NCBI GenBank assembly: GCA_045632305.1
Contig: JAZQWL010000020.1
Span: 677 to 64,676 of the forward strand
DNA length: 64,000 bases
DNA from: Eubacteriales bacterium
Lineage (GTDB): Bacteria > Bacillota > Clostridia > Oscillospirales > CAG-272
Direction: 5' to 3'
Below, piece after piece: positions 1 through 64,000 of this stretch (position 1 is the first letter of the stretch; each line of letters starts with the position of its first letter). Position numbers and translations under genes: made by a program. The notes beneath the pieces were generated by a model. The model made no database searches. It was not told where the DNA came from and saw only the letters and a list, made by a program, of their open reading frames with translations.

Positions 1-2
1 TT

Positions 3-776
3 ATTTACGGTGACAAAAAAGAATACAGCAACATTCCCGACGACGCCCCCGTTGTTCTTGAGGTAAGAAACCTCAACAGGGGTAAGGAATTAAGAGACGT
101 AAGCTTCAAGCTTCGTCGCGGTGAGATCCTAGGCTTCTCGGGACTTATGGGCGCAGGTAGAACTGAAACAGCTCGTGCGATTTACGGTGCTGACCACTTC
201 AACAGCGGTGAGATCTACATCAACGGTAAAAAGGTCAACATCAAGACACCCAAGCAGGCAGTTCAGCACGGCATCTGCTATCTCTCCGAAGATAGAAAGA
301 GATACGGTCTCCTTCTCGACAAGTCGGTTGCGGAAAACTCCGCCCTCGCTTCCCTTGACGATTACATCAACGCAGGTTGGATCGACGATGCGACGATTGA
401 AAAAGACGCAAAAAGAGAAAACGCAAAGCTCAAGACGAAGACTCCGTCCATCAGACAGCTCACAAAGAACCTGTCCGGTGGTAATCAGCAGAAGGTAATT
501 ATCGCCCGCTGGCTTCTCAAGAATTCCGATATTTTTATTTTCGACGAGCCCACAAGAGGTATCGATATCGGAGCAAAAAGCGAAATGTACACGCTCATGG
601 AGGAACTCGCTTCTCAAGGTAAATCCGTAATCATGATTTCTTCTGAGCTTGCGGAAATTCAACGACTCAGCGACCGCGTCGTCGTCATGTGTGAAGGCCG
701 CATTACGGCAACACTCGACATCGAGGACGCAACCCAAGAAACAATTATGAAATATGCTACGATGAGGGAGGAATAA
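3..776 (+). CDS. Monosaccharide ABC transporter ATP-binding protein (RbsA/MglA family), 5'-truncated by window edge
   Basis: Frame is open from position 3 (IYGDKK...LEVRNL...GEILGFSGLMGAGRTE); second NBD has LSGGNQQK signature and FDEPTRGID Walker B. Confidence 0.93.
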   Translation: MYGDKKEYSNIPDDAPVVLEVRNLNRGKELRDVSFKLRRGEILGFSGLMGAGRTETARAIYGADHFNSGEIYINGKKVNIKTPKQAVQHGICYLSEDRKRYGLLLDKSVAENSALASLDDYINAGWIDDATIEKDAKRENAKLKTKTPSIRQLTKNLSGGNQQKVIIARWLLKNSDIFIFDEPTRGIDIGAKSEMYTLMEELASQGKSVIMISSELAEIQRLSDRVVVMCEGRITATLDIEDATQETIMKYATMREE

Positions 777-780
777 TACA

Positions 781-1974
781 ATGGCAAATTACAACGGCTT
801 CAAAAGAGGCTTAAGAAGAACCAAAAACAACTTCATAAACTTTTTGTCTACCAAAGGCAAGCAGAATCTTATCGTTGTCGGTGCCCTTATCGTACTTATT
901 GCGATATTCGGAATCTTCAACCCTAACTTCTTAGACAAGAGCAATATCGTAAGTATGACTCAGTCGCTCGCACCTTACGCTATCATGGCTCTCGGCGTTA
1001 CGTTCGTTATCGCAACAGGCGGTATCGACCTTTCAATCGGTACGGTATGTATCGCTTCCGCAGTTATTGCCGGCAAGCTTTACATGGAAGGCATGGCTCT
1101 TTGGGCTACAATTCCCGTAATGATTGCAATCGGTACACTCTTTGGTGTTATCAACGGACTTCTTATTGCGAAGCTTAAGCTTCCCGCATTTATCGCTACA
1201 CTCGGTACGATGATGCTCTCAAGAGGTCTTAGTGCAATCATCGCAGCTATTCCTAACATCTTCTATTTTTCAAGACCCGAAGACGACGGTGTTTGGTTCA
1301 AGAAACTTTTCTCTAACGCAAACGGAATCCCCACAGGTCTTTTCTGGGTTGTAGGCTTCGCTCTTATTTGCATGTACCTTATGTACAAGTGTAAGATCGG
1401 ACGCTACATACTCTCCATCGGTTCCAACGAAGAAGCAACTCGTCTCTCTGGTATCAACACCGACAAGTACAAAATCATCGCTTACACCATTGGCGGTATG
1501 GCTGCAGGTATCGCAGCTATCTTCTGGGCAGCATCCTTCCCCACAGTTGCAGCAGCAACAGGTAACGGTATGGAGCTTGACACAATCGCAGGTGTATACA
1601 TCGGCGGTACAAGTGCTGCAGGTGGCGTAGCATCCATCGCGGGCTCCGTAATCGGTAACATCATGCTCGTAGTTATCAGAAGCGGACTTAACTTCGTTCT
1701 TGCAAAGTTCAACCTCAACCTCAACTCCACATATGTTACATACGTTCTTACAGGTATCATCGTAGTTGTTGCGGTTCTCATGGACGTTCTCAAGAACAAA
1801 AATGCTGCCAAGGTTAAGATCGACACTCCCAAGATCGCAGCAAAGCGTGCTCGCAAGCAGGCTCTCGCAGACAAGGAAGAAGCTATCGACAATGTAATCG
1901 CTGACAAGACACTTACAAAAAATGAAAAGAACGCAAAGATTGCAGCTCTCGAAGCTGAAATAAAAGCTCTTTAA
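781..1974 (+). CDS. Monosaccharide ABC transporter permease (RbsC family), probably for fucose
   Basis: GGIDLSIG motif, IGSNEEATRLSGI EAA loop, multiple TM segments; upstream of fucI. Confidence 0.92.
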   Translation: MANYNGFKRGLRRTKNNFINFLSTKGKQNLIVVGALIVLIAIFGIFNPNFLDKSNIVSMTQSLAPYAIMALGVTFVIATGGIDLSIGTVCIASAVIAGKLYMEGMALWATIPVMIAIGTLFGVINGLLIAKLKLPAFIATLGTMMLSRGLSAIIAAIPNIFYFSRPEDDGVWFKKLFSNANGIPTGLFWVVGFALICMYLMYKCKIGRYILSIGSNEEATRLSGINTDKYKIIAYTIGGMAAGIAAIFWAASFPTVAAATGNGMELDTIAGVYIGGTSAAGGVASIAGSVIGNIMLVVIRSGLNFVLAKFNLNLNSTYVTYVLTGIIVVVAVLMDVLKNKNAAKVKIDTPKIAAKRARKQALADKEEAIDNVIADKTLTKNEKNAKIAALEAEIKAL

Positions 1975-2036
1975 AATCAAAATGTTACGGCATAGGCCGA
2001 GCAGATAAATAACCAAAATAATTTAGGAGGCACACT

Positions 2037-3083
2037 ATGAAAAAAGCATTATCCCTCATTCTTGCAATCGCATTGGTTATCACAGCAGTTGCAGCATTCG
2101 CAAGCTGTAACAAGAAAGAAGAGTCCGGCGAAAAGACAATCGCAGTTATCGCTAAGGGCGAGTCCCATGCATTCTGGCAGTCTGTAAAGGCAGGCGCAGA
2201 AGCAGCTGGCGCTAAGTACGGATACAAGATCACATTCCGTGGTCCCGCAAGCGAATCCGCTAAGGATCTTCCCTCTCAGATGGAAATGGTTCAGACAGCT
2301 ATCTCCAACAAGGCTGATGCTATCGTACTTGCAACTATCGGTACAGGTTTCGTTGATATGCTTAGCACAGCTAAGGACAACGGTACTCCCGTAGTTCACT
2401 TTGACTCCGGTATCTGGGCTGAAGATATCGCTGCTCTCGACAAGGCAGGTAAGAACCCCCTCGTTTCCCACGTTGCTACAAGTAACTACAAGGCAGCAGA
2501 GCTCGCAGCTGAAAAGTTCTTCGAAGCTATCAAGGCTGACATCGCTGCTTCTGACGGTTCTTACGTAGTTGGTATCATCCAGCACGACGAAACACAGACA
2601 GGTACAGACAGAGCAAAGGGATTTGAAGACAAGTTCAAGGCTCTCGCAGACGCTGATGCTACAACAAAGGGCAAGTACACAATCGCTAAGGAAGTTAAGC
2701 CCGGCGACGCTGACAATGCATATAAGACCGCTCTCGAAGCTCTCTACGAAAAGGGCGCAGACGCTATCTTCATGACAAACGAAGGCGTTGTTAAACAGGT
2801 TTACGATGCAATCGGCGCAGCTGGTACAAAGTACGACGCTATCAAGTTCTGCGGTTACGATGCAGGCTCCAAGCAGATCGAATGGATGAAGGCAACAACA
2901 GGTCCCAAGCTCGTTGGTGCTGTTGCTCAGGACTCCTACCAGATCGGTTACCAGGCAGTTGAACAGGCAATCTTCGCTCTTGAAGGCAAGACAGTAACAC
3001 CTTCCGTTGCTATCGCAGGCGCATGGTGGAATGCTGAAAACGTTGACAAGATGATTGCTGATAAGCTCGTTTACGAAGGCTAA
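2037..3083 (+). CDS. Sugar ABC transporter substrate-binding lipoprotein (RbsB-like)
   Basis: Lipoprotein signal (AAFASC), AKGESHAFWQSVKAGA start typical of periplasmic sugar-binding proteins, AGGAGG RBS. Confidence 0.92.
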   Translation: MKKALSLILAIALVITAVAAFASCNKKEESGEKTIAVIAKGESHAFWQSVKAGAEAAGAKYGYKITFRGPASESAKDLPSQMEMVQTAISNKADAIVLATIGTGFVDMLSTAKDNGTPVVHFDSGIWAEDIAALDKAGKNPLVSHVATSNYKAAELAAEKFFEAIKADIAASDGSYVVGIIQHDETQTGTDRAKGFEDKFKALADADATTKGKYTIAKEVKPGDADNAYKTALEALYEKGADAIFMTNEGVVKQVYDAIGAAGTKYDAIKFCGYDAGSKQIEWMKATTGPKLVGAVAQDSYQIGYQAVEQAIFALEGKTVTPSVAIAGAWWNAENVDKMIADKLVYEG

Positions 3084-3132
3084 TTTCAAATTTTAATTAA
3101 CAGTAATAAAAACTGAATAATTAAACTTTACG

Positions 3133-3162
3133 AGTCCCTCCCTGTCTTGGCAGGGAGGGACT
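3133..3162 (+). terminator. GC-rich 12-bp stem-loop after the binding-protein gene (weak terminator or mRNA stabiliser)
   Basis: agtccctccctg-tcttgg-cagggagggact; only a short T run follows. Confidence 0.55.
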
Positions 3163-3251
3163 TTGAAGTAGAGTGGCTACTCCCTAAATTAACTAAATTT
3201 AACTCGAGATCAAACAAATTGAAATAAATATAAAATTGGAGGAAAAAATTT

Positions 3252-5054
3252 ATGGCACAGAACAGATACATCGGCGATTACCCCGTAATCGGTATCCGTC
3301 CCACAATTGACGGTCGTCGCGGTCCCCTCAAGGTTCGTGAAAGTCTTGAAGATCAGACAATGGCAATGGCAGAGGCCGCTAAGAAGCTCTTTGAGGAAAA
3401 CCTTTGCTACTCCAACGGCGAACCCGTAAAGGTTGTTATCGCTGACACAACAATCGGTCGTGTTGCTGAAAGTGCAGCATGCGCAGCTAAGTTCAAGAAG
3501 GAAGGCGTAGACATCACACTTACAGTTACTCCCTGCTGGTGCTACGGCTCCGAAACAATGGATATGGATCCCCTCACAATCAAGGGTGTTTGGGGCTTTA
3601 ACGGTACAGAACGTCCCGGCGCAGTTTACCTCGCTTCCGTTCTCGCTACACACGCTCAGAAGGGTCTTCCCGCGTTCGGCATTTACGGACACGACGTACA
3701 GAACCTTGACGAAGTAACAAACATTCCTGCTGACGTTCAGGAAAAGCTTCTCCGCTTCGGTCGCGCTGCAGTTGCAGTTGCTACAATGAGAGGTAAGTCC
3801 TACCTCCAGATCGGTTCCATTTGTATGGGTATCGGCGGCTCTATCATCGATCCCGCATTTATCGAAGAATATCTCGGCATGAGAGTTGAATCCGTTGACG
3901 AGGTTGAAATTATCAGAAGAATGAGCGAAGGCATCTACGATGCAGCTGAAGTTGAAAGAGCTAAGGCATGGATCAAGGATCACTGCAAGGAAGGTTGGGA
4001 CAAGAACCCCGAATTCGTTAGAACTTCCGATGAAAAGAAGGCAGAACAGTGGGACTTCCTCGCAAAGATGTACTGCATTATTAAGGACCTTATGAACGGT
4101 AACCCCAACCTTCCCGAAGGTTGCGAAGAAGAAATGGTTGGTCACAATGCAATCGCAGCGGGCTTCCAGGGTCAGAGACAGTGGACAGACTTCTATCCCA
4201 ACTGCGACTTCCCCGAAGCACTCCTCAACTCCTCCTTCGACCACAACGGTGCTCGTGAGCCCTACATTCTCGCTACAGAAAACGACGTTCTCAACGGTCT
4301 TGGCATGCTCTTCATGAAGTTGCTTACAAACCGCGCTCAGATGTTCTCCGACGTAAGAACATACTGGTCTCCCGAAGCTTGCAAGAGAGCTTCCGGTTAC
4401 GAAGTAACAGGCGTAGCTAAGGAAAACGGCGGTTTCATCCACCTTATCAACTCCGGTGCTACAGCTCTTGACGCTTGTGGCGAATGCCGCGACGAAAACG
4501 GCAATGCAGTTATGAAGAAGTGGTGGGAAGTTACAGACGCTGACATCGAAACAATGACAGCAGCTACAACATGGCCCGCAGCTGACAACGGCTACTTCAG
4601 AGGCGGCGGATTCTCCTCCTCCTTCACAACAAGAGCAGAAATGCCCGCTACAATGATCAGACTTAACCTCGTTAAGGGCCTCGGTCCCGTTCTTCAGATC
4701 GCTGAAGGTTGGACAGTTCAGCTTCCCGACGACGTTACAAAGACACTTATGATGCGTACAGACCCCACATGGCCTTGCACATGGTTCGCTCCTCGTTGCG
4801 ACGGTAAGGAAGGTTCTCCCTTCAAGACTGCGTACGAAGTAATGAACAACTGGGGTGCTAACCACGGCGCTATCTCCTACGGTCACATCGGTGCAGACCT
4901 CATTACAATGTGCTCTATGCTCCGTATTCCCGTATGCATGCACAACGTTCCCACAGAGGACATCTTCCGTCCCGCAGCTTGGAACGCATTCGGCATGGAT
5001 AAGGAAGGCCAGGACTACCGCGCTTGCGAAACTTACGGTCCTATGTATAAGTAA
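3252..5054 (+). CDS. fucI: L-fucose isomerase
   Basis: [44 protein letters not shown] motifs; 600 aa. Confidence 0.97.
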
Positions 5055-5067
5055 TATACAAAAATTT

Positions 5068-5096
5068 GGGAGGAGCTTTCAGCTCCTCCCTTTTTT
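5068..5096 (+). terminator. Rho-independent terminator of fucI
   Basis: gggaggagct-ttc-agctcctccc followed by T6. Confidence 0.85.
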
Positions 5097-5122
5097 GTGC
5101 CATCCTGTACTCTGCGCTCAAC

Positions 5123-5234
5123 GGGCGATTTTTGAATCGCCCCTGCGGACGGCGGCACCCGGGCACCACCCTGCAATTTTGCATTCTGCGCTCCATCCGT
5201 TACAAAAACGGGCAGATATAGAATCTGCCCCTAC
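5123..5234 (-). repeat. Pair of REP-like palindromes (G(T/C)AG-GGGC...GCCC type)
   Basis: Minus strand GCAGGGGCGATTCAAAAATCGCCC (5123-5146) and GTAGGGGCAGATTCTATATCTGCCC (5210-5234). Confidence 0.6.
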
Positions 5235-5252
5235 AATTCTTCATTTGGCACC

Positions 5253-5285
5253 AAAAAGAACCCGAGCCAAGCTCGGGTTCTTTTG
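5253..5285 (-). terminator. Bidirectional terminator closing the Ig-lipoprotein unit
   Basis: aaaaagaacccgagc-caa-gctcgggttcttttt. Confidence 0.85.
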
Positions 5286-5296
5286 TTTGTTAATTA

Positions 5297-8200
5297 TTAC
5301 TTGTGAACGTATTTAAGCGAAATAGCTGCACCACCGTAGTAAAGTGTGATGTAATCACCCATATAGAATTCTGCGCCGGGCTTTGTGAGTTGTTTATCAA
5401 CATAACATCCGGTCTGACCGTCAGTATACGCGGTGCTGAACAAAGGCGCATTAAGCTGGGGATGAGTAGACGTTACGATAGTCTGGAATATGGGAGCTCC
5501 CGAAGATACATACTCGTCAAGCACGGGGTTAGCAAACGTGCCGAGAGTAGTTATCTTACCGCCGCCAAGATCTGTAACGTTTATCGGAGAGTGTGTCTTC
5601 ATAACGGGCTCGCCGTCAATTACAAGAGAAGCGTTACACATATCACCGTTAAGCGACATGCCTTCACCCGCCATAGCAACCATTATCATTGTAATCGTTT
5701 CAACGCCCTGGATCTGATCTGTGGATGTAAATCCGTGAGGACCACCGGGTCCGCTGATAAGCGAGCTCATTGCTCTGATCTGAGCCGCGAGCTGTGTCTG
5801 ACCTACTGCTACGAACCATGCCTCCTGACCTGTTACGTGAGTATAAACGTCGGATTTACCTGTTATATTTACCTCTGCGCCCGAGGTCTTATTGTAGTTT
5901 TCATTATAGTGAGGCGCCTGAACAAGAATTACAGGACCACCGCACTTGCCGAGAAGCGAGTCATTGATATTAACCTTGAGGTTTTCAATGTATCCCCAAG
6001 TAGCTTCATTTGTACCGCCACAGTCATCCTGATGCTCATTTTCATTCCAGAGGAAGAGATGTCCCTGCCATGCATTGTAGAGCTTACAATCGTCAAGGTT
6101 GAGTGTAGAGTTCACTTCTTCTACGATAATAGATGTCATAAACGCATCAATGTTTACGTTATGCATATTAGTAACGTTCTCACCAACCTTATAGCTGGTA
6201 AGACCTCTCATATGTCTTTCGGAAGCGGACTGGTCGTTAGAGTTGGGGTCATTATCTCTTGTAGCGATATCCTGAATATTAACTACGAACTGTTCGAAGG
6301 GCTTAGACTTGCCTGCCAATGCTTCAGTTCTGATACTGCTATCTGCAGTGTCATTAAGTCTGATCTTGAAAAGGTCGGACGATGAATATTCGTCAGGGTT
6401 GTTTGCAACGCCCTTAGGTGTTACGGTAGGAACGTTATACGAGTAAACCGTAAAGTAGTTACCGTAGATGGAGAAGGTCTTCTGATTCATATCGAGATTT
6501 CTCCAGAACAAGCCAAGCTGGTCGTAAATACCCTGCTTTACGCCATTAGAATCCGTGTAAACGTATTCGGGAGGAATATCATCCTCGCCAACGTCAAGAT
6601 TGCCGTGAATAACGATAGCTGCGAGTGTAGAAGGTCTTGTTACGCCCTTGCTTGCAAGGAACTTGTCAACAACCTCAACCTGGTTGATTGCATTAGCTTT
6701 ACCAAAGCATTCCTGTGTAATATCACGGGAAACGTTCGTCATAACGTTAAGCTCCCATGCTTCGTAAACGTTATAACCGTCAACGATCGTTACCGTATAT
6801 TCCTTTGTAACGCTAGCTTCATCAATGTAGCTGGACGAGTCCGCAGGACGAATAACGATTCTGAACGTGTGACCAATAGCAGCTTCTGTAAAGTCATACG
6901 AATTGTTGATGGAATCAAATTCTACCCATGTCGGGAGCTCTTCTTTTGTAAGGGGTGTGGACGAGCCGTCCTTATAAATAGTAGCCGAGGTAGGAATTGT
7001 CTTACCGTCTACGTCAATGATGTTATCGTTAGCATCAAGAAGAATAACGTCAAGATAGAAGTTGAAAGGATTGTCATCACCTACGTAATAGGGACTGCTA
7101 TCATCCTTGAAGTTGCCCTTGTAGCTTTCTCTTGTAACAAGAGCATCGGGAAGAAGCGCACCGAAGATAAGGCCGTCTACGGTAGGAGCTTCAACTACTG
7201 TAATAGTCATTGTATCCTTAACACCCGAATATTCAACCTCAAGTGTTGCCTTACCTACAAAGAAGGTGTTTACATCACCAACCTTGAGCGCAGGATTATC
7301 TCTCTTTACGTAAATATATGTTCCGTCGTCGTACGTTACCTTAACGGAAATGTTGGACGTATCAACCTTCATACCAACGTATGCCTTGGGGAATACGCTT
7401 TCTTCTACGATTTCAACCGACGTAATTCCTCTTACGATTACGTTTACAACAGTTGTAAAGTTATATTCCTTAACTTCCTTCTGAGAAACCGCGTCTATGT
7501 AGGTGAAATACGAAATGCCGTCGCAATAAACGAAGGAAATTGCCTTTGTGCCCGCGGAGCTTGTATCAAACTTTGCGGGAGTGATCTTAATATACTTATC
7601 TGTGAACGGAACACGGTAAACGTCACCGTTATCATAGTATACGGAAAGCTTCATATCCGCGTAATTAAATGCGCCGCCCTGGAAAACGAGAGCGGGAACC
7701 GTGTCGTTAAGCGCGGAAATACGAACTACCTTGATCTGTGTCAAGGGCATGGATGCAGTAAGGTTCTCAAGATAGGTTACCTTGAAGCTTGTAGAGCCGG
7801 CTTCGTAGCCCGCAAAGGTTACGCCCTGAAGCTCGCTTGCCTTAACCTGTCTGTGAGCGCCGTCTGTGTATTCAATATCAAGAACGAGTTTAGAATAATC
7901 AAGTGCATAACCCGCTCTGATGCTATTGCTTACGCCACTGAAAATGGAAATGGACTTTTCTGCAATTACCTTATAAGAAACCGATATGGACGAGCCGTTA
8001 TAAGTAATTGTAAGGGACTTATCGCCGCCTGTTGAGGTGTCGGGCTTGGAGATCGTCAACTTGTCTGCGTTAACGTAAACCATGGATGTATGCGTACCGT
8101 CAGAATATGTTACTTTTACCTGAGCGCCCGACGTATCAAGCGTATCACCTCTGTATACAGAGGATGCAATACCGCCGACAAGCTCGATGTTAGAAATGGG

Positions 8201-9952
8201 AAGGATCGCTACGTCAACCTCATCTGTCTTGCCCTCATAGGTTGCCTTAAGCTTAACGTTTCCTGCAACGTTAGTTGCAACGTCTGTAAGTGTGAAGCCC
8301 GTGATCTTTTCAGACGAGCCGTTAGCGTATACCGCGTAAACGTTTACGCTGCTTGTGTTGAACGTACCGTTCAGAACTACCGACTTCTGCCAGCTTCTGA
8401 TTTCAATTCCAACAAGCTGGGGAGCTGTTGTGGAAATAATTACGTTCGCGTTAATTCCGTTATAGGATACAACGAGAATCTTGTCTTCCTCGCTGTTAAT
8501 ATCAAGACTGTCTACGTTTGTTGTAACACCGCTTGTAAGCAATACCTCGGTCTCATCGGCGTCATTGTAAACGCCGTAAACCTTCATGTTAGAAAGATCA
8601 ATGGGCTGACCTGCGGGAACAACTCTGTTTACGTCTTCAACACGGAGGGATGTAATAGTACAAACCTTAACCGCATACTGGATCGTCTTACCAAGATAAG
8701 TTACGGAAAGGTTCTGATTTCCCGCAACGGAGGAATCGAATGCGCCGAGAGTAAGCTCGGATGCACCCACAACGCTCTGTGTACCGTCTGTATAAGTAAC
8801 GAGCGCCTTGATACCTGACGTATTGAGTGTTGTGCCTATAAGAATTTCCGCATTAATGGAATCCTCTACGACCTCAATGTCCGCAACACCAACAACCTCG
8901 ATTTCAACGGATGTTGTAAGTCCTGCGTAGGAAACTGTAAGATTCTTCTTACCTGCGCTTGCAGTATCAAGCTGACCAAGTGTAAGATCAGCAGCTGTAA
9001 GCGATGTCTGCGTGCCATCACTGAAAGTAAGAACTGCAGTAATGTTAGGAGCGGCATACGCGGAGTTTACCTTTACCTTTTCATCATAAGAGCCCTTATT
9101 TACCGCAACGGATACAACGCCTACAACCTCAACCTCGTAAGTATAGGTTACACCCTTATATACGATTTCAAGATTCTTCTTGCCGTATGTTGTTGTGTCA
9201 ATAGTACCGATAGTAAGAGCTGCGCCCTCAGCGATCTCTTCCTTGCCGTCAGCATAAGTTACGACCAACTGAAGCTTGCTTGTATCAAGAGCTTCGCCTA
9301 CGTTGATCTTCTTAGCTACAGAGCCGGTAACTACCTGCGCGCCTGTAATTCCGAAAACCTCGTATTCAACGCTTGCCTTGATCTCGGGGTTAGCTGTATA
9401 TGTTACAGTAAACGTATACTTGCCTGCAACCGACGTGTCAACCGTTGTGTATGTGTATTCAGAAGGATCAAGTGCGTCCTTTGTACCGTCGCTGTAAACC
9501 GCTTCGACCTGAAGCTTTGTTATATCGGGTATCTGACCGAGATGATATCCCTTGTCAAACGAACCCTCAAGAATGTTAATGTTTGTAACATATCTTGTAG
9601 CAATGGGGTCAACTACCATTACTTTAATCTTAACGGAAATTTCTCCGTATGTTACGGTAATATACTTTTCACCCGCTGTCATCGTGTCAAGCTCTGTAAC
9701 AGTTACGTCTGCAAAGCCGATTTCCTTTGTTGTGCCGTCATTGAACGTAACCTTTACCTTAATTCCCGAAAAATCGGGAGTAGAACCCATATTGATCTGG
9801 GTAGGAATTGTGCCTTCGACAACCTCGATGCTCTTGATACCGTTTGCAACAACGTCACCCTCGTTACCGTCATCGGGCTTGTTGGAGCATGCAGCAAAGC
9901 AAAGAACTGCCGCAAGCAACAATGTAATCAAAATTAATAACTTGTTTTTCAC
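5297..9952 (-). CDS. Large surface lipoprotein: 11 tandem bacterial Ig-like (Big_3-type) repeats plus an uncharacterised ~620-aa C-terminal domain
   Basis: Lipobox FAAC (Cys22); eleven ~80-aa repeats with V-x-Y-x-D-G and DT-x-x-A-G...V-x-Y motifs; GTG start with AAGGAG RBS. Confidence 0.85.
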   Translation of the reverse strand: MKNKLLILITLLLAAVLCFAACSNKPDDGNEGDVVANGIKSIEVVEGTIPTQINMGSTPDFSGIKVKVTFNDGTTKEIGFADVTVTELDTMTAGEKYITVTYGEISVKIKVMVVDPIATRYVTNINILEGSFDKGYHLGQIPDITKLQVEAVYSDGTKDALDPSEYTYTTVDTSVAGKYTFTVTYTANPEIKASVEYEVFGITGAQVVTGSVAKKINVGEALDTSKLQLVVTYADGKEEIAEGAALTIGTIDTTTYGKKNLEIVYKGVTYTYEVEVVGVVSVAVNKGSYDEKVKVNSAYAAPNITAVLTFSDGTQTSLTAADLTLGQLDTASAGKKNLTVSYAGLTTSVEIEVVGVADIEVVEDSINAEILIGTTLNTSGIKALVTYTDGTQSVVGASELTLGAFDSSVAGNQNLSVTYLGKTIQYAVKVCTITSLRVEDVNRVVPAGQPIDLSNMKVYGVYNDADETEVLLTSGVTTNVDSLDINSEEDKILVVSYNGINANVIISTTAPQLVGIEIRSWQKSVVLNGTFNTSSVNVYAVYANGSSEKITGFTLTDVATNVAGNVKLKATYEGKTDEVDVAILPISNIELVGGIASSVYRGDTLDTSGAQVKVTYSDGTHTSMVYVNADKLTISKPDTSTGGDKSLTITYNGSSISVSYKVIAEKSISIFSGVSNSIRAGYALDYSKLVLDIEYTDGAHRQVKASELQGVTFAGYEAGSTSFKVTYLENLTASMPLTQIKVVRISALNDTVPALVFQGGAFNYADMKLSVYYDNGDVYRVPFTDKYIKITPAKFDTSSAGTKAISFVYCDGISYFTYIDAVSQKEVKEYNFTTVVNVIVRGITSVEIVEESVFPKAYVGMKVDTSNISVKVTYDDGTYIYVKRDNPALKVGDVNTFFVGKATLEVEYSGVKDTMTITVVEAPTVDGLIFGALLPDALVTRESYKGNFKDDSSPYYVGDDNPFNFYLDVILLDANDNIIDVDGKTIPTSATIYKDGSSTPLTKEELPTWVEFDSINNSYDFTEAAIGHTFRIVIRPADSSSYIDEASVTKEYTVTIVDGYNVYEAWELNVMTNVSRDITQECFGKANAINQVEVVDKFLASKGVTRPSTLAAIVIHGNLDVGEDDIPPEYVYTDSNGVKQGIYDQLGLFWRNLDMNQKTFSIYGNYFTVYSYNVPTVTPKGVANNPDEYSSSDLFKIRLNDTADSSIRTEALAGKSKPFEQFVVNIQDIATRDNDPNSNDQSASERHMRGLTSYKVGENVTNMHNVNIDAFMTSIIVEEVNSTLNLDDCKLYNAWQGHLFLWNENEHQDDCGGTNEATWGYIENLKVNINDSLLGKCGGPVILVQAPHYNENYNKTSGAEVNITGKSDVYTHVTGQEAWFVAVGQTQLAAQIRAMSSLISGPGGPHGFTSTDQIQGVETITMIMVAMAGEGMSLNGDMCNASLVIDGEPVMKTHSPINVTDLGGGKITTLGTFANPVLDEYVSSGAPIFQTIVTSTHPQLNAPLFSTAYTDGQTGCYVDKQLTKPGAEFYMGDYITLYYGGAAISLKYVHK

Positions 9953-10048
9953 CTTTCAAATTCTCCTTTCAACAATACGTTTAAAAATCACGCGTTTGTT
10001 TTCTGGTCTTTCTTCAAAGCATAAATTGTATAAAGTTTATTTTAAAAT

Positions 10049-10112
10049 CGTTGGAACAAAATAAATCGTTGGAGCAAATATATTTAAAATAAAATATATT
10101 ACGTTGGAGCAA
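10049..10112. repeat. Three 11-bp direct repeats CGTTGG(A/G)-type upstream of the large lipoprotein gene
   Basis: cgttggaacaa 10049-10059, cgttggagcaa 10067-10077 and 10102-10112. Confidence 0.7.
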
Positions 10113-10195
10113 TGCGCGACCATCTCGCGCGGGATATCTCAACACCTTCCCTTCCGCATAGAATTTTATTTGATAAGTTTATGTGCGCGCCTCGG

Positions 10196-10597
10196 TCAGT
10201 TTGCGATAATCGTGATGGTATCCTGAGCATTGGTACCATCCTTTGCAATCACAAACACCTTTACGGAAACACCTCTTCTTTCAAGTGTAACTACACCGTT
10301 TTCATCAATGGTTACACCCGCAGTCTGAGTATCATAAACAAAATCTACTTCAGTATTTGTAGCATCATCGGGGAAAACTCGATATTGGATCTGGAATTTA
10401 TATTCACCGTTCGCATTGGGTTTTACAACTATGTAATCGCCATGCTGCTCACTGTGCTTCTGTCCTTCATTCGTGATCTCAATGCTTTCAACGTCGACGA
10501 TCTCCTCAAAAACCTTAAACTGCAAGCCGAAAAAGCTTACAAGCGCAATGGAAGCTATGTATATAAGCGCAATAATAATAACTACTGATTTTTTCAT
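10196..10597 (-). CDS. Small membrane-anchored Ig-like (Big_2-type) domain protein
   Basis: N-terminal TM helix, then V-F-P-D-D-A-T-N...VTIDENGVVT...AKDG pattern typical of Big_2 domains. Confidence 0.75.
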   Translation of the reverse strand: MKKSVVIIIALIYIASIALVSFFGLQFKVFEEIVDVESIEITNEGQKHSEQHGDYIVVKPNANGEYKFQIQYRVFPDDATNTEVDFVYDTQTAGVTIDENGVVTLERRGVSVKVFVIAKDGTNAQDTITIIAN

Positions 10598-10599
10598 AA

Positions 10600-12261
10600 T
10601 TATTTCTCCTTATAATAAAGCTTCAACATTGAGAAGAACATACATGTTCTGAAAACAAGCACCGCTGTTGCTACGAAAATGAACTTGGAATAAACGTGTC
10701 CCTCACCCTCAAGAAGAAGGAGGAATACCGCTACCGCCGCAAGGAAGGCAACAATAAACGCAGCCGCAGTAGACTTCATTTCATTGGGGTTGGAAACCGT
10801 GCTTCCTACGCTCGCGTAAAGCTGACTCTGGGGATTCATAAGGTCGAGCTGTGCAGAGTAGAACATGTGGGCAATGAAAATAAATTCTATCGCCAAAATT
10901 ATATGAACTATATCAACAGTTCCAAGTGAAGGAAGTGTCAATTTCAAAATGGGGGCTGTTGCCAAAATCGCGCCTGCGCCGAACACTGTATTCGGTATAA
11001 GCTTCGTAACTACGGGCAACGTATATTTAGAAGGAAGAGTTTTAATAAGATAGCTACTCTGTCCGTCTCTGGAATACAAGCTGGAAATTGCGCAGTTTGA
11101 GTTGAGCGCAATAAGAAGCATAATAAGAATATTGAACGCCACGATCATGTTATCACCCATTTCTCTTGTCTTCATCGCAAGGAAGATCTTATTGAGAAGG
11201 AAGATAAGCATGGGAATGGAAATCAGAATTCCCACGTTTGCAAAAATCGTGTTCGTGTTTTTTACCGTAATAAGGAAGTTGGTAAATATAGAGGAACGAA
11301 CCTTTCCTCTTGCGCGGTTCTTCTTGGGAGCTACGGGCTTCTTTAAGTACTCGAAGGGAGTGGACGCCATCTTGTAGAAGAGAGGACGAACGATAAGAAG
11401 GCCTGCGCCGAGAGTTGCAAGAGTAACACCGGCAAGTACAAGGAATCTTACGGCAGTTCTTCCAATCGGGAAGAAAATATCGAGGTGGTTGATCTCACCG
11501 AGAAGCATACGGGTAAAGTCATAAAGGAAGCTGAAATTCTTCGCGTATGCGCCAAGGAAATCCTGAATCTGCCAATAGATAGTTGACCACGCGGCAACAA
11601 GGTCAATGTTTTCGGGAATAAGCGAAATTCCGAAGAATAATGCCGTCGATGCAGCCGCAACAGTTGCAACAAGTCCCGTCATCTGAATCCACTTGTGCTG
11701 ACGGCAGAAATTCGCGATCCACATAGCGGGAATCGACAAAAGCGCGCCGATCGCCACCGTGAAAAGCGAGATCCAAAGCATACAGAAGAGCATCCACACG
11801 TACGCGCCTGCGCCGTAGCCGTGGGTGATAAAGTATGCAATGAACATAGGAACGAGGAACGAAAGGTTTCTCTTGATTTCAAATATAAAGAATATAATAA
11901 GCTTGGAGAGGTAAACCTGAAGCGAAGGACAAGGAAGTGTCAAAAGCACCGCGTTGTCTCTTGCATAATACATAGACTTTGTAAGTCCTACCGTACAGGA
12001 AACCACCGACAAAGCAAGCATCACGGAGAATATCAAGGATATAACCGTGTCGGGAATAGGTCTTCCCTGGAAGGAGAATAAGCCAAGGAGCTTAGATACA
12101 AGCAGAAATGCAATGCAAAGGCCTGTAACCAAAACGAATTTAACAAGCGATCCGACTGCTGAAAGCAATATGCTGAATAGCTTTGCGTTTTCACCCTTTA
12201 AACGCTTGAAGTTCATCTGTTCCTTGAGCTGCATCATTACAAGGATATACAGACTTTTCAT
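10600..12261 (-). CDS. Polytopic membrane protein, probable ABC exporter permease
   Basis: About 12-14 hydrophobic segments; D-x-x-x-LLTLP and DG-x-x-x-YLIKTLP internal repeats typical of ABC export permeases; 4-bp overlap with the ATPase-fusion gene. Confidence 0.75.
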   Translation of the reverse strand: MKSLYILVMMQLKEQMNFKRLKGENAKLFSILLSAVGSLVKFVLVTGLCIAFLLVSKLLGLFSFQGRPIPDTVISLIFSVMLALSVVSCTVGLTKSMYYARDNAVLLTLPCPSLQVYLSKLIIFFIFEIKRNLSFLVPMFIAYFITHGYGAGAYVWMLFCMLWISLFTVAIGALLSIPAMWIANFCRQHKWIQMTGLVATVAAASTALFFGISLIPENIDLVAAWSTIYWQIQDFLGAYAKNFSFLYDFTRMLLGEINHLDIFFPIGRTAVRFLVLAGVTLATLGAGLLIVRPLFYKMASTPFEYLKKPVAPKKNRARGKVRSSIFTNFLITVKNTNTIFANVGILISIPMLIFLLNKIFLAMKTREMGDNMIVAFNILIMLLIALNSNCAISSLYSRDGQSSYLIKTLPSKYTLPVVTKLIPNTVFGAGAILATAPILKLTLPSLGTVDIVHIILAIEFIFIAHMFYSAQLDLMNPQSQLYASVGSTVSNPNEMKSTAAAFIVAFLAAVAVFLLLLEGEGHVYSKFIFVATAVLVFRTCMFFSMLKLYYKEK

Positions 12262-14525
12262 GCGTTAACCTCCTCGTTTGCCGTCTCTTCTACGAAGGGA
12301 ACGTGTTCATCGTTACCGTCGTAAATAATGCTGAGGTAGAACTTTTCGAGTTCAATTCCCTCTTCATTAAGCTCCTTCATGGACTTGTATGCGCGGAGCT
12401 GGCCCTTCTTGATAATAGCGATCTTATCGCAGAGCTTTTCAACTACGTCGATAATATGTGAGGAGAAGAATACGATATTACCCTTTGCGGCGTGACGCTT
12501 CATGCATTCCTTAACCTCGTGAATACTTGTGGGGTCAAGACCTGTAAGCGGCTCGTCGAGGATCCAGACCTTAGGATTGTGAACAAGAGCGGACATGATC
12601 GTGATCTTCTGCTTCATACCGTGGGAGTATGTCTTCATCTGGTTGTCAATAGCGCCTGTGAGCTGGAATACTTCAACGTATTCATCCATGAAGGCATCTC
12701 TGTCTTCCTTTGTAACTCCGAAGAGGTCTGCTATATAGTTTATGTATTCTCTACCCGTAAGGTTTTCGTAAAGCGCGTAATGGTCGGGAACGAACGCGGT
12801 ATTCATCTTTGCAGCAACGGGCTGCTTTTCAACGTCGAAGCCGCAGATCTCGATGTTACCGGACGTAATAGTCTGAATACCAACCATACTCTTGATGATC
12901 GTGGACTTACCTGCGCCGTTCGGGCCCAAGAAGCCGAAGATCTCACCGCCTTTTACTTCAAAGGAAACGTTATTTACTGAATAGTGCTTGTTGCTTCCGT
13001 ATCTCTTGGAGAAATTGCGAAGAACGAGACGAGGTTCTTCATTGCCTGTAATGGAAGCGGTTTCGGGCTTGCCGCCGAGATATTTCTTCAAATCTTTCTT
13101 CATTCTCTTATAATCCTTTTCTCTCTTACTTCTGTCTTCGTCTGCATCGATTGCAGTGAACAATAAACCGTACAGGAACCATACTCCAACAGAGAGTAAC
13201 AAGTAAACTCCGATGAAGATAAGCTGATATATCGGATAAAATTCCAAATCATAACCGCGGAAATTCAAGGTCACTGTAAAGTCGCGTGTCTTTTCCGCCC
13301 AGAGACCAAGCTTTGAAACAATAAAGTCACTGTTTGTAAAGAAGAAGTCGGAAACCTCGCCTTCTCTCTGCGTAAGATACGCGTTTACAAATACCATCGA
13401 GCTGTAGTAAACTACGAGCGCCGCCAAGGAGTACAGCCACTGCTTAACCTTAGGTCTTTCAAATATTCTGAGCGCCATTACAAGGATCGGCATGCCGAAC
13501 GCGGCGTAGTGGTTAACCCAATAAGAGATACGCTCCGTACCGATAGGGCTGCATTCTGCCAACGCATACGGCATAAGCATCGCGAAGAGCGCGCCGATCA
13601 CGTTGATAAACAAACAGAAATTGAAAAGTCGCTTCATCTTAAAGATGAGACACAAGGGAACGAGGAACATCGCAAGGTTACACAAGTGAAGCGGCCAGTT
13701 TGCGAGGTTCTTGAACTCGTGAAGCTCCCAACGGCCTATGTATACCCACATAAGACCGAGCGTCATGTAAATAAGGATCATTCTCTTGAGATCGTGGGAC
13801 TTGTTTCTGAGAAGCAGGTATCCTACAACGGGAAGAATAATCGAAAAATAAAGAATAATTCTGTGCTCAGGTGTTACGTCGTAAAGCTGAAGCTCGGGAT
13901 TTACAAGTCCGTAGAAAAATGCTTCGGGAACGTAGCAAGGCATGATCGCCAGAACACCGAGGATGAGCGCGTAGAAATAATTTCCAACGTCTCCGATCTT
14001 CTTGGGCACCTCAAACTTCTTCTCCTCAAGAATCTTACTTACGATAATTGAAAGAGCTATACCGATCTCCACAGCCATTATCCAAAGCTTAGTTGTGGAA
14101 AGCGCATACGCCTCGTTGCCAACCGTTGCTATCGCGTACACCTCATAGAAAACGAGTGACGCCACAAACACGGGCAACGCGAAAAGATTCACCATTCTGC
14201 GAAGCGTCTTGTAATCGAAGAACGCGCTGATAACCGTCATGAGTATCGCCGCGTATGAGAACCATACGAGAAGAACTCCGAGGGCAGTCAAGCCGGGACG
14301 CGCCACATCTACGTTAAACGGAGACGTCGGCCCTTTAAGTCCCATCAGGTCATAGATCACGGGCTTCTTTGTAAGATATCTTACAAATGACACCGCAAAC
14401 AATACGACCGCGAGCGCCTTGGTCACGATCGCAGTATTGATCTTGGTTCGACGAAGCAAAAGCACGCCGCCAATCAATACCAATGCGGCGCCTAACGCCG
14501 CAGCCGCGAAAATCAAATTGATCAT
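12258..14525 (-). CDS. YwaF/TMEM164-like integral membrane region fused to a C-terminal ABC ATPase
   Basis: WPLHLCN and downstream NH motifs in the membrane part; GPNGAGKS Walker A, YSHGMKQK signature, ILDEP Walker B, SSH switch. Confidence 0.85.
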   Translation of the reverse strand: MINLIFAAAALGAALVLIGGVLLLRRTKINTAIVTKALAVVLFAVSFVRYLTKKPVIYDLMGLKGPTSPFNVDVARPGLTALGVLLVWFSYAAILMTVISAFFDYKTLRRMVNLFALPVFVASLVFYEVYAIATVGNEAYALSTTKLWIMAVEIGIALSIIVSKILEEKKFEVPKKIGDVGNYFYALILGVLAIMPCYVPEAFFYGLVNPELQLYDVTPEHRIILYFSIILPVVGYLLLRNKSHDLKRMILIYMTLGLMWVYIGRWELHEFKNLANWPLHLCNLAMFLVPLCLIFKMKRLFNFCLFINVIGALFAMLMPYALAECSPIGTERISYWVNHYAAFGMPILVMALRIFERPKVKQWLYSLAALVVYYSSMVFVNAYLTQREGEVSDFFFTNSDFIVSKLGLWAEKTRDFTVTLNFRGYDLEFYPIYQLIFIGVYLLLSVGVWFLYGLLFTAIDADEDRSKREKDYKRMKKDLKKYLGGKPETASITGNEEPRLVLRNFSKRYGSNKHYSVNNVSFEVKGGEIFGFLGPNGAGKSTIIKSMVGIQTITSGNIEICGFDVEKQPVAAKMNTAFVPDHYALYENLTGREYINYIADLFGVTKEDRDAFMDEYVEVFQLTGAIDNQMKTYSHGMKQKITIMSALVHNPKVWILDEPLTGLDPTSIHEVKECMKRHAAKGNIVFFSSHIIDVVEKLCDKIAIIKKGQLRAYKSMKELNEEGIELEKFYLSIIYDGNDEHVPFVEETANEEVNA

Positions 14526-14580
14526 AAAGAATAAACCTCACCATCTTGAGTTTTAAGAAATTGTACGTGTTGCCTGATTG

Positions 14581-14640
14581 CAATATAATTTCATTATATT
14601 GTTCTCCGATCATTATACCATAAAATCACATATAAGTCAA
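14581..14640 (-). promoter_or_regulatory. SigA promoter with downstream palindromic operator
   Basis: Minus strand TTGACT-17bp-TATAAT with extended TG (14640-14612); perfect inverted repeat CAATATAAT-ttc-ATTATATTG at 14581-14601. Confidence 0.75.
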
Positions 14641-14910
14641 CGCCCGTCGCCTTCTTTCGACGCCATCGCCAAAATTCGACCTTTCATTTTGCAAGTTTTT
14701 TGGTGAAAATGACGATAAATTTTTGCGGTTTTTTGAGCTTTATTAATTGATTTTTAAGATTTGACGGAAGTTTTAACGAAATTGTTAAAATTCCTCATTT
14801 TGTTCACATATTATATTATATATTTTAATGAAGCAAATCTGCGCCCACCGTCAGACGAAGAGAAAAAAACACCCCCAACGCCATCGCGTTTGCCGTGGTT
14901 TATTAAGCAA

Positions 14911-16416
14911 TTATCCCTGTGCCTCGTCCTCAAGGTCGGAGGTGGGAGCTTCTGTTTCTACTTCGTTGTTGTTATTATTACCAAAATCGGGAAGTGTAAT
15001 TGCACTGCCTGCAGAGACAGTCTTATAGCCACAGTCGAATCTTACTGTTTCACACTTGTCAAATACAACCTTGCCGCTCTTGTTGAGAATAATGCAATTC
15101 ATATCGCCGTTTTCGTCTTCTTCAAATACAACAGCGTATCCGTCGGAGAAGAATGCGCCGCCCTCGTCGTAATCAAGAGCGATCACTTCCTTACCGTTCT
15201 TGTCGATAAAGCCGTAATACTGATCATCCATAACGCATGCAAAGTCAGCGGGATAGAAGCTTTCAGCATCATAATACTCGAAGTCGATAACGAGCTCGCC
15301 CTTAGTATCCATGTATCCGAACTTGCCAACCTTGTTGTCGCGTCTGATCTCCTGAACGAGGATAAGACCGTTATTGTAGGGAGCGCAGGGCTTACAATCC
15401 TCAAATTCAAAGATCTCCTCACCCTTCTTATCGATAACTATGTAATCATCGCGGTCCTCAACGATAGCTCTGCCATCTGCATAGTCAGCAAACACCTTAT
15501 CAAAATCAGCGTCTACTACAACCTTACCCTTTGTATTGATAACGCCCCACTTGTCATCCTCCTTGTAGAATGCAAGGCCGTCATCCTCAGAGAAAGGACG
15601 GATCGCCTGATAACCGAGCTTAATTACAACGTCACCCTTTGTATTGATAACGCCAAATTCGCCTTCCTTGTTGCAAACGATGGAAAGATTGAACTCATCG
15701 AACGCTTCTGCAGAAGCGTATCTGGGCTTAACTGTCCATTCGCCCTTCTTGTTGAGAACGCCCCAAACACCGTCGTCCTTTGCAACTGTGCTGCCGTTCT
15801 TTGCGGGAAGCTTGATATCTTCATACTTTACAGGGAAAACAAGCTCACCCTTGCTGTCGATCACACCGAAAAGGATTCTGCCTTCCTTATCGTTGTACTT
15901 ACCAACGACAGCAAGACCCTCTTCATTGAACTGACCGATGGACGCATACTTGAATTCAATTACGGTCTCGCCATTCTTATCGATAGCGCCAACCTCATTC
16001 TTATCGTTCATTACAACTGCAAGTCCGTTATCATAGAAGCCGGTACCCGCAATGTACTTGTCCTTGATCTCAAATTCGCCCTTCTTATTGATATAACCGT
16101 ATGTCTTGCCGTCCTTGGATGCCAAAGCAAGACCGTTTTCAGCGAATGCATACGCCTCGGCATACTTTGCGCTGATCACCTTTTTACCCTTCTTATTGGC
16201 ATATCCCCATTCCTGACCGTCGAAGAAGCATACGAGGTCCTCATGGAAAAGGTTTACCTCCTCTGTTTTCTTATCGAAAAGCTTAGGAAGAATAACCGCA
16301 AGAAGAATGATAGCAACAACGGCTACAGCGCCGATGATCGCGAACAATAAAGCTTTATTCTTATTGGGATTTTTCTTTTCCGAACCCGGATTTACATTTT
16401 CGAATTCGTTGTTCAT
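14911..16416 (-). CDS. Membrane-anchored WG (KWG)-repeat protein
   Basis: N-terminal TM helix, then many [W/Y/F]G-x-I-[N/D]-x-x-G...F-x-x-G-x-A repeats; acidic tail. Confidence 0.88.
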   Translation of the reverse strand: MNNEFENVNPGSEKKNPNKNKALLFAIIGAVAVVAIILLAVILPKLFDKKTEEVNLFHEDLVCFFDGQEWGYANKKGKKVISAKYAEAYAFAENGLALASKDGKTYGYINKKGEFEIKDKYIAGTGFYDNGLAVVMNDKNEVGAIDKNGETVIEFKYASIGQFNEEGLAVVGKYNDKEGRILFGVIDSKGELVFPVKYEDIKLPAKNGSTVAKDDGVWGVLNKKGEWTVKPRYASAEAFDEFNLSIVCNKEGEFGVINTKGDVVIKLGYQAIRPFSEDDGLAFYKEDDKWGVINTKGKVVVDADFDKVFADYADGRAIVEDRDDYIVIDKKGEEIFEFEDCKPCAPYNNGLILVQEIRRDNKVGKFGYMDTKGELVIDFEYYDAESFYPADFACVMDDQYYGFIDKNGKEVIALDYDEGGAFFSDGYAVVFEEDENGDMNCIILNKSGKVVFDKCETVRFDCGYKTVSAGSAITLPDFGNNNNNEVETEAPTSDLEDEAQG

Positions 16417-16452
16417 AATATATATACCTCCATTGTAATATTATTCAAAACA

Positions 16453-16481
16453 ATTGTATCATAAATTAACCGTTTTGTCAA
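16453..16481 (-). promoter_or_regulatory. SigA-type promoter for WG-repeat gene
   Basis: Minus strand TTGACA-17bp-TACAAT. Confidence 0.65.
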
Positions 16482-16514
16482 TATATTTTCAAATTTTATA
16501 AGGGCTTTCGGGTA

Positions 16515-19034
16515 TTATTCAACCTCGTAACCTGCCTGAATAATTATGCTCTTTATCTGCTCCTCACCGATACCGCCGTCAGTTACAACTATCGCACTTC
16601 CCGCAACGTGGCTTACCGTAGCGGATATAATATTTTCATTTGCCTCAAGGCACTTTTTTACTCTCGCCTCACAATGAGGGCACATCATTCCTGAAACCTT
16701 AATTGTAAATTCCATTTTCTTTTTATCTTCCCTTTCTTTGAAACGTTCTTCTATTTTCGCAGCGTCAACGCCCGATTTTCCGCGCATTATACGAGTCCGA
16801 TCAAGCTTAACGAAATTAAGTCGGAGCGCGTTGCTGACAACGCAGAAGCTCGAAAGACTCATCGCAAGAGCTCCAAACATAGGATTCATACTCCAACCGA
16901 GAAGCGAGACGAATGCCCCTGCCGCAAGAGGAATGCCGATGACGTTATACGCGAACGCCCAAAACAAATTTTCCTTAATGTTTGTAAGGGTTTTTCGACT
17001 CAGACGAATTGCCCTTCCGACATTCTCAACGCCTGAATTTATAAGCACAACGCTCGCCGCGTCAAGCGCGATATGACTGCCCGCTCCAATGGCAACGCCA
17101 ACGTCCGCAACGGTAAGCGCCACCGCATCGTTTATGCCGTCGCCAACCATTATTACTCTGCCGAGCTTTTTCATTTCACGGACGATCTCGCCCTTTTCTG
17201 CCGGCAACACATCGGAAAAAATATAGTCCACGCCGACGCTCTTGCCGACCGCCTCGGCAGTTCTTCTGTTGTCACCCGTGAGCATTACGGTGAAAATTCC
17301 CATGTTGCGAAGCGCCGCAACCCCGTCCTTACTGCTTTGACGAAGCTTATCCGCAACCGCGATAATGCCGAGCGGAGCGCCGTCCAGAGCAAATATCATA
17401 GGGGTTTTTCCCTCGGACGAAAGTCTGTCCGCGGCACACTTCAGATCGTCACTCAAAGCTATACGAGATAAGGCAAATTTAATATTTGAAGCAAACGCGT
17501 CTTTACCCTCGAAAACGCCTTCAACACCGCTTCCCGAAAGCGTCTTGAAGTCCACAATTTCCTTTGCCTCAATACACTTTTCTCTGCAGTAGTCAACCAC
17601 CGCGCGCGCTAACGGATGCTCGCTTTTTGCCTCAAGCGAGAGTGCAAGTGCAAGAAGCTCGGACTCGTCAATTCCGCCCGATGTGACAATATCCGTTACA
17701 GTCGGCTTGCCCTCGGTAAGAGTTCCCGTCTTATCCAGAATCACAATATCCGCCCTGCCCGTATTTTCAAGAGCTGTAGCGTTCTTAAAGAGTATTCCGC
17801 GCTTTGCGCCAACTCCGCTGCCCACCATGATCGCCACGGGAGTCGCAAGCCCCAGCGCGCACGGACAGCTTATAACAAGCACGGAAATTCCCTTAGCAAG
17901 GGATGTGCCAACGTCCATTCCGCTTACAATTAGCCACACAGCCATCGTCACAAGAGAGATCGCTATCACACACGGTACAAACACCGCGGACACCTTGTCC
18001 GCAATTTTGGCTATCGGCGCTTTTGTTGCCGTAGCATCACTTACCATTTTTATTATTCCCGAAAGCACGGTGTCGTCTCCGACGTTCACCGCCTCACATA
18101 CGGTATATCCCGAAACGCTTACGGTCGCGCCGAAAACCGTGTCTCCGACAACCTTGTCCACAGGCAAGCTCTCACCCGTGAGCATGGATTCGTCAACCGA
18201 CGCGCCGCCATGTATGACCTTCGCGTCAGTGGGAATGCTCTCGCCCGCAAAAACGCAGAATCTGTCACCGACCTTTATTTCCCCTGCGGGAATATCAACA
18301 GTGTTTCCGTCAGCATCTATCTTATGCGCGATCTTAGGAGCAAGATTTATAAGCGCCTCGATCGCGCTCGTCGTTCTGCCCTTCGCTCTCGCCTCAAGGG
18401 TTTTTCCGACGGTAATAAGCGCCAGGATCATCGCCGCGGATTCGAAATAAAGCTCTCCGTGAAGTATGTGATGCGCCGTCTCCGTATCCGCAAGAGCCAT
18501 TTTGACAGTCATGCAAGCACTGTAAACAAATGCGGCTCCCGCCCCTAATGAAACGAGCGTATCCATGTTCGGGGATCTGTTGATTATGCCCTTCACTCCG
18601 TTTGTGAAAAACCTTTTATTTATAAGCATTACCGCCAATGTAAGCGCCATCTGTACAAGCGCTATGATAAGCGGATTTTTACTCAAAAATTCAGGCAACG
18701 GAAATCCCCACATTACGTGTCCCATCGATACGTACATAAGGAAAATCAACACAACGCAGGACGAAATAAGCCGTGATATTAAATTTTTCGTTTCCTTCTT
18801 AGCACTGTCCGACGCCACGCTCGGTGACGCTCTTTTCTCGCTCACCTTTGCGCTGTATCCCGCCACCTCAACAGCCGAAATAATAACTGTATCGTCAAGA
18901 TCACTCTCGACCGTCATTGAGTTCGTAAGGAGATTTACAGAGCAGGAGCTGACACCGTCAAGCGAGCCGACCGCACGCTCAACTCTTGCCGAGCAAGCCG
19001 CGCAGGACATGCCTCCAATATCAAATTTTCTCAT
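16515..19034 (-). CDS. copA: Copper-translocating P1B-type ATPase with N- and C-terminal HMA domains
   Basis: GMSCAAC, TGES, CPC, DKTGT, SEHP, GDGIND, YN in TM7, C-terminal GMMCPHC. Confidence 0.93.
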
Positions 19035-19101
19035 TTTTCTTCCTTATTTATTTATAATATCTATATATTTATTTTACCCTTAATCGTCGATTTTGTCAAG
19101 G

Positions 19102-19132
19102 AAAAAATCACCTGCGGAAACCCCGCAGGTGA
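19102..19132 (-). terminator. Terminator after gtrA-like gene
   Basis: tcacctgcgg-aaacc-ccgcaggtga with T run on minus strand. Confidence 0.7.
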
Positions 19133-19136
19133 AAAA

Positions 19137-19649
19137 TTACTTTTTATCCTTAAATACGAAAATTTTGCTGAAAACGTAATTACAGATAATTACGATGACT
19201 GCCGCGATCACCTTTGCGGAGATCTCCGCCATATTCCAAGTTCTGCCAAGGAAGGGTACTGCCGTCGAGCCCGAGATGAGCGCGGCGATTCCCATTGCGG
19301 CAAACAAGGTTACAAGATAATCTACAAAAAAGGTGATAACTCTGCCGCCTGCGAATTTTATAAGCTGCGACGAGGTGGAAACCTCGGTCTCTGCCTTTGT
19401 AAACACCCACTTTTTATTAGTAAAAAACGCAAAAAGCACTGCCGCGATCCACTGAATGACCTGCGCCACTGTGTATATCGCGATATATTTTCCGCTCGTT
19501 GTATCGTCGGCATCTACTCCAAATGCAGATTTAAGCACCCACAAAAGCACAAAATAAACGATCCATCCGACAAGCGTTGTCAATACTCCAAAAATGAGAT
19601 ATTTAATTATTTCCTCGTATTTTTTATAAAGCTCCTTGATCTTAGCCAT
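19137..19649 (-). CDS. GtrA-family membrane protein
   Basis: YLIFGVLTT, FAFFTNKKWVF, NYVFSKIFVF motifs. Confidence 0.88.
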   Translation of the reverse strand: MAKIKELYKKYEEIIKYLIFGVLTTLVGWIVYFVLLWVLKSAFGVDADDTTSGKYIAIYTVAQVIQWIAAVLFAFFTNKKWVFTKAETEVSTSSQLIKFAGGRVITFFVDYLVTLFAAMGIAALISGSTAVPFLGRTWNMAEISAKVIAAVIVIICNYVFSKIFVFKDKK

Positions 19650-19653
19650 ATCA

Positions 19654-21102
19654 TCAACCAATCTTGAAGGTAGTTCCCGAGCGATCGTCGATAAGAGTTA
19701 CGCCCTTGTCGGCAAGATACTGACGGATTCTGTCCGCCTCGGCAAAGTTCTTTTCCTTCTTTGCTATCTTTCTCTTCTCGATAAGGTCGATCGTCTCGGC
19801 AACGAGAGGATCGTTTCTGTCAAAGCCCGCGTAAATATCAACAGTTGCCTCTGCCGCCTTTGCCGCTCTTACCTTATCGGCAGCCGCAAGCATATTAATG
19901 CCGAGAACTCTGTCAAAATCGTCAAGAAGTGCAAGCTTTGTTCTGCCGTTCGTCTTCATCTTGAGCACGTCATAAAGTGCTGTAATACCAAGAGAGGTGT
20001 TAAGATCGTTGTCAAGAGCCGCCATAAACTTTGCCTTGCCCTCTTCGAATGCAGCACCGTCAAGCTCACCGTCATTCTTATCAAGTGCAGCGATCTTCTG
20101 GATAAGCTTGTTGTAAGCTACAACCGCATTATCAAGATTTTCATAGGAGAATACAAGATTCTTTCTGTAGTGTGACTGCAAGCAGAAGAATCTGTAAGCC
20201 ATAGGATCATAGCCCTTGGATTCAAGCAAGGAAACTGTCAAAAATTCGCCTGTGGACTTTGACATCTTACCCGAATTTGTATTTAAGTGAAGCACGTGGA
20301 ACCAATAGTTGCACCACTTGTGACCGAGGAATGCCTCGGACTGCGCAATTTCATTTGTATGGTGGGGGAACGCGTTATCAATTCCGCCACAGTGAATATC
20401 GAGATATTCACCAAGGAACTTCATGGATATACCCGAGCATTCAATGTGCCAGCCGGGATAACCGATGCCCCAAGGAGATTCCCATTTGAGTTCCTGATCG
20501 TCAAACTTGGACTTTGTAAACCAAAGCACGAAGTCCGCCTTGTTTTTCTTGTTTTCGTCACCCTCAACGCCCTCGCGAACACCAACCTCAAGGTCGTCCT
20601 CGTTAAAGTCACCGAATACGTAGTACTGATCGAGCTTGGAGGTGTCAAAATAAACGTTGCCGCCCGCTACGTAGGCATAGCCCTTTTCGAGCAAGCCCTC
20701 AACAAGTGCGATAAATTCCGCGATACAACCTGTCGCGGGCTGTACTATATTAGGAGTTTTGATATTGAGCTTCTTGCAATCCTCAAAGAAAGCGTCTGTA
20801 TAGAACTTCGCAATCTCAAGAACTGTCTTCTTTTCTCTCTTCGCTCCCTTGAGCATCTTATCTTCACCCGTGTCGCCGTCGCTGGAAAGATGTCCCACGT
20901 CAGTGATGTTCATAACACGGTTAACCTCAAGACCTGTGTAGGAAAGGTACTTTTCAAGCACGTCCTCCATAATGTAAGTGCGGAGATTTCCTATATGAGC
21001 AAAGTGATAAACTGTGGGGCCGCAGGTATACATTGATACCTTTCCTGCCACACGAGGAACGAATTCCTCTCTTTTTCTTGTAAGTGAATTATATAAAATC
21101 AT
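19654..21102 (-). CDS. cysS: Cysteine--tRNA ligase
   Basis: CGPTVY, HIGN, PGWHIECS, FPHH, KMSKS. Confidence 0.97.
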   Translation of the reverse strand: MILYNSLTRKREEFVPRVAGKVSMYTCGPTVYHFAHIGNLRTYIMEDVLEKYLSYTGLEVNRVMNITDVGHLSSDGDTGEDKMLKGAKREKKTVLEIAKFYTDAFFEDCKKLNIKTPNIVQPATGCIAEFIALVEGLLEKGYAYVAGGNVYFDTSKLDQYYVFGDFNEDDLEVGVREGVEGDENKKNKADFVLWFTKSKFDDQELKWESPWGIGYPGWHIECSGISMKFLGEYLDIHCGGIDNAFPHHTNEIAQSEAFLGHKWCNYWFHVLHLNTNSGKMSKSTGEFLTVSLLESKGYDPMAYRFFCLQSHYRKNLVFSYENLDNAVVAYNKLIQKIAALDKNDGELDGAAFEEGKAKFMAALDNDLNTSLGITALYDVLKMKTNGRTKLALLDDFDRVLGINMLAAADKVRAAKAAEATVDIYAGFDRNDPLVAETIDLIEKRKIAKKEKNFAEADRIRQYLADKGVTLIDDRSGTTFKIG

Positions 21103-21115
21103 TGTATTTCTCCGA

Positions 21116-21988
21116 TTATTTTCTGCTTAAAATGTTGTCCCTTATCTGCGAGCCGCGTCTTAATGCCAGCTTGCAAAGCTCGGTTCTGTAATTTATATCG
21201 CGGGAAAGATGTCCCGTTCTGATTTCCATTTCAATCGCGCCGATATATCCGATCTGCTTGAGCGCCGCAACTATATTACACCAATTAACGGTGCAGTCCT
21301 TGTCGCGCGGAACTCTGTGATCGTCGTGGATACCGTCGTTATCGTGAACGTGCAAAAGCTCAAGCGTATCCGCAAGAGTGAGTATCTCCTCACCCTGATT
21401 GAGCCCCGTAATATTGGCGTGTCCCGTATCCCAACAGTTGCCACAACCGAGCACCTTCGCCAAAAGATAAATTTCGGACGCCTTCGAGCCGTAGAGATGA
21501 TCGTATCTCTCGCGGTGTCCCGCCATGTTTTCAATTAAAAGCTTCACACCGCGCGCGGCAGCATATTCAACCAAGGGAGATAAGAACTCAACGTTCTTTA
21601 TTATCCATTCCTCAAGTGTTTTCTTGCTTTGATAGTAAGCTACGGGGTGAATTACCGCAAGCTTTACTCCAAGATATGCCGTAGCGTCAATACCCGCGCG
21701 AAGCTCTGGGATGTACTTTGTTGCAAACTCCTCGCTATCGGGCGCAGGCATATAGAAAGGAAGATGAGTCGCGTCAAGGGATATCTTCTTTTCCTTCGCC
21801 TTGTTTTTGAGGTTGTAAAGCACCGCCTTATATGCCCCATCAAAGCTCTTCAGCCCGTCAAGAGAAATATCAAGCCCCTCAAATCCGACGCGGCCTATAA
21901 AATCCATCATTTCACCCGACGAAAAACGTCCGCCCTCGGCGTAATAGTCATGCATACGCGAAGGTGCTATGATCTTAAGTCTATCCAT
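21116..21988 (-). CDS. Sugar phosphate isomerase/epimerase family TIM-barrel protein
   Basis: IENM, WDTGHAN, HVHDNDG-x-x-DDH, terminal E motif. Confidence 0.8.
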   Translation of the reverse strand: MDRLKIIAPSRMHDYYAEGGRFSSGEMMDFIGRVGFEGLDISLDGLKSFDGAYKAVLYNLKNKAKEKKISLDATHLPFYMPAPDSEEFATKYIPELRAGIDATAYLGVKLAVIHPVAYYQSKKTLEEWIIKNVEFLSPLVEYAAARGVKLLIENMAGHRERYDHLYGSKASEIYLLAKVLGCGNCWDTGHANITGLNQGEEILTLADTLELLHVHDNDGIHDDHRVPRDKDCTVNWCNIVAALKQIGYIGAIEMEIRTGHLSRDINYRTELCKLALRRGSQIRDNILSRK

Positions 21989-22044
21989 CTGCGCTCTCCT
22001 TTCTTTTTTTTACATTTATATTATACATTACGTACAACAAAAAA

Positions 22045-22875
22045 TCAACTGTTTTTACAAATTATATTTTCATAAAGGTCTGCAATCACACCGTCGTTGC
22101 AGTCGCAAAGGCAAAAGTCAGCAATTGCCTTCACCGAGCCAAGCGAATTTTCGGGGCATACCGCAAAATCCGACGCGCAAAGCATTTCAATATCGTTTTC
22201 ATAATCACCCACGGCATAAATTGTAATATTGCCGCCGTAATATTTCCTTAAAAACTCAATTCCGACCGCCTTTGAACATCCGATCGCGTTAAGCTCTAAA
22301 AATCTCGGTGATGAGGTTACAAATTTGAATTTATGAGCAAACAAGGGCTCAATTTTCGATCTTAAATCAAAAAGCTCATCCGCCTCTGCTCTGAAAACGA
22401 TCTTGTATATTGTTTCATTTTCCCATTCTTCTATGGGCATTTCCTTCGCCTTACCACAGCCGTCGCGCAAAAATCCGCCAAAATCCTTGACGATCAAGCC
22501 GCATGCACGGTCGGTAAGAAAGCCGTAATCCATACTGCAACGCATACCGATATTGGAGAAATTTTCTCTTATATAGCGCGCTACTTCCATAGCATCACGG
22601 GAATCGATCTTAAAGTCCGCTACGCTCTCCCCTGTCGAAAAATCGTAAATACAACCGCCGTTGACGGTTATAGCGGGCGCATTCGCGATATTCTGCACCG
22701 ATCCGACCGCATGGGTGATATTGTGATGAGTTCTTCCGGTCGCAAAAGTAAATTTTCCACCCTGCGCCTTGAATTTTTCTATAGCGTCAAGGTTTTTCTC
22801 TACTATTTTCGCCCCCGCGCCGAGAAAAGTACCGTCCATATCCGACACTATAAGTATATTTTCAAATCTCTTCAT
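22045..22875 (-). CDS. Cof-type HAD-IIB hydrolase
   Basis: SDMDGT, ATGR, K, GDYENDIEM motifs. Confidence 0.9.
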   Translation of the reverse strand: MKRFENILIVSDMDGTFLGAGAKIVEKNLDAIEKFKAQGGKFTFATGRTHHNITHAVGSVQNIANAPAITVNGGCIYDFSTGESVADFKIDSRDAMEVARYIRENFSNIGMRCSMDYGFLTDRACGLIVKDFGGFLRDGCGKAKEMPIEEWENETIYKIVFRAEADELFDLRSKIEPLFAHKFKFVTSSPRFLELNAIGCSKAVGIEFLRKYYGGNITIYAVGDYENDIEMLCASDFAVCPENSLGSVKAIADFCLCDCNDGVIADLYENIICKNS

Positions 22876-23852
22876 TGTACGGAGCTTCTGCGGAGCTTTT
22901 CTATCAAAGCTCTCATATTCTCGGGCATTTCCGCCTCAAATGTCATTTCCTCGCCCGTTCTCGGATGTGTCAAGGTAAGCTTGCGCGCGTGCAAGCACTG
23001 ACCGTTTATGAGCGAACGGCTTTGCGTGTAGATCTTATTATTCACACCGCCATAAACCTCGTCACCGAGAAGAGGATGACCGCACGAAGACAGATGAACT
23101 CTGATTTGATGAGTTCTTCCCGTTTCAAGCTGACATTCAACCAAAGTAAGATTGCCCTGCGGGGTTGCAAACCTCTCAAGCACCGTATAATGAGTTATCG
23201 CGTCGCGGCTCTTGATAGCGGGATTTAAAATAACCGCCATTTTCTTTCTGTCAACGGGATGGCGTCCGATGGGCTTATCCACGGTTCCCTCGTCATCCTT
23301 AATATTCCCGAGAGCAATCGCGGTATAAATTCTCGAAACGTTATGCACCTTTATCTGCGCCGCTAAAGCATTGTGCGAAAAATCGTTCTTCGCCACAACG
23401 AGCAAGCCCGAGGTATCCTTGTCAATTCTATGAACGATTCCCGGACGGGCAACACCGCCGATACCCGAAAGCGAGCCCTTACAGTGATAAAGAAGCGCGT
23501 TTACAAGCGTTCCGCTGTAAATTCCGGGCGCGGGATGAACTATCATTCCCTCTTTTTTATTTATTACGATAATGTCATCGTCCTCATAAACCACGTCAAG
23601 CGGAATATTCTCGGGCTCGGCGCGATCAAGCGCGGGCTCGGGAATTGTTACCTCAACTATATCGTCGAGCTTGAGCTTGAGCTTTTTGTCGGCAGACGCG
23701 CCGTTGACGAGAACGTTTCCCTCGTCGATCACCTTTGATGCAAGCGTGCGCGACATATCGCTCACAAGGGAGATAAACTTATCAAGTCGCTCGCCTGCAA
23801 GCTCGCCCGTCACAATAAACGCCTCAATATTCTTTTCTGCCTGATTATTCAT
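22872..23852 (-). CDS. rluD: RluA/RluD-family 23S rRNA pseudouridine synthase with S4 domain
   Basis: RLDKF S4 domain, HRIDKDTSG, GRTHQIRVH; start placed at MNNQ overlapping the lspA stop. Confidence 0.88.
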   Translation of the reverse strand: MNNQAEKNIEAFIVTGELAGERLDKFISLVSDMSRTLASKVIDEGNVLVNGASADKKLKLKLDDIVEVTIPEPALDRAEPENIPLDVVYEDDDIIVINKKEGMIVHPAPGIYSGTLVNALLYHCKGSLSGIGGVARPGIVHRIDKDTSGLLVVAKNDFSHNALAAQIKVHNVSRIYTAIALGNIKDDEGTVDKPIGRHPVDRKKMAVILNPAIKSRDAITHYTVLERFATPQGNLTLVECQLETGRTHQIRVHLSSCGHPLLGDEVYGGVNNKIYTQSRSLINGQCLHARKLTLTHPRTGEEMTFEAEMPENMRALIEKLRRSSVQ

Positions 23853-24381
23853 TTTCGCCATTTTCCGCAGTTGCTGCCGCCTCAAGCTTCTTCTGCTTTT
23901 CAAGCTTGAATTCACGAACGGTATCAACTATCATCCACGCTATAAGCATAAATGAGCCCACTACCACGAAGGAATCCGCCACGTTGAATGGGAAATACCA
24001 GATCTTCGGGAACGCGATGAAATTGATAAAGTCAACTACGTATTTAAGAAAGATTCTGTCGATCATATTTCCGATACCACCGCCCACGATAAGCGCCAGA
24101 GAAGCGCAAAGAAGGACGGACTTCGGCTTTTTCCAGAAAAGATAAACCAACACACCGACAATAGCGACAACGGAGAACGTCATAAAGATCCATCTTCCGC
24201 CCTCTCCCTTCATCGAGCCGAATGCCGCACCCGTGTTCTGCGTATAAATGAACTCGAGAACGTTCGGGATAACGGTCACGCTTCCATGATCAAGCGCGAT
24301 ATTCTGAACTACCAGAAGCTTGGTTACCTGGTCTGCTATGATGCAAAGCGCGATTACCGCGCCCCAAATTACGTAAAACAT
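23845..24381 (-). CDS. lspA: Signal peptidase II
   Basis: DQVTK, NTGAAFG, GGGIGNMIDR, VVDFI, FNVADS. Confidence 0.95.
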   Translation of the reverse strand: MFYVIWGAVIALCIIADQVTKLLVVQNIALDHGSVTVIPNVLEFIYTQNTGAAFGSMKGEGGRWIFMTFSVVAIVGVLVYLFWKKPKSVLLCASLALIVGGGIGNMIDRIFLKYVVDFINFIAFPKIWYFPFNVADSFVVVGSFMLIAWMIVDTVREFKLEKQKKLEAAATAENGENE

Positions 24382-24439
24382 ATAAAATCCTCTAACCTTC
24401 AAAAGCTCGGTGCGTATCCCGAGCTTTTGAAAAATATTT

Positions 24440-27247
24440 TTAAATTATGATCTTCTTGCAACGAGTACAGATAAATCCGCCCTCATCGTCATGCTCACCT
24501 TCAAGAGAGAAGGACCAGCAACGGTCACACTTGCATCCGTCAGCGGGAGCAACTACTACTGCGATGCCCGACTGTGTTTCAGTGAATGCGCCCTCGGGTG
24601 CTTCTCCGCGAACAACGTTTGCGGCAGACGTAATGTAAATGCCCGCAAGCTCACTTGCAAATCCGCTCATAAGGTCGTAAATTTCGTCGTTTGTTGTGTA
24701 AACCGTAACCTTGGCGTCAAGAGACTTACCGATCATCTTTTCTGCGCGCGCAAGCTCAAGCGCCTTCATTACGTCGTCACGAAGATCGAGAAGCTTTTCC
24801 CACTTTTCACAAAGAGCCGCATTCTTTTCTGCAAACGCCTCGTCATACTTGGGCATGTCGTTGAGGAAAATACTATCCTTCTTGTCCTCATCCGCGTGAG
24901 GCATAGACTGCCAGATCTCTTCCGCAGTAAAGGAAATTACGGGAGCGAGAAGTCTTGTGATCGCCTGAAGAACGCCGTAAAGCGCACTCTGTCCGCTGCG
25001 TCTTGCGTGAGAATCGCTCTTTTCAACGTAGAGACGGTCCTTTGTAATATCAATGTAAAGCTTGGAAAGCTGAATTGTGCAGAACTTGTTGATCGCGTGG
25101 TAAACGATATGGAACTCGTATTCATCGTACGCTTCAAGACAGAGCTTTACGAGCTTGTTCGTTTCAGCGATTATCCATCTGTCGATCTCAAGCATATCGT
25201 CAAAAGCAACGATGTCCGTGTTGGGATCAAAGTCGCCGAGGTTCGCCATCATGATTCTTGCAGTGTTACGGATCTTTCTGTAGGATTCGGAAAGCTGCTT
25301 GAAGATGTTCTCAGAGCATCTTACGTCTGCGTGATAGTCGGAGGAAGCCGCCCAGAGACGAACGAGCTCTGCGCCGTACTTCTTTACGATATCGTCGGGA
25401 GAAATGGAGTTACCGAGAGACTTATGCATTGCCTTGCCCTCGCCGTCAACTACCCAACCGTGTGTAAGAACTGCTTTGAAGGGTGCGCCTACCTTACCCG
25501 TTGAGCCAACTGCGGTAAGAAGGGATGCCTGGAACCAACCTCTGTACTGGTCACCGCCCTCAAGGTAAATTTCGGAGGGCCATGTTTCAGTTTCTCTATC
25601 GCGAAGAACAGCGAAATGAGACGTGCCGGAGTCGAACCAGCCGTCAAGTGTATTCGTTTCCTTTGAGAAGCCGTGCGCCTTGCCGCAATGAGGACATACG
25701 AAGCCCTCACCGAGCATTTCCTCGGCGGACATATCAAACCAAGCGTTAGATCCCTTCTCACCGAAGATCGCAGCAACCTTCTCGATAGTTTCATCGTTGC
25801 AGATGGGCTTCTTGCATTCTTCACAGTAGAATACGGGAATGGGAAGACCCCACTGACGCTGACGGGAAATACACCAGTCTGCTCTCTCGCGGATCATCTG
25901 CTCCATTCTGTCCTGACCCCAGGCGGGAAGCCAGAGAACGTCCTTGCAGGATTCAACTGCCGCATCCTTGAACGCCTCAACAGAGCAGAACCACTGAGGA
26001 GTTGCTCTGAAGATGATGGGAGACTTACATCTCCAGCAGTGAGGATATTCATGCTCGATCTCATTGGATGCGAGAAGCGCGCCGCTCTCCTTCATATCTT
26101 CAAGAATTGCGTCGTTGGATACCGCATAGAAAAGGCCTGCGAACTTGCCTGCCTCCTCCGTCTGATAACCGCGGTCATCAACGGGAACGATAATATCAAT
26201 ATTGTATCTGCGGCATGTCTGGTAGTCGTCTGCACCAAAGCCGGGAGCTGTGTGTACGCAACCCGTACCGCTATCCATTGTAACGTAATCGGCATTTACA
26301 ACCAAGCTCTTTCTGTCAAGGAAAGGATGCTGAGCGGTCATGTATTCGAAGTCCTTACCCGCAAACGTAGCAAGAACGGAATATTCTTCAATGCCTGCCG
26401 CCTTAAGAGTTGCCTCTGTGAGCGCCTTTGCGAGAATGTATGTTTCACCCGAGGGTACCTTTACAAGATCGTAATCTTCAACAGGGTTGAGAGCGATAGC
26501 AAGGTTACCGGGAAGAGTCCATGTTGTAGTTGTCCAGATTACGAAGTATGTGTTGTCAAGATCGCAAACGGATGCGAGCTTACCCTTATCGTCGCAAACC
26601 TTGAACTTTACGTAAATAGACGTACATTTATCAGTCTGGTATTCAATTTCAGCTTCTGCGAGCGCAGTTTCGTCCTTGGGACACCAATAAACGGGCTTAA
26701 GTCCCTTGTATATGTAGCCGCGCTTGAACATCTCTCCGAATACCTTTACTTCGGTTGCTTCGAACTCGGGAGCCATTGTCTTATAGGGATGCTCCCAATC
26801 GGCAACGAGGCCGAGACGCTGGAACTGCTCGCTCTGCTTGTCGATAAAGCCCTGCGCAAACTTTTCGCACTCGGAACGGAATTCGGGAATGCTCATCTTC
26901 TTGCGGTCGATCTTATTCTTCTTGATGATCGCAGACTCGATGGGCATACCGTGGTTGTCCCAACCGGGAACGTAGGAAATTCTGTATCCCTGCATTGCCT
27001 TGTACTTGTTAATAAAGTCCTTGAGGATCTTGTTGAGCGCGTGACCCATGTGAATATTACCGTTAGAGAAAGGAGGGCCATCGTGGAAGGAGAACTTTTC
27101 ATTCTCCGCTCTTTCGTCCTGCATTCTGGTATAAAGATCCATTTCCTTCCAGTAACGGATCGTTTCGGGCTCTCTCTGGGGCAGATTTGCCTTCATCGAG
27201 AACGATGTTTTAGGTAAGTTAAGTGTACTTGTGTAGTCCTTTGACAT
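24440..27247 (-). CDS. ileS: Isoleucine--tRNA ligase (type 1, C-terminal Zn finger)
   Basis: TLNLPKT, DGPP, HMGH, WTTTTWT, DWCISRQR, AMHKS (KMSKS variant), CDRCW...CTRC. Confidence 0.97.
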   Translation of the reverse strand: MSKDYTSTLNLPKTSFSMKANLPQREPETIRYWKEMDLYTRMQDERAENEKFSFHDGPPFSNGNIHMGHALNKILKDFINKYKAMQGYRISYVPGWDNHGMPIESAIIKKNKIDRKKMSIPEFRSECEKFAQGFIDKQSEQFQRLGLVADWEHPYKTMAPEFEATEVKVFGEMFKRGYIYKGLKPVYWCPKDETALAEAEIEYQTDKCTSIYVKFKVCDDKGKLASVCDLDNTYFVIWTTTTWTLPGNLAIALNPVEDYDLVKVPSGETYILAKALTEATLKAAGIEEYSVLATFAGKDFEYMTAQHPFLDRKSLVVNADYVTMDSGTGCVHTAPGFGADDYQTCRRYNIDIIVPVDDRGYQTEEAGKFAGLFYAVSNDAILEDMKESGALLASNEIEHEYPHCWRCKSPIIFRATPQWFCSVEAFKDAAVESCKDVLWLPAWGQDRMEQMIRERADWCISRQRQWGLPIPVFYCEECKKPICNDETIEKVAAIFGEKGSNAWFDMSAEEMLGEGFVCPHCGKAHGFSKETNTLDGWFDSGTSHFAVLRDRETETWPSEIYLEGGDQYRGWFQASLLTAVGSTGKVGAPFKAVLTHGWVVDGEGKAMHKSLGNSISPDDIVKKYGAELVRLWAASSDYHADVRCSENIFKQLSESYRKIRNTARIMMANLGDFDPNTDIVAFDDMLEIDRWIIAETNKLVKLCLEAYDEYEFHIVYHAINKFCTIQLSKLYIDITKDRLYVEKSDSHARRSGQSALYGVLQAITRLLAPVISFTAEEIWQSMPHADEDKKDSIFLNDMPKYDEAFAEKNAALCEKWEKLLDLRDDVMKALELARAEKMIGKSLDAKVTVYTTNDEIYDLMSGFASELAGIYITSAANVVRGEAPEGAFTETQSGIAVVVAPADGCKCDRCWSFSLEGEHDDEGGFICTRCKKIII

Positions 27248-27308
27248 ATCCTTAAAGCTCCTTGAAATAGAGAAAATTTATTCTTGTTTTTTATATTAAC
27301 GCCACCTG

Positions 27309-28112
27309 TCACACGTATTTGTCTGCCAAAAGGCGCAATCTTCCTTTTTTAGTCTGTGTATTAATATCTCGGATGATGAATTTTCCGTAACCGCGAAGGG
27401 TGATTATGTCCCCATTCCTTACGGTCTTATCGCACTTGATCTCCTCGGCATAATTGAGAAGACACACGCCGCTGCCGATGAGATTCTGCGCCTTATCTCT
27501 CGAGAGATTCGCCAAGGACGAAACGACGCAATCAAATCTCGCGGACGCCACGGTATCGGACAAGCTGCGAAATTCCCTTTTGAAGGTGAAGCTCTCATCT
27601 ATCGCCACCATCTCGACCTTGACCTTATCGTTTCCGATCCGCTCAAGTCCCGATATCATCAGCTTAGCAACACTGTCGATAACAAAAACGTAGGCCATGC
27701 GGCTATCCGACACAACGATATCCCCGACCGCCTCACGCTCAACACCGAGCGCGAGAATACTGCCGAGATAATCTCTGTGGGAAAGCTCGCGGTAACCGCT
27801 TCCGACAATTTTTACAGCTCTTACAAGCCCGTCGGACTCATCAGCGAAATATTCTTTTAAAAGCTCGGCGGGACTTGGATCAAGTCCGTCGAGATATGCG
27901 GGCAAAACAATCAGGCGGCATCTCTCGGCTCCGTCAAATCCGCCGTAAAGAATACCCCTTTTGATCCCCCGCGACGCCAAAAATTTTTCAGCGTAATAGC
28001 CTTCCGCGGGAGAGAGGAATTTCGTTGCGGTGAGCATGCCGCCCTCCGACGCCGAAATGTTATCCTCTATCCTCGCTGTAAGCTCCCGATATTCCTGATT
28101 CGATCCTGTCAT
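27309..28112 (-). CDS. ylmH: YlmH/Sll1252-family S4 RNA-binding protein
   Basis: LSHRDYLGSILALG, GDI, C-terminal S4 (RGYGKF...TKKGR); position in the ylm cluster. Confidence 0.9.
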   Translation of the reverse strand: MTGSNQEYRELTARIEDNISASEGGMLTATKFLSPAEGYYAEKFLASRGIKRGILYGGFDGAERCRLIVLPAYLDGLDPSPAELLKEYFADESDGLVRAVKIVGSGYRELSHRDYLGSILALGVEREAVGDIVVSDSRMAYVFVIDSVAKLMISGLERIGNDKVKVEMVAIDESFTFKREFRSLSDTVASARFDCVVSSLANLSRDKAQNLIGSGVCLLNYAEEIKCDKTVRNGDIITLRGYGKFIIRDINTQTKKGRLRLLADKYV

Positions 28113-28114
28113 GA

Positions 28115-28396
28115 TCAGAGAATAACGGTTTCAATTACGGTCTCAAGCACGAATATCAATATAAACGTCATGGAAAACGACATATCGATCGGCGTATCCT
28201 GAAACCAATTCATTTTCTGGAAAAGCTTTCGCATGGGTTGTATCGCAGGTTCCGTTACAACGTACAAAAACTTGATTATGGGATTATTTCCGTTTACGTT
28301 AAACCAACTGAGTATCGCCCGTAAAAACATACAGATCGATATCATCTTGATAAGGTAAAGCGCAAAATAAATCACAACGTATATGGGCTCCGGCAA
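28115..28396 (-). CDS. yggT: YggT/YlmG family membrane protein
   Basis: RAILSWF...TEP...P-x-R...PIDMS. Confidence 0.88.
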   Translation of the reverse strand: MPEPIYVVIYFALYLIKMISICMFLRAILSWFNVNGNNPIIKFLYVVTEPAIQPMRKLFQKMNWFQDTPIDMSFSMTFILIFVLETVIETVIL

Positions 28397-28421
28397 AATA
28401 AACCTCCAAAATTATTAAAGA

Positions 28422-28973
28422 TTATTCCTCGGATTCCTCGTCGCCGTCATCCTCGTCGCCGTAAATTTCCTCAGCGTCGTCGAAGTATTCCTCGGGCTCA
28501 TCTTCAATTTCATCAATATCTGTTTCGGCATCTACGTCTGCGGGGAAAAGCGCAACAACGTCGTTTGTAATTCTTACAAGCTGACCGTCAAGAGCGTGTA
28601 CCGCTCCCATCACGTAGTCGAGCATACGAAGGAAATCCTCGCGCTCAAGCTCAGCAGTATCAATAACGCAAACTCTGCCTATCTTGAAGCATTCAACGAT
28701 CTCCGCGCTGTCGCGATACGTTTCGGGCGCAAAAACAACCTTGTAAAGGGGCTCTTCAACCTCTTCCTCTTCCACAACCTCGGGCTCTTCCTTAACTACG
28801 ATCACGTCGGACGCATCCGCGCCGTATGTAGAATTGTAATCGTCGCCGTCAACTGCCTCCTCCGAAGCTCCCGTGGGATGATCTCCGTAATAAATGTTGT
28901 CGTAATCAACGTCGAAGTCCTCAGCGGGCTCATCCTGCTTACCGAACAACCAAAACTTACCAATCTTGCTCAT
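28422..28973 (-). CDS. sepF: Cell division protein SepF
   Basis: P-x-x-Y-x-D...I...R-x-x-D-Y-x-x-G-x-x-x-AL-x-G core, amphipathic N-terminus; lies between yggS and yggT. Confidence 0.8.
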   Translation of the reverse strand: MSKIGKFWLFGKQDEPAEDFDVDYDNIYYGDHPTGASEEAVDGDDYNSTYGADASDVIVVKEEPEVVEEEEVEEPLYKVVFAPETYRDSAEIVECFKIGRVCVIDTAELEREDFLRMLDYVMGAVHALDGQLVRITNDVVALFPADVDAETDIDEIEDEPEEYFDDAEEIYGDEDDGDEESEE

Positions 28974-29013
28974 TAAAACCTCCCGACCTTTCGGCCTTTA
29001 TTTAAACTAAAAT

Positions 29014-29715
29014 TTAAACCGTATTATTTTTGAACAGCCCGCCGCCGACTCTTACACAAGTCGAGCCGCATTCAACCGCAACTGAAAAGCTGTCCGACAT
29101 ACCCATGGAAAATATCGGCTCGCCGTCTCTTCCAAGCGTTTCCGTCCATATTTTCTCACCAAGCTCACGCGTCAAAGAAAAATACTTGATATACTCTTCT
29201 CTCGAGCTGCCCTTCGGCGCCATCGTCATAAAACCGCAAAGCTTTATGTTTTCAAGCCCCGAAATATCTCGGCAAAGCTGCTCGGCATCCTCGGGCATCA
29301 CTCCGCCCTTGCTCTCTTCCTTAGCGGAATTGATCTCAAGCAGCACGTTCATCACAATGCCATGCTTTTTCGCCTGTCTGTCAATTTCACGCGCAAGCTT
29401 CAATGAATCCAGCGAATGGATAAGTGACACCTTATCAATGATATATTTCACCTTATTCGTCTGCAAAGAGCCGATAAAATGAATATTCAGCCCATCGCGA
29501 TTTATTTTCTCATAGCGTTCAAGCAGCTGCTGAACGCGATTTTCGCCGACGTCGGTAATACCGAGCCCGCGCAAATAATTAATTTCGTCAACGTCCGCGC
29601 TCTTGATAGCCGCAAGAAGCACGGTTTTTTCGGGATCCCTTCCCGAGACGCGCGCGGCATCAAGTATTTTTTCTTTTACGTCCGCGACGTTTCTGTCAAT
29701 GTATGAAAAGTCCAC
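29014..29715 (-). CDS. yggS: YggS/YlmE PLP-homeostasis protein
   Basis: GENRVQ, HFIGSLQTNKVK, SMGMS, VRVG. Confidence 0.94.
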   Translation of the reverse strand: MDFSYIDRNVADVKEKILDAARVSGRDPEKTVLLAAIKSADVDEINYLRGLGITDVGENRVQQLLERYEKINRDGLNIHFIGSLQTNKVKYIIDKVSLIHSLDSLKLAREIDRQAKKHGIVMNVLLEINSAKEESKGGVMPEDAEQLCRDISGLENIKLCGFMTMAPKGSSREEYIKYFSLTRELGEKIWTETLGRDGEPIFSMGMSDSFSVAVECGSTCVRVGGGLFKNNTV

Positions 29716-29734
29716 TTCAGTATCCTTCCGCGTT

Positions 29735-31027
29735 CTATTTTATCAGCTTACCGTCATAAAGGTCTCCGCCGGACACGATAATAAGCTCGCCTCCCGAAAG
29801 ATAAGGAAACTGTTGCTCCTCCTCTGCGGGATCTCCGTCCTTTACGATAACGTAGCCCGTGCCGTAGCTTATAATTTCAATGCGTCTGAATTTCACGTAG
29901 TTTCCGCTCATTACGTAAACTCCCGTGTGATCCGTGTATCCGTCCCGATCAAAATCGAGCGAATGTATCGCCTCCTCGGGAACTCTGAGTCCGTGAACGG
30001 AGCTTCTGAGTATCTTTATGCTCGTATATCTTGAAAGCTCAAAGCTCTTGCCGATCTCACTACTCGATAAAACCGCAAACCCCGATTCGCCATTCTCCGA
30101 TATTTCAATTTTCTCGACCGTCATGGGAATAGAATCATTACCGATCTCCGAAAGATAAACGTCGCAGCTCGAGCCCACGCTGAACGAAGGAATCTCCGCC
30201 CGACTTACGGGTACTGCAAGATACCATTTCGAGCCGTAAACCTTCTTTGCCACAGCTCCGTCAAGTCCCGCCTTCACGGGCTCGGCGGTCTTCTCCCTGA
30301 ACTGCTCCGCAGTCATGGTCATCACGTCGGCGTAATTAAAAGCCGATTCATAACCGTCCACTCCAAATGATACGTAACAGGAACGATCGGCTTTGACAGC
30401 TCTGCCTCCGCCCGATGCGTATTTTTCGATAAGTGCTCTCTTCTGCTCCGAAATCGCGTCTGCGGAATTCTTAATAGAATCAAGCTTACCTGTGATCATC
30501 TGCTGCTTGCCGAGAAGATCAAGCATTTTGTCGGCGTCGGTATCCGCCATCGGATAATTGCCCGATGCGACCGAGGAAATATACGAGTAGTAGGACGCGT
30601 CAAGCGATGCCTTCACTCCCGATATATCCTGTATCCTGTATCCGCCGTCAAGCCCGTCCTTGAGCATTTGTATCTTTCCCGAAAGCTCGGAAATTTCACC
30701 TTGAACAGCCCGAAGCTCGCTCATATCTGAAATATTGGTCTTATAAAGCGTCATATATTCCTTGCCGACAGGAATTTTTTCTCCGTCACTGACAAGAAAA
30801 TCGGCGATCTCACCGTCGCCTGCGGTAATGATCTCCTCGTCTCTGTAAACGTACCCACCGAACGACCAGAAGCTTTTGTCGGTCACCGACTGAGTATTTA
30901 TCACCGAGATTGACGAGCTTGTTTTACCGAAGATCTGTACTGCAAAGTAAATGATCAGGATCAAAAGAAGGACCGTGGTTATAATGCCAAGACGTCGCTT
31001 GTGCTTAAATCGTCTGCTCTCCCCCAT
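29735..31027 (-). CDS. Bitopic membrane protein with HlyD/membrane-fusion-adaptor-like architecture
   Basis: Basic N-terminus and one TM helix, V-x-DGEK barrel-sandwich-like segment, coiled coil, DGYE, GLRVP; GGAGG RBS before ATG 31027. Confidence 0.65.
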   Translation of the reverse strand: MGESRRFKHKRRLGIITTVLLLILIIYFAVQIFGKTSSSISVINTQSVTDKSFWSFGGYVYRDEEIITAGDGEIADFLVSDGEKIPVGKEYMTLYKTNISDMSELRAVQGEISELSGKIQMLKDGLDGGYRIQDISGVKASLDASYYSYISSVASGNYPMADTDADKMLDLLGKQQMITGKLDSIKNSADAISEQKRALIEKYASGGGRAVKADRSCYVSFGVDGYESAFNYADVMTMTAEQFREKTAEPVKAGLDGAVAKKVYGSKWYLAVPVSRAEIPSFSVGSSCDVYLSEIGNDSIPMTVEKIEISENGESGFAVLSSSEIGKSFELSRYTSIKILRSSVHGLRVPEEAIHSLDFDRDGYTDHTGVYVMSGNYVKFRRIEIISYGTGYVIVKDGDPAEEEQQFPYLSGGELIIVSGGDLYDGKLIK

Positions 31028-31088
31028 TTTTACCTCCGCAAAATTACACTCCGCATTTTTGTACAAATTATATTATAACACATATTTA

Positions 31089-32042
31089 TTAATTAATAAA
31101 GTATTTTTGCGAAATGTTTACAATCTCTTCAAATGTTTTCATGCCGTTTTCGTCATTCATAAGGATTTTTTGACAATACGGCTTTTGCGAGAACCACGTA
31201 TTCTGCCTTTTTGCGTATTTTCTGGTCGCGGTCTTGAGCTTGTCGATGCAGCTCTCAAGTGTGTCACGCCCCTCAATATACGGCAAAAGCTCCTTGTAGC
31301 CAATCGCCTGAGCCGCCGTTGCGCTAACCTTGAAAACTCCCGCGTCGTAAAGCCGCCTCGTCTCCTCGACAAGTCCCATATCGATCATCATATCAACGCG
31401 ACGCTCGATCCGTCCGTAAAGTATCTCGCGATTGGTGTAAAACGGATAAATTATACATGACTCGTATCTGTCCGAAAATTCAGAATTATCTTTATCTACG
31501 TCACTCTTTTTTCTGCCCGTCGCCTTTATGATCTCAAGCGCGCGGATAACTCTTTTTACGTTGTTTTTGTGGATCGCTTCTGCACTTTCGGGGTCAAGCT
31601 CCGCGAGCATTTGGTGTAGCTTGTCAATACCGCCCTCGGTCAAAGAAAGCTCGGTCAACTCCTTGCGATAGGCGGGATCGCTCGCCGCCTCGTCGCTGTT
31701 GCCGCCGCGCAAAAATCTGTCAAGATAAAGTCCCGTTCCACCGCAAAAGATCGGCTTTTTGCCGCGGGAAACAATGTCCGCAACCACCGTCTCGGCGTCC
31801 TTGACGTAATCCGCGCAGGAATACGCGACCTCGGGAGGCAAAAAGTCGGTCATGTGATGAGGCACGGCTGCTCGTTCTTCAGCCGTCGGCTTGGCAGTGC
31901 CTATATCCATGTCCTTATAAATCTGCATCGAATCACAGCAGATTATTTCACCGTCAATACGTTTTGCAAGCTCAATAGCTAAAGCAGTCTTTCCGCTTGC
32001 CGTCGCGCCTACAACACCGTAGATTTTTATTTTTTCACTCAT
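31089..32042 (-). CDS. miaA: tRNA dimethylallyltransferase
   Basis: GATASGKT, DSMQIY, GTAKP, GGTGLY, TRKYAKRQ. Confidence 0.96.
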   Translation of the reverse strand: MSEKIKIYGVVGATASGKTALAIELAKRIDGEIICCDSMQIYKDMDIGTAKPTAEERAAVPHHMTDFLPPEVAYSCADYVKDAETVVADIVSRGKKPIFCGGTGLYLDRFLRGGNSDEAASDPAYRKELTELSLTEGGIDKLHQMLAELDPESAEAIHKNNVKRVIRALEIIKATGRKKSDVDKDNSEFSDRYESCIIYPFYTNREILYGRIERRVDMMIDMGLVEETRRLYDAGVFKVSATAAQAIGYKELLPYIEGRDTLESCIDKLKTATRKYAKRQNTWFSQKPYCQKILMNDENGMKTFEEIVNISQKYFIN

Positions 32043-32077
32043 ATTTCACCATTTTTTGTGTTTACCTTAACCGTTTT

Positions 32078-32197
32078 GCTGATTAGGAGAAATTGTTCAA
32101 GACAAGGCGCACCGCAAAAAGCAAGGCGCAGGCGTAGTTTCCTACGTCAAGCCGCTTTCGAGGAGCAACGCAGTATTGGACGATTTATACAATCAGC
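32078..32197. mobile_element. Putative 120-bp MITE/REP-like element overlapping the queA 3' end
   Basis: Imperfect ~25-bp terminal inverted repeats GCTGATT-x-AAAT(T/C)GT(T/C)CAA(G/T)AC; central hairpin cgtag-tttc-ctacg. Confidence 0.5.
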
Positions 32198-33267
32198 ATC
32201 GCGTCACCGAAGGAGAAGAAACGATATTCTTCGTTGACCGCCGTATGATATGCTTCCATAACCTTGTCCTGATTATAAAAAGCCGAAACAAGCATAATAA
32301 GTGTACTTTCGGGCAGGTGGAAGTTGGTAATAAGCGCATCGACCGCCTTGAACTTATAGCCGGGATAAATGAAAATTCCCGTATCTCCGCTCATCGCACG
32401 AACGACACCGTCGGGCGTTGAAACGCTCTCGATAGTACGGCATGAAGTGGTACCGACACAAACTATGCGACCGCCCGCCGCCTTTGCCTCATTGATGATC
32501 TTAGCGCTCTCCTCGGAAACCGAAATGTACTCCGTGTGCATTACGTGAGCGTCAATTCTGTCCTCCTTTACGGGACGGAAGGTGCCAAGTCCCACGTGAA
32601 GCATAACGGGCGCGATCTTTATTCCCTTTTCTTTGATCTTTTCAAGAAGCTCGGGTGTAAAATGCAAGCCCGCGGTAGGAGCCGCAGCGCTTCCCTCGGT
32701 CTTTGCATAAACCGTCTGATAACGGCTGTTATCCGCAAGTCGCTCCGTAATGTACGGGGGGAGCGGCATAAGGCCGATCACGTTGAGGATGTTGTAAATG
32801 TTCTCGTATTTTTCTCTGTCATAATCGAATTTTATGTATCTGTTGCCCTCTTCGGTTATCTCGGTCACCTCGCCGAGAAGAAGTCCGTCGCCAAAGACGA
32901 GCTTCATGCCAACCTTTGCGCGTTTACCGGGCTTTACAAGACATTCCCACGTGTCAAGCTCCTTCTGACGAAGAAGGAGAAGCTCGATATTCGCTTCCTC
33001 TCTGCCTTCAACGTGTCCGTAGATTCTTGCGGGAATAACCTTCGAGTTATTGATCACAAGCACGTCGCCCTCGCGAAGATAGTCTATAACGTCATAAAAA
33101 TGCTTGTGGTCAATACTTCCCGCCGCTCTGTCAAGCACCATAAGACGGCTTGAATCTCTCTTTTCTGCGGGATGCTGTGCGATAAGTCGCTCAGGCAGAT
33201 CGTAATAAAAATCCGAGCGCAAAAGGTCGGTCGGAGCTTTTTCATTGATAATTACTTTGTTTTCCAT
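32185..33267 (-). CDS. queA: S-adenosylmethionine:tRNA ribosyltransferase-isomerase
   Basis: [50 protein letters not shown]. Confidence 0.97.
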
Positions 33268-33330
33268 GTTTTCTCTCTGTTTCTGAATTTATTTTCCGAA
33301 AATCCTTATTTGACAAAATCTCACAAGCCC

Positions 33331-33359
33331 TTGACAACCCTAAAAAATTGTGATATTAT
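33331..33359 (+). promoter_or_regulatory. SigA promoter for the lysine-riboswitch/dapAB transcript
   Basis: TTGACA-17bp-TATTAT with extended TG. Confidence 0.7.
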
Positions 33360-33389
33360 AGTTACACAGTAATTTTGCATATACTGTTT

Positions 33390-33553
33390 GATAGAGGTGC
33401 GTATCACAACCCGCCGCGTTCAAGGCCGCCGAGGCCGCATGAGATCGCTTTCGGAGTGTGGAACGCCGAGGTGTAGTCCGTTTCGGCGCGGACTATGTCG
33501 GTTGTAAGGTTCAGAGCCCTATAACTGTCATCTTTTTAGATGGAGCGCTATCT
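33390..33553 (+). ncRNA. Lysine riboswitch (L-box)
   Basis: GATAGAGGTGC...GCCGA...ACTGTCA...TGGAGCGCTATC core, L2/L3 complementarity (GCCGA/TCGGC), upstream of dapA; downstream terminator at 33620-33642. Confidence 0.85.
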
Positions 33554-33619
33554 ATTTGTTTATTATAGCACATTTGAATGTTTTTTTCAAGTACCATATA
33601 ATAAAAACAAATAGGATTT

Positions 33620-33642
33620 CCGGCGCTTTAGCCGGTTTTTTT
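33620..33642 (+). terminator. Riboswitch expression-platform terminator
   Basis: ccggc-gcttta-gccgg followed by T7. Confidence 0.65.
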
Positions 33643-33674
33643 ATTTATTTTTTCTCAATTGGAGGAGCTTAATT

Positions 33675-34571
33675 ATGAGCAAGCTTAAAAAGAGCATTTT
33701 TACAGGCGCGGCAACGGCAATCGTTACCCCCTTCAAAAACAATGAGGTTGACTATGAAGCTTTCGGAAAGCTTATTGAATTTCAGATAAACGGCGGCATC
33801 GATGCGCTAGTTATCGCAGGCACTACGGGTGAAGGCAGCACTCTCACACACGAGGAACACTGCCGAGTTATTTCATACGCGGTCGAAAAGATTGACGGAC
33901 GCGTTCCCGTGATCGCGGGCACGGGCTCTAACGATACCGCTTACGGAATCGAGCTTTCAAAATTCGCCTGCGACGCGGGAGCTGACGCCCTTCTCGTCGT
34001 GACGCCCTACTACAACAAGGCGACTCCCAAGGGACTTATCAAGAATTTTATGCAGACGGCTGACGCTGTTGATAAGCCCATTATTCTCTATAACGTGCCC
34101 TCAAGAACGGGCTGTAGTATCACAATGCCCGTTTACCGCGAGCTTGCAAAGCACGAAAACATAGTTGCGACCAAGGAGGCGTCGGGTAACCTCTCCCTTA
34201 TCGCTCAGATAGCCGATGAATGTGGCGACGCGCTCGACATTTATTCGGGCAACGACGATCAGGTGCTCCCCATCCTCTCTCTTGGAGGTAAAGGCGTTAT
34301 TTCGGTATTTTCAAACATACTTCCCCGTCAGATGCACGACCTCTGTCAGAGCTTCTTTGACGGCGACCTTGCGACCTCAAAAAAGCTCCAGCTCGATTAC
34401 TTAAAGCTTATAAATTCCCTCTTCATCGAGGTCAATCCCATACCTGTGAAGACCGCCTGCGGTCTTATGGGACTTTGCTCCGAGGAGATGCGTCTCCCCC
34501 TCTGTGAAATGGACGAGATAAACCGCGATAAGCTCATTTCCGTGATGAAGGAATATTCCCTTATAAAATAA
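33675..34571 (+). CDS. dapA: 4-hydroxy-tetrahydrodipicolinate synthase
   Basis: GTTGE, PYYNK, YNVPSRTG, KEASG, NPIPVK. Confidence 0.96.
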   Translation: MSKLKKSIFTGAATAIVTPFKNNEVDYEAFGKLIEFQINGGIDALVIAGTTGEGSTLTHEEHCRVISYAVEKIDGRVPVIAGTGSNDTAYGIELSKFACDAGADALLVVTPYYNKATPKGLIKNFMQTADAVDKPIILYNVPSRTGCSITMPVYRELAKHENIVATKEASGNLSLIAQIADECGDALDIYSGNDDQVLPILSLGGKGVISVFSNILPRQMHDLCQSFFDGDLATSKKLQLDYLKLINSLFIEVNPIPVKTACGLMGLCSEEMRLPLCEMDEINRDKLISVMKEYSLIK

Positions 34572-34601
34572 GACAAAACCTTAAATGAAAGGACTTTGAA
34601 A

Positions 34602-35357
34602 ATGATTAAAATTTTGCTCTCCGGATGCTTTGGCAGAATGGGTAGCGCGGTGATCTCCGCCGCGTGCGAAAACGGTAAGATCGAGATAATTTCGGGAGTT
34701 GATATAACCGAAGGCGAAAGCTCATTTCCCGTGTATAAAAGCATTTTTGACAACGCGGAGGTGCCCGACGTAATTATAGATTTTTCGCATCACTCTGCCC
34801 TTCCCGGTATCTTGAACTATGCCGTAAAAAACAACGTTCCCGTAGTTATCGCGACCACGGGACACAACACGGAAGAAACAAAGCTTATGGAGGATGCATC
34901 CGAGCGGATACCCGTATTTTTCTCGAGAAATATGTCTATCGGCGTGAATTTGCTTATTGCTCTCTCGCGCAAGGCGTCCGAATTTTTGGGGCTCGATTAT
35001 GACGTCGAGATCATTGAAAAGCACCACAGAAACAAGCTCGACGCGCCCTCGGGAACCGCTCTTATGATCGCGGACGCAATAGCCGAGACTCGCGATGACA
35101 CAAGCTACGTGTACGACAGACACGACCGTCGCGAAAAGCGTTCAAGCGAGGAGATCGGAATCCATGCAGTACGAGGCGGATCGATCATCGGCGAGCATGA
35201 GGTGATCTTTGCGGGAAAGGACGAGGTGATCACCATCTCGCATTCCGCGGCATCCCGTTCTCTCTTTGCCGCAGGCGCTATCAAAGCCGCCGAGTTCATT
35301 ATCGGTAAAGAACCGAATTTGTATAGCATGGATGATTTGTTGAACGAGATAATTTAA
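34602..35357 (+). CDS. dapB: 4-hydroxy-tetrahydrodipicolinate reductase
   Basis: G-x-x-GRMG, DFS, ATTG, EKHHRNKLDAPSGTA. Confidence 0.96.
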   Translation: MIKILLSGCFGRMGSAVISAACENGKIEIISGVDITEGESSFPVYKSIFDNAEVPDVIIDFSHHSALPGILNYAVKNNVPVVIATTGHNTEETKLMEDASERIPVFFSRNMSIGVNLLIALSRKASEFLGLDYDVEIIEKHHRNKLDAPSGTALMIADAIAETRDDTSYVYDRHDRREKRSSEEIGIHAVRGGSIIGEHEVIFAGKDEVITISHSAASRSLFAAGAIKAAEFIIGKEPNLYSMDDLLNEII

Positions 35358-35361
35358 TTTC

Positions 35362-35391
35362 AACACGGCGGGGGATTCCCGCCGTGTTTTT
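35362..35391 (+). terminator. Terminator after dapB
   Basis: aacacggcggg-ggatt-cccgccgtgtt plus T run. Confidence 0.8.
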
Positions 35392-35418
35392 GGCCAAATG
35401 AAAATTTTCAAAATCCTC

Positions 35419-35447
35419 TTGACTAATCAAAAATTGTGTGATATAAT
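35419..35447 (+). promoter_or_regulatory. SigA promoter of tRNA-Leu
   Basis: TTGACT-17bp-TATAAT. Confidence 0.75.
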
Positions 35448-35472
35448 CATTAAGTCGCAAAAATGCGATGAT

Positions 35473-35559
35473 GCCGGAATGATGGAATTGGCAGACGTGC
35501 CGGACTCAAAATCCGGTGGTAGCGATACCGTGCGGGTTCGACCCCCGCTTCCGGCACCA
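35473..35559 (+). tRNA. tRNA-Leu (CAA)
   Basis: 87 nt; acceptor stem GCCGGAA/TTCCGGC, anticodon arm CCGGA-CTCAAAA-TCCGG, long variable arm, GGTTCGA T-loop, encoded CCA. Confidence 0.97.
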
Positions 35560-35800
35560 AAACAAAAAAGGAACACCTCTCGGTGTTCCTTTTTTGTTTT
35601 GCGGCAGCGATGGGGATAACCCGCAGAAAACCCAACCGTCGGCGTTAGACGGTTGGGTTTTGTTGCGAAGAAACGAAGTTTCTTGCTTTGCGACATTTGA
35701 TGTCGCGGAAGCGACGGAGCAAAGCTCGGTTCGACCTCCCGTGTAGCCGAGAGGTGTTCCTTTTTGTTTTGCGGCAGCGATGGGGAGAGCCCGCAGAAAA
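35559..35800. repeat. Repeat/hairpin element downstream of tRNA-Leu
   Basis: ~48-bp direct repeat (35582-35630 vs 35753-35800) and ~25-bp inverted repeat (35559-35583 vs 35747-35770) enclosing several hairpins. Confidence 0.75.
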
Positions 35801-35808
35801 ATCAATTT

Positions 35809-35850
35809 TGCGAATAAAAAGGTGGGCATCTGCCCACCTTTTTATTCGCA
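35809..35850 (-). terminator. Long hairpin overlapping the pfkA stop
   Basis: tgcgaataaaaaggtgggca-tc-tgcccacctttttattcgca. Confidence 0.75.
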
Positions 35851-36918
35851 TATCTCGTATGAAAGATTATACAATCTCTCAATCTTCGCTCGTCTATTGT
35901 TACAAATAACCTTCATTTCCTCGATCTGCTCCGCACTGAAGCTATCAAGCTCGCCTTCCTCGAGAAGTCCCTTATACATGTGGTCAAGCACCAACGCGTA
36001 ATTAATATCGATCGCGCCGATCTTACCGTTCTGGAAACCGATAACGACGTTACTCTGACCGTCGAGCAAGCAATTTACCGCTCTCGCGCCCATCTGGGTT
36101 GCAGAAAATCTGTCGCGCAAGGAGGGTGAACCGCCACGAACAACGTGTCCAAGGCGGGCAAATCTCGTATCAATTCCCGTCTTTGCCTTTACCTTTTCAA
36201 CAAATTCCTCACTGTAATCCTCGCCGTTCTTCTTCGCAACGCCTTCACTGAATACGCAAATAAGTCCGCGCTTGCCGTGATTTCTTGCGCTCTTAAGAAC
36301 AGAAACCGCATAATCCTCGTCAAAATCAATTTCGGGGATCGCAATAATAACCGCGCCCGCAGCAATACCCGCATAAAGAGCAATGTTTCCGCAATCGCGT
36401 CCCATAACCTCAACTACGTTACATCTCGCATGAGATTCACAGGTCTCGCGCAAGCTATCCACAAGAGAAACCACCGTATTCATAGCCGTGTCAAAGCCGA
36501 TAGTGTATTCAGTTGCCGTAATGTCGTTGTCGATCGTACAAGGAATACCAACCGTGGGTATTCCGTGATTCGTAAGCGCAGTAGCGCCTCTGAACGTACC
36601 GTCACCGCCAAGAGCAACGACCGCGTCGATGCCAAGCTTTTTACAATTTTCAACCGCGCGGCTCATTCCCGCCTCGGTCTGAAATTCAGGGCAACGGGAA
36701 GAATAAAGAATAGTGCCGCCGTGTGTAATGATATTCGAAACCGCATGTGTATCAAGCGGAATCACGTTTCCGTTTATAAGTCCGTTATATCCCTCGCGTA
36801 TTCCAACTACCTCGATGCCCTCCGCCATCGCCTTTCTGGCTACAGCGCGGATAGCAGCATTCATACCGGGAGCGTCACCGCCCGACGTGAGAATACCGAT
36901 CTTTTTAAATTTTGCCAT
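35842..36918 (-). CDS. pfkA: ATP-dependent 6-phosphofructokinase
   Basis: TSGGDAPGMNA, GGDGT (ATP-type), TIDND, EVMGR; start at MAKFKK. Confidence 0.93.
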   Translation of the reverse strand: MAKFKKIGILTSGGDAPGMNAAIRAVARKAMAEGIEVVGIREGYNGLINGNVIPLDTHAVSNIITHGGTILYSSRCPEFQTEAGMSRAVENCKKLGIDAVVALGGDGTFRGATALTNHGIPTVGIPCTIDNDITATEYTIGFDTAMNTVVSLVDSLRETCESHARCNVVEVMGRDCGNIALYAGIAAGAVIIAIPEIDFDEDYAVSVLKSARNHGKRGLICVFSEGVAKKNGEDYSEEFVEKVKAKTGIDTRFARLGHVVRGGSPSLRDRFSATQMGARAVNCLLDGQSNVVIGFQNGKIGAIDINYALVLDHMYKGLLEEGELDSFSAEQIEEMKVICNNRRAKIERLYNLSYEICE

Positions 36919-37046
36919 AGTATGTGCCTCCGTTTGACGCAATTCGTCTGTTTTTGCGTCAATAAACAATAATGTATATATTCTAATACATTTTTCGAAA
37001 TAAATCAAGTAGCAAATCGAAATTTATCGAAAATATACCAACAGTC

Positions 37047-37571
37047 TTACTCCATGCCCAAAAGAGCGTCGAGCATAAAACACACCGCGAATCGGCGTAT
37101 CTGCTCCCTTGTGGCTCCCTCGTCGAATGAAAGCCGCGTGACATTCTCTCTGCAGACGTCCGACACGCAAACGAACACCGTGCCAACGGGGTTTTTTTCA
37201 TCTCCACCCGTAGGACCCGCGTAGCCCGTAACACTCACACCGAGGTCAGCTCCGAGCCGCTCTCTCGCCCCGCGCGCCATCTCACACGCAGTATATTCAC
37301 TTACCGCCGTGTGTGCTTCAAGCGTCCCTTGGGCAACTCCGAGCATTTTTTTCTTGACGTCGTTCGTATAAGATATTACGCCGCCGAGATAAACGGCAGA
37401 AGCACCCGAAATTTCAGTTACCGACGCACCGAAAAGACCGCCCGTGCAGGATTCTGCACTTGCGACGGTTTTCCCTTTGTCCGTAAAGGATAGCACCAAG
37501 CTTCTCGCCGCTCCTTCAAGGTCTGCTTTTTCGATATCTGCTAATGAAATTTTTAACTTCCGAGCTATCAT
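37047..37571 (-). CDS. CinA C-terminal/PncC nicotinamide-nucleotide amidohydrolase family protein
   Basis: AESCTGG, GAS, AVS, TGYAGPTG, PVGTV. Confidence 0.9.
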   Translation of the reverse strand: MIARKLKISLADIEKADLEGAARSLVLSFTDKGKTVASAESCTGGLFGASVTEISGASAVYLGGVISYTNDVKKKMLGVAQGTLEAHTAVSEYTACEMARGARERLGADLGVSVTGYAGPTGGDEKNPVGTVFVCVSDVCRENVTRLSFDEGATREQIRRFAVCFMLDALLGME

Positions 37572-38395
37572 TTTTCGTCCCTTTTGTCAATCGTAACCGT
37601 CATTCTGTTGTACGGAATAACTATACCTTCCTCGCCGAATTTCTGTACGATCTCTTCCATAAGATTGAACTTGAGCGTCCAGAAATCGCTTCCCTTACAC
37701 CACACTCTCAAGGTTATGCAAAGTGAGGAATCGCGAAGCTCTGTAAGTCTTATGAAGGGAGCTTTATCCGTGAGGATCTCTTCATGCGCCGCAATAACGC
37801 CGTTGATGATTCCCTTTATTTTCTCGACGTCGCTACCGTATTCAACGTTGAACTGAAGATCGAGTCGTCTTGTATCCTTAGTCGAATAGTTCACAAGAGT
37901 CGAGGTCGTAAGCGAGCTGTTGGGAATAACGATGGTCTTGTTGTCGGGAGACGTGAGCGTAGTATAGAACACGCCCATATCGGTAACGGTGCCGCTGTAA
38001 TCACCCGACTCGATATAATCATCGAGCTTGAAGGGCTTGAAAACAAGGATCATAAGTCCCGACGCGAGATTCGAAAGAGTTCCCTGAACCGCAAGCGAGA
38101 TAGCAACGCCGACGCTTCCTATCACCGCCACAATAGACGCCATGGGTACGCCCATAATAGCAACCAGAAGCACTACGAGGGAAACGTTGAGCGCGATGCC
38201 GACAAACGCAACGATAAATTTCTTCGCCATAGGATCTGCGCGATCGAGCGATTTGCTCTTTCTCATCTTTTTCAAAAGCAGCTTAATAAGAACTCTGCCT
38301 ATGATAAGAACCAATATGCTGAGTAAAATTTTCAATGCGATGTCAACACAGATATGAACGACAGAATTCCATATCGCCTGCCAATTTACTTCCAT
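37568..38395 (-). CDS. mscS: Small-conductance mechanosensitive channel
   Basis: TM3 glycine-rich SLAVQGTLSNLASG, KPFK-x-x-DYI, IPNS, NYS. Confidence 0.9.
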   Translation of the reverse strand: MEVNWQAIWNSVVHICVDIALKILLSILVLIIGRVLIKLLLKKMRKSKSLDRADPMAKKFIVAFVGIALNVSLVVLLVAIMGVPMASIVAVIGSVGVAISLAVQGTLSNLASGLMILVFKPFKLDDYIESGDYSGTVTDMGVFYTTLTSPDNKTIVIPNSSLTTSTLVNYSTKDTRRLDLQFNVEYGSDVEKIKGIINGVIAAHEEILTDKAPFIRLTELRDSSLCITLRVWCKGSDFWTLKFNLMEEIVQKFGEEGIVIPYNRMTVTIDKRDEK

Positions 38396-38547
38396 AATTT
38401 TATTCTCCTTAAATCTAAAGCTCAAATATACTGTAATTATATCACAAAGAAAAATCCGTGTAAATACAATTAAGCAAAAAAATATTGCATTTTTGTGTTT
38501 TTTAGTGTATAATAGAATTAAGTATGCAAAAGAGAGGTGGATTTTTC

Positions 38548-39426
38548 TTGAAAAAATGCAATAACTGTCCCAGAAATTGCGTCACTGACAGAATTGATTC
38601 CCTCGGATTTTGCAAAATGCCAAATGAAATTTACGTATCGAAGCACATGCTTCACAAATGGGAGGAGCCCTGCATCTGCCAAGAAAACGGCGCGGGAACG
38701 ATATTCTTCTCGGGCTGCAATCTTCGCTGCGTATTCTGTCAGAATAAAAAGATCAGCCGAGGCGTCACGGGGAAAAAATGCTCACCCGAGGAGCTTGTCG
38801 ACATAATGCGCGGACTTGCACAAGACGGAGCGTCATGCATCGAGCTTGTCACCCCCACGCATTTTACGGAAGCTCTTATCCCCGTATTGCAAAAGGCAAG
38901 ACAAGAAATTCCCCTCCCCTTCGTATGGAACTGCGGCGGATACGAGAGCGTCGATATGCTAAAGAAGCTCGAAGGCCTTATTGACATTTACATGCCCGAC
39001 ATTAAATACTTTTCACAGGAGCTGTCGCTTAAATACTCAAACGCGAGGGATTACTACAAAAAAGCAAAGCCCGCTCTGCTCGAAATGCTCCGACAGGTCG
39101 GTCGCCCCATTTTTGACGAGCGCGGAATGATGAGATCGGGCGTTATTGTGCGCCACCTCGTTCTCCCCGCGTGCCGACACGACTCGATCGCTCTTCTCAC
39201 TGATCTTGCAAACACTCTCGACTCAACAAAAGACGTAATTTTGAGTCTTATGAGCCAATACACACCCGAATTTTACGATATAGGTGACGGCGGTCACAAA
39301 AATCTTTGCCGAAAGCTGACGGACTTTGAATACTCAAGCGTTCTCTCAACAGCTCAAGCCCTCGGTTATGACGGTTATTTTCAAGGCAAGGAATCCGCCA
39401 GCGCCGCATACACACCCGAATTTTAG
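38548..39426 (+). CDS. Radical SAM protein (PflX-like)
   Basis: N-terminal CNNCPRNC, WEEP, CNLRCVFCQN, IYMPDIKY, VRHLVLP; probable TTG start after GAGGTG (ORF can extend to 38524). Confidence 0.85.
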   Translation: MKKCNNCPRNCVTDRIDSLGFCKMPNEIYVSKHMLHKWEEPCICQENGAGTIFFSGCNLRCVFCQNKKISRGVTGKKCSPEELVDIMRGLAQDGASCIELVTPTHFTEALIPVLQKARQEIPLPFVWNCGGYESVDMLKKLEGLIDIYMPDIKYFSQELSLKYSNARDYYKKAKPALLEMLRQVGRPIFDERGMMRSGVIVRHLVLPACRHDSIALLTDLANTLDSTKDVILSLMSQYTPEFYDIGDGGHKNLCRKLTDFEYSSVLSTAQALGYDGYFQGKESASAAYTPEF

Positions 39427-39446
39427 CATCCAAAAGGAGTAAATAT

Positions 39447-40505
39447 ATGAAGCATAAAAAGAAGCATCAGAAATACAAGAAAAAAATGACGAAAAAAGAA
39501 TTGCACACCGAAATCAAAAACATCTTTTTGGTTATTGTCGGCTCGATAATTCTCGGCCTCGGTACGGGTATATTTCTCGTTCCGTTCAACATTATCGCCG
39601 GCGGAGTGACAGGTATCGGAATCGCCCTCGATTCCGCTCTTTCCCCCACCATCCCAAGTTCTGTAATAGCTGTACTTGAAGGCTTCAGTCTTACGGTAAT
39701 GGATGTCTACGTAGCGCTGCTTACGTGGCTTATGTTCTTCATCGGTCTGTTCATCCTCGGTAAGAACTTCGCCATAAAAACCCTGATCTCCTCCATCTTC
39801 TATCCCATTTTCTTCTCGCTGGCAAGCCGACTTATTTCCAACGATATCATGGGCGGCTTCTTCAACCTTAAGAACAGCGCGAACCCCGACCTCGCTCTTC
39901 TCTTGGCTGCCGTTTGCGGCGGCGCGCTCGTGGGCGCAGGATGCGCGATCACGTTTATGGGTGGCGGATCAACGGGAGGCGTCGATATAATCGCGCTTTC
40001 GATCTGCAAATTTTTCAAGCGTCTTAAAAGCTCCGTTGTCATCTTCTGCGTGGACGCGGCGGTGATTCTCATCGGTATGTTCGCGCTCAAGAATTTCACG
40101 CTCTCTCTTATAGGCGTTGCGTCCGCTATGGTTTGCGCAATGGTTATTGACAACCTCTTCGTAGGAAGCTTCAAGGCGTTCAAGGCAGATATCATCTCAC
40201 CGCGCGCCGACGAGATCAACGAAATGGTCAGAAAAAAGCTCAACCGCACAACTACGTTCATCAACGTTATCGGCGGATATTCGGGTGAAAAGAAAAAGAT
40301 GGTCATGGTTACCTTCACCATCCGCGAATATTCCGAGGTACTCAATATAATCAACACGGTAGACCCGGACGCGTTCGTAACTATATCAAACGCTCACGAG
40401 ATCAACGGAGAGGGCTGGACCTTCAACACCAAGAAGGAAGGCAAGAGCCGCGGTCAGCTCGAGCAGGAAAAAAAGCAAAACGTCAACTCTGACGATCACC
40501 AATAA
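39447..40505 (+). CDS. YitT-family membrane protein
   Basis: GGVTGI, GGSTGGVDII, C-terminal D-P-x-AF...HEINGEG domain. Confidence 0.88.
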   Translation: MKHKKKHQKYKKKMTKKELHTEIKNIFLVIVGSIILGLGTGIFLVPFNIIAGGVTGIGIALDSALSPTIPSSVIAVLEGFSLTVMDVYVALLTWLMFFIGLFILGKNFAIKTLISSIFYPIFFSLASRLISNDIMGGFFNLKNSANPDLALLLAAVCGGALVGAGCAITFMGGGSTGGVDIIALSICKFFKRLKSSVVIFCVDAAVILIGMFALKNFTLSLIGVASAMVCAMVIDNLFVGSFKAFKADIISPRADEINEMVRKKLNRTTTFINVIGGYSGEKKKMVMVTFTIREYSEVLNIINTVDPDAFVTISNAHEINGEGWTFNTKKEGKSRGQLEQEKKQNVNSDDHQ

Positions 40506-40567
40506 AAAAATCGCACGGATTAGCGTGTTATCCTTAACGGAGACCACGCTAATCCGTGCAATTTTTT
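40504..40567. terminator. Bidirectional terminator between convergent genes
   Basis: gcacggattagcgtg...cacgctaatccgtgc flanked by A and T tracts. Confidence 0.8.
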
Positions 40568-42059
40568 ATTTATTTTTATCGGGATTTATTATCTTGTATA
40601 TAAGCGAAGCAAACTCCGCTCTTTCGGGATATTCTTCAAGATCAAGCTCCTGAAGCTCTGTAAAAACATTCTCAAGAGTAAGGGATCCGATATACTCACT
40701 TTCCTGAAGGATCATAACCGTCTTGATGACTGCGGACATAAACAGCATATCCTCATCGGGATCCGCTGTATACATATCAAGCGTGATCGGATATTCTGCG
40801 CCGTCATCAGTGACCGTCTTCGCGATTTTCCCGTACTTTGGTATCTCTGTATCCCTGAGCTTCAGCTCATAGCAAACCGTCATTGTATAACCGCTCGTGC
40901 CGTTTCTTACGGTCTCATCGGGCTCGGTCATACCTCCCGATGCCTCACTCTGCCGAGCGTATCCGATAAGACGGTATTCTTCAACGTATCTGCTGTCGAA
41001 CTCTACCGTAGCGGTAATATCGCCAAAATCGTAATACTGCTTGAAAAGCTCACTGCCAAGAACCTTCTCGCCCTCGCTCTCGCAATCGATATAGTAATAT
41101 CTGCCATTGCCCTTGCTTGCGAATTGTTCAAGCTTTTCGTTTTTGTAGTTACTGTAGCCGAGGCCTAAAACGTCGGTATATATTCCCTCACTCACCATTT
41201 TTTCGGTTATCGAGGAAAGCTTGCCGGGAATGTCGCCGTCGGAAACAATAATAACTCTGTTATTGCCGCCCTGGATAAAATGCCTCTTGGCAATATCATA
41301 CGCGGCTTGAATATCTGTGTTCGTATTTGTATCGCCCGTTATTTCAATACTGTCAAGCGCCTCAAGGATCTGATCAGACCAGTCTCCTCTGCAGCCGCTG
41401 AGAACGATCTCGGACGTGCCCGTGCTGGTCACGATAGAAATCGTATCGTATATATCTATCGAGGACACGAAATGCGGAAAGACTTTCTTGAATAGCGGAA
41501 GAACGTCCACTCTTGCCATGGATTCCGAAATGTCAATACAGAAAACCAGATTGTTGGGAAGTGTGGATACCGCCTCCTGTCTTCTTACGGTGAATCTGTA
41601 GATCAAGGTGTCTTCATTCCACGGACAGTCGAACAAGCTCTCGCCTATACCCTCCGCCATTGAATGAATATTTGTTGAAAGATCAAAATAATTGATGAAT
41701 TCCTCAACGTTGAAGCCGTAGCTGCATTTCTTTATCTGATCGAACGTATAATTTCTGTTGACAAGCGTTCTGAAATACAGATAGGAGGATATACCGGAAT
41801 TCATAACTACGGAAGAGATGGGGGCATCTTCAACCTTAACGAACTTGTTTTCCGATTTTTCTTCCGACTCGGTATTAGCGGAGGTTATCTCCTCACTGTT
41901 GTTTTCATGCTTATCCTTGTCGTTTTTGTTGGGAGTGCCGTGACTTACCGAGGAATTATTCGTATGGTCCTCGGTGAAAATTCCCACCTTGCGATTTGAG
42001 CAGCCCGAAAGCACTAAAATCATAACCGCCAACAGGACGCATATTATTCTTTTGTTCAT
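40566..42059 (-). CDS. Lipoprotein with von Willebrand factor A domain (YfbK-like)
   Basis: Lipobox LSGC, EEFINYF, DISES MIDAS, GNNRVIIVSDGD, GNGRYYYID, YRLIGY. Confidence 0.82.
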   Translation of the reverse strand: MNKRIICVLLAVMILVLSGCSNRKVGIFTEDHTNNSSVSHGTPNKNDKDKHENNSEEITSANTESEEKSENKFVKVEDAPISSVVMNSGISSYLYFRTLVNRNYTFDQIKKCSYGFNVEEFINYFDLSTNIHSMAEGIGESLFDCPWNEDTLIYRFTVRRQEAVSTLPNNLVFCIDISESMARVDVLPLFKKVFPHFVSSIDIYDTISIVTSTGTSEIVLSGCRGDWSDQILEALDSIEITGDTNTNTDIQAAYDIAKRHFIQGGNNRVIIVSDGDIPGKLSSITEKMVSEGIYTDVLGLGYSNYKNEKLEQFASKGNGRYYYIDCESEGEKVLGSELFKQYYDFGDITATVEFDSRYVEEYRLIGYARQSEASGGMTEPDETVRNGTSGYTMTVCYELKLRDTEIPKYGKIAKTVTDDGAEYPITLDMYTADPDEDMLFMSAVIKTVMILQESEYIGSLTLENVFTELQELDLEEYPERAEFASLIYKIINPDKNK

Positions 42060-42308
42060 TTTAAAGGCCGCCTCCCTTCACCGTTACATACACAGTAATA
42101 ATATCACATTTTTTGATTTATGTCAAGCAAATATTAAATTCACTGTCGAAAACGGGCGAAAAATTCGCTTATTACGATTAATTACCGAAAAATTTAAGCT
42201 TTTCCTATTGTAAAATAAAAAAACATCTGTTATAATATTATTTTGGAAACATAAATTCATTATTTTAGAAAGGCATGCTGCCCATTCGCAGTATGTAAGG
42301 GTAAAAAA

Positions 42309-44276
42309 ATGGAAAACAAGGGTAAGTATTATATAACTACCGCAATCGCTTATGCGTCAAGAAAGCCCCACTTTGGCAACACATACGAAGTAATCGCAAC
42401 CGACGCTATGGCAAGATACAAGAGAGCGTGCGGCTACGACGTATTCTTCTGCACGGGTACTGACGAGCACGGTCAGAAGATCGAAAACTTGGCTAAAGAC
42501 GCGGGCATCACTCCCAAGGCATACGTTGACGGCGTTGCGGGTGAGATCAAAAACGTTTGGGACGGAATGAACACAAGCTACGACTACTTCATCCGTACAA
42601 CTGACGATTACCACGAAGCGGCAGTAGCGAAGATATTCAAGAAATTCTTCGAGCAGGGCGACATATACAAGGGCAAATACGAGGGTTGGTACTGTACTCC
42701 CTGTGAATCATTCTTCACAGAAACTCAGGCAGAGGGCGGCAAGTGTCCCGACTGTGGCCGTGAGGTACAGAAGGCAAGCGAAGAGGCATACTTCTTCAAA
42801 ATGTCAAGGTATGCTGACAGACTTATGAAGCACATTGACGAGAACCCCGACTTTATTCAGCCCGAATCAAGAAAGAAGGAAATGGTAAACAACTTCTTAA
42901 AGGCAGGTCTTCAGGACCTTTGCGTTTCAAGAACCTCCTTTACATGGGGTATTCCCGTAAGCTTCGACCCCAAGCACGTAACCTACGTTTGGCTTGACGC
43001 GCTTACAAACTATATCACAGCTATCGGCTACGATCCCGATAAGTCATTCGAGGAACAGAGCGAGCATTTCAAAAAATACTGGCCCTGCGACGTTCACGTT
43101 ATCGGTAAGGATATTCTCCGTTTCCATACAATTTACTGGCCTATCTTCCTTATGGCCCTTGACATTCCTCTCCCGAAGCAGATCTTCGGTCATCCCTGGT
43201 TCAACTTCGGAGCAGATAAGATGTCAAAATCCCGCGGAAACGTTATTTACGCGGACGAGCTTGCAACACGCTTTGGCACTGACGGCGTAAGATACTATGC
43301 TCTCTCCGAAATGCCTTTTGGTAGCGACGGCAGTATCACTTACGAAACAGTTATCAAGAGATACAACACAGACCTCGTAAACAATCTCGGTAACCTTGTA
43401 AAGCGTACACTCGATATGCAGAAGAAGTATTTCGACAAGGTAATTATGGCTCCCACAGTAAAGGAAGAGCTTGATGACGAGCTTGTTGCAAAGTGCGTTG
43501 ATACATTTGCAAAGTACTGCGCTAATATGGATACGTTCCACATCGCAGATGCGCTCGAGGTTGTGTTCGACATGCTCTCAAGAGCAAACAAGTACATCGA
43601 CGAAACAACTCCCTGGGTGCTTGCAAAGGACGAAGCAAAGCACGAGCGACTCGGCACAGTTCTCTACAACCTCCTCGAAACAATTCGTTGGGGTGCTGTA
43701 ATGCTCGCTCCTTTCATTCCCGCAACCTGCGAGGAAATTCTTTCCCAGCTCGGCACGGACAAGATTGGCTTTGATACTATCGGCACAACAGAAAACTTCG
43801 GCGGTATGGTTGCAGGCAACACAGTTGGCGACTCCCGTGTAATGTTTGCAAGAATCGACGAAGCAAAGATGCTCGCTGAACTCGAAGCAGAAATGGAAGC
43901 TAAGAGAATTGCGGCTGAAAAGGCAGAAAAGGCAAAGGAAAAGCCCGAGGGCTGCGCTATTATCGGCATTCAGGATTTCATGAACGTTGAGCTTCGCACA
44001 GCGCAGATCATTGAATGCGAAAAGGTTCCGAAGGCAAAGAAGCTCTTAAAGCTCCAGATCGACCTCGGCTACGAAAAGCGTCAGGTAGTTTCCGGTATTG
44101 CTAAGTACTACACACGCGAGGAGCTTATCGGCAAAAAGGTTATCGTTGTAGCTAACCTCTCCCCCGCAACACTCTGCGGAATCGAATCCAACGGTATGAT
44201 CCTCGCCTCCGGTGAAGAAGACGTACGCGTTGTATTCCTCCACCCCGATACACAGCTCGGTGAAAGAGTAAGATAA
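42309..44276 (+). CDS. metG: Methionine--tRNA ligase with C-terminal tRNA-binding domain
   Basis: YYITTAI, HFGN, GTDEHG, CTPC/CPDC knuckle, YVWLDAL, KMSKS, RQVVSGI. Confidence 0.97.
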   Translation: MENKGKYYITTAIAYASRKPHFGNTYEVIATDAMARYKRACGYDVFFCTGTDEHGQKIENLAKDAGITPKAYVDGVAGEIKNVWDGMNTSYDYFIRTTDDYHEAAVAKIFKKFFEQGDIYKGKYEGWYCTPCESFFTETQAEGGKCPDCGREVQKASEEAYFFKMSRYADRLMKHIDENPDFIQPESRKKEMVNNFLKAGLQDLCVSRTSFTWGIPVSFDPKHVTYVWLDALTNYITAIGYDPDKSFEEQSEHFKKYWPCDVHVIGKDILRFHTIYWPIFLMALDIPLPKQIFGHPWFNFGADKMSKSRGNVIYADELATRFGTDGVRYYALSEMPFGSDGSITYETVIKRYNTDLVNNLGNLVKRTLDMQKKYFDKVIMAPTVKEELDDELVAKCVDTFAKYCANMDTFHIADALEVVFDMLSRANKYIDETTPWVLAKDEAKHERLGTVLYNLLETIRWGAVMLAPFIPATCEEILSQLGTDKIGFDTIGTTENFGGMVAGNTVGDSRVMFARIDEAKMLAELEAEMEAKRIAAEKAEKAKEKPEGCAIIGIQDFMNVELRTAQIIECEKVPKAKKLLKLQIDLGYEKRQVVSGIAKYYTREELIGKKVIVVANLSPATLCGIESNGMILASGEEDVRVVFLHPDTQLGERVR

Positions 44277-44290
44277 TTAAACTCAAAATT

Positions 44291-44321
44291 AAAAGGACGA
44301 AGAAATTCTTCGTCCTTTTTT
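44291..44321 (+). terminator. Terminator after metG
   Basis: aaaaggacgaagaa-a-ttcttcgtcctttttt. Confidence 0.8.
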
Positions 44322-44354
44322 ATTCAAATTTTTCTTTATTTTCAAAGAAATCTC

Positions 44355-44415
44355 TTGACTTCTTAATTTGTTTGTGCTACAATATCGTTAACTCGTTAAT
44401 TATTAACCCGTTAAC
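44355..44415 (+). promoter_or_regulatory. SigA promoter plus probable MarR operator
   Basis: TTGACT-17bp-TACAAT followed by near-palindrome GTTAAC-tc-GTTAAT-t-ATTAAC-cc-GTTAAC (44387-44415). Confidence 0.7.
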
Positions 44416-44435
44416 TTTTTGCACGGAGGCAACAA

Positions 44436-44906
44436 ATGCACGAAAACAAATATAAGGAGCTTATAATACTGCTCTGGCAAACGAACATTTTACACAGAAA
44501 GCTTGCCGAGAAGCGCGCGGCGAATATGGATCTTCAGCCGTCCCAACACAGAATGCTTATGTATCTTTCAAAGACGGAGGTAGCCCCTTCGCAATGTGAA
44601 ATAGCAAAGAAATTTGAGATAAGTCCCGCCGCGGTTTCAAACACACTTAAAAAGCTTGAAAAAATGGGATACGTTGAAAAAGCTTCGCTTTCGGATGAGG
44701 GCGACGGCAGAGTCAACGAAATAAAAATAACCGAAAAAGGAAAAGAGGAAGCGGACAATACACGCGAATATTTTTCCTGCATCGACAAGGCGATGTTCGA
44801 TGGATTTACCGACGAGGAGCTTAACACTCTCCAAGCGCTCCTGAAAAAAGCGTGCGACAATCTCCAAGCCACCGCCGAAGCTTCACAGGAGGACGCAAAT
44901 CAATGA
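44436..44906 (+). CDS. MarR-family transcriptional regulator
   Basis: SQ-x-EIA...ISPAAVS-x-x-LKKLEK-x-GYV...DGR...ITEKG winged HTH. Confidence 0.92.
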   Translation: MHENKYKELIILLWQTNILHRKLAEKRAANMDLQPSQHRMLMYLSKTEVAPSQCEIAKKFEISPAAVSNTLKKLEKMGYVEKASLSDEGDGRVNEIKITEKGKEEADNTREYFSCIDKAMFDGFTDEELNTLQALLKKACDNLQATAEASQEDANQ

Positions 44907-46651
44907 AAAAATGGACTAAATATATAAAGCCGTATACTAAATATTTCATACTCGGCCCGCTCTGTATGATAATCGAGGTCATAGGCGAGATCTTAATGCC
45001 CATATTCCTTGGCACGGTGATCGACTCCGCGCTCGCGGGCACCCTCACCGTCGGAAGATCCCTCGGCGTAATGGGTCTTATGATACTGACTGCGGTAATC
45101 ATGATGCTCGGCGGACTTGGCGGATCGTATTTTGGAGCAAAGGCAAGCGTAAATTTTGCGACCGATATACGTCGCGACCTTTTCTCAAAGGTACAGCTCT
45201 TCAGCTTCGCCAACATCGACAAATACTCCACGGGCTCTCTCGTTACACGTCTTACCAATGACGTTTCTCAGGTGCAGATGATGGTAAACATGGCTCTCCG
45301 AATGATGCTCCGCGCCCCCGGTATGCTTATCGGTGCTATCATCATGGCTGTAAGAAAGAGCCCCAGTCTCTCAACCGTGCTTCTCATTACCCTCCCCCTG
45401 CTTATTCTTTCCATTATATTTATTATCGCGCGCGGCATGCCCCTCTTTGCCAAGCGTCAGGAAAAGGTTGACGCGATAAACTCCACAGTTCAGGAAAACA
45501 TAACAAACGTACGCGTGGTAAAATCCTTTGTACGCGAGAGCTTTGAGGAAGAAAAGTTCAACACCGCAAACAAGAACCTCAAAAATTCGGGCATGTCCGC
45601 TATGAAGAACATGATCCTTATGAGCCCCTTCCAGACCTTCTTTATGTATCTTACCACGATCCTTGTTATCTGGTTCGGCTCGATACTCGTTATAAACAAC
45701 CTCGGTAATCCCGACGGATTTTCCGCGGGCGACCTCTCCGCGTTCACTATGTACGTGTCCCAGATCCTTCATTCGCTTATGATGGTAACCATGATGCTCA
45801 TGTTCTCCTCCCGCGCATTCGCTTCGGCAAGAAGAATTTCCGAGGTGCTTGACGAGGAGATCGACATAAAGGATCTTGAAAGCGCAGATAACGATGCCGT
45901 TATCAAACGCGGTCAGATCGAATTTCGAAACGTTTCCTTCCGTTATTATAAGAACAGCGCGGAGCCCGTGCTTGATAATGTTAATCTGGAAATCAAAGCC
46001 GGATCTACAGTCGGAATCATCGGTTCAACGGGCTGCGGCAAGACCACTCTCGTTTCCCTCATTCCCCGTCTTTACGATGCCGACGATGGAGAGATCCTCA
46101 TCGACGGCAGAAATATCAAGGACTACACTCTCTACAATCTCCGCGAGGGCGTCGGCATGGTGCTTCAGAAGAACGTGCTTTTCTCGGGAACTATTAAAGA
46201 AAATCTTCTCTGGGGCAAGGAGGACGCGACTGACGAAGAAATTTATGCCGTTGCCGAAAGCGCGCAGGCGCACAAATTTGTCGATAACTTCACTCATCAG
46301 TATGAAGCTATACTCGGTCAGGGCGGCGTAAACGTTTCGGGCGGACAGAAGCAGCGTCTCTGTATCGCTCGTGCGCTCCTCAAAAAGCCAAAGATCCTCA
46401 TTCTCGACGACTCCACAAGCGCGGTCGACACAGCAACCGAGGCAAATATCCGTAAGGCGTTCAAAAACGAGCTTGCGGACACGACGAAGATCATTATCGC
46501 TCAGAGAATTTCCTCTGTCAAGGATGCCGATATGATCGTGGTTATGGACGACGGCAGAATCACGGGCATCGGCGACCATAATACCCTGATGCAGACGAAT
46601 ATCGAGTATCAGGAGATCTACAACTCCCAGAACGACAGAAAGGAGGGGTAA
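44903..46651 (+). CDS. Heterodimeric multidrug-type ABC exporter, subunit 1 (degenerate site)
   Basis: TMD+NBD; GSTGCGKT, VSGGQ, LDDSTS (D for catalytic E), AQR switch; ATGA overlap with marR. Confidence 0.92.
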   Translation: MKKWTKYIKPYTKYFILGPLCMIIEVIGEILMPIFLGTVIDSALAGTLTVGRSLGVMGLMILTAVIMMLGGLGGSYFGAKASVNFATDIRRDLFSKVQLFSFANIDKYSTGSLVTRLTNDVSQVQMMVNMALRMMLRAPGMLIGAIIMAVRKSPSLSTVLLITLPLLILSIIFIIARGMPLFAKRQEKVDAINSTVQENITNVRVVKSFVRESFEEEKFNTANKNLKNSGMSAMKNMILMSPFQTFFMYLTTILVIWFGSILVINNLGNPDGFSAGDLSAFTMYVSQILHSLMMVTMMLMFSSRAFASARRISEVLDEEIDIKDLESADNDAVIKRGQIEFRNVSFRYYKNSAEPVLDNVNLEIKAGSTVGIIGSTGCGKTTLVSLIPRLYDADDGEILIDGRNIKDYTLYNLREGVGMVLQKNVLFSGTIKENLLWGKEDATDEEIYAVAESAQAHKFVDNFTHQYEAILGQGGVNVSGGQKQRLCIARALLKKPKILILDDSTSAVDTATEANIRKAFKNELADTTKIIIAQRISSVKDADMIVVMDDGRITGIGDHNTLMQTNIEYQEIYNSQNDRKEG

Positions 46652-46655
46652 GGCA

Positions 46656-48647
46656 ATGGCAAGAACACTCGAACAGCTCCAAAAGCAGTATAACAGCCAC
46701 GCAAAGCCGGGCAGACCGATGATGGGACGTCCGGGCGGCCCTCGAGGACACATGCGCGGCATGGGCGGCAAGCCCAAGGATATGAAGAAGACGGTAAGCC
46801 GTATTCTTTCATATATCGGCAACTACAAATATCTTCTCATTGTAGTATTCCTCTTTATGCTCCTCAACACGGTAACCTCACTTATAGGCGGATATATGAC
46901 GCGTCCGATACTCAACCGCCTCTCGGTTTTAGCGGGCTTTGAGATCGATGAGTCCTCCCTCTCCTCTCCGATATACAAATTCGCAGACTCGCTTATCCTT
47001 ACCTTCAAGGACGGCATGGGCAACTTTATAAGCTCCCTTGTAGGTGATTCCTACAACGCGGCGGCAACAGCGACTCTCTCGTATATCGCATCTGCGCTCA
47101 TAATTTTAGCTTCCGTTTATCTTATTACTATTCTCACGACCTATATTCAGGCGAGAATAATGCTCACGATCTCCCAAAATTCACTTGAAAAGATAAGAGT
47201 TGACCTCTTCAAAAAGCTCCAGAAGCTCCCCGTAAAATACTTTGACACCCACCCCACGGGCGAGGTTATGTCCCGCTTTACGAACGACGTCGACAGCATC
47301 GACACCATGCTCAACAATTCGCTCACGAGCATTGTTTCGGGCGTGATCACGCTTATCGGTACGTTTATATTTATGATAACCACGAGCTTCTGGCTAACGC
47401 TCGTTACGGTCTGCTTTATTCCCGTATTTTTCATGGGCGGTATGGCGATCGCGAAGAAATCAAGAAAATTCTATTCGGGACAGCAGGCAGCTCTCGGCGC
47501 GGCTAACGGATATATTGAAGAGACCGTTACAGGACAGCGAGTTATCAAGGTGTTCAACCACGAGGACACCTGCATCGAGGAATTCTCGGCGCTCAACGAG
47601 GATCTGCGAGACAAGCAGCTCAAATCCCAATTCTACGGCGGTATTATGGGCCCCATTATGGGAAATACCAGCCAGATAAGCTATGCCGTCACCATCGGCC
47701 TTGGCGGAATCCTCATGTGCCTCGGTCGTCTTGACCCCGGCGCGCTATCGGTTTTCGCAAACTATTCCCGTCAGTTCAGTATGCCTATTAACAACCTCTC
47801 CTCCCAGACCACCGCTATCTTCTCCGCCCTTGCGGGCGCGGAACGCGTTTTCGCGGTGATGGACGAAACCCCCGAGATGCCCGACGCTAACGATGCAAAT
47901 CAGATGGAAGGAATGCGCGGCGACGTGGTTTTCGACAACGTCACCTTCGGTTATAATCCCGACAAGGTCATTCTCAAAAATCTCACTCTCTACGCTCACC
48001 CCGGTCAGAAGATCGCGTTTGTCGGTTCAACAGGCGCGGGCAAGACCACGGTCACAAACCTCCTCTCCCGCTTCTACGACATTGAATCGGGAAGCATTAC
48101 GATCGACGGCGTAAGCATCAAGGACATCGGACGCGACGCGCTCCGCTCACACATCGCAATGGTGCTTCAGGACACCCACCTTTTCACGGGTACGGTTATG
48201 GAAAACATTCGTTACGGACGTCTTGACGCGACCGACGAAGAAGTAATCGAAGCGGCAAAAACCGCATCCGCTCACAGCTTTATTATGAGACTTTCCGACG
48301 GATACAACACGATGCTCGAGGGCGACGGAGCAAACCTCTCGCAAGGTCAGAGACAGCTTCTCAACATCGCCCGCGCGGCTCTCTCAAAAGCCCCCATCCT
48401 CGTTCTCGACGAGGCGACAAGCTCGGTCGACACAAGAACCGAGCGCCATATCGAAAAGGGTATGGATCGCCTGATGAAGAATCGCACGACCTTCGTTATT
48501 GCGCACCGACTTTCCACCGTTCGCAACTCAAACGCCATTATGGTGCTTGAAGCGGGCGAGATAATCGAGCGCGGAACTCACGAGCAATTACTCGATCTCG
48601 GCGGCAGATACTACGAGCTTTATACAGGTAAGCGCGAGCTTGATTAA
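46656..48647 (+). CDS. Heterodimeric multidrug-type ABC exporter, subunit 2
   Basis: TMD+NBD; GSTGAGKT, LSQGQ, LDEATS, AHRLST. Confidence 0.92.
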   Translation: MARTLEQLQKQYNSHAKPGRPMMGRPGGPRGHMRGMGGKPKDMKKTVSRILSYIGNYKYLLIVVFLFMLLNTVTSLIGGYMTRPILNRLSVLAGFEIDESSLSSPIYKFADSLILTFKDGMGNFISSLVGDSYNAAATATLSYIASALIILASVYLITILTTYIQARIMLTISQNSLEKIRVDLFKKLQKLPVKYFDTHPTGEVMSRFTNDVDSIDTMLNNSLTSIVSGVITLIGTFIFMITTSFWLTLVTVCFIPVFFMGGMAIAKKSRKFYSGQQAALGAANGYIEETVTGQRVIKVFNHEDTCIEEFSALNEDLRDKQLKSQFYGGIMGPIMGNTSQISYAVTIGLGGILMCLGRLDPGALSVFANYSRQFSMPINNLSSQTTAIFSALAGAERVFAVMDETPEMPDANDANQMEGMRGDVVFDNVTFGYNPDKVILKNLTLYAHPGQKIAFVGSTGAGKTTVTNLLSRFYDIESGSITIDGVSIKDIGRDALRSHIAMVLQDTHLFTGTVMENIRYGRLDATDEEVIEAAKTASAHSFIMRLSDGYNTMLEGDGANLSQGQRQLLNIARAALSKAPILVLDEATSSVDTRTERHIEKGMDRLMKNRTTFVIAHRLSTVRNSNAIMVLEAGEIIERGTHEQLLDLGGRYYELYTGKRELD

Positions 48648-48652
48648 AATAA

Positions 48653-49036
48653 AAAAACGCATCTGCAATGGGTGATGTTCTTAGCGGAGAATTTGAAATC
48701 TCTCGCTAAGTGCGAGCATCGCATTTGACCGGTCAAACGTACTTGGGCTAAGCCCAAACCCTTATACAAACAGAAAGAGCAAGCACACAGGATTAAATCT
48801 TGTATGTCTGCTCTTTTTCTGTTGGTTTTAGTTTAGAGCTATAAGGCTCGCTTTGCTCGCCGTTATGAGTTTGCTACGCAAACGTTATGATATGATTGCC
48901 CATCAATTTTTAAACTTGGCGAAGCCAATCATAACAATGCGTAGCATTTCATAACTCACAACTTGCCCGCAAGGGCAATCATAACTTAGCGTGATTTGTC
49001 CGCTTGGGACATCACGCTAACCGCAGGTGCGTTTTT
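48653..49036. mobile_element. Putative non-autonomous hairpin-rich element (MITE/REPIN-like)
   Basis: 14-bp terminal inverted repeats AAAAACGCA(T/C)CTGC; internal GTTATGA/TCATAAC repeats alternating with short hairpins. Confidence 0.55.
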
Positions 49037-49472
49037 ATGCCTTCTAAAAAGTAAATAAATTGTTAATTTTTATTTTTTCTTCGTCGAAACGGGTGGATTT
49101 TTGTGTCAAAAAGAACGAATTTCAGAGATATTTGTAACTGTGAATTTTAACTGAAATTCCCTCTTACAGCTCGGGAAAAAGATAAACAAAAACTGTTTAT
49201 TTTGTGCAATTTGCTATTTTAAAAAATCCAAAAAATCCTCTATTTTTCGAGGCTATTTTCCCCAGCGTTAAAAAAATAACTCGTGAAAATTGATATAATA
49301 TATAATAAAAGATGAAGGAAAATTTGTCAAAAATCTCACGATTGCCACAAATTCGTTAAATAATTGTCACCAATTTTGATAAATTTTTATCTTTTGGCTT
49401 TTTTTGGTTAAAACGCCAAAAAACCACCTGAAAATTTCGTATATTTTTTTAGAGTATTTTTAATGAAAGGTA

Positions 49473-49501
49473 TTGAAAAAATTGCGAAAATTTGATATAA
49501 T
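49473..49501 (+). promoter_or_regulatory. SigA promoter of the microcompartment operon
   Basis: TTGAAA-17bp-TATAAT with extended TG; downstream inverted repeat TTTTCAGG...CCTGAAAA. Confidence 0.65.
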
Positions 49502-49566
49502 AGATTCTGAAGAAGAATATTTTCAGGTCACCCCCTGAAAAAAACTGCATTTTGGAGGAAAAACAC

Positions 49567-50760
49567 ATGAAAATTCTGGTTATCAATGCCGGAAGCAGCT
49601 CCCTCAAATATCAGCTTTTTGATATGGAGAACGGCAACGTTCTCGCAAGAGGTCTCTGTGAAAAGATCGGACTTACCGGCGCTATCACTCACAAGCGTCC
49701 CGGCAAGGAAAATTACGCAACAGATCATCCGATGCCCACTCACAACGAAGCTATCGCTCTTGTGCTCAAGCTTCTCACAGACCCCGAGCTCGGAGTTATT
49801 TCAAGCGTTGACGAAATCTCCGCCGTAGGTCACAGATTCGCGCACGGCGGCAAGATCACAAAATCCTGCGTTCTCGGTGAAGAGGAGCTCAAGTACATTG
49901 AATCCATCATCCCGATCAATCCCCTTCACGGCCCGCCCGCACTCAAGGGTGTAGCGGCATGCAAGGCAATTATGCCTGACAAGACAATGGTTGGTGTATT
50001 CGATACATCCTTCTACTCCGGCTTTGACAAGAAGACTTATATGTACGCACTCCCCTACGAGTGGTATGAAAAGTACGGTGTTCGTCGCTACGGCTTCCAC
50101 GGAACGTCTCACAGATTCGTTTCCGCAAAGGCGTGCGAGTTCCTCGGCCTTGACTACAACACAACTAAGATAGTTTCCTGCCACATCGGCTCCGGCTCCT
50201 CTATTACAGCCGTTGCAAACGGTAAGGCAGTTGATACATCCCTCGGCTTCACCCCTCAGGAAGGTTTGCCCATGGGTACAAGATGCGGTTCTATCGACCC
50301 CTCGATCGTTCCCTACATCATCGAGCAGACAGGCATGTCCGCTGCAGAGGTTAACGATATCATGAACAAGAAGTCCGGTCTTCTTGGTGTATCCGGTGTT
50401 TCCAACGACGCTCGTGACGTTTGGGTAGCTGCTGACGCAGGCAACGAAAGAGCAAAGCTCGCTATGGACCTCCTCGTTCACAACGCAAAGAAGATCGTCG
50501 GCTCCTACGTAGCTGAAATGAACGGCATCGACGTTCTCATCTTCACAGCAGGTCTTGGTGAAAACGACCGTTTGGTTCGTGAAATGGTTTGCGAAAACAT
50601 GGAATTCTTCGGAATTGAATTCGACAAGGAATGGAATATGACTTGTCCTCGTGGTGAAAACACAGTTCTCTCCACTCCCGACTCCAAGGTTAAGGTCGTT
50701 GTAATCCCCACAGACGAGGAATACATGATCGCCTCCGACACATACGAGCTTGTAAAGTAA
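49567..50760 (+). CDS. ackA: Acetate/propionate kinase
   Basis: NAGSSSLK, GHR, PLH, FDT, RRYGFHGTSH, GTRCG, TAG-x-GEN, PTDEE. Confidence 0.93.
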   Translation: MKILVINAGSSSLKYQLFDMENGNVLARGLCEKIGLTGAITHKRPGKENYATDHPMPTHNEAIALVLKLLTDPELGVISSVDEISAVGHRFAHGGKITKSCVLGEEELKYIESIIPINPLHGPPALKGVAACKAIMPDKTMVGVFDTSFYSGFDKKTYMYALPYEWYEKYGVRRYGFHGTSHRFVSAKACEFLGLDYNTTKIVSCHIGSGSSITAVANGKAVDTSLGFTPQEGLPMGTRCGSIDPSIVPYIIEQTGMSAAEVNDIMNKKSGLLGVSGVSNDARDVWVAADAGNERAKLAMDLLVHNAKKIVGSYVAEMNGIDVLIFTAGLGENDRLVREMVCENMEFFGIEFDKEWNMTCPRGENTVLSTPDSKVKVVVIPTDEEYMIASDTYELVK

Positions 50761-50844
50761 GCTCCCCCACTTAGTAAATACTTTTTAGTATTTAAATAAA
50801 TCGGTTTTTTAAAAAATTTTTATATTTGAAAGGACGAAAACAAA

Positions 50845-51666
50845 ATGGCACAGTCTTCTTTTGAAATCAAAAAGGAAATCTGCGACATAGGTAAGAGAAT
50901 CTATGATCACGGTTTCGTAGCAGCAAACGACGGTAACATCTCCGTTAAGGTAGGACCTAACGAGTTCTACTGCACACCTACAGGTGTATCCAAGGGTTAC
51001 ATGACACCCGACATGATCATCAAGGTTGACGCTGAAGGTAACAAGCTCGACGGTAGACTTAATCCTTCCTCCGAAATCAAGATGCACATGAGAGTCTACA
51101 GAGAAAGACCCGACGTTAACGCAGTTGTACACGCTCACCCCCCTGTAGCTACAGCTTTCACAGTAGCAGGCGTTGAGCTCGACCAGTACATCCTCCCCGA
51201 AGCAATCCTCACAATCGGTAACGTTCCCACATGTGACTACGGTATGCCCTCCACAATGGAAATTCCCGATTCCCTTATGCCCTACATTCAGAAGCACGAT
51301 GCATTCCTTCTTAAGAACCACGGCGCTCTTACAGTAGGTAACACTCTTCTCAGAGCATGCTTCACAATGGAAGAAGTTGAATTCAACGCAAAGATCAACC
51401 TCTTCGCTCGTCAGATCGGCGCAGGCGCTAACAGCCGCATCGATGAAATTTCTTGCTACGAGCTTGAACGCCTTATGGAACTCCGCAAGAAGATGGGTCT
51501 TCCCGGTAAGCACCCCGGTTGTAAGTCTTGTCCTAACAACGGCACATCCAACTGCAAGTGCAAGGACAACGGCGGCAGCTGCAACTGCGGTAGCCACACA
51601 AAGCCCCAGGGTGACGACCTTGTAGCTGACATCACAAGAAAGGTTCTCGCTGCTCTCGGTAAATAA
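50845..51666 (+). CDS. Class II aldolase (probable L-fuculose-1-phosphate aldolase) with C-terminal encapsulation peptide
   Basis: DGNIS, TPTG-x-SKG, PSSE-x-x-MH, HAH, NHG; tail DLVADITRKVLAAL. Confidence 0.88.
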   Translation: MAQSSFEIKKEICDIGKRIYDHGFVAANDGNISVKVGPNEFYCTPTGVSKGYMTPDMIIKVDAEGNKLDGRLNPSSEIKMHMRVYRERPDVNAVVHAHPPVATAFTVAGVELDQYILPEAILTIGNVPTCDYGMPSTMEIPDSLMPYIQKHDAFLLKNHGALTVGNTLLRACFTMEEVEFNAKINLFARQIGAGANSRIDEISCYELERLMELRKKMGLPGKHPGCKSCPNNGTSNCKCKDNGGSCNCGSHTKPQGDDLVADITRKVLAALGK

Positions 51667-51729
51667 TTCGATGGCGAAAGCTTCATTTATTATTAAATAA
51701 CGAATTTTTTGAAAGGAGCGTCCGAAGAC

Positions 51730-53190
51730 ATGATAAACAATCTTACAGAGGCACAGGTTCGTGAAATCGTTTCAAGAGTTGTGTCCGAGTATAACAAGCC
51801 CACTCCCGCGGCACCCGCTAAGGATTGGGATGCTACGCAGTATCACGGACGCAAGCTCATCGGTATTTACGCGACAATGGAAGAAGCTATTGACGCGGCA
51901 AATAAGGGATATAAAGCAGTTCGCGCTATGTCCGTAGCAGAACGTGAAAAAATCGTTACAGCGATCCGTGAGCTCACAAGAGCTGAGGCAAGAAACATGG
52001 CAGCCCTCGGTGTTGCTGAAACAAAAATGGGTAGAGTTGACCACAAGTATGCAAAGCATCTTCTCGTGGCTGACAAGACACCCGGTACCGAAGATATCGT
52101 ATCTGAAGCTAAGACAGGTGATAACGGTCTTACACTTACAGAAATGGCTCCCTTCGGTGTAGTTGGTGCTATCACACCCTCTACAAACCCCTCGGAAACG
52201 GTAATCTGCAACAGTATCGGTATGATCGTTGCGGGCAACGGCGTTGTATTCAACCCCCACCCCGGCGCGATCGCAACATCCAACTATGCAGTTGACCTTG
52301 TTAACCGCGCAGTCAGATCTGCAGGCGGCCCCGAGGTTTTGGTTGCAAGTGTAGTTAAGCCCACACTTGACACCGCAAACGTAATGTACAAGCATCCTTT
52401 GATCAAGCTCCTCGTATGTACGGGCGGCCCCGGCGTTGTAAAGGCAGTTCTTTCCTCCGGCAAGAAGGCAATCGGCGCAGGCGCGGGCAATCCCCCCGTT
52501 ATCGTAGACGATACGGCTGATATCGATAAGGCGGCTAAGGATATTATTGACGGATGCACGTTCGACAACAACCTTCCCTGCATCGCAGAAAAGGAAGTGT
52601 TCGTATTCGACAACGTTGCAGACAGACTCATTGCAGGTATGATTAAGGCAGGATGCTACAAGCTCACACGTGAGCAGGCAGATAAGCTCGCATCCGTAGT
52701 TCTTGATAAGAAGGAAAACCCCAAGACAGGTAAGATCTCTTACGCTGTTAACCGTGACTGTGTTGGACGTGACGCGGCAGTTCTTCTTTCGAAGATCGGC
52801 ATAAACGTTGGTCCCGAGATCCGTTGCGCGATCGCTGAGGTTCCCTTCGACCACCTCTTCGTTCAGGAAGAGCTTATGATGCCGATCCTCGGTATCGTTC
52901 GCGTACGCGACATTGACGAAGCCATCGATCTCGCAGTTAAGGCAGAGCATGGCAACCGTCATACAGCACACATGCACTCCAAGAACATTGACAACCTTAC
53001 AAGATTTGCAAGAGAGGTTGAAACTACTATCTTCGTTAAGAACGCGCCCTCCTATGCCGGCATCGGCTTCGGCGGCGAAGGTCATGCAACGTTTACGATT
53101 GCAGGTCCTACGGGCGAAGGTATTACGTCCGCTCGCAGCTTTACAAGAAAGAGACGCTGCGTAATGGTGGACAACTTCAGAATTATCTGA
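51730..53190 (+). CDS. pduP: CoA-acylating aldehyde dehydrogenase (PduP/EutE family)
   Basis: PSTNP, TGG, GAGNPP, FDNNLPCIAEK, ELMMP, EHG-x-x-HTA, PTGEG; N-terminal encapsulation peptide. Confidence 0.88.
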   Translation: MINNLTEAQVREIVSRVVSEYNKPTPAAPAKDWDATQYHGRKLIGIYATMEEAIDAANKGYKAVRAMSVAEREKIVTAIRELTRAEARNMAALGVAETKMGRVDHKYAKHLLVADKTPGTEDIVSEAKTGDNGLTLTEMAPFGVVGAITPSTNPSETVICNSIGMIVAGNGVVFNPHPGAIATSNYAVDLVNRAVRSAGGPEVLVASVVKPTLDTANVMYKHPLIKLLVCTGGPGVVKAVLSSGKKAIGAGAGNPPVIVDDTADIDKAAKDIIDGCTFDNNLPCIAEKEVFVFDNVADRLIAGMIKAGCYKLTREQADKLASVVLDKKENPKTGKISYAVNRDCVGRDAAVLLSKIGINVGPEIRCAIAEVPFDHLFVQEELMMPILGIVRVRDIDEAIDLAVKAEHGNRHTAHMHSKNIDNLTRFAREVETTIFVKNAPSYAGIGFGGEGHATFTIAGPTGEGITSARSFTRKRRCVMVDNFRII

Positions 53191-53218
53191 TAGAATCTCA
53201 CGAAAGGAAATTGATAAA

Positions 53219-54442
53219 ATGGATATTTCTGCTTCCCAGATCGAAAGCATCGTAAGAAGCGTGATCCAGTCCATGGGTGTTTCCTCAGCTCCTGCAGCAG
53301 GCAACATTCCCAAGACAGCTCACGTAGCAATGCTTACAGGTCCCAAGAAAATTGAAGTGAAGGAATTCCCCATCCCCGAGCTCGGCGATAACGACATTCT
53401 CGTTAAGGTTGAAGGCGCGGGCGTATGCGGAACTGACGTTCACGAATGGAAGATGGACCCGTTCGGACTTATCCCCGTTATCCTCGGTCACGAGGGTACA
53501 GGTGAGGTAGTAGCCGTTGGTAAAAACGTAAAGGTTGATACCGCAGGCAAGCCCCTCAAGGTTGGCGATAAGATCGTAACATCCGTTACAAACTGCGGCG
53601 AATGCTATGCATGCCGCATGACCCCCGGTAGAACAAACCTCTGTGACAATCAGGGTGTATTTGGTCTTATCGGTGATAACAGAGGTCAGGCAGAGGGCAA
53701 CCGTCTCAACGGTTGGTTCGCTGACTACATGGTAATTAAGGGCGGTTACGGAATTACATATTTCCAGGTTAACGACTTAAATCTCAAGCAGAGAATGATT
53801 CTCGAGCTTGCTTGCGTATGTGTTCACGCACTTGAAAGAGCACAGTCCACAGGACTTCTCAACTTCGGCTCCAAGGTTCTCCTTCAGGGCTGCGGTCCCG
53901 TAGGTCTTACAATGATCACAGTACTCAGAGCTGCAGGTATCAACCACATTATCGCTGTCGACGGTAACGAAGACCGCCTTAAGGTTGCGCAGAGAATGGG
54001 TGCTAAGACAACTATCTGCTTCAAGCGTCCCGATGAAGACACACTTGAAAAGAGAGTTGCAAAGGTTAAAGAGGTTGCAAACGGCGTAGGCGTTGATTTC
54101 GCATTCCAGTGCACAGGCGCTCCCGTAGCAGCTGCTGATATCTACAGCTTTATCCGTCGTGGCGGCGGTATGTGCGAAATGGGCTTCTTCGTAAACAACG
54201 GAGATTACCAGATCAATCCTCACCTCGCTATGTGTAATAAGGAAATCAACATCGTTGGTTCTTGGGACTACTCCGCTGAGGACTATCCTAAGACAATGGC
54301 ATTCTTGCATCAGTGTGAAGAGATGAACATTCCGATCGAGGAACTCATCACACACTCCTTCCCTCTTGACAAGATGAACGAAGCTATGGAAACAAACGTA
54401 GCTCAGAAGGGCATCAAGATTTGCTACATCAACGATAAATAA
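53219..54442 (+). CDS. Zinc-dependent (MDR) alcohol dehydrogenase with N-terminal encapsulation peptide
   Basis: CGTD, GHE, CGECYAC...C, G-x-GPVG. Confidence 0.88.
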   Translation: MDISASQIESIVRSVIQSMGVSSAPAAGNIPKTAHVAMLTGPKKIEVKEFPIPELGDNDILVKVEGAGVCGTDVHEWKMDPFGLIPVILGHEGTGEVVAVGKNVKVDTAGKPLKVGDKIVTSVTNCGECYACRMTPGRTNLCDNQGVFGLIGDNRGQAEGNRLNGWFADYMVIKGGYGITYFQVNDLNLKQRMILELACVCVHALERAQSTGLLNFGSKVLLQGCGPVGLTMITVLRAAGINHIIAVDGNEDRLKVAQRMGAKTTICFKRPDEDTLEKRVAKVKEVANGVGVDFAFQCTGAPVAAADIYSFIRRGGGMCEMGFFVNNGDYQINPHLAMCNKEINIVGSWDYSAEDYPKTMAFLHQCEEMNIPIEELITHSFPLDKMNEAMETNVAQKGIKICYINDK

Positions 54443-54457
54443 TCGAGGTTGTAATAT

Positions 54458-54799
54458 ATGGCAGCTCTCGGTATGATTGAGGTTTATGGCTACGCGACCT
54501 CAATAGTAATCGCAGACTTGGTGGCAAAGACCGCCAACGTTAAGGTCGTGGCTATCGACAAGCACAAGCCCGGCAAGCCCGATGAATGTCCCATTCCGCT
54601 TATTATGGCGGTTAAGTTCGAGGGTGATGCAGGTGCGGTGCGCTCCGCTCTTGACGCCGCAGTTGAAGAGGCACAGCGCAGAAATCTCTACGTAACGTCC
54701 TCCTTCATCGCAGGACTTGACGAACGCGTTCAGTGGTTCGCAACTCTTAAGGCAACGGGCAAAGATAAGCTCAGAAACATGGACATCACAAACGATTGA
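54458..54799 (+). CDS. BMC shell hexamer protein (divergent)
   Basis: ALGMIEV-x-G...AD-x-x-x-KTANV...GD-x-x-AV. Confidence 0.8.
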   Translation: MAALGMIEVYGYATSIVIADLVAKTANVKVVAIDKHKPGKPDECPIPLIMAVKFEGDAGAVRSALDAAVEEAQRRNLYVTSSFIAGLDERVQWFATLKATGKDKLRNMDITND

Positions 54800-54854
54800 T
54801 CCATAACACAAATTAAAAATAATAAAAAGTTATATTTAAAGGAGATTTAACATC

Positions 54855-55130
54855 ATGAAAGAAGCACTTGGTATGGTTGAAACAAGAGGTCTTGTAGCTG
54901 CAATTGAAGCTGCAGATGCTATGGTTAAGGCAGCAAACGTAGAACTTATCGGTTCTGAAAAGATCGGTTCCGGTCTCGTATCCGTTATGGTTCGCGGCGA
55001 CGTTGGCGCAGTTAAGGCAGCAGTTGAAGCAGGTGGCGCAGCAGCTTCCAGACTCGGCGAAGTTATCGCTACACACGTTATTCCCAGACCCCACACAGAC
55101 GTTGATAAGCTTCTCCCTGTTCTTAAGTAA
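54855..55130 (+). CDS. BMC shell hexamer protein (PduA/EutM-like)
   Basis: [38 protein letters not shown]. Confidence 0.96.
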
Positions 55131-55162
55131 TTTCAAATTTTCAGTAAAGGAAGAACTTAATT

Positions 55163-55447
55163 ATGGAAAAGGCTATTGCGTTGCTTGAAGTCCGCGCTAT
55201 GGTTGCTGCTATAGCAGGTCTTGACGCGATGGTTAAGACCGCGGATGTAAAACTTATTCATGTCGAGAAGCGTCTCGGCGGATGGCTCGTAACGGTTATC
55301 GTTGAGGGCTCCGTTTCCGCTTGTACCGCTGCCCTCGAAGCAGGTAAGGTGGCGGCATCAGCTGTCGGTCGTGTGTATAACGCAGAAGTAATCGCTCGTC
55401 CTCACTCCGACATTATGCAATTCATAAAGACCGATCCCGGTGTATAA
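55163..55447 (+). CDS. BMC shell hexamer protein (divergent)
   Basis: LLE...DAMVKTADV...G-x-V-x-A...IARPH. Confidence 0.88.
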   Translation: MEKAIALLEVRAMVAAIAGLDAMVKTADVKLIHVEKRLGGWLVTVIVEGSVSACTAALEAGKVAASAVGRVYNAEVIARPHSDIMQFIKTDPGV

Positions 55448-55507
55448 CACCGCTCGGCAAAACAAACTCTAACAAAAATTTTAAAAAAATAAAAGGAGAT
55501 TACACTC

Positions 55508-55783
55508 ATGAACGAAGCACTTGGTATGGTTGAAACAAGAGGTCTTGTAGCTGCAATTGAAGCTGCAGATGCTATGGTTAAGGCAGCAAACGTTGAACTC
55601 ATCGGTTCTGAAAAGATCGGTTCCGGTCTCGTATCCGTTATGGTTCGCGGCGACGTTGGCGCAGTTAAGGCAGCAGTTGAAGCAGGCGGAGCGGCAGCTT
55701 CCAGACTCGGCGAAGTTATCGCTACACACGTTATTCCCAGACCCCACACAGACGTTAACAAGCTTCTTCCTAAGCTCGGTTAA
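55508..55783 (+). CDS. BMC shell hexamer protein (PduA/EutM-like), near-identical copy of 54855-55130
   Basis: Same motifs; 4 of 91 residues differ. Confidence 0.96.
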
Positions 55784-55945
55784 TTTTAAATACTGGTGGA
55801 ACATGCGTGTCTTGCTCGGATATTTCCGAGCAAGACACCACACAAAAGTTACTTTCGTATCTTTAGTATAAATTATGGAAGGAAATTTCACGGTTTATTC
55901 CGAAGATATGAAAATAACGTCATTAAATGAAAGGTAGATTTTAAC

Positions 55946-56599
55946 ATGGATATCACAGCAAAAGACATCGCCGAAATCGTAAAGAAGGTTATCTCCGAGG
56001 TTCAGTCCGAGGGTAACTCCGGCAACGAGATCCCCGTTGGTATTTCCAACAGACACATTCATTTAAATAAAGCAGACCTTGAAACACTCTTCGGTCCCGG
56101 CTACGAGCTTACTCCTATCAAGGATCTCTCCCAGCCCGGTCAGTACGCGTGCAAGGAAACCTTGACACTTGTAGGCCCTTCCATGAGAGCCATTGAAGGC
56201 GTTCGCGTTCTCGGTCCTCTCCGTAAGACGAGCCAGGTTGAAATTTCCGTTACAGATTCCTTTGTTCTCAAGGTTAAGCCCCCTGTAAGAGAATCCGGTA
56301 AGATCGAGGGCTCCGCTCCCGTAACTATCATCGGCCCTAAGGGTACAGTAACTCTTAAGGAAGGTTGCATTATCGCAAACAGACATATTCACATGAGTCC
56401 CGACGATGCCGCTCGCTTCGGTGTTAAGGATAACGATTACATTGACGTTGACGCATTCTCAGGCACAAAGAGGACTCGTTGGTTCGGCGTTCAGGTAAGA
56501 GTTCACAAGGACTTCCGCCTTGAGATGCACGTTGACACAGACGATGCGAATGCTGTTGGCTTCAAGAACGGAAGCACCGTAACGGTAGTTAAGAACTGA
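55946..56599 (+). CDS. pduL: Phosphate propanoyltransferase
   Basis: SNRHIHL, LSQPGQY, VRVLGP-x-R, RHIHM, MHVDTDDANA; N-terminal encapsulation peptide. Confidence 0.93.
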   Translation: MDITAKDIAEIVKKVISEVQSEGNSGNEIPVGISNRHIHLNKADLETLFGPGYELTPIKDLSQPGQYACKETLTLVGPSMRAIEGVRVLGPLRKTSQVEISVTDSFVLKVKPPVRESGKIEGSAPVTIIGPKGTVTLKEGCIIANRHIHMSPDDAARFGVKDNDYIDVDAFSGTKRTRWFGVQVRVHKDFRLEMHVDTDDANAVGFKNGSTVTVVKN

Positions 56600-56621
56600 T
56601 TCAATTTGAAAGGATATAAAA

Positions 56622-56885
56622 ATGTTAAAAGGTAAAGTTGTTGGAACGATAGTATCCACAAACAAGCTCGACAAGCTCGTTGGCTACAAGTTCCTTGAAG
56701 TTAGAATTATCGAAAACAATGTTTTGACAGACAAGTACGTAGTTGCGGTTGACAGAATGGTCAGCGCAGGTATCGGCGAAGAAGTGCTTATCACTATGGG
56801 CAGCAGCGCCAGAGAGGCAGTAGGCGACGCTCACTCCCCCGTTGACGCGGTTGTAGTAGGCGTTGTTGATAAAAACCAGAACTAA
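56622..56885 (+). CDS. BMC vertex pentamer (EutN/CcmL/PduN family)
   Basis: G-x-V-x-G-x-x-VST-x-K, AGIGE-x-V, GSSAR, PVDA-x-VVG-x-VD. Confidence 0.94.
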   Translation: MLKGKVVGTIVSTNKLDKLVGYKFLEVRIIENNVLTDKYVVAVDRMVSAGIGEEVLITMGSSAREAVGDAHSPVDAVVVGVVDKNQN

Positions 56886-56925
56886 TTAATAAAAGCATAA
56901 ATTTTCCCCGAAAGGACGCACGTAT

Positions 56926-58269
56926 GTGCGCAAAATAAAAATGTCCGAATTTAATTTAAAATCAATCATGCAAAACGCAAGCATCGTCGGTGCGGGCGGC
57001 GCGGGATTCCCTTCCTTTGCCAAGCTTGCTGACGGCGCTGATACACTCTGCATCAACTGCGCAGAGTGCGAGCCCTTGATGTATACAGACTACATGCTCA
57101 TGCGCGATGAGATGCCCCGCATCGTTGAAGGCGCGCAGATCGTGATGGAAGCAACGGGTATTCGTCATACGTTCATTTCCGTAAAGGAACACAGAGCGCA
57201 CATGCTCGGTCTTTCTGACGGTCAGATCCTCGGTCAGAACGTAAGCGTAAAATATCTTCCCAACGTATACCCCATGGGTGATGAAATCAATCTTATTTAC
57301 GAAACCACAGGAAGAGTCGTTAAGCCCGGTAACCTTCCCATCACGGCAGGCGTTATCGTTCTCAACGGTGAAACCGTTTACAATATTTATAAGGCAGTTC
57401 GCGAGGGTAAGCCCGTTTATGAAAAATGGGTGACCGTAGGCGGAGATATCCCCGAAAGATATACCGTTCGCGTTCCCGTCGGTATGAGAGTTTCCGAGCT
57501 CTTTGAAAAGCTTGGCGTAACAGTTAAGCAAAATCAGGTTCTCATCGACGGCGGCCCTTCGATGGGTAGAATCAAGAATCCTGCCTCCGCGGTTATCACA
57601 AAGACCACAAAGGCGCTCCTCATTCTTCCCGACAACATCAATGCGGTTGCTCACAAGCAGCTCTCCATGGACGACATGCTCCGCCGCGCAGCTTCCTGCT
57701 GCTGCGGATGTAACCGTTGCACAGAGCTCTGCCCCCGTCACCTTCTCGGTTACCCCCTTGAGCCCCACAAGATGATCAGAGCCGCTATGACAAATGCAGT
57801 TGTAGATAATCCCGAGCTCATCAAGACCGCTTCCCTCTGCTGCTCCTGCGGAGTTTGCGCGGAAGCCGCTTGCTGTCAGGATATTTCCCCGAAGGACGTT
57901 ATCTTCCACCTCAAGGGAATCCTTGCAAAGAATAAGATGAGATTCGTTGCGGGTAATGAAAGCTACACTCCCGATCCCGACCGTCAGTATCATATGATAC
58001 CCTCCGAAAAATGGGAAACTATACTCGGTGTTCACAAGTTTGACTTCGTAACAAAGTACATCCCCGAGATGATCCCCGCAAAGAAGGTTGAGATCTTAAT
58101 GTCCCAGCACATCGGCGCTCCTTCCGTTCCCGCAGTGAACGTCGGAGACACGGTTGAAGCAGGTCAGCTCATCGCAAACGTAGGCGCAGGACTTTCCGTT
58201 CCTCAGCACGCCTCAATTTCGGGTAAGGTGGTCTTTGTTGACAATACAAAGATCATTATCGAAGCGTAA
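56926..58269 (+). CDS. pduS: PduS-like Fe-S flavoprotein (RnfC-related)
   Basis: GAGGAGFP, NCAECEP, YPMGDE, GGPSMG, two Cys clusters, C-terminal QHIGAP...HASISG. Confidence 0.85.
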   Translation: MRKIKMSEFNLKSIMQNASIVGAGGAGFPSFAKLADGADTLCINCAECEPLMYTDYMLMRDEMPRIVEGAQIVMEATGIRHTFISVKEHRAHMLGLSDGQILGQNVSVKYLPNVYPMGDEINLIYETTGRVVKPGNLPITAGVIVLNGETVYNIYKAVREGKPVYEKWVTVGGDIPERYTVRVPVGMRVSELFEKLGVTVKQNQVLIDGGPSMGRIKNPASAVITKTTKALLILPDNINAVAHKQLSMDDMLRRAASCCCGCNRCTELCPRHLLGYPLEPHKMIRAAMTNAVVDNPELIKTASLCCSCGVCAEAACCQDISPKDVIFHLKGILAKNKMRFVAGNESYTPDPDRQYHMIPSEKWETILGVHKFDFVTKYIPEMIPAKKVEILMSQHIGAPSVPAVNVGDTVEAGQLIANVGAGLSVPQHASISGKVVFVDNTKIIIEA

Positions 58270-58302
58270 AATCAGAAAATTTAGCAAAGCAGGTAACAAT
58301 AA

Positions 58303-58848
58303 ATGTATCAGGCAATTGGCGTAATTGAACTTAAAAGTATAGCTAAGGGTATTGAAGCTACAGACGCCGCGCTCAAGAGCGCAGGCATCAGTCTCGTATC
58401 CGCGCGCCCCGCATGTCCCGGTAAGTTTGAAATGATCATCACAGGCACTATTTCAAACGTAAGCAGCGCGCTCGACCACGTAAAGGAAAGATTCGGCGAC
58501 AAGCTCGTTGACGCTTCCCTTATGGGACGTATCGATCCCCAGGTCATCACTGCTCTCTTCGGCACACAGGTAGCTGAAAAGAAGGGCAGCTTAGGTATTA
58601 TCGAAACTTATTCCGCGGCAAGCACTATCAAAGCGGCTGATATCGCGGTTAAAACATCCAAGGTTGCTATTTTCGAGCTTCGCGTATCCCGCGGTATGGG
58701 CGGTAAGGGCGTTGTTCTCGTAACAGGTGACGTTGGTGACGTTACAGCAGCAGTTGAGGCGGGCTCCGACTACGCAAAGCAGCAGGGCCTTTACCACAAC
58801 AGCTCCGTTATCGCAGCTCCCCACGAGCTTCTCTGGGAGCAGATCTAA
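58303..58848 (+). CDS. pduT: Tandem-domain BMC shell trimer (PduT-like)
   Basis: SIAKGI, CPGK Fe-S pore motif, GMGGKG; directly after pduS. Confidence 0.88.
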   Translation: MYQAIGVIELKSIAKGIEATDAALKSAGISLVSARPACPGKFEMIITGTISNVSSALDHVKERFGDKLVDASLMGRIDPQVITALFGTQVAEKKGSLGIIETYSAASTIKAADIAVKTSKVAIFELRVSRGMGGKGVVLVTGDVGDVTAAVEAGSDYAKQQGLYHNSSVIAAPHELLWEQI

Positions 58849-58897
58849 AAAACAATTCACGCGATCCCTTTTATTCTATAGAAAGAGATAATTAACT

Positions 58898-61429
58898 ATG
58901 GGTGAAATTAAATTTGTAATAGAAAAGAGCCCGCGTATCGACCGACTCATCACGCATCTCTACGAGAATATGCCCGAGATCGAGGCGGACAGAGCCGAGC
59001 TTTTAACTGAAAGCTACAAGCAGACTGAGGGTATGCCCATCATCAAGCGTCGTTCCGCGGCATTCGCGCACATTCTTCGCAATATTCCGATCATCATCCG
59101 TCCAGAGGAGCTTATCGTTGGTTCTAACTCCATCCATCCTCGCGGATGCCAGACGTTCCCCGAATATTCCTTTGAATGGCTCGAGCCCGAATTCGACTCT
59201 ATCGCTACACGTGAAGCAGACCCCTTCTATATATCCCCCTCCACTATCGAACGCCTCAAGAAGGTTCATCCTTACTGGAAGGGCAAGACTGTAAGTGACC
59301 TTGCTATCAACAGCATGGATCCCAAGGTTCTCGACGTGTTCCTCAACCACGGCATCTTCACAGTTGGTAACTACTTCTACAACGGTGTAGGCCACATCAA
59401 CGTCGACTATGCAAAGGTTATCAATCACGGTCTTGAATCCATCATCGAAGAAGCAAAGGAAGAAATCTCCAAGCTTTACATAGGACACGGTGATTACCTC
59501 AAGAGAAAGGCATTCCTTGAAGCAGTAATCGAGAGCTGTGAGGGTGTTATCCACTACGCTCGCCGTTACTCCGACCTCGCTCTTGAAGAAGCAGGCAAAT
59601 GTACTGACAGTGTAAGAAAGGCAGAGCTTCTCCGCATCGCTGAGGCGTGTGACAGAGTTCCCGCCAAGCCCGCAAGAAGCTTCTACGAGGCATGTCAGTC
59701 CTTCTGGTTCATTCAGCAGCTCATTCAGTGTGAATCCAGCGGCCACTCTATTTCTCCCGGTCGCTTTGACCAGTATATGTACCCCCACTTCAAGAGAGAT
59801 CTTGATATGGGCGTTATCGACCACAAGCAGGCGCAGGAATACCTCGACTGCATTTGGGTTAAGCTCAACGACCTCAACAAGGTTCGTGACGCGGCATCCG
59901 CAGAGGGATTTGCGGGCTACGGCCTTTTCCAGAACCTCATCGTAGGCGGTCAGAACGAAGACGGTGTTGACGTAACTAACGACCTCTCTTACATGTGTCT
60001 TGAGGCAACAATGCACGTTCGTCTTCCCCAGCCCTCCCTTTCCATCCGTGTATGGAACCGTTCTCCTCACGATCTTCTTATCAAGGCAGCGGCGGTTACA
60101 CGTGAAGGCCTCGGCGTTCCAGCATTCTACAACGACGAGGTTATTATTCCCTCCATTATGGCAAGAGGTCTTACACTTGAGGACGCTCGCGACTACTGTA
60201 TCATCGGTTGCGTAGAGCCCCAGAAGGGTGCAAAGACAGACGGTTGGCACGATGCAGCATTCTTCAACATGTGCCGTCCTCTCGAGCTCGTATTCTCTAA
60301 CGGTTATGACAAGGGCGAGCTTATCGGTCTCCAGACAGGAGACGTTGAAAAGATGGGCTCCTTTGAAGAATTCTTCGACGCTTATAAGCGTCAGCAGCAC
60401 TACATGATCGAAATGATGGTTCACGCTGACAACGCGGTTGACTATGCTCACTCCGTTCGCGGTGTACTTCCCTTCGAATCCTGCCTCTGCAACGACTGTC
60501 TTAAGAAGGGCATCTCCCTCCAGGAAGGCGGCGCGATTTACAACTTCACAGGTCCTCAGGGCTTCGGTATCGCTAACATGACCGACGCGCTCATCGCAAT
60601 CAAGACGCTCGTATTCGAGGAACGCAAGGTTTCCATGGCAGAAATGAAGCAGGCGCTTGCTGACAACTTCGGTAAGGGTTATATCCCCAAGAAGTCCCTC
60701 GAGCTTACAACAGAAGCATGCAAGGCACTCGACGCACAGGGCATCGAGGTTACTGCCGACATGATCAAGAAGATCTACAATTCCTTCCTTAACAATACAG
60801 TTATCAGCGCAGAAAAGAAGGCACGTTACGACGAGATCCTTTCCATGATCGAAGCGCTTCCCAAGTACGGTAACGATATTCCCGAGGTTGACAACTTTGC
60901 TCGCGAGGTTGGTAACACATATACCAAGCCCTTCGAAAAGTTCACAAACCCCAGAGGCGGTATGTTCCAGGCAGGTCTTTACCCCGTATCCGCAAACGTT
61001 CCGCTCGGTTACCAGACAGGTGCTACACCCGACGGCAGACTTTCGAATACTCCTATTGCAGACGGCGTAGGCCCTGCATCCGGCAGAGATATTATGGGCC
61101 CGACGGCAACTGCAAACTCCGTTGCCCGCCTTGACCACGGTATCGCTTCCAACGGTACACTCTTCAACCAGAAGTTCCACCCCTCCGCGCTTACAGGTTA
61201 TGCGAGTCTTGAAAAGTTCGTAGCTTACCTCCGCGGTTACTTCGATCAGAAGGGTATGCACGTTCAGTACAACGTAGTATCCAAAGAAACACTTCTCGAC
61301 GCGCAGAAGAACCCCGAAAAGTACAAGACTCTCGTGGTTCGTGTTGCGGGCTACAGCGCACTCTTTACAACTCTCTCCCGTTCTCTTCAGGATGATATCA
61401 TCAACCGTACAGAACAGGGCAATATCTAA
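58898..61429 (+). CDS. Glycyl radical enzyme, probable B12-independent 1,2-propanediol dehydratase
   Basis: GCVEP Cys loop, RVAGYS Gly loop, ESSGHSISPGR, DAAFFN; context with aldolase, PduP and PduL. Confidence 0.85.
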   Translation: MGEIKFVIEKSPRIDRLITHLYENMPEIEADRAELLTESYKQTEGMPIIKRRSAAFAHILRNIPIIIRPEELIVGSNSIHPRGCQTFPEYSFEWLEPEFDSIATREADPFYISPSTIERLKKVHPYWKGKTVSDLAINSMDPKVLDVFLNHGIFTVGNYFYNGVGHINVDYAKVINHGLESIIEEAKEEISKLYIGHGDYLKRKAFLEAVIESCEGVIHYARRYSDLALEEAGKCTDSVRKAELLRIAEACDRVPAKPARSFYEACQSFWFIQQLIQCESSGHSISPGRFDQYMYPHFKRDLDMGVIDHKQAQEYLDCIWVKLNDLNKVRDAASAEGFAGYGLFQNLIVGGQNEDGVDVTNDLSYMCLEATMHVRLPQPSLSIRVWNRSPHDLLIKAAAVTREGLGVPAFYNDEVIIPSIMARGLTLEDARDYCIIGCVEPQKGAKTDGWHDAAFFNMCRPLELVFSNGYDKGELIGLQTGDVEKMGSFEEFFDAYKRQQHYMIEMMVHADNAVDYAHSVRGVLPFESCLCNDCLKKGISLQEGGAIYNFTGPQGFGIANMTDALIAIKTLVFEERKVSMAEMKQALADNFGKGYIPKKSLELTTEACKALDAQGIEVTADMIKKIYNSFLNNTVISAEKKARYDEILSMIEALPKYGNDIPEVDNFAREVGNTYTKPFEKFTNPRGGMFQAGLYPVSANVPLGYQTGATPDGRLSNTPIADGVGPASGRDIMGPTATANSVARLDHGIASNGTLFNQKFHPSALTGYASLEKFVAYLRGYFDQKGMHVQYNVVSKETLLDAQKNPEKYKTLVVRVAGYSALFTTLSRSLQDDIINRTEQGNI

Positions 61430-61507
61430 TTGAAATTATCGGCTTACCCCGATTGACAGATCAGTCGGGGTAAGTACAAAACATTCCGACAGAAAGGAGG
61501 AATAGCT

Positions 61508-62305
61508 ATGCACGACAAAATATTCAATCAGACGGGACGTATTTTTGATATTCAGAGATATTCCATTCACGACGGTCCGGGTATAAGAACAATAGTATTC
61601 CTCAAGGGATGTTACCTGCGTTGCAAGTGGTGCTGCAATCCCGAATCTCAGGAATACGGCATTCAACAGATGACACTTGCAGGCAAGACCAAGACCGTAG
61701 GACGCGACGTAACTGTTGCCGAGGTTATGGACGAGGTCGTAAAGGACGACCGCTATTACCGCAGAAGCGGTGGCGGTATCACCCTCTCGGGCGGCGAATG
61801 TATGGCTCAGCCCGAATTTGCAGAAGCGCTTCTCCGCGCGGCTCACGAATACGGTTATTCAACCGCTATCGAAACAACTGCCTTCGCTTCCCGCGAGGTA
61901 GTAGCAAGACTTCTTCCCCACGTTGACCATTTCCTTATGGACATCAAGCACATGAATTCGAAGAAGCACGAGGAATTCACCTCAAGGCCCAACGAACAAA
62001 TTCTTGAAAATGCAAAATATATCGCCGAGAACGCAAAGCATCTCATAATCAGAGTACCCACAGTTCCGACGTTTAACGATACACCCGAGGAGATTTCTGC
62101 TATCGCAAGATTTGCTGATTCTCTTCCCAACGTAACCGAAATGCATCTTCTCCCCTACCACCGTCTCGGTCAGGACAAGTATGCAGGTATCGGTCGCACC
62201 TATTCCCTTGACGGAATCACACCGCCCACAAACGAGCATATGCAGGAGCTTCTCCGCGCCGCAAAGGCAGTTTCCACGAAGCTTCACGTGCAGATAGGCG
62301 GCTAA
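61508..62305 (+). CDS. Glycyl-radical enzyme activating enzyme (radical SAM)
   Basis: HDGPGIRT, CYLRCKWCCNPE, SGGE, LLPYH. Confidence 0.94.
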   Translation: MHDKIFNQTGRIFDIQRYSIHDGPGIRTIVFLKGCYLRCKWCCNPESQEYGIQQMTLAGKTKTVGRDVTVAEVMDEVVKDDRYYRRSGGGITLSGGECMAQPEFAEALLRAAHEYGYSTAIETTAFASREVVARLLPHVDHFLMDIKHMNSKKHEEFTSRPNEQILENAKYIAENAKHLIIRVPTVPTFNDTPEEISAIARFADSLPNVTEMHLLPYHRLGQDKYAGIGRTYSLDGITPPTNEHMQELLRAAKAVSTKLHVQIGG

Positions 62306-62329
62306 AAAATCTCTTTTAAGGAGAAAAAC

Positions 62330-62701
62330 ATGATAAACAATTTTGAGATGAAGGACAAAATGAGAATAGTCCAGGAGCTTGTTCCCGGTCGACAGATCTC
62401 ACTTTGCCATATTATAGCAAATCCCGATTCTGTTCTTTACCAGAAGCTCGGTCTTGATCCCTCCGTTGACTACAAGCACGCCGCTATCGGTCTTCTTACG
62501 GTTTCCCCCGCGGAAACTGCGGTTATCACGGCAGATATCGCCCTCAAGGCATCGGGCGCTGAGCTTGGCTTCGTTGACAGATTTTCGGGCACACTTATTA
62601 TCACGGGAACTGTTTCCGAGGTTGAGGCATCTCTCAACGCCATCAGCGATTACTTCAAGAACACACTCGGCTTTACAGTTTGTGACGTGACGAAAACGTA
62701 A
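62330..62701 (+). CDS. Circularly permuted BMC shell protein (EutS/PduU family)
   Basis: RIVQELVPGRQ, HIIANP, P-x-ETA-x-I-x-AD, DRFSG. Confidence 0.93.
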   Translation: MINNFEMKDKMRIVQELVPGRQISLCHIIANPDSVLYQKLGLDPSVDYKHAAIGLLTVSPAETAVITADIALKASGAELGFVDRFSGTLIITGTVSEVEASLNAISDYFKNTLGFTVCDVTKT

Positions 62702-63129
62702 TGAAAAAGCTTATACTTATGGGCAGAGTTGCGGCGGGTAAGACCACGCTCACTCAGGCGCTCAAGGGAGAGAAGCTTCACTACTGCAAAACCCAGTATA
62801 TCGACTATATGGACACGATAATCGACACTCCCGGCGAATATATGCAGGTTCACGGCCTCGGAGCCGCGCTTGCCATCTATTCCTACGAGGCGGACGTCGT
62901 AGGCGTAGTCATCTCCGCCAACGAGCCCTATTGCGTGTTCCCGCCAAACGTTGCCTGCATGGTCAACCGCGAGGTTATCGGCATCATCACGGGTATCGAC
63001 AAGCCCGACGCTAACATTCCGTTGGCTGAGCAGTGGATGAAGAATATCGGCTGCGAAACAGTTTTCCACATCAGCTCACACACGGGCGAAGGACTTAACG
63101 ACATCATTGATTATTTAAATCGCGATTAA
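62701..63129 (+). CDS. EutP/PduV-family small P-loop NTPase
   Basis: G-x-x-x-x-GKTTL-x-Q, KTQ, IDTPGEY. Confidence 0.93.
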   Translation: MKKLILMGRVAAGKTTLTQALKGEKLHYCKTQYIDYMDTIIDTPGEYMQVHGLGAALAIYSYEADVVGVVISANEPYCVFPPNVACMVNREVIGIITGIDKPDANIPLAEQWMKNIGCETVFHISSHTGEGLNDIIDYLNRD

Positions 63130-63153
63130 AATAAACTCTACTCGGAGGCAAAT

Positions 63154-63945
63154 ATGTCTAAAACAAAAGTAATCTGCTTTGCCAATAACAAGGGCGGAAG
63201 CGGAAAATCCACCACGTGCGCCAATATCGGCTACTCGATAAGCACTCTCGGCAAGAAGGTTCTTCTTATCGACGGAGATATGCAGATGAACTTAACACTT
63301 TCCTTCTTTGACGATGAAAAGTCCCTTGAGTTCGCAAAGAACGGCAACAATATCTACACGGCCGTGCTTGAAGGCAAGGATCTTACGGATTTCATCGTTC
63401 CTACAGATTACGAAGGACTTGACATAATTCCCTCCTCAACTCTTATGAGCAGCATCGAGCTTCAGCTCTTCACGAAGATGCAGAGAGAGCTCATCTTAAA
63501 GCGTTGCTTAATGAAGATCCGCGAATCGGACGTTTACGATTACATTCTGATCGACTCCCCTCCGACTCTCGGCTCTTGGGTTACAAACATTATGTGCGCG
63601 TCCGACTTTCTTGTAATTCCCGTCGAGGCATCCCCCTGGGGACTCTTCGGCCTTGCAAATATGTTTGAGTTCTACGAGAACGTAAAGCTCATCACACCCA
63701 CGCTCAATCTTATGGGTATTGCAGTTACCAAGGCAAGCGAGCGTAAGAATTACTTTAAGCAGACGATCGAAACTCTCTCGTCGCTTGACAACGTTCGTCT
63801 TTTCAACACAATTATTCGAATCGACAGCAACGTTGAATGGTCACAGGACAACAGTAAGCCCGTTATGGCTTACAGAAAAACAAGCCGCGCAGCCGGTGAA
63901 TATATGGAAATGGCACAGGAGGTTATGAAGTATGCCGATAGGTAA
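63154..63945 (+). CDS. ParA/Soj-family ATPase at the end of the BMC operon
   Basis: Deviant Walker A KGGSGKST, IDGDMQMN, YILIDSPP Walker B; no MinD-type membrane-targeting tail. Confidence 0.92.
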   Translation: MSKTKVICFANNKGGSGKSTTCANIGYSISTLGKKVLLIDGDMQMNLTLSFFDDEKSLEFAKNGNNIYTAVLEGKDLTDFIVPTDYEGLDIIPSSTLMSSIELQLFTKMQRELILKRCLMKIRESDVYDYILIDSPPTLGSWVTNIMCASDFLVIPVEASPWGLFGLANMFEFYENVKLITPTLNLMGIAVTKASERKNYFKQTIETLSSLDNVRLFNTIIRIDSNVEWSQDNSKPVMAYRKTSRAAGEYMEMAQEVMKYADR

Positions 63946-64000
63946 GGACAGCATCACAAAAAGAGTAGCAAAGGTTGATACAACCGAAGAAAACATCGTC
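63932..64000 (+). CDS. Unannotated ORF coupled to the ParA gene, 3'-truncated by window edge (MPIGKDSITKRVAKVDTTEENIV...)
   Basis: AGGAGG RBS at 63917-63922, ATG at 63932 overlapping the last 14 nt of parA, open to the window end. Confidence 0.7.
   Translation, partial: MPIGKDSITKRVAKVDTTEENIV

Follow-up and report, generated by a model that had tools for sequence, protein, structure and literature searches.

The described systems closest to the locus considered here are summarized as presented in the papers cited; the nearest analogies among them are NosDFY(L) and LhaT, the latter a distant relative of TMEM164. Human TMEM164 forms an acyl-thioester on Cys123, with His181 as its partner (bioRxiv 10.1101/2022.07.06.498872; PMC12830759). 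It shifts acyl chains between phospholipids without CoA, while AIG1 and ADTRP, two other ATGY-superfamily members, hydrolyse lipids (bioRxiv 10.1101/2022.07.06.498872). LhaT (YpjA), also of the ATGY superfamily, is the lipoprotein heptaprenylglyceryl N-acetyltransferase of Bacillus subtilis; it carries out extracellular N-acetylation of lipoprotein termini from a lipid-linked donor, with the flippase given as unknown in the available text (PMC12345273). In NosDFY, NosD is an elongated periplasmic beta-helix on NosF2Y2; it is loaded with Cu(I) by the lipoprotein NosL and passes the ion on in a cycle that depends on ATP (PMC13685413). Among transporters, the relatives are mycobacterial Rv1217c-Rv1218c, described as a drug efflux pump, and ABCA1, 3, 4 and 7. 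Lnt (a Cys-thioester acyl-enzyme with a phospholipid donor, acting at the outer face) and LolCDE (an ABC machine handling lipoproteins) serve Gram-negative lipoprotein N-acylation and extraction, respectively, and have a functional likeness only. The known lipoprotein-tailoring enzymes Lnt, Lit and LhaT act on lipoproteins in general, and to our knowledge none is encoded beside a single substrate.

The locus lies within the window, meaning the whole 64-kb stretch of DNA that was analysed (64,000 nt, from an Eubacteriales bacterium), and comprises the genes G1 to G4 (Table 1). A check of the ORFs confirmed the same-strand arrangement given in the preliminary description, with G1 and G2 overlapping by 4 bp and gaps of 2 bp between G2 and G3 and 243 bp between G3 and G4. 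One promoter with an operator had been proposed ahead of G1, and of these the promoter-like site stands. It is the best between positions 4800 and 15200, as a consensus match only; the scan of this region gave 17 sites where chance alone predicts 18.0, so only the quality and position of this one carry weight. A search of the 80 related loci described below did not turn up the palindrome proposed as operator, so an operator is not claimed and the palindrome is a candidate at most. The terminator proposed behind G4 is present as a hairpin. The TTGCTCCAACG-like repeats in the G3-G4 spacer have no other matches in the window (up to one mismatch). Contigs from one RNA library, which may also hold DNA, align to parts of G4 and G2 at 91–100% identity, and none of them spans 9955–10271; because of the possible DNA, they show neither expression nor transcription of the spacer.

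Table 1. Features of the four-gene locus, in positions of the window.
Feature	Position	Strand	Details
Sigma-70-type promoter-like site, TTGACT-17-TATAAT with TG extension	14612..14640	-	11/12 positions match
Possible operator: perfect palindrome CAATATAAT-N3-ATTATATTG, 9+9 bp	14581..14601		between -10 and G1 start
G1 ORF	12258–14525	-	755 aa
TMEM164/YwaF (ATGY superfamily) acyltransferase-like core of G1	13194..13871	-	residues 219–444; PLHLC(282)N and NH(339)Y motifs
G2 ORF	10600–12261	-	553 aa
G3 ORF	10196–10597	-	133 aa
Three direct TTGCTCCAACG-like repeats, G3-G4 spacer	10049..10112	-	at most 1 mismatch each
G4 ORF	5297–9952	-	1551 aa, GTG start
G4 signal peptide and lipobox, ...LCFAAC(22)S, Cys22	9887..9952	-	lipobox motif FAAC
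G4 stalk, 11 tandem Big_3-like Ig repeats	7187..9847	-	residues 36–922
G4 head: helix, Ig-like domain, right-handed parallel beta-helix (predicted)	5300..7186	-	residues 923–1551
Intrinsic-terminator-like hairpin, 14-bp stem, 7 G-C pairs	5254..5284	-	starts 12 bp past G4 stop

The arrangement is conserved. G1 is followed by G2 in all 80 related loci and then by G3 in 76, the four loci without G3 being on contigs that end inside or just past G2. A G4 head is encoded in 68 loci, always on the same strand: 66 have it downstream and two upstream, and the G3-G4 gap is below 100 bp in 47 of the 66 downstream cases. Gene order is kept down to about 44% identity in G1 and about 21% in the head. Recurrence in 80 related loci takes the arrangement far beyond chance, and with the four genes found together in other genomes the initial idea of a four-gene system was not refuted. 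The flanks of these loci were also searched for a fifth gene and none recurs, the best cluster, housekeeping-like, being present in 11 of 80. The window has flanking genes in common with only one of the 80 (L001). A mobile-element origin was considered and rejected on these grounds: flanks shared with L001 only, and housekeeping-like flanking clusters, none in more than 11 loci; nor were mobility genes noticed in passing. All 80 loci kept come from metagenome-assembled or uncultured genomes, and a relative of G1 is encoded in at least 560 of at least 599 pattern-matched stretches from a collection with one genome per species. Overall, the module is a conserved, uncharacterised four-gene set of uncultured animal-gut bacteria (Clostridia and Bacilli). 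As the preliminary description had supposed, family scans, PDB sequence searches and the literature gave no match to a characterised ABC system with a known substrate, and no described system of this kind was found in the literature.

For co-occurrence at closer range, 61 genomes of the same genus were searched with G2 and the head. Orthologous G2 was found in five, all five with the head; two further genomes have a head at a contig edge, with G2 not found, and four have only a distant G2 paralogue, with the head absent from all four. The module is absent from most of the same-genus genomes searched, and, being patchy even within a genus, is therefore accessory. An order-wide search with the whole of G1 (E ≤ 1e-80) found it in the window's genome alone among 151; since only seven candidates were scored per genome and each genome has many ABC ATPases, this count may be low, and the searches with G2 and the head are preferred to it. 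Two genomes have a sister version in which the module is split into five genes in unchanged order: first a PF14808 13-helix protein, then the ATPase and the permease, then an anchor protein with Big_2, and last a giant protein on an Ig (Big_2) stalk. The one giant sister protein translated, that of L096, has a lipoprotein signal. The sister-system head aligned to the G4 head profile with a probability of 15.7% (E 0.0016), so homology of the two heads is not established.

The original domain assignments stand: G1 matches PF14808 and PF00005, G2 comes just short of PF16949, orthologues of G3 match Big_2, and G4 has a lipobox and Big_3-like repeats. G1 joins a 13-helix membrane domain (residues 1–470) to an ABC ATPase (about 495–755) of the ABCA/DrrA class, matched by PF00005 at 93 bits against a cut-off of 25. 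All 13 sequences compared keep GPNGAGKST (534–542), YSHGMKQ (633–639), LDEP with E658, and H690 unchanged; E658 is the Walker B glutamate and H690 the H-loop histidine, and Walker A and the ABC signature are also present. In a PDB sequence search, the closest solved relatives of the ATPase are the lipid exporters ABCA3, 4, 1 and 7 (E 6e-69 to 5e-58), followed by others including Rv1218c (E 4e-35) and NosF (E 1.3e-32). The ABCA proteins also resemble the module in that the membrane domain of ABCA4 is similar to one half of G2, but they belong to eukaryotes, have the full transporter in a single chain with large extracellular domains, and lack an acyl-transfer domain.

The membrane domain of G1 shares PF14808 with human TMEM164 (68.7 bits against a cut-off of 25, profile positions 4–212 of 217); the same model also matches Bacillus subtilis among the control genomes. 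At E ≤ 0.01 the Pfam scan of G1 gave only PF00005, PF14808, PF13304 and PF13476, with no match to DUF1405 or to the nitrilase family and no extra carbohydrate-binding domain behind the ATPase. Cys282 and His339 are both invariant in 18 of 18 orthologues and are the best-kept polar residues among 124 wider relatives (115 and 110, respectively). By prediction they are on the third and fifth helices of a seven-helix core, which would match the positions reported for Cys123 and His181 in the TMEM164 papers (PMC12830759; bioRxiv 10.1101/2022.07.06.498872). G1 differs from human TMEM164 in its local motif, PLHLCN as against the N121, P122, C123 and H124 named for the human protein, and in having six extra N-terminal helices as well as the C-terminal ATPase. 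The membrane-domain profile gave no match when searched against PDB sequences. From hydropathy and the positive-inside rule, loops on the predicted inner side of G1 carry a mean of 20.3 K+R and those on the outer side 8.7, which would place Cys282 and His339 5–7 positions from the outer ends of helices 9 and 11; the pair is thus predicted to be near the outer membrane face. An internal duplication of the membrane domain was considered and rejected (residues 1–215 against 216–470, hhalign probability 0.6%).

G2 consists of two fused type-V (ABC-2) membrane domains with 12 helices in all. It scores 25.3 bits against PF16949 (ABC_tran_2), just below the gathering cut-off of 25.7, and 20 of 36 orthologues match this family at E ≤ 0.01 (best E 6.3e-9). 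The AlphaFold2 model (pLDDT 80.2) has almost no extracytoplasmic mass, and its fold matches include NosY (Z 15.1), ABCA4 (14.8), ABCG2 (13.7) and CcmB (13.0). NosY (7o0y_D) is the best match for the C-terminal half, with 215 residues aligned at an rmsd of 3.8, and Rv1217c (8k1m_B) is the best over the full length, with both halves spanned (Z 12.5, 419 residues; Foldseek probability 1.00, TM-score 0.44). Wzm, TarG and KpsM are weaker type-V neighbours (Z 8–9 or Foldseek probability 0.7–0.9), and the type-VII LolC/E fold (7arh_E) reaches a Z of 7.3 only. The predicted fold is accordingly type V, of the ABCA/ABCG/Wzm/NosY class. PDB sequence searches with G2 alone and then with its profile gave no match, and Foldseek against the PDB gave nothing at E ≤ 0.001. 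With G1 lacking a nitrilase match and G2 of type V rather than type VII, the module differs from Lnt and LolCDE. It is strongly supported that two copies of the G1 ATPase would pair with G2 in a type-V complex of the Rv1217c/Rv1218c or ABCA kind. The mycobacterial pair shares with the module two type-V membrane domains in one chain and a DrrA-class ATPase, there a separate protein, but has no acyltransferase fusion, Ig adaptor or cognate lipoprotein.

G4 is predicted to be a bacterial lipoprotein and a substrate of Lgt and Lsp. Its lipobox cysteine is kept in every one of 23 orthologues, and the genome carries two copies of PF01790 (Lgt) and one of PF01252 (Lsp). Pfam places Big_3 on seven stretches of G4 (E 4.9e-46), and the full count of repeats in the stalk comes from an iterated profile search. 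Repeat number differs widely among orthologues, whose complete ORFs range from 704 to 2027 aa.

The head was modelled at a pLDDT of 90.1 and a pTM of 0.92 and is predicted to be a right-handed parallel beta-helix with a pectate-lyase-like fold. Its fold matches 116 chains at Z ≥ 8, the top ones at Z 15.3–12 over 210–260 aligned residues. Among the matches listed are tailspikes, alginate epimerase/lyase (Z 14.6–14.7), GH110, pectin methylesterase, AlgE4 and WceF, along with the adhesins SRRP of L. reuteri (Z 14.1) and PfbA (Z 12.4). The proposal that the head captures lipid finds no support here, since parallel beta-helices are typical of glycan-active enzymes and adhesins. Y955, N961, H1116, E1377 and W1379 are invariant. 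By sequence, the window's own head matches no Pfam family at E ≤ 0.01, NosD among them, and the generic Beta_helix model gives weak matches in 3 of 39 orthologues (best E 0.0021). A PDB sequence search with the head profile gave no match, one with the whole of G4 gave two chance-level hits only, and Foldseek against the PDB gave nothing for the head at E ≤ 0.001. NosD is not among the best 50 structural matches of the head; that list is filled by beta-helices at Z above 10.8, and with such saturation the absence says nothing either way. A search of the ESM Atlas with the head returned only "hypothetical protein" clusters with Ig domains (scores up to 0.90) and was uninformative.

G3 has an N-terminal membrane helix and one extracytoplasmic Big_2 Ig-like domain. 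Big_2 is matched by 18 of 31 orthologues (best E 3.2e-7), with no match in the window's own G3 at E ≤ 0.01. Mean identity is 73% in the membrane helix and 36% in the ectodomain. G3 is predicted to hold the head of G4 itself and not its stalk. The complex of G3 ectodomain and G4 head was predicted for the orthologous pair of locus L034 with custom alignments, for which the score calibration is only roughly valid. The median score was 0.79 (runs of 0.79, 0.84 and 0.41), against 0.01 for the best control; in calibration, 116 of 157 solved complexes came up to this mark, as did 2 of 215 mismatched pairs. The runs share at least 73% of contacts, with a partner pLDDT of at least 79. In the model the G3 ectodomain lies along one flank of the head, against successive rungs of the beta-helix, and G3 is predicted to be an adaptor that binds the G4 head.

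The best explanation, with a probability of roughly 0.4, is that G1 to G4 make up a single dedicated envelope machine for acylating or loading its own docked lipoprotein. That the genes form a dedicated machine was already suggested in the preliminary description, and the suggestion gains support from the co-occurrence, the sister system with its genes split in the same order and the predicted complex of G3 with the G4 head. Acylation of the lipoprotein, first offered there as an alternative, is now the leading reading because the superfamily offers a precedent in LhaT, which acts at the outer face as an N-acetyltransferase of lipoproteins (PMC12345273, available part); its chemistry would carry over by analogy. 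In the proposed mechanism, the Cys282/His339 pair near the outer leaflet would take an acyl-thioester from a membrane lipid, as in human TMEM164, and the acyl group would then be handed to the cognate lipoprotein G4, held at the complex by G3, in parallel with LhaT. The ABC motor could bring donor lipid to the outer leaflet, drive docking and release of the head, or both; once this is done the head, out on its stalk, would act as a glycan-binding or glycan-cleaving module.

Acyl transfer, with G4 as acceptor, is what we infer from this analogy. LhaT, too, is a polytopic ATGY-superfamily membrane enzyme and, at the outer face, uses a lipid donor whose ester-linked acyl group it passes to a lipoprotein, but as a six-helix DUF1405 protein it is related to the PF14808 branch (TMEM164/YwaF) of G1 at superfamily level only (PMC12345273, available part). 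It also stands alone, with general lipoprotein substrates, no ABC link and no particular substrate gene. Against acylation, G3 is predicted on the head and not at the lipidated N-terminus, and docking or loading would fit at least as well. With the head docked at the membrane, the stalk of 11 repeats would be forced into a loop unless docking is transient. The head also has His, Glu, Trp and Tyr residues that are invariant and point to a function of its own, outside acylation or loading. The fullest version, a substrate-dedicated lipidation and deployment machine of Gram-positive gut bacteria in which the ABC motor feeds donor lipid, the outward Cys-His domain acylates G4 held through its Big_2 adaptor, and the head is then released on its stalk, is put forward only tentatively, as an unlikely possibility. 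If true, it would make this ABC transporter the first to contain an acyltransferase, and the module the first lipoprotein-tailoring system to be encoded with its single client.

A NosDFY-like mechanotransducer or cargo hand-over is rather unlikely as an explanation, with a chance worth taking seriously. ATP would here alter the docked head or load it with a non-covalent hydrophobic cargo, and G4 would not be covalently modified; the cargo could be a lyso-lipid or fatty acid freed by the TMEM164-like domain acting as a hydrolase, for the head to carry or use. As the available text describes it, NosDFY(L) resembles the module in its type-V core, its docked extracytoplasmic beta-helix, seated on NosF2Y2 in an ATP-dependent cycle, its lipoprotein member and its use of ATP for conformational hand-over rather than bulk transport (PMC13685413). 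The match of NosY to the C-terminal half of G2, the presence of NosF among the ATPase relatives, the near absence of extracytoplasmic mass in G2 and the modelled contact of G3 with successive rungs all fit, and lipid hydrolysis has precedents in AIG1 and ADTRP (bioRxiv 10.1101/2022.07.06.498872, available part). However, NosY is tied with ABCA4 and near ABCG2 in score, so the fold of G2 is that of generic type V, and the head has no sequence match to any solved chain, with only 3 of 39 orthologues weakly matching the generic Beta_helix model. The Cys nucleophile corresponds to the transferase variant, as in TMEM164, not the hydrolase variant, and the varying stalk length argues for a head acting away from the membrane. 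The module also differs from NosDFY(L) in that its beta-helix protein is itself a lipoprotein on an Ig stalk, docks (by prediction) through a separate single-pass Big_2 subunit, has a head with no sequence relation to any solved chain and works with an ATPase fused to an acyltransferase-like membrane domain; neither nosZ nor a copper context was noticed for the module.

It is improbable that the locus holds two merely co-regulated functions, with G1 and G2 (and perhaps G3) as a lipid-remodelling or efflux pump that keeps the envelope in balance under gut conditions such as exposure to bile or membrane-active compounds, and G4 as an independent adhesin or glycan-degrading enzyme. The ATPase class (DrrA, lantibiotic protection, Rv1218c) does include drug and peptide efflux, the fold neighbours of the head include SRRP, PfbA and many glycan lyases and hydrolases, and G4 follows a 243-bp spacer with its own repeats and is upstream of G1 in two loci. 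But the four genes stay together in unrelated contexts to about 21% head identity, they co-occur within the genus, the deep split paralogue preserves the pairing, and the predicted G3-G4 complex links the two halves.

Export or processing of a polymer is a distinctly poor prospect. A type-V ABC transporter would export a lipid-linked glycan or teichoic-like polymer, as Wzm/Wzt, TarGH and KpsMT do, with the TMEM164-like domain acylating the polymer or freeing it from its lipid and the head trimming or epimerising it. This would suit the alginate epimerase/lyase, AlgE4 and WceF among the top head neighbours and the likeness of G2 to Wzm, TarG and KpsM, at lower scores. Against it, the characterised ATGY-superfamily enzymes act on lipids or lipoproteins in the available accounts (PMC12345273; bioRxiv 10.1101/2022.07.06.498872). 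No glycosyltransferase or polymer-synthesis gene recurs beside the module in the 80 loci, and G1 has no extra carbohydrate-binding domain after its ATPase.

Type-V ABC systems are mostly exporters, which counts against lipid scavenging. This very improbable reading, the main idea of the preliminary description, in which the stalked head captures an external lipid for ABC import and the TMEM164-like domain moves its acyl chain to the cell's own lipids, would draw on the CoA-free acyl transfer of TMEM164 between phospholipids (bioRxiv 10.1101/2022.07.06.498872, available part), the ABCA lipid transporters as closest solved ATPase relatives and the small genome (1.6 Mb), but the parallel beta-helix is no known lipid-binding fold, its neighbours being glycan enzymes, tailspikes and adhesins, and a module missing from most same-genus genomes searched does not answer a basic nutritional need.

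No paper on the function of bacterial TMEM164/YwaF proteins was found in the literature, and G1, fused to an ABC motor and encoded with one client lipoprotein, offers a concrete setting for the chemistry of this branch. How acyl donors reach the outer face is a question raised for LhaT in the available text (PMC12345273), and a fused ABC-acyltransferase suggests one answer. Surface machinery of this kind forms a sizeable family in the Clostridia and Bacilli of animal guts, as yet unannotated. Even if the chemistry proves to be another, the combination of a beta-helix surface protein, an Ig adaptor and a type-V ABC transporter would provide a template for operon annotation.

The module consists of four genes lying head to tail: G1, encoding a TMEM164/YwaF-type membrane domain with an ABC ATPase; G2, a permease; G3, a Big_2 anchor; and G4, a lipoprotein. 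G1 overlaps the next gene, G2, by 4 bp, 2 bp separate G2 from G3, and 243 bp lie between G3 and G4. A consensus scan placed its top promoter-like site for the region, TTGACT-17-TATAAT with a TG extension, ahead of G1; the scan total (17 sites) is no higher than in shuffled sequence (18.0), so weight rests only on the quality and place of this one site. A hairpin follows the G4 stop codon. The co-oriented four-gene set of the preliminary description was thus recovered in its coordinates, spacings, promoter-like site and terminator-like hairpin. Directly downstream of the -10 hexamer is a perfect palindrome, CAATATAAT-N3-ATTATATTG, a putative operator of which none of 80 related loci carries a copy. 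The G3-G4 spacer holds three direct TTGCTCCAACG-like repeats, with spacings of 18 and 35 bp and no further matches anywhere in the 64-kb window; these could be a regulator-binding array serving a separate G4 promoter.

Features of the module, its surroundings and related loci (window positions unless a locus or contig label is given)
Feature	Position	Strand	Description
G1	12258-14525	minus	ORF, 755 aa
G2	10600-12261	minus	ORF, 553 aa
G3	10196-10597	minus	ORF, 133 aa
G4	5297-9952	minus	ORF, 1551 aa, GTG start
G4 residues 1486-1551	5297-5497		last 66 residues
Promoter-like site	14640-14612		top site of consensus scan
Palindrome	14581-14601		perfect
Direct repeats	10049-10112		three copies
Hairpin	5254-5284		14-bp stem
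Depth spike	12491-12807		ATPase-coding part of G1
Upstream neighbour	14911-16416	minus	protein with seven WG-containing beta repeats (PF14903)
Upstream neighbour	16515-19034	minus	heavy-metal P-type ATPase, two HMA domains
Lsp	~23929-24357	minus	signal peptidase II (PF01252, E 4.9e-39), inside ORF 23845-24402
Stand-alone PF14808 ORFs, own genome	C4:3430-4131, C26:11538-12080, C12:10185-10751		two of three above family cut-off
Split sister system, L096 (G161:C17)	1006-9842	minus	five genes, module's gene order
Split sister system, L097 (G165:C38)	528-9280	minus	five genes, module's gene order
Sister gene 1	L096/L097		unfused PF14808 13-helix protein, 475-479 aa
Sister gene 2	L096/L097		ABC ATPase, 242 aa
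Sister gene 3	L096/L097		permease, 533-534 aa
Sister gene 4	L096/L097		protein with two Big_2 domains, 317-318 aa
Sister gene 5	L096/L097		protein with Big_2 stalk, 1294-1334 aa

Near-identical DNA is present in sequencing runs whose labels read "gut metagenome" and "bovine gut metagenome", in one of them as the whole stretch on a single 14.4-kb contig with 222 differences. The depth spike within G1 occurs in all three sequencing runs, with several joints and loose ends, and is likely conserved ABC-ATPase sequence from other organisms stacking there. In one RNA library contigs fall on parts of G4 and G2, which does not amount to proof of transcription and is uninformative on the spacer.

The arrangement is widely repeated. 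At least 284 relatives of the G1 fusion were found in the protein collection, and the two-domain make-up is common to 120 of 120 among the matches listed; source records name the relatives no more specifically than "ATP-binding cassette domain-containing protein" or "hypothetical protein". In the one-genome-per-species collection, a G1 relative is encoded in at least 560 of at least 599 pattern-matched stretches. The 80 loci retained are all titled as metagenome-assembled or uncultured genomes of Clostridia or "Bacilli", many of them from ruminant gut. G2 follows G1 in every one, and G3 comes next in 76, the contig ending in or just past G2 in the other four. The G4 head (its C-terminal ~630 residues) is present in 68; in 11 of the remaining 12 the contig stops short of the expected head position, and in the twelfth (L064) it begins within G1. 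G4 is upstream of G1 in two loci (L047 and L048), which together with L064 are the "Bacilli"-titled loci of similar G1 identity. Where G4 is downstream, its gap from G3 is below 100 bp in 47 of 66 loci, these gaps being minimum estimates because they derive from longest ORFs.

No fifth gene recurs in the flanks of the 80 loci, and the window's flanking genes, including the PF14903 and P-type ATPase genes upstream, are common only to its closest relative, L001. The only Lsp gene in the genome, some 9 kb upstream of the module, adjoins a pseudouridine synthase gene. The module is accessory: in a sample of 61 genomes (the window's own, 36 others of the same genus and 24 from other families), G2 orthologues were found in the window's genome, four of the 36 and none of the 24, and the head in the same five genomes plus two more with the head at a contig edge.

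In G1, PF14808 (TMEM164) matches residues 219-444 at 68.7 bits and PF00005 matches at 93 bits. The label "YwaF" given to this protein from sequence alone is apt, since among the control genomes the PF14808 model also matches Bacillus subtilis. The ATPase motifs are complete and invariant; by NCBIfam the ATPase is DrrA/GldA/NodI-like, below every curated cut-off, and among solved structures it is nearest to the lipid exporters ABCA3/4/1/7 and, after them, to Rv1218c, NosF and LptB. The membrane part, in which 13 helices are predicted over 470 residues, forms a single unit, and no internal duplication was detected in it. Its predicted inner loops carry 20.3 K+R on average and its outer loops 8.7, which supports an N-out, C-in topology; the conserved loop 386-428 (DFFFxNSDF) would then be extracellular, and Cys282 and His339 are predicted to lie on helices 9 and 11, only a few residues in from the outer end of each. 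Both residues are invariant in 18 of 18 G1 orthologues and kept in 115 (Cys282) and 110 (His339) of 124 wider relatives. The 13-helix domain (residues 1-470) retrieved only 244 clusters at E ≤ 0.001 among 1.84 billion representatives, fused at ~700-830 aa and unfused at ~450-500 aa; one 1062-aa protein has ~300 additional N-terminal residues. Elsewhere in the window's own 1.6-Mb genome are three more ORFs, of 231-296 aa, that encode a PF14808 (TMEM164/YwaF-like) domain on its own.

Four more same-genus genomes carry a G2 paralogue that is only distantly similar (23-27% identity), and the two of them examined (loci L096 and L097) each encode a split sister version. Its 13-helix protein retains the Cys (in PLDLCN) and the His, and the Big_2-stalk protein of L096, the only one translated, has a lipoprotein signal. 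Because the split version keeps the gene order, this ABC type has a TMEM164-like protein as its partner also where the two are separate polypeptides.

The AlphaFold2 model of G2 (pLDDT 80.2) is a 12-helix double type-V ABC membrane domain, matching NosY (Z 15.1), ABCA4 (14.8), ABCG2 (13.7), CcmB (13.0) and Rv1217c (12.5, with 419 residues aligned across both halves); PF16949 is matched by 20 of 36 orthologues. G3 is a membrane helix plus one Ig-like domain, and Big_2 is matched by 18 of 31 orthologues. Mean identity is 73% in the helix versus 36% in the ectodomain, which we read as a sign that the helix may make specific intramembrane contacts. In G4, the lipoprotein signal terminates at Cys22 and is followed by a stalk of 11 Big_3-like repeats (residues 36-922). 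The head has no Pfam match; its model is confident (pLDDT 90.1, pTM 0.92), with an Ig-like domain and then a right-handed parallel beta-helix. Tailspikes, alginate epimerase/lyase, GH110, pectin methylesterases and the adhesins SRRP and PfbA all score Z 12-15, with no single neighbour outstanding, so that the fold reveals class only. The C-terminal residues resemble part of a Big_3 unit (E 2.3e-14 with an iterated repeat profile), suggesting an Ig-like cap after the beta-helix. Invariant polar residues of the head include Y955, N961, H1116, E1377 and W1379. Orthologues with complete ORFs measure 704-2027 aa, many with a single Ig domain ahead of the head.

Complex prediction was carried out on the orthologous G3/G4 pair of a related locus, L034, chosen as short-stalked so that the entire mature lipoprotein could be included. 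Three runs scored 0.79, 0.84 and 0.41 (median 0.79), and the best control 0.01. In calibration, 116 of 157 solved complexes attained the score mark, and so did 2 of 215 mismatched pairs, counts that are only rough here because custom alignments were used. The runs share at least 73% of contacts, with partner pLDDT of at least 79. The prediction supports a model in which G3 would bind G4. G3 is predicted to touch successive beta-helix rungs and the preceding helix, leaving the stalk untouched. Transferred to the window's G4, the predicted interface falls at about residues 934-947, 1168-1172, 1230-1240 and 1267-1270; these contact residues are variable, and invariant residues are near them in sequence.

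Two acyltransferase precedents bear on function. Human TMEM164 is described as a transacylase whose Cys123, partnered by His181, accepts an acyl chain from a phospholipid and forms a thioester (bioRxiv 10.1101/2022.07.06.498872; PMC12830759). LhaT (YpjA) of B. subtilis, a member of the same ATGY superfamily, uses a lipid-linked donor to N-acetylate lipoprotein termini on the outside of the membrane; how the donor crosses is given as unknown (PMC12345273). Given the predicted outward Cys/His pair, the ABC motor of lipid-exporter class fused to it, the always co-encoded lipoprotein and an adaptor, G3, that is predicted to retain this lipoprotein, we give a probability of roughly 0.4 to the module being a machine dedicated to its own lipoprotein, which it would acylate or load.

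The main rival, which we consider rather unlikely, is a hand-over or conformational machine like NosDFY, without covalent modification; NosD is a periplasmic beta-helix on NosF2Y2, and the lipoprotein NosL supplies it with copper in a cycle that depends on ATP (PMC13685413). Further rivals are two separate functions merely co-regulated, export and processing of a polymer, and scavenging of lipids. No reading accounts for the head's own invariant His, Glu and Trp, for a stalk whose length varies between a single Ig domain and many, or for a head on an 11-repeat stalk remaining docked at the membrane. Our guess is that a head which docks only transiently and is then released would reconcile these most simply.

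No description of a fusion or operon like this one was found in the literature searched, which lay mostly outside subscription journals. The components are of known kinds (a type-V ABC system, an enzyme of the ATGY superfamily, Ig domains, a beta-helix); their combination, the fusion together with an Ig adaptor and a cognate beta-helix lipoprotein, is undescribed in that literature.

What the first reader, a model, noticed from the sequence alone, without database searches (positions are those of the whole stretch)
63154..64000. ParA ATPase plus coupled partner ORF at the end of a glycyl-radical microcompartment operon: candidate McdAB-like metabolosome positioning system
Seen: a 263-aa ParA/Soj ATPase (KGGSGKST with signature Lys, basic C-terminal patches SERK, IIRI and YRKTSR, no MinD amphipathic tail) starts 24 bp after the eutP/pduV-like gene, on the same strand, with no terminator between them. 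A second ORF missing from the ORF track has a perfect AGGAGG RBS, overlaps the parA stop, and starts with a Lys/Arg-containing peptide (MPIGKDSITKRVAK). Established: carboxysomes are spaced on the nucleoid by McdA (ParA-type) and a small adaptor McdB, and ParA activators typically use basic N-terminal peptides. I know of no well-characterised equivalent for catabolic GRM compartments in Firmicutes. Inference: this pair positions or segregates the fucose/propanediol microcompartments, alongside EutP/PduV.
Basis: partly seen in the sequence, partly recalled or inferred. Interest (0 to 1): 0.82.

Follow-up and report, generated by a model that had tools for sequence, protein, structure and literature searches.

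The report
ParA and adaptor ending microcompartment operon
A ParA-type ATPase and a small, probably disordered partner protein close a fucose/rhamnose-type microcompartment operon and look like a carboxysome-style positioning system for these organelles, a kind already predicted in print but never tested.

Summary
A 263-aa ParA (63154-63945) starts 24 nt after pduV/eutP. A second ORF starts at 63932, 9 nt after AGGAGG, and overlaps the parA stop by 14 nt. Beyond the window it is a complete 105-aa protein followed by a strong terminator. It has a basic N-terminal peptide, a low-complexity Ala/Lys/Pro/Thr middle, and ends GDELPIYLM.

Among 114 loci with a ParA orthologue, 106 carry this coupled partner. 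Chosen by N-terminus alone, all 106 share the C-terminal motif [ML]-P-x-[Y/F/H/W], then nearly always L-[L/M].

ParA orthologues were found in 91 genomes across four Clostridia families. 89 of these have BMC shell genes; the two exceptions are 62% and 76% complete. Only those 2 of 391 shell-negative genomes had one. In one family, 21 of 21 ParA-positive genera are shell-positive against a 52 of 151 background, although about half the pairs lie away from the BMC locus.

The genome has its own soj-parB-parS elsewhere. No parS, plasmid relative or conserved internal promoter was found.

Best reading: a McdAB-like metabolosome positioning pair (about 0.65). McdAB-like pairs near GRM/PDU operons are already published as predictions (MacCready 2021; Basalla 2024), so this is a new member of a known kind. 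Some distant partners carry a ParB N-terminal domain.

The parts
49552..62701 (+). Upstream genes of the glycyl-radical microcompartment operon, the presumed cargo. In order: acetate kinase, class II aldolase, aldehyde dehydrogenase, Zn-ADH, four BMC-H, PduL, EutN/BMC-P, a 447-aa ORF (56926..58269, labelled PduS-like from recall, not scanned), a 181-aa ORF (58303..58848, labelled BMC-T from recall, not scanned), an 843-aa ORF taken as the glycyl radical enzyme, a 265-aa ORF taken as its activase (both by translation only, not scanned), and a 123-aa BMC-domain protein.
   Evidence: Pfam scans; ORF list. The GRE, activase, PduS-like and BMC-T labels rest on my reading of the translations, not on a family scan.
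62701..63129 (+). PduV/EutP-type small GTPase, 142 aa, the gene directly before parA
   Evidence: Pfam PF10662, E 1.7e-49. Found upstream of the ParA orthologue in 55 of 60 related loci; the other five hold <=732 nt of upstream DNA.
63144..63148 (+). GGAGG ribosome-binding site of parA, inside the 24-nt pduV-parA gap
   Evidence: Sequence. No terminator-like or promoter-like site in the gap.
63154..63945 (+). ParA/Soj-family ATPase, 263 aa. Deviant Walker A KGGSGKST with the signature Lys13. Conserved basic residues in the C-terminal third (K193, R197, K198, K241, R245).
   Evidence: Pfam AAA_31, 1.3e-50. Closest solved chains are 8RAY ParA (8e-30) and Soj 6IUB (1.5e-23); McdA 6NON/6NOO score only 5e-12. 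33% identical to the genome's own Soj. 34 orthologues average 78% column identity.
63917..63922 (+). AGGAGG ribosome-binding site of the partner ORF, inside the 3' end of parA
   Evidence: Sequence. It lies 9 nt before the ATG at 63932.
63932..64000 (+). First 23 codons of the 105-aa adaptor-like partner. The ORF runs on to window-equivalent 64249 (L001 2279..2596), with the terminator at L001 2598-2637, both beyond the window. N-terminus MPIGKDSITKRVAK, Ala/Lys/Pro/Thr-rich middle, C-terminus GDELPIYLM.
   Evidence: Family alignments. Census. The ATG sits 13 nt before the last base of the parA stop in 93 of 106 coupled loci.

Best explanation
The pair is a two-component positioning system for the glycyl-radical (fucose/rhamnose-type) microcompartments. 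It would work like McdA-McdB of carboxysomes.

Inferred mechanism:
- ATP-bound ParA dimers coat the nucleoid.
- The small, probably disordered partner sits on the microcompartment shell through its conserved C-terminal motif [D/E]-x-[L/M]-P-x-[Y/F/H/W]-L-[L/M]. Here that motif is DELPIYLM.
- The partner's conserved N-terminal peptide (M-x-[I/V]-G-K-x-S-I-x-[K/R], with a near-invariant Lys5) contacts ParA and stimulates ATP hydrolysis.
- This clears ParA locally, so compartments move up the ParA gradient, stay apart, and are shared between daughter cells.

Shown here: gene identity, translational coupling, motif conservation, operon membership, and co-occurrence with BMC shell genes.

Inferred only: DNA binding by ParA, ATPase stimulation, shell binding by the C-terminus, and any effect on compartment spacing.
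For: (1) Anatomy. parA starts 24 nt after pduV, the partner overlaps the parA stop by 14 nt, and a strong terminator follows only after the partner.

(2) The partner is a real, conserved protein of no curated family. It has 514 relatives and no Pfam or NCBIfam hit above cut-off.

(3) Motifs. Of 114 loci with a ParA orthologue, 106 have the coupled partner. These were picked by an N-terminal pattern, length >=50 aa and position only, so the C-terminus was not a criterion. All 106 have Pro at -5, Met/Leu at -6 and Y/F/H/W at -3 (58/25/18/5). Leu is at -2 in 104 and Leu/Met at -1 in 104. Lys5 is present in 103. The middle is hypervariable: 27% mean column identity against 78% for ParA, with lengths of 63-375 aa. 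In the window's protein, A, K, P, T and E make up 77% of residues 15-75.

(4) Match to published McdB hallmarks. These are a small gene just after mcdA, a charged N-terminus, disorder or low complexity, and a C-terminal aromatic residue with acidic neighbours (PMC8359340 sections 2.7-2.9; PMC11321042 section 'Other aromatic residues...'). In H. neapolitanus McdB the N-terminal 20 residues suffice for McdA binding and Lys7 is critical (PMC12139897, abstract and sections 5, 14).

(5) Linkage. 59 of 60 loci found with the partner profile have the ParA orthologue directly upstream; the sixth holds only 6 nt upstream. 55 of 60 have PduV before it, and the longer loci show GRE activase, GRE and shell genes in the same order.

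(6) Phyletic co-occurrence of ParA orthologues (>=52% identity by tblastn, E<=2e-86; nothing between that and the 1e-45 or 1e-50 limits used) with the BMC domain PF00936:
- Window's family: 37 of 66 BMC+ genomes, 0 of 235 BMC-.
- f96: 21 of 21 BMC+, 0 of 55 BMC-.
- f55 (151 genomes, one per genus): 21 of 52 BMC+, 0 of 99 BMC-. One-sided Fisher test 7e-12; relatives are not independent.
- f94: 12 of 12 genomes have ParA and 10 of 12 are BMC+.

(7) The f55 result does not rest on linkage. For 10 ParA+ genomes whose ParA contig differs from the BMC contig, the 13-20 kb fetched around the main BMC locus holds no ParA. In the 10 BMC+ f94 genomes, ParA is on a different contig from the main locus.

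(8) It is not the chromosome system. soj and a 297-aa parB, preceded by four parS sites, lie on contig C43. The window has no parS.

(9) It is not a plasmid system. The best ParA identity among 72,556 plasmid records is 40.5%, and the partner has no match there.

(10) Weak RNA evidence. Metatranscriptome contigs of a ~92%-alike relative cover GRE activase through the partner (X2 record 9, L001 20-2583). A 200-nt contig with 1 difference bridges the pduV-parA junction in X1.
Against: No experiment or structural model links the partner to a shell protein or to ParA.

The pair is dispensable for this BMC type. It was not found in 29 of 66 BMC+ genomes of the window's family or in 31 of 52 in f55. 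Nine of 10 ParA-negative f55 BMC loci examined are the same aldolase-type GRM.

In f55 and f94 many pairs sit among unrelated genes. Examples are GNAT and Fe-ADH in one genome, and SpoIIP, CotH and LepA in another. The window's operon position is therefore not universal.

Two f94 genomes have ParA but no BMC hit. They are only 62% and 76% complete.

The ATPase is closer to chromosomal Soj/ParA than to solved McdA: 8e-30 and 1.5e-23 against 5e-12.

Eleven distant partners carry a ParB N-terminal domain. That would also fit a DNA- or CTP-linked role.

His, not a classical aromatic residue, sits at -3 in 18 of 106 partners.

Eight of 114 ParA-orthologue loci lack the partner as defined.

The RNA contigs come from RNA libraries in which DNA carry-over cannot be excluded, and a contig across genes does not prove one transcript.
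Confidence: 0.65

Rival explanations
1. The pair acts on the microcompartments but not as a nucleoid-gradient partitioner. It could be a static tether to the nucleoid, an anti-aggregation or condensate factor, or a factor controlling where and when shells assemble.
For: This reading shares the same co-occurrence and motif evidence. The partner's long Lys/Ala/Pro-rich middle scores below cut-off against histone-H1-like families (HC2 0.0015, NF038053 0.0016), so it might bind DNA itself. The pair is dispensable for the BMC type.
Against: The ParA keeps an intact deviant Walker A, and its orthologues are highly conserved (78% mean column identity), as expected for an active ATPase cycle. The near-invariant Lys5 N-terminal peptide (103 of 106) resembles the ATPase-stimulating peptides of ParA partners (PMC12139897 section 5).
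Confidence: 0.15
2. The pair positions some other cargo, such as DNA or another protein assembly. It merely travels with BMC loci through shared ancestry or shared ecology.
For: In f55 and f94 many pairs are unlinked from BMC loci and sit among unrelated genes. Long-form partners carry a ParB N-terminal domain (11 of 11). All 12 f94 genomes have the ParA, including two with no BMC hit.
Against: 0 of 99 BMC-negative genera in f55, 0 of 235 BMC-negative genomes in the window's family and 0 of 55 in f96 have the ParA orthologue. No other cargo gene is shared by the unlinked contexts I looked at. No HTH or other DNA-binding domain was found in short or long partners. The two f94 exceptions are incomplete genomes.
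Confidence: 0.14
3. It is a chromosome or plasmid partition module (ParABS) or its remnant.
For: The ATPase is Soj-like by sequence. Distant partners keep a ParB_N domain. The partner's IGKD near its start resembles the LGRD near the start of the genome's own ParB.
Against: A complete soj-parB with four parS sites is elsewhere in the genome. The window has no parS. The partner has no HTH or dimerisation domain. The best ParA match among plasmid records is 40.5% identical and the partner has none. The partner is under selection at both termini across 106 loci, so it is not a decaying remnant.
Confidence: 0.04

Closest known systems
alpha-McdAB of Halothiobacillus neapolitanus (carboxysome positioning)
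   Same: A ParA-type ATPase with the signature Lys. A small, largely disordered partner encoded directly downstream, in or next to the BMC operon. A basic N-terminal peptide with a key Lys (K7 there, K5 here). An aromatic residue within the last four or five residues, with acidic neighbours (PMC8359340; PMC11321042; PMC12139897).
   Different: The cargo is a catabolic glycyl-radical metabolosome in anaerobic Clostridia, not a carboxysome. The aromatic position is Y/F/H and only rarely W (5 of 106). Carboxysomal McdBs have an invariant W. The ATPase matches solved cyanobacterial McdA only weakly (5e-12, against 8e-30 for a ParA and 1.5e-23 for Soj). I could not compare sequences with McdB because none was on hand.
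Putative McdAB-like pairs near PDU and GRM operons (MacCready 2021, Fig. 8f; Basalla 2024, Fig. 4)
   Same: The same claim: McdA-like and McdB-like genes within or beside non-carboxysome BMC operons, with Tyr or Phe conserved in the last five residues and acidic residues nearby. This locus fits that description exactly.
   Different: The figures naming organisms and C-termini are not held as text, so I cannot say whether this Clostridial family is among the published examples.
Soj-Spo0J/ParB-parS chromosome partition
   Same: Same ATPase family (33% identity to the genome's own Soj). Partner gene directly downstream. The partner's IGKD near its start resembles the LGRD near the start of the genome's own ParB. 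Eleven distant partners keep a ParB_N domain with a G-x-[K/R]-R-x-x-A motif.
   Different: The window's partner has no ParB_N, HTH or dimerisation domain. No parS lies nearby. The genuine system is on another contig.
PduV/EutP small GTPase
   Same: Encoded in the same operon, directly upstream. It has been proposed to act in Pdu compartment positioning (as cited in PMC8262871).
   Different: An unrelated GTPase fold with no adaptor partner. Its relation to the ParA pair was not tested here.

Membership tests
McdA-like (BMC-positioning ParA) | ParA/MinD-family ATPase with deviant Walker A and signature lysine | tested here: met
   AAA_31, 1.3e-50. KGGSGKST at residues 13-20. K13, G14, G15, S16, G17, K18 and T20 are invariant in 34 orthologues.
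McdA-like (BMC-positioning ParA) | Encoded within or next to a BMC operon | tested here: met
   24 nt after pduV at the end of the GRM operon. Same position in 55 of 60 related loci.
McdA-like (BMC-positioning ParA) | ATP-dependent non-specific DNA (nucleoid) binding | not testable with these tools
   The only observation is conserved basic residues in the C-terminal third (K193, R197, K198, K241, R245). That they bind DNA is inference.
McdA-like (BMC-positioning ParA) | Sequence closeness to characterised McdA | tested here: not met
   Solved McdA chains 6NON and 6NOO score 5e-12 over residues 4-189. A ParA (8RAY) scores 8e-30 and Soj 1.5e-23. Alpha- and beta-McdA are also mutually divergent (PMC8359340 section 2.7), so this feature is weak.
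McdB-like adaptor | Small ORF immediately downstream of the ATPase gene | tested here: met
   105 aa, overlapping the parA stop by 14 nt. Coupled in 106 of 114 loci.
McdB-like adaptor | Charged or basic N-terminus | tested here: met
   K5, K10, R11 and K14 in MPIGKDSITKRVAK. K5 is present in 103 of 106 partners, and position 10 is K or R in 96 of 106.
McdB-like adaptor | Intrinsic disorder or low complexity | tested here: inconclusive
   Composition: A 18%, K 16%, P 10.5%, T 9.5%, E 9.5%; A, K, P, T and E make 77% of residues 15-75. The middle is hypervariable in length and sequence. No dedicated disorder predictor was run.
McdB-like adaptor | Aromatic residue within the last 4-5 residues, with acidic residues nearby | tested here: met
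   The protein ends GDELPIYLM: Tyr at -3, Asp at -7 and Glu at -6. Across 106 partners position -3 is Y 58, F 25, H 18, W 5.
McdB-like adaptor | Binds the BMC shell and stimulates the ATPase | not testable with these tools
See Tried and rejected for the one modelling job.
ParB (ParABS centromere-binding CTPase) | ParB_N domain, HTH DNA-binding domain, C-terminal dimerisation domain, and parS nearby | tested here: not met
   No Pfam or NCBIfam domain above cut-off in the 105-aa partner. No parS in the window. Eleven distant long forms have ParB_N only.
MinD/MinE | C-terminal amphipathic membrane-targeting helix on the ATPase, with a MinE partner | tested here: not met
   minD_bact TIGR01968 scores 45.7 bits against a cut-off of 212.9. 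The ATPase ends ...QEVMKYADR, like its Soj-type matches. That this is not a membrane helix is my reading of the sequence.

The most novel reading that the evidence does not exclude
The adaptor family descends from ParB. Long forms in two families keep the ParA-contacting N-terminal peptide and a ParB N-terminal (CTP-binding type) domain with the G-x-[K/R]-R-x-x-A motif. They have swapped the HTH and dimerisation parts for the shell-docking tail [D/E]-x-[L/M]-P-x-[Y/F/H/W]-L-L. Short forms such as the window's have replaced the domain with a disordered linker. If so, these gut Clostridia show a DNA-segregation machine being retargeted to a protein organelle, and in the long forms organelle positioning might be gated by a nucleotide switch on the adaptor.
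Probability: 0.3. Interest if true: 0.8.

Novelty: new member of a known kind. Interest (0 to 1): 0.55.

Why it matters
How catabolic microcompartments are spaced and inherited is an open question. Reviews read here say that, apart from one PduV study, it is unclear how metabolosomes are organised (PMC8262871), and that directed studies on non-carboxysome BMCs are still needed (PMC13052382).

This locus belongs to a sharply defined ParA-adaptor family found in animal-gut and rumen Clostridia MAGs (record titles). Two short motifs can be mutated directly: the N-terminal Lys5 peptide and the C-terminal aromatic tail. Genome-level co-occurrence points to the fucose/rhamnose GRM as the cargo.

That makes the published prediction testable in anaerobes. 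It also gives a candidate shell-docking tag for engineering. The long forms hint at how such adaptors arose from ParB.

Tried and rejected
Complex prediction. I submitted two ParA copies (alignment A2), the full partner (A3), 2 ATP and 2 Mg. The result was no verdict: score 0.01 against a mark of 0.32, and the controls were not run. I count it neither for nor against binding.

ParB_N relic idea. I thought the conserved block PETVEAVIGHKE in the short partners might be a relic of ParB_N. hhalign of the short forms (A1) against the long forms (A4) aligned only the first 10 residues (probability 34%, E 4e-4). The idea is not supported.

Internal promoter. The scan found TTGACA-16-TATTAT (11 of 12) inside the BMC-domain gene, at window 62574-62601. 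At the homologous place in 75 loci the score ranges from 6 to 11, with only 22 of 75 at >=10. The synonymous positions drift. There is no evidence of a conserved promoter, but activity in this strain is not excluded.

The terminator scan did not list the hairpin after the partner. I folded that stretch separately.

Curated families for the partner. Only sub-threshold low-complexity hits appeared (HC2 19.1 bits against a cut-off of 40; NF038053 18.8 against 80). I reject these as family assignments.

Solved structures for the partner profile: 0 hits at E<=1.

Plasmid origin is rejected.

Order-level search with the narrow partner profile A1 found it in 1 of 201 genomes, G000 only. That profile was too narrow. 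The ParA query found the wider family.

Sequencing runs. All six runs hold small shares (0.05-0.15). I draw no habitat or strain conclusion from them. I use the laid contigs only as a weak hint of expression.

Not done:
- No structure prediction or fold search.
- No search of protein representatives.
- No survey outside this class.
- Window positions 1-49,500 were not examined.
- Supplementary files of papers are closed, and the figure tables naming the published GRM/PDU examples were not readable.
Full report
WHAT IS THERE

The window is G000:C20:677-64676 on the + strand. The ORF 63154..63945 encodes a 263-aa ParA/Soj-type ATPase. Pfam gives AAA_31 at 1.3e-50 and CbiA at 3.2e-17. No NCBIfam model reaches its cut-off; the best is ParA_partition at 75.7 bits against 180. 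The protein carries the deviant Walker A KGGSGKST. The gene before it, 62701..63129, is a PduV/EutP GTPase (1.7e-49), and the gene before that is a BMC-domain protein.

Upstream on the same strand lie acetate kinase, a class II aldolase, an aldehyde dehydrogenase, a Zn-ADH, four BMC-H genes, PduL and EutN. After these come four ORFs that I labelled from their translations, not from a family scan: a 447-aa ORF (PduS-like), a 181-aa ORF (BMC-T), an 843-aa ORF (glycyl radical enzyme) and a 265-aa ORF (its activase). This is an aldolase-containing glycyl-radical microcompartment operon. The catalogue paper links the pfam00596 aldolase with the fuculose/rhamnulose-phosphate-processing GRM5 type (PMC8217296, passage read).

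The pduV-parA gap is 24 nt and holds GGAGG. The consensus scan places no promoter-like or terminator-like site in it.

THE PARTNER

ATG at 63932 lies 9 nt after AGGAGG (63917-63922) and 14 nt before the end of the parA stop. The window ends after 23 codons. The contig continues (locus L001), and there the ORF is complete at 105 aa. Directly after its stop is a hairpin plus U-run: -22.8 kcal/mol, z -8.1, 0 of 200 shuffles as stable. A convergent ORF follows.

So the last two cistrons before the first strong terminator are parA and this gene. The protein reads MPIGKDSITKRVAK, then an Ala/Lys/Pro/Thr/Glu-rich stretch, and ends GDELPIYLM. Its pI is 9.5. It matches no curated family above cut-off and no solved structure.

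IS THE PARTNER REAL AND CONSERVED?

A protein search gave 514 relatives at E<=0.01 among 3844 candidates, all unnamed or 'hypothetical'. An alignment of 32 of them shows three features: an invariant N-terminus, a variable-length linker, and a conserved C-terminal block.

A scan of one genome per species with that profile returned 60 loci, all Clostridia MAGs from animal guts and rumen. By tblastn, 59 of 60 have a ParA orthologue (67-95% identity) directly upstream; the sixth locus holds only 6 nt upstream. PduV precedes it in 55 of 60, and the other five hold <=732 nt upstream. In the longer loci the BMC-domain gene, GRE activase, GRE, BMC-T, PduS, EutN, PduL and BMC-H follow in the window's order.

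I then searched with ParA itself, which is much better conserved, and fetched the DNA after each orthologue. The final census covers 114 loci with a ParA orthologue. Of these, 106 have a coupled ORF. Selection used only an N-terminal pattern (M-x-[I/V/L]-G-[K/R/A/T]), a length of at least 50 aa, and a start within -40 to +60 nt of the parA stop.

Features of the 106 partners:
- The start lies 13 nt before the last base of the parA stop in 93, 9 nt before in 11, and 19 nt before in 2.
- The C-terminus was not a selection criterion, yet all 106 have Pro at -5 and Met/Leu at -6.
- All 106 have Y (58), F (25), H (18) or W (5) at -3.
- 104 have Leu at -2, and 104 have Leu or Met at -1.
- Positions -8 and -7 are often acidic.
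- Gly4 is invariant and Lys5 is present in 103.
- Lengths run from 63 to 375 aa.
- The middle is not alignable. Mean column identity is 27% for 39 partners against 78% for 34 ParAs.

Two short conserved ends joined by a free-running linker next to a well-conserved ATPase is the pattern of a ParA adaptor.

IS IT TIED TO MICROCOMPARTMENTS?

ParA orthologues form a clean group. By tblastn to the window's ParA they are >=52% identical, with E<=2e-86, and nothing fell between that and the 1e-45 or 1e-50 limits used. The genome's own Soj is only 33% identical. I compared their presence with the BMC shell domain PF00936 in the same genome samples.

- Window's family (301 genomes): ParA in 37, BMC in 66. 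All 37 are BMC+, and 0 of 235 BMC- genomes have it. The pair is inside the operon here, so this shows only that it comes and goes with the locus. 29 BMC+ genomes lack it.
- Family f96 (76 genomes): the same 21 genomes have both, and 0 of 55 BMC- genomes have ParA. The pair is again near the shell genes.
- Family f55 (151 genomes, one per genus): ParA in 21, BMC in 52. All 21 are BMC+, and 0 of 99 BMC- genomes have it. One-sided Fisher test: 7e-12. Relatives are not independent, so this figure overstates the case.
- Family f94 (12 genomes): all 12 have ParA and 10 are BMC+. The two without a BMC hit are 62% and 76% complete. ParA lies on a different contig from the main BMC locus in the 10 BMC+ genomes.

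In f55 linkage varies. In 10 genomes ParA is on a contig that also carries listed shell hits, 1-86 kb away, upstream, downstream or divergent. In the other 11 it is on another contig. For 10 of those 11, the 13-20 kb I fetched around the main BMC locus contains no ParA. One unlinked pair sits between a GNAT and an Fe-ADH gene.

In total, 89 of 91 ParA-positive genomes are BMC+, and 2 of 391 BMC-negative genomes have the ParA. This is the main argument that the cargo is the microcompartment and not something else.

The argument has limits. The pair is accessory. Among f55 BMC loci examined, 10 of 10 from ParA-positive genomes and 9 of 10 from ParA-negative genomes are the same aldolase-type GRM.

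WHAT IT IS NOT

The genome has a standard soj and a 297-aa parB on contig C43. That ParB begins with ...GGLGRDF..., has a GERRWRA box and is HTH-bearing. One perfect and three one-mismatch parS sites lie just upstream. The parS consensus I searched with was recalled from memory.

The window holds no parS at <=2 mismatches. Among 72,556 plasmid records the best ParA match is 40.5% identical and the partner has none. The ATPase falls far below the MinD model's cut-off.

RELATION TO KNOWN SYSTEMS

I read passages and named sections of the following papers.
- MacCready et al. 2021 (PMC8359340, sections 2.4, 2.7-2.9 and 3.12) define McdB operationally as the small ORF after mcdA. It has a charged N-terminus, disorder and a C-terminal aromatic residue. 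They state that 'in four such examples' McdA/B-like genes lie within or next to non-carboxysome BMC operons, with Tyr in the last four residues.
- Basalla et al. 2024 (PMC11321042, the section on other aromatic residues and the Fig. 4 legend) report Y or F within the last five residues of putative McdB-like proteins of PDU and GRM loci, with acidic residues nearby. They show that W-to-Y keeps carboxysome binding in S. elongatus.
- Byrne et al. [quoted passage not shown]
- Two reviews (PMC8262871; PMC13052382) say that such systems beside other BMC operons are only predicted.

The window's pair meets every sequence-level hallmark of this class (see the membership table). It does not meet sequence closeness to solved McdA: 5e-12 against 8e-30 for a ParA and 1.5e-23 for Soj. 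It therefore looks like a separate recruitment of a Soj-like ParA.

The figures that list the published examples are not held as text and supplements are closed. I cannot tell whether this family is already among them.

My literature searches used these terms: 'McdA, McdB, glycyl radical'; 'ParA, microcompartment, GRM, positioning'; 'McdB, metabolosome'; 'ParB, microcompartment, adaptor, ParA-like'; 'McdB, ParB-like, CTP'. They turned up no experimental study of a metabolosome ParA system and no description of the motifs or long forms reported here.

AN UNEXPECTED RELATIVE

In 10 f94 loci and one f55 locus the partner is 164-375 aa and contains a ParB N-terminal domain between the same two end motifs. 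Pfam PF02195 hits 11 of 11, best E 1.7e-14, and no other domain is found. The domain includes an invariant G-x-x-R (read as G-[H/Y/N]-[K/R]-R-x-x-A). The short partner's IGKD near its start also resembles the LGRD near the start of the genome's own ParB.

This suggests that the adaptors descend from a ParB which lost its DNA-binding half. A direct profile comparison of short and long forms aligned only the first 10 residues. The link therefore rests on the shared ends and the orthologous ParA, not on the middle.

EXPRESSION

Contigs from metatranscriptome libraries of animal guts were laid on the locus. One run has a 3269-nt contig, about 92% alike, covering L001 20-2583, from GRE activase to near the end of the partner. 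Two more runs of the same study have contigs that end at 2560. A run of another study has a 200-nt contig with one difference spanning the pduV-parA junction (1446-1643).

These show that relatives' loci are present in RNA libraries, with parA and the partner on the same contigs as BMC genes. They do not prove transcription or a single transcript.

VERDICT

The most likely reading (about 0.65) is a McdAB-like positioning pair for the glycyl-radical microcompartment. ParA would sit on the nucleoid. The partner would be anchored to the shell by its C-terminal aromatic tail and would trigger ParA through its N-terminal Lys peptide. All the mechanistic steps are inferred.

Rivals:
- A non-partitioning role at the compartment (0.15).
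- Another cargo (0.14).
- A DNA partition remnant (0.04).

Because the class has been predicted in print for GRM and PDU loci, I rate it a new member of a known kind and of moderate interest.

Noticed in passing
L094:14468-14977 (G809), L095:2036-2563, L116-L124: Eleven partners of orthologous ParAs are long forms (164-375 aa). They carry a ParB N-terminal domain between the same N-terminal M-S-I-G-K motif and the same C-terminal P-x-[Y/F]-L-L tail. No HTH domain was found.
   Followed up: partly
window 62574-62601 (L001 921-948): A near-consensus sigma-70-like site, TTGACA-16-TATTAT, lies inside the 123-aa BMC-domain gene, about 100 nt before pduV. It is not conserved at the homologous place (22 of 75 loci score >=10 of 12), but it could still act as an internal promoter in this strain.
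   Followed up: yes
L001 2637-3179, minus strand (beyond the window end): A convergent ORF encodes a Thr/Glu/Pro/Asp-rich low-complexity protein ending in a hydrophobic stretch followed by RRKRE, which looks like a membrane anchor. The contig ends inside it.
   Followed up: no
G000:C43:58016-58164 (L145, L147-L149): Four parS-like sites, one perfect and three with one mismatch, are spaced 37 nt apart just upstream of the genome's canonical soj-parB.
   Followed up: partly
G000:C32:103617-103901 (L003): A second ParB_N-domain ORF (open frame 467 aa, E 4.9e-16) lies elsewhere in the genome. I did not look at it further.
   Followed up: no
L098, L099, L106 (f55 genomes G938, G1028, G992): In these three loci the ParA orthologue is followed by a 320-334-aa ORF beginning M-x-x-E-L-L-K... 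and not by an adaptor. I did not scan that ORF or look for the adaptor elsewhere in those genomes.
   Followed up: no
L093:13427-14341 and L094:13578-14474: ParA orthologues of family f94 may carry an N-terminal extension of about 40 residues (ORFs of 299-305 aa against 263), if the upstream start codons are the ones used. In G683 no adaptor ORF follows, and the neighbours are nusA and infB.
   Followed up: partly
L109 (G1021:C1): A variant partner has a shifted N-terminus (M-N-M-P-G-K-T-K-V-G-T-G-S-M-Q-R) and the tail S-A-L-P-V-H-L-L. It fell outside my N-terminal pattern, so the true number of loci with a partner is slightly higher than 106 of 114.
   Followed up: partly
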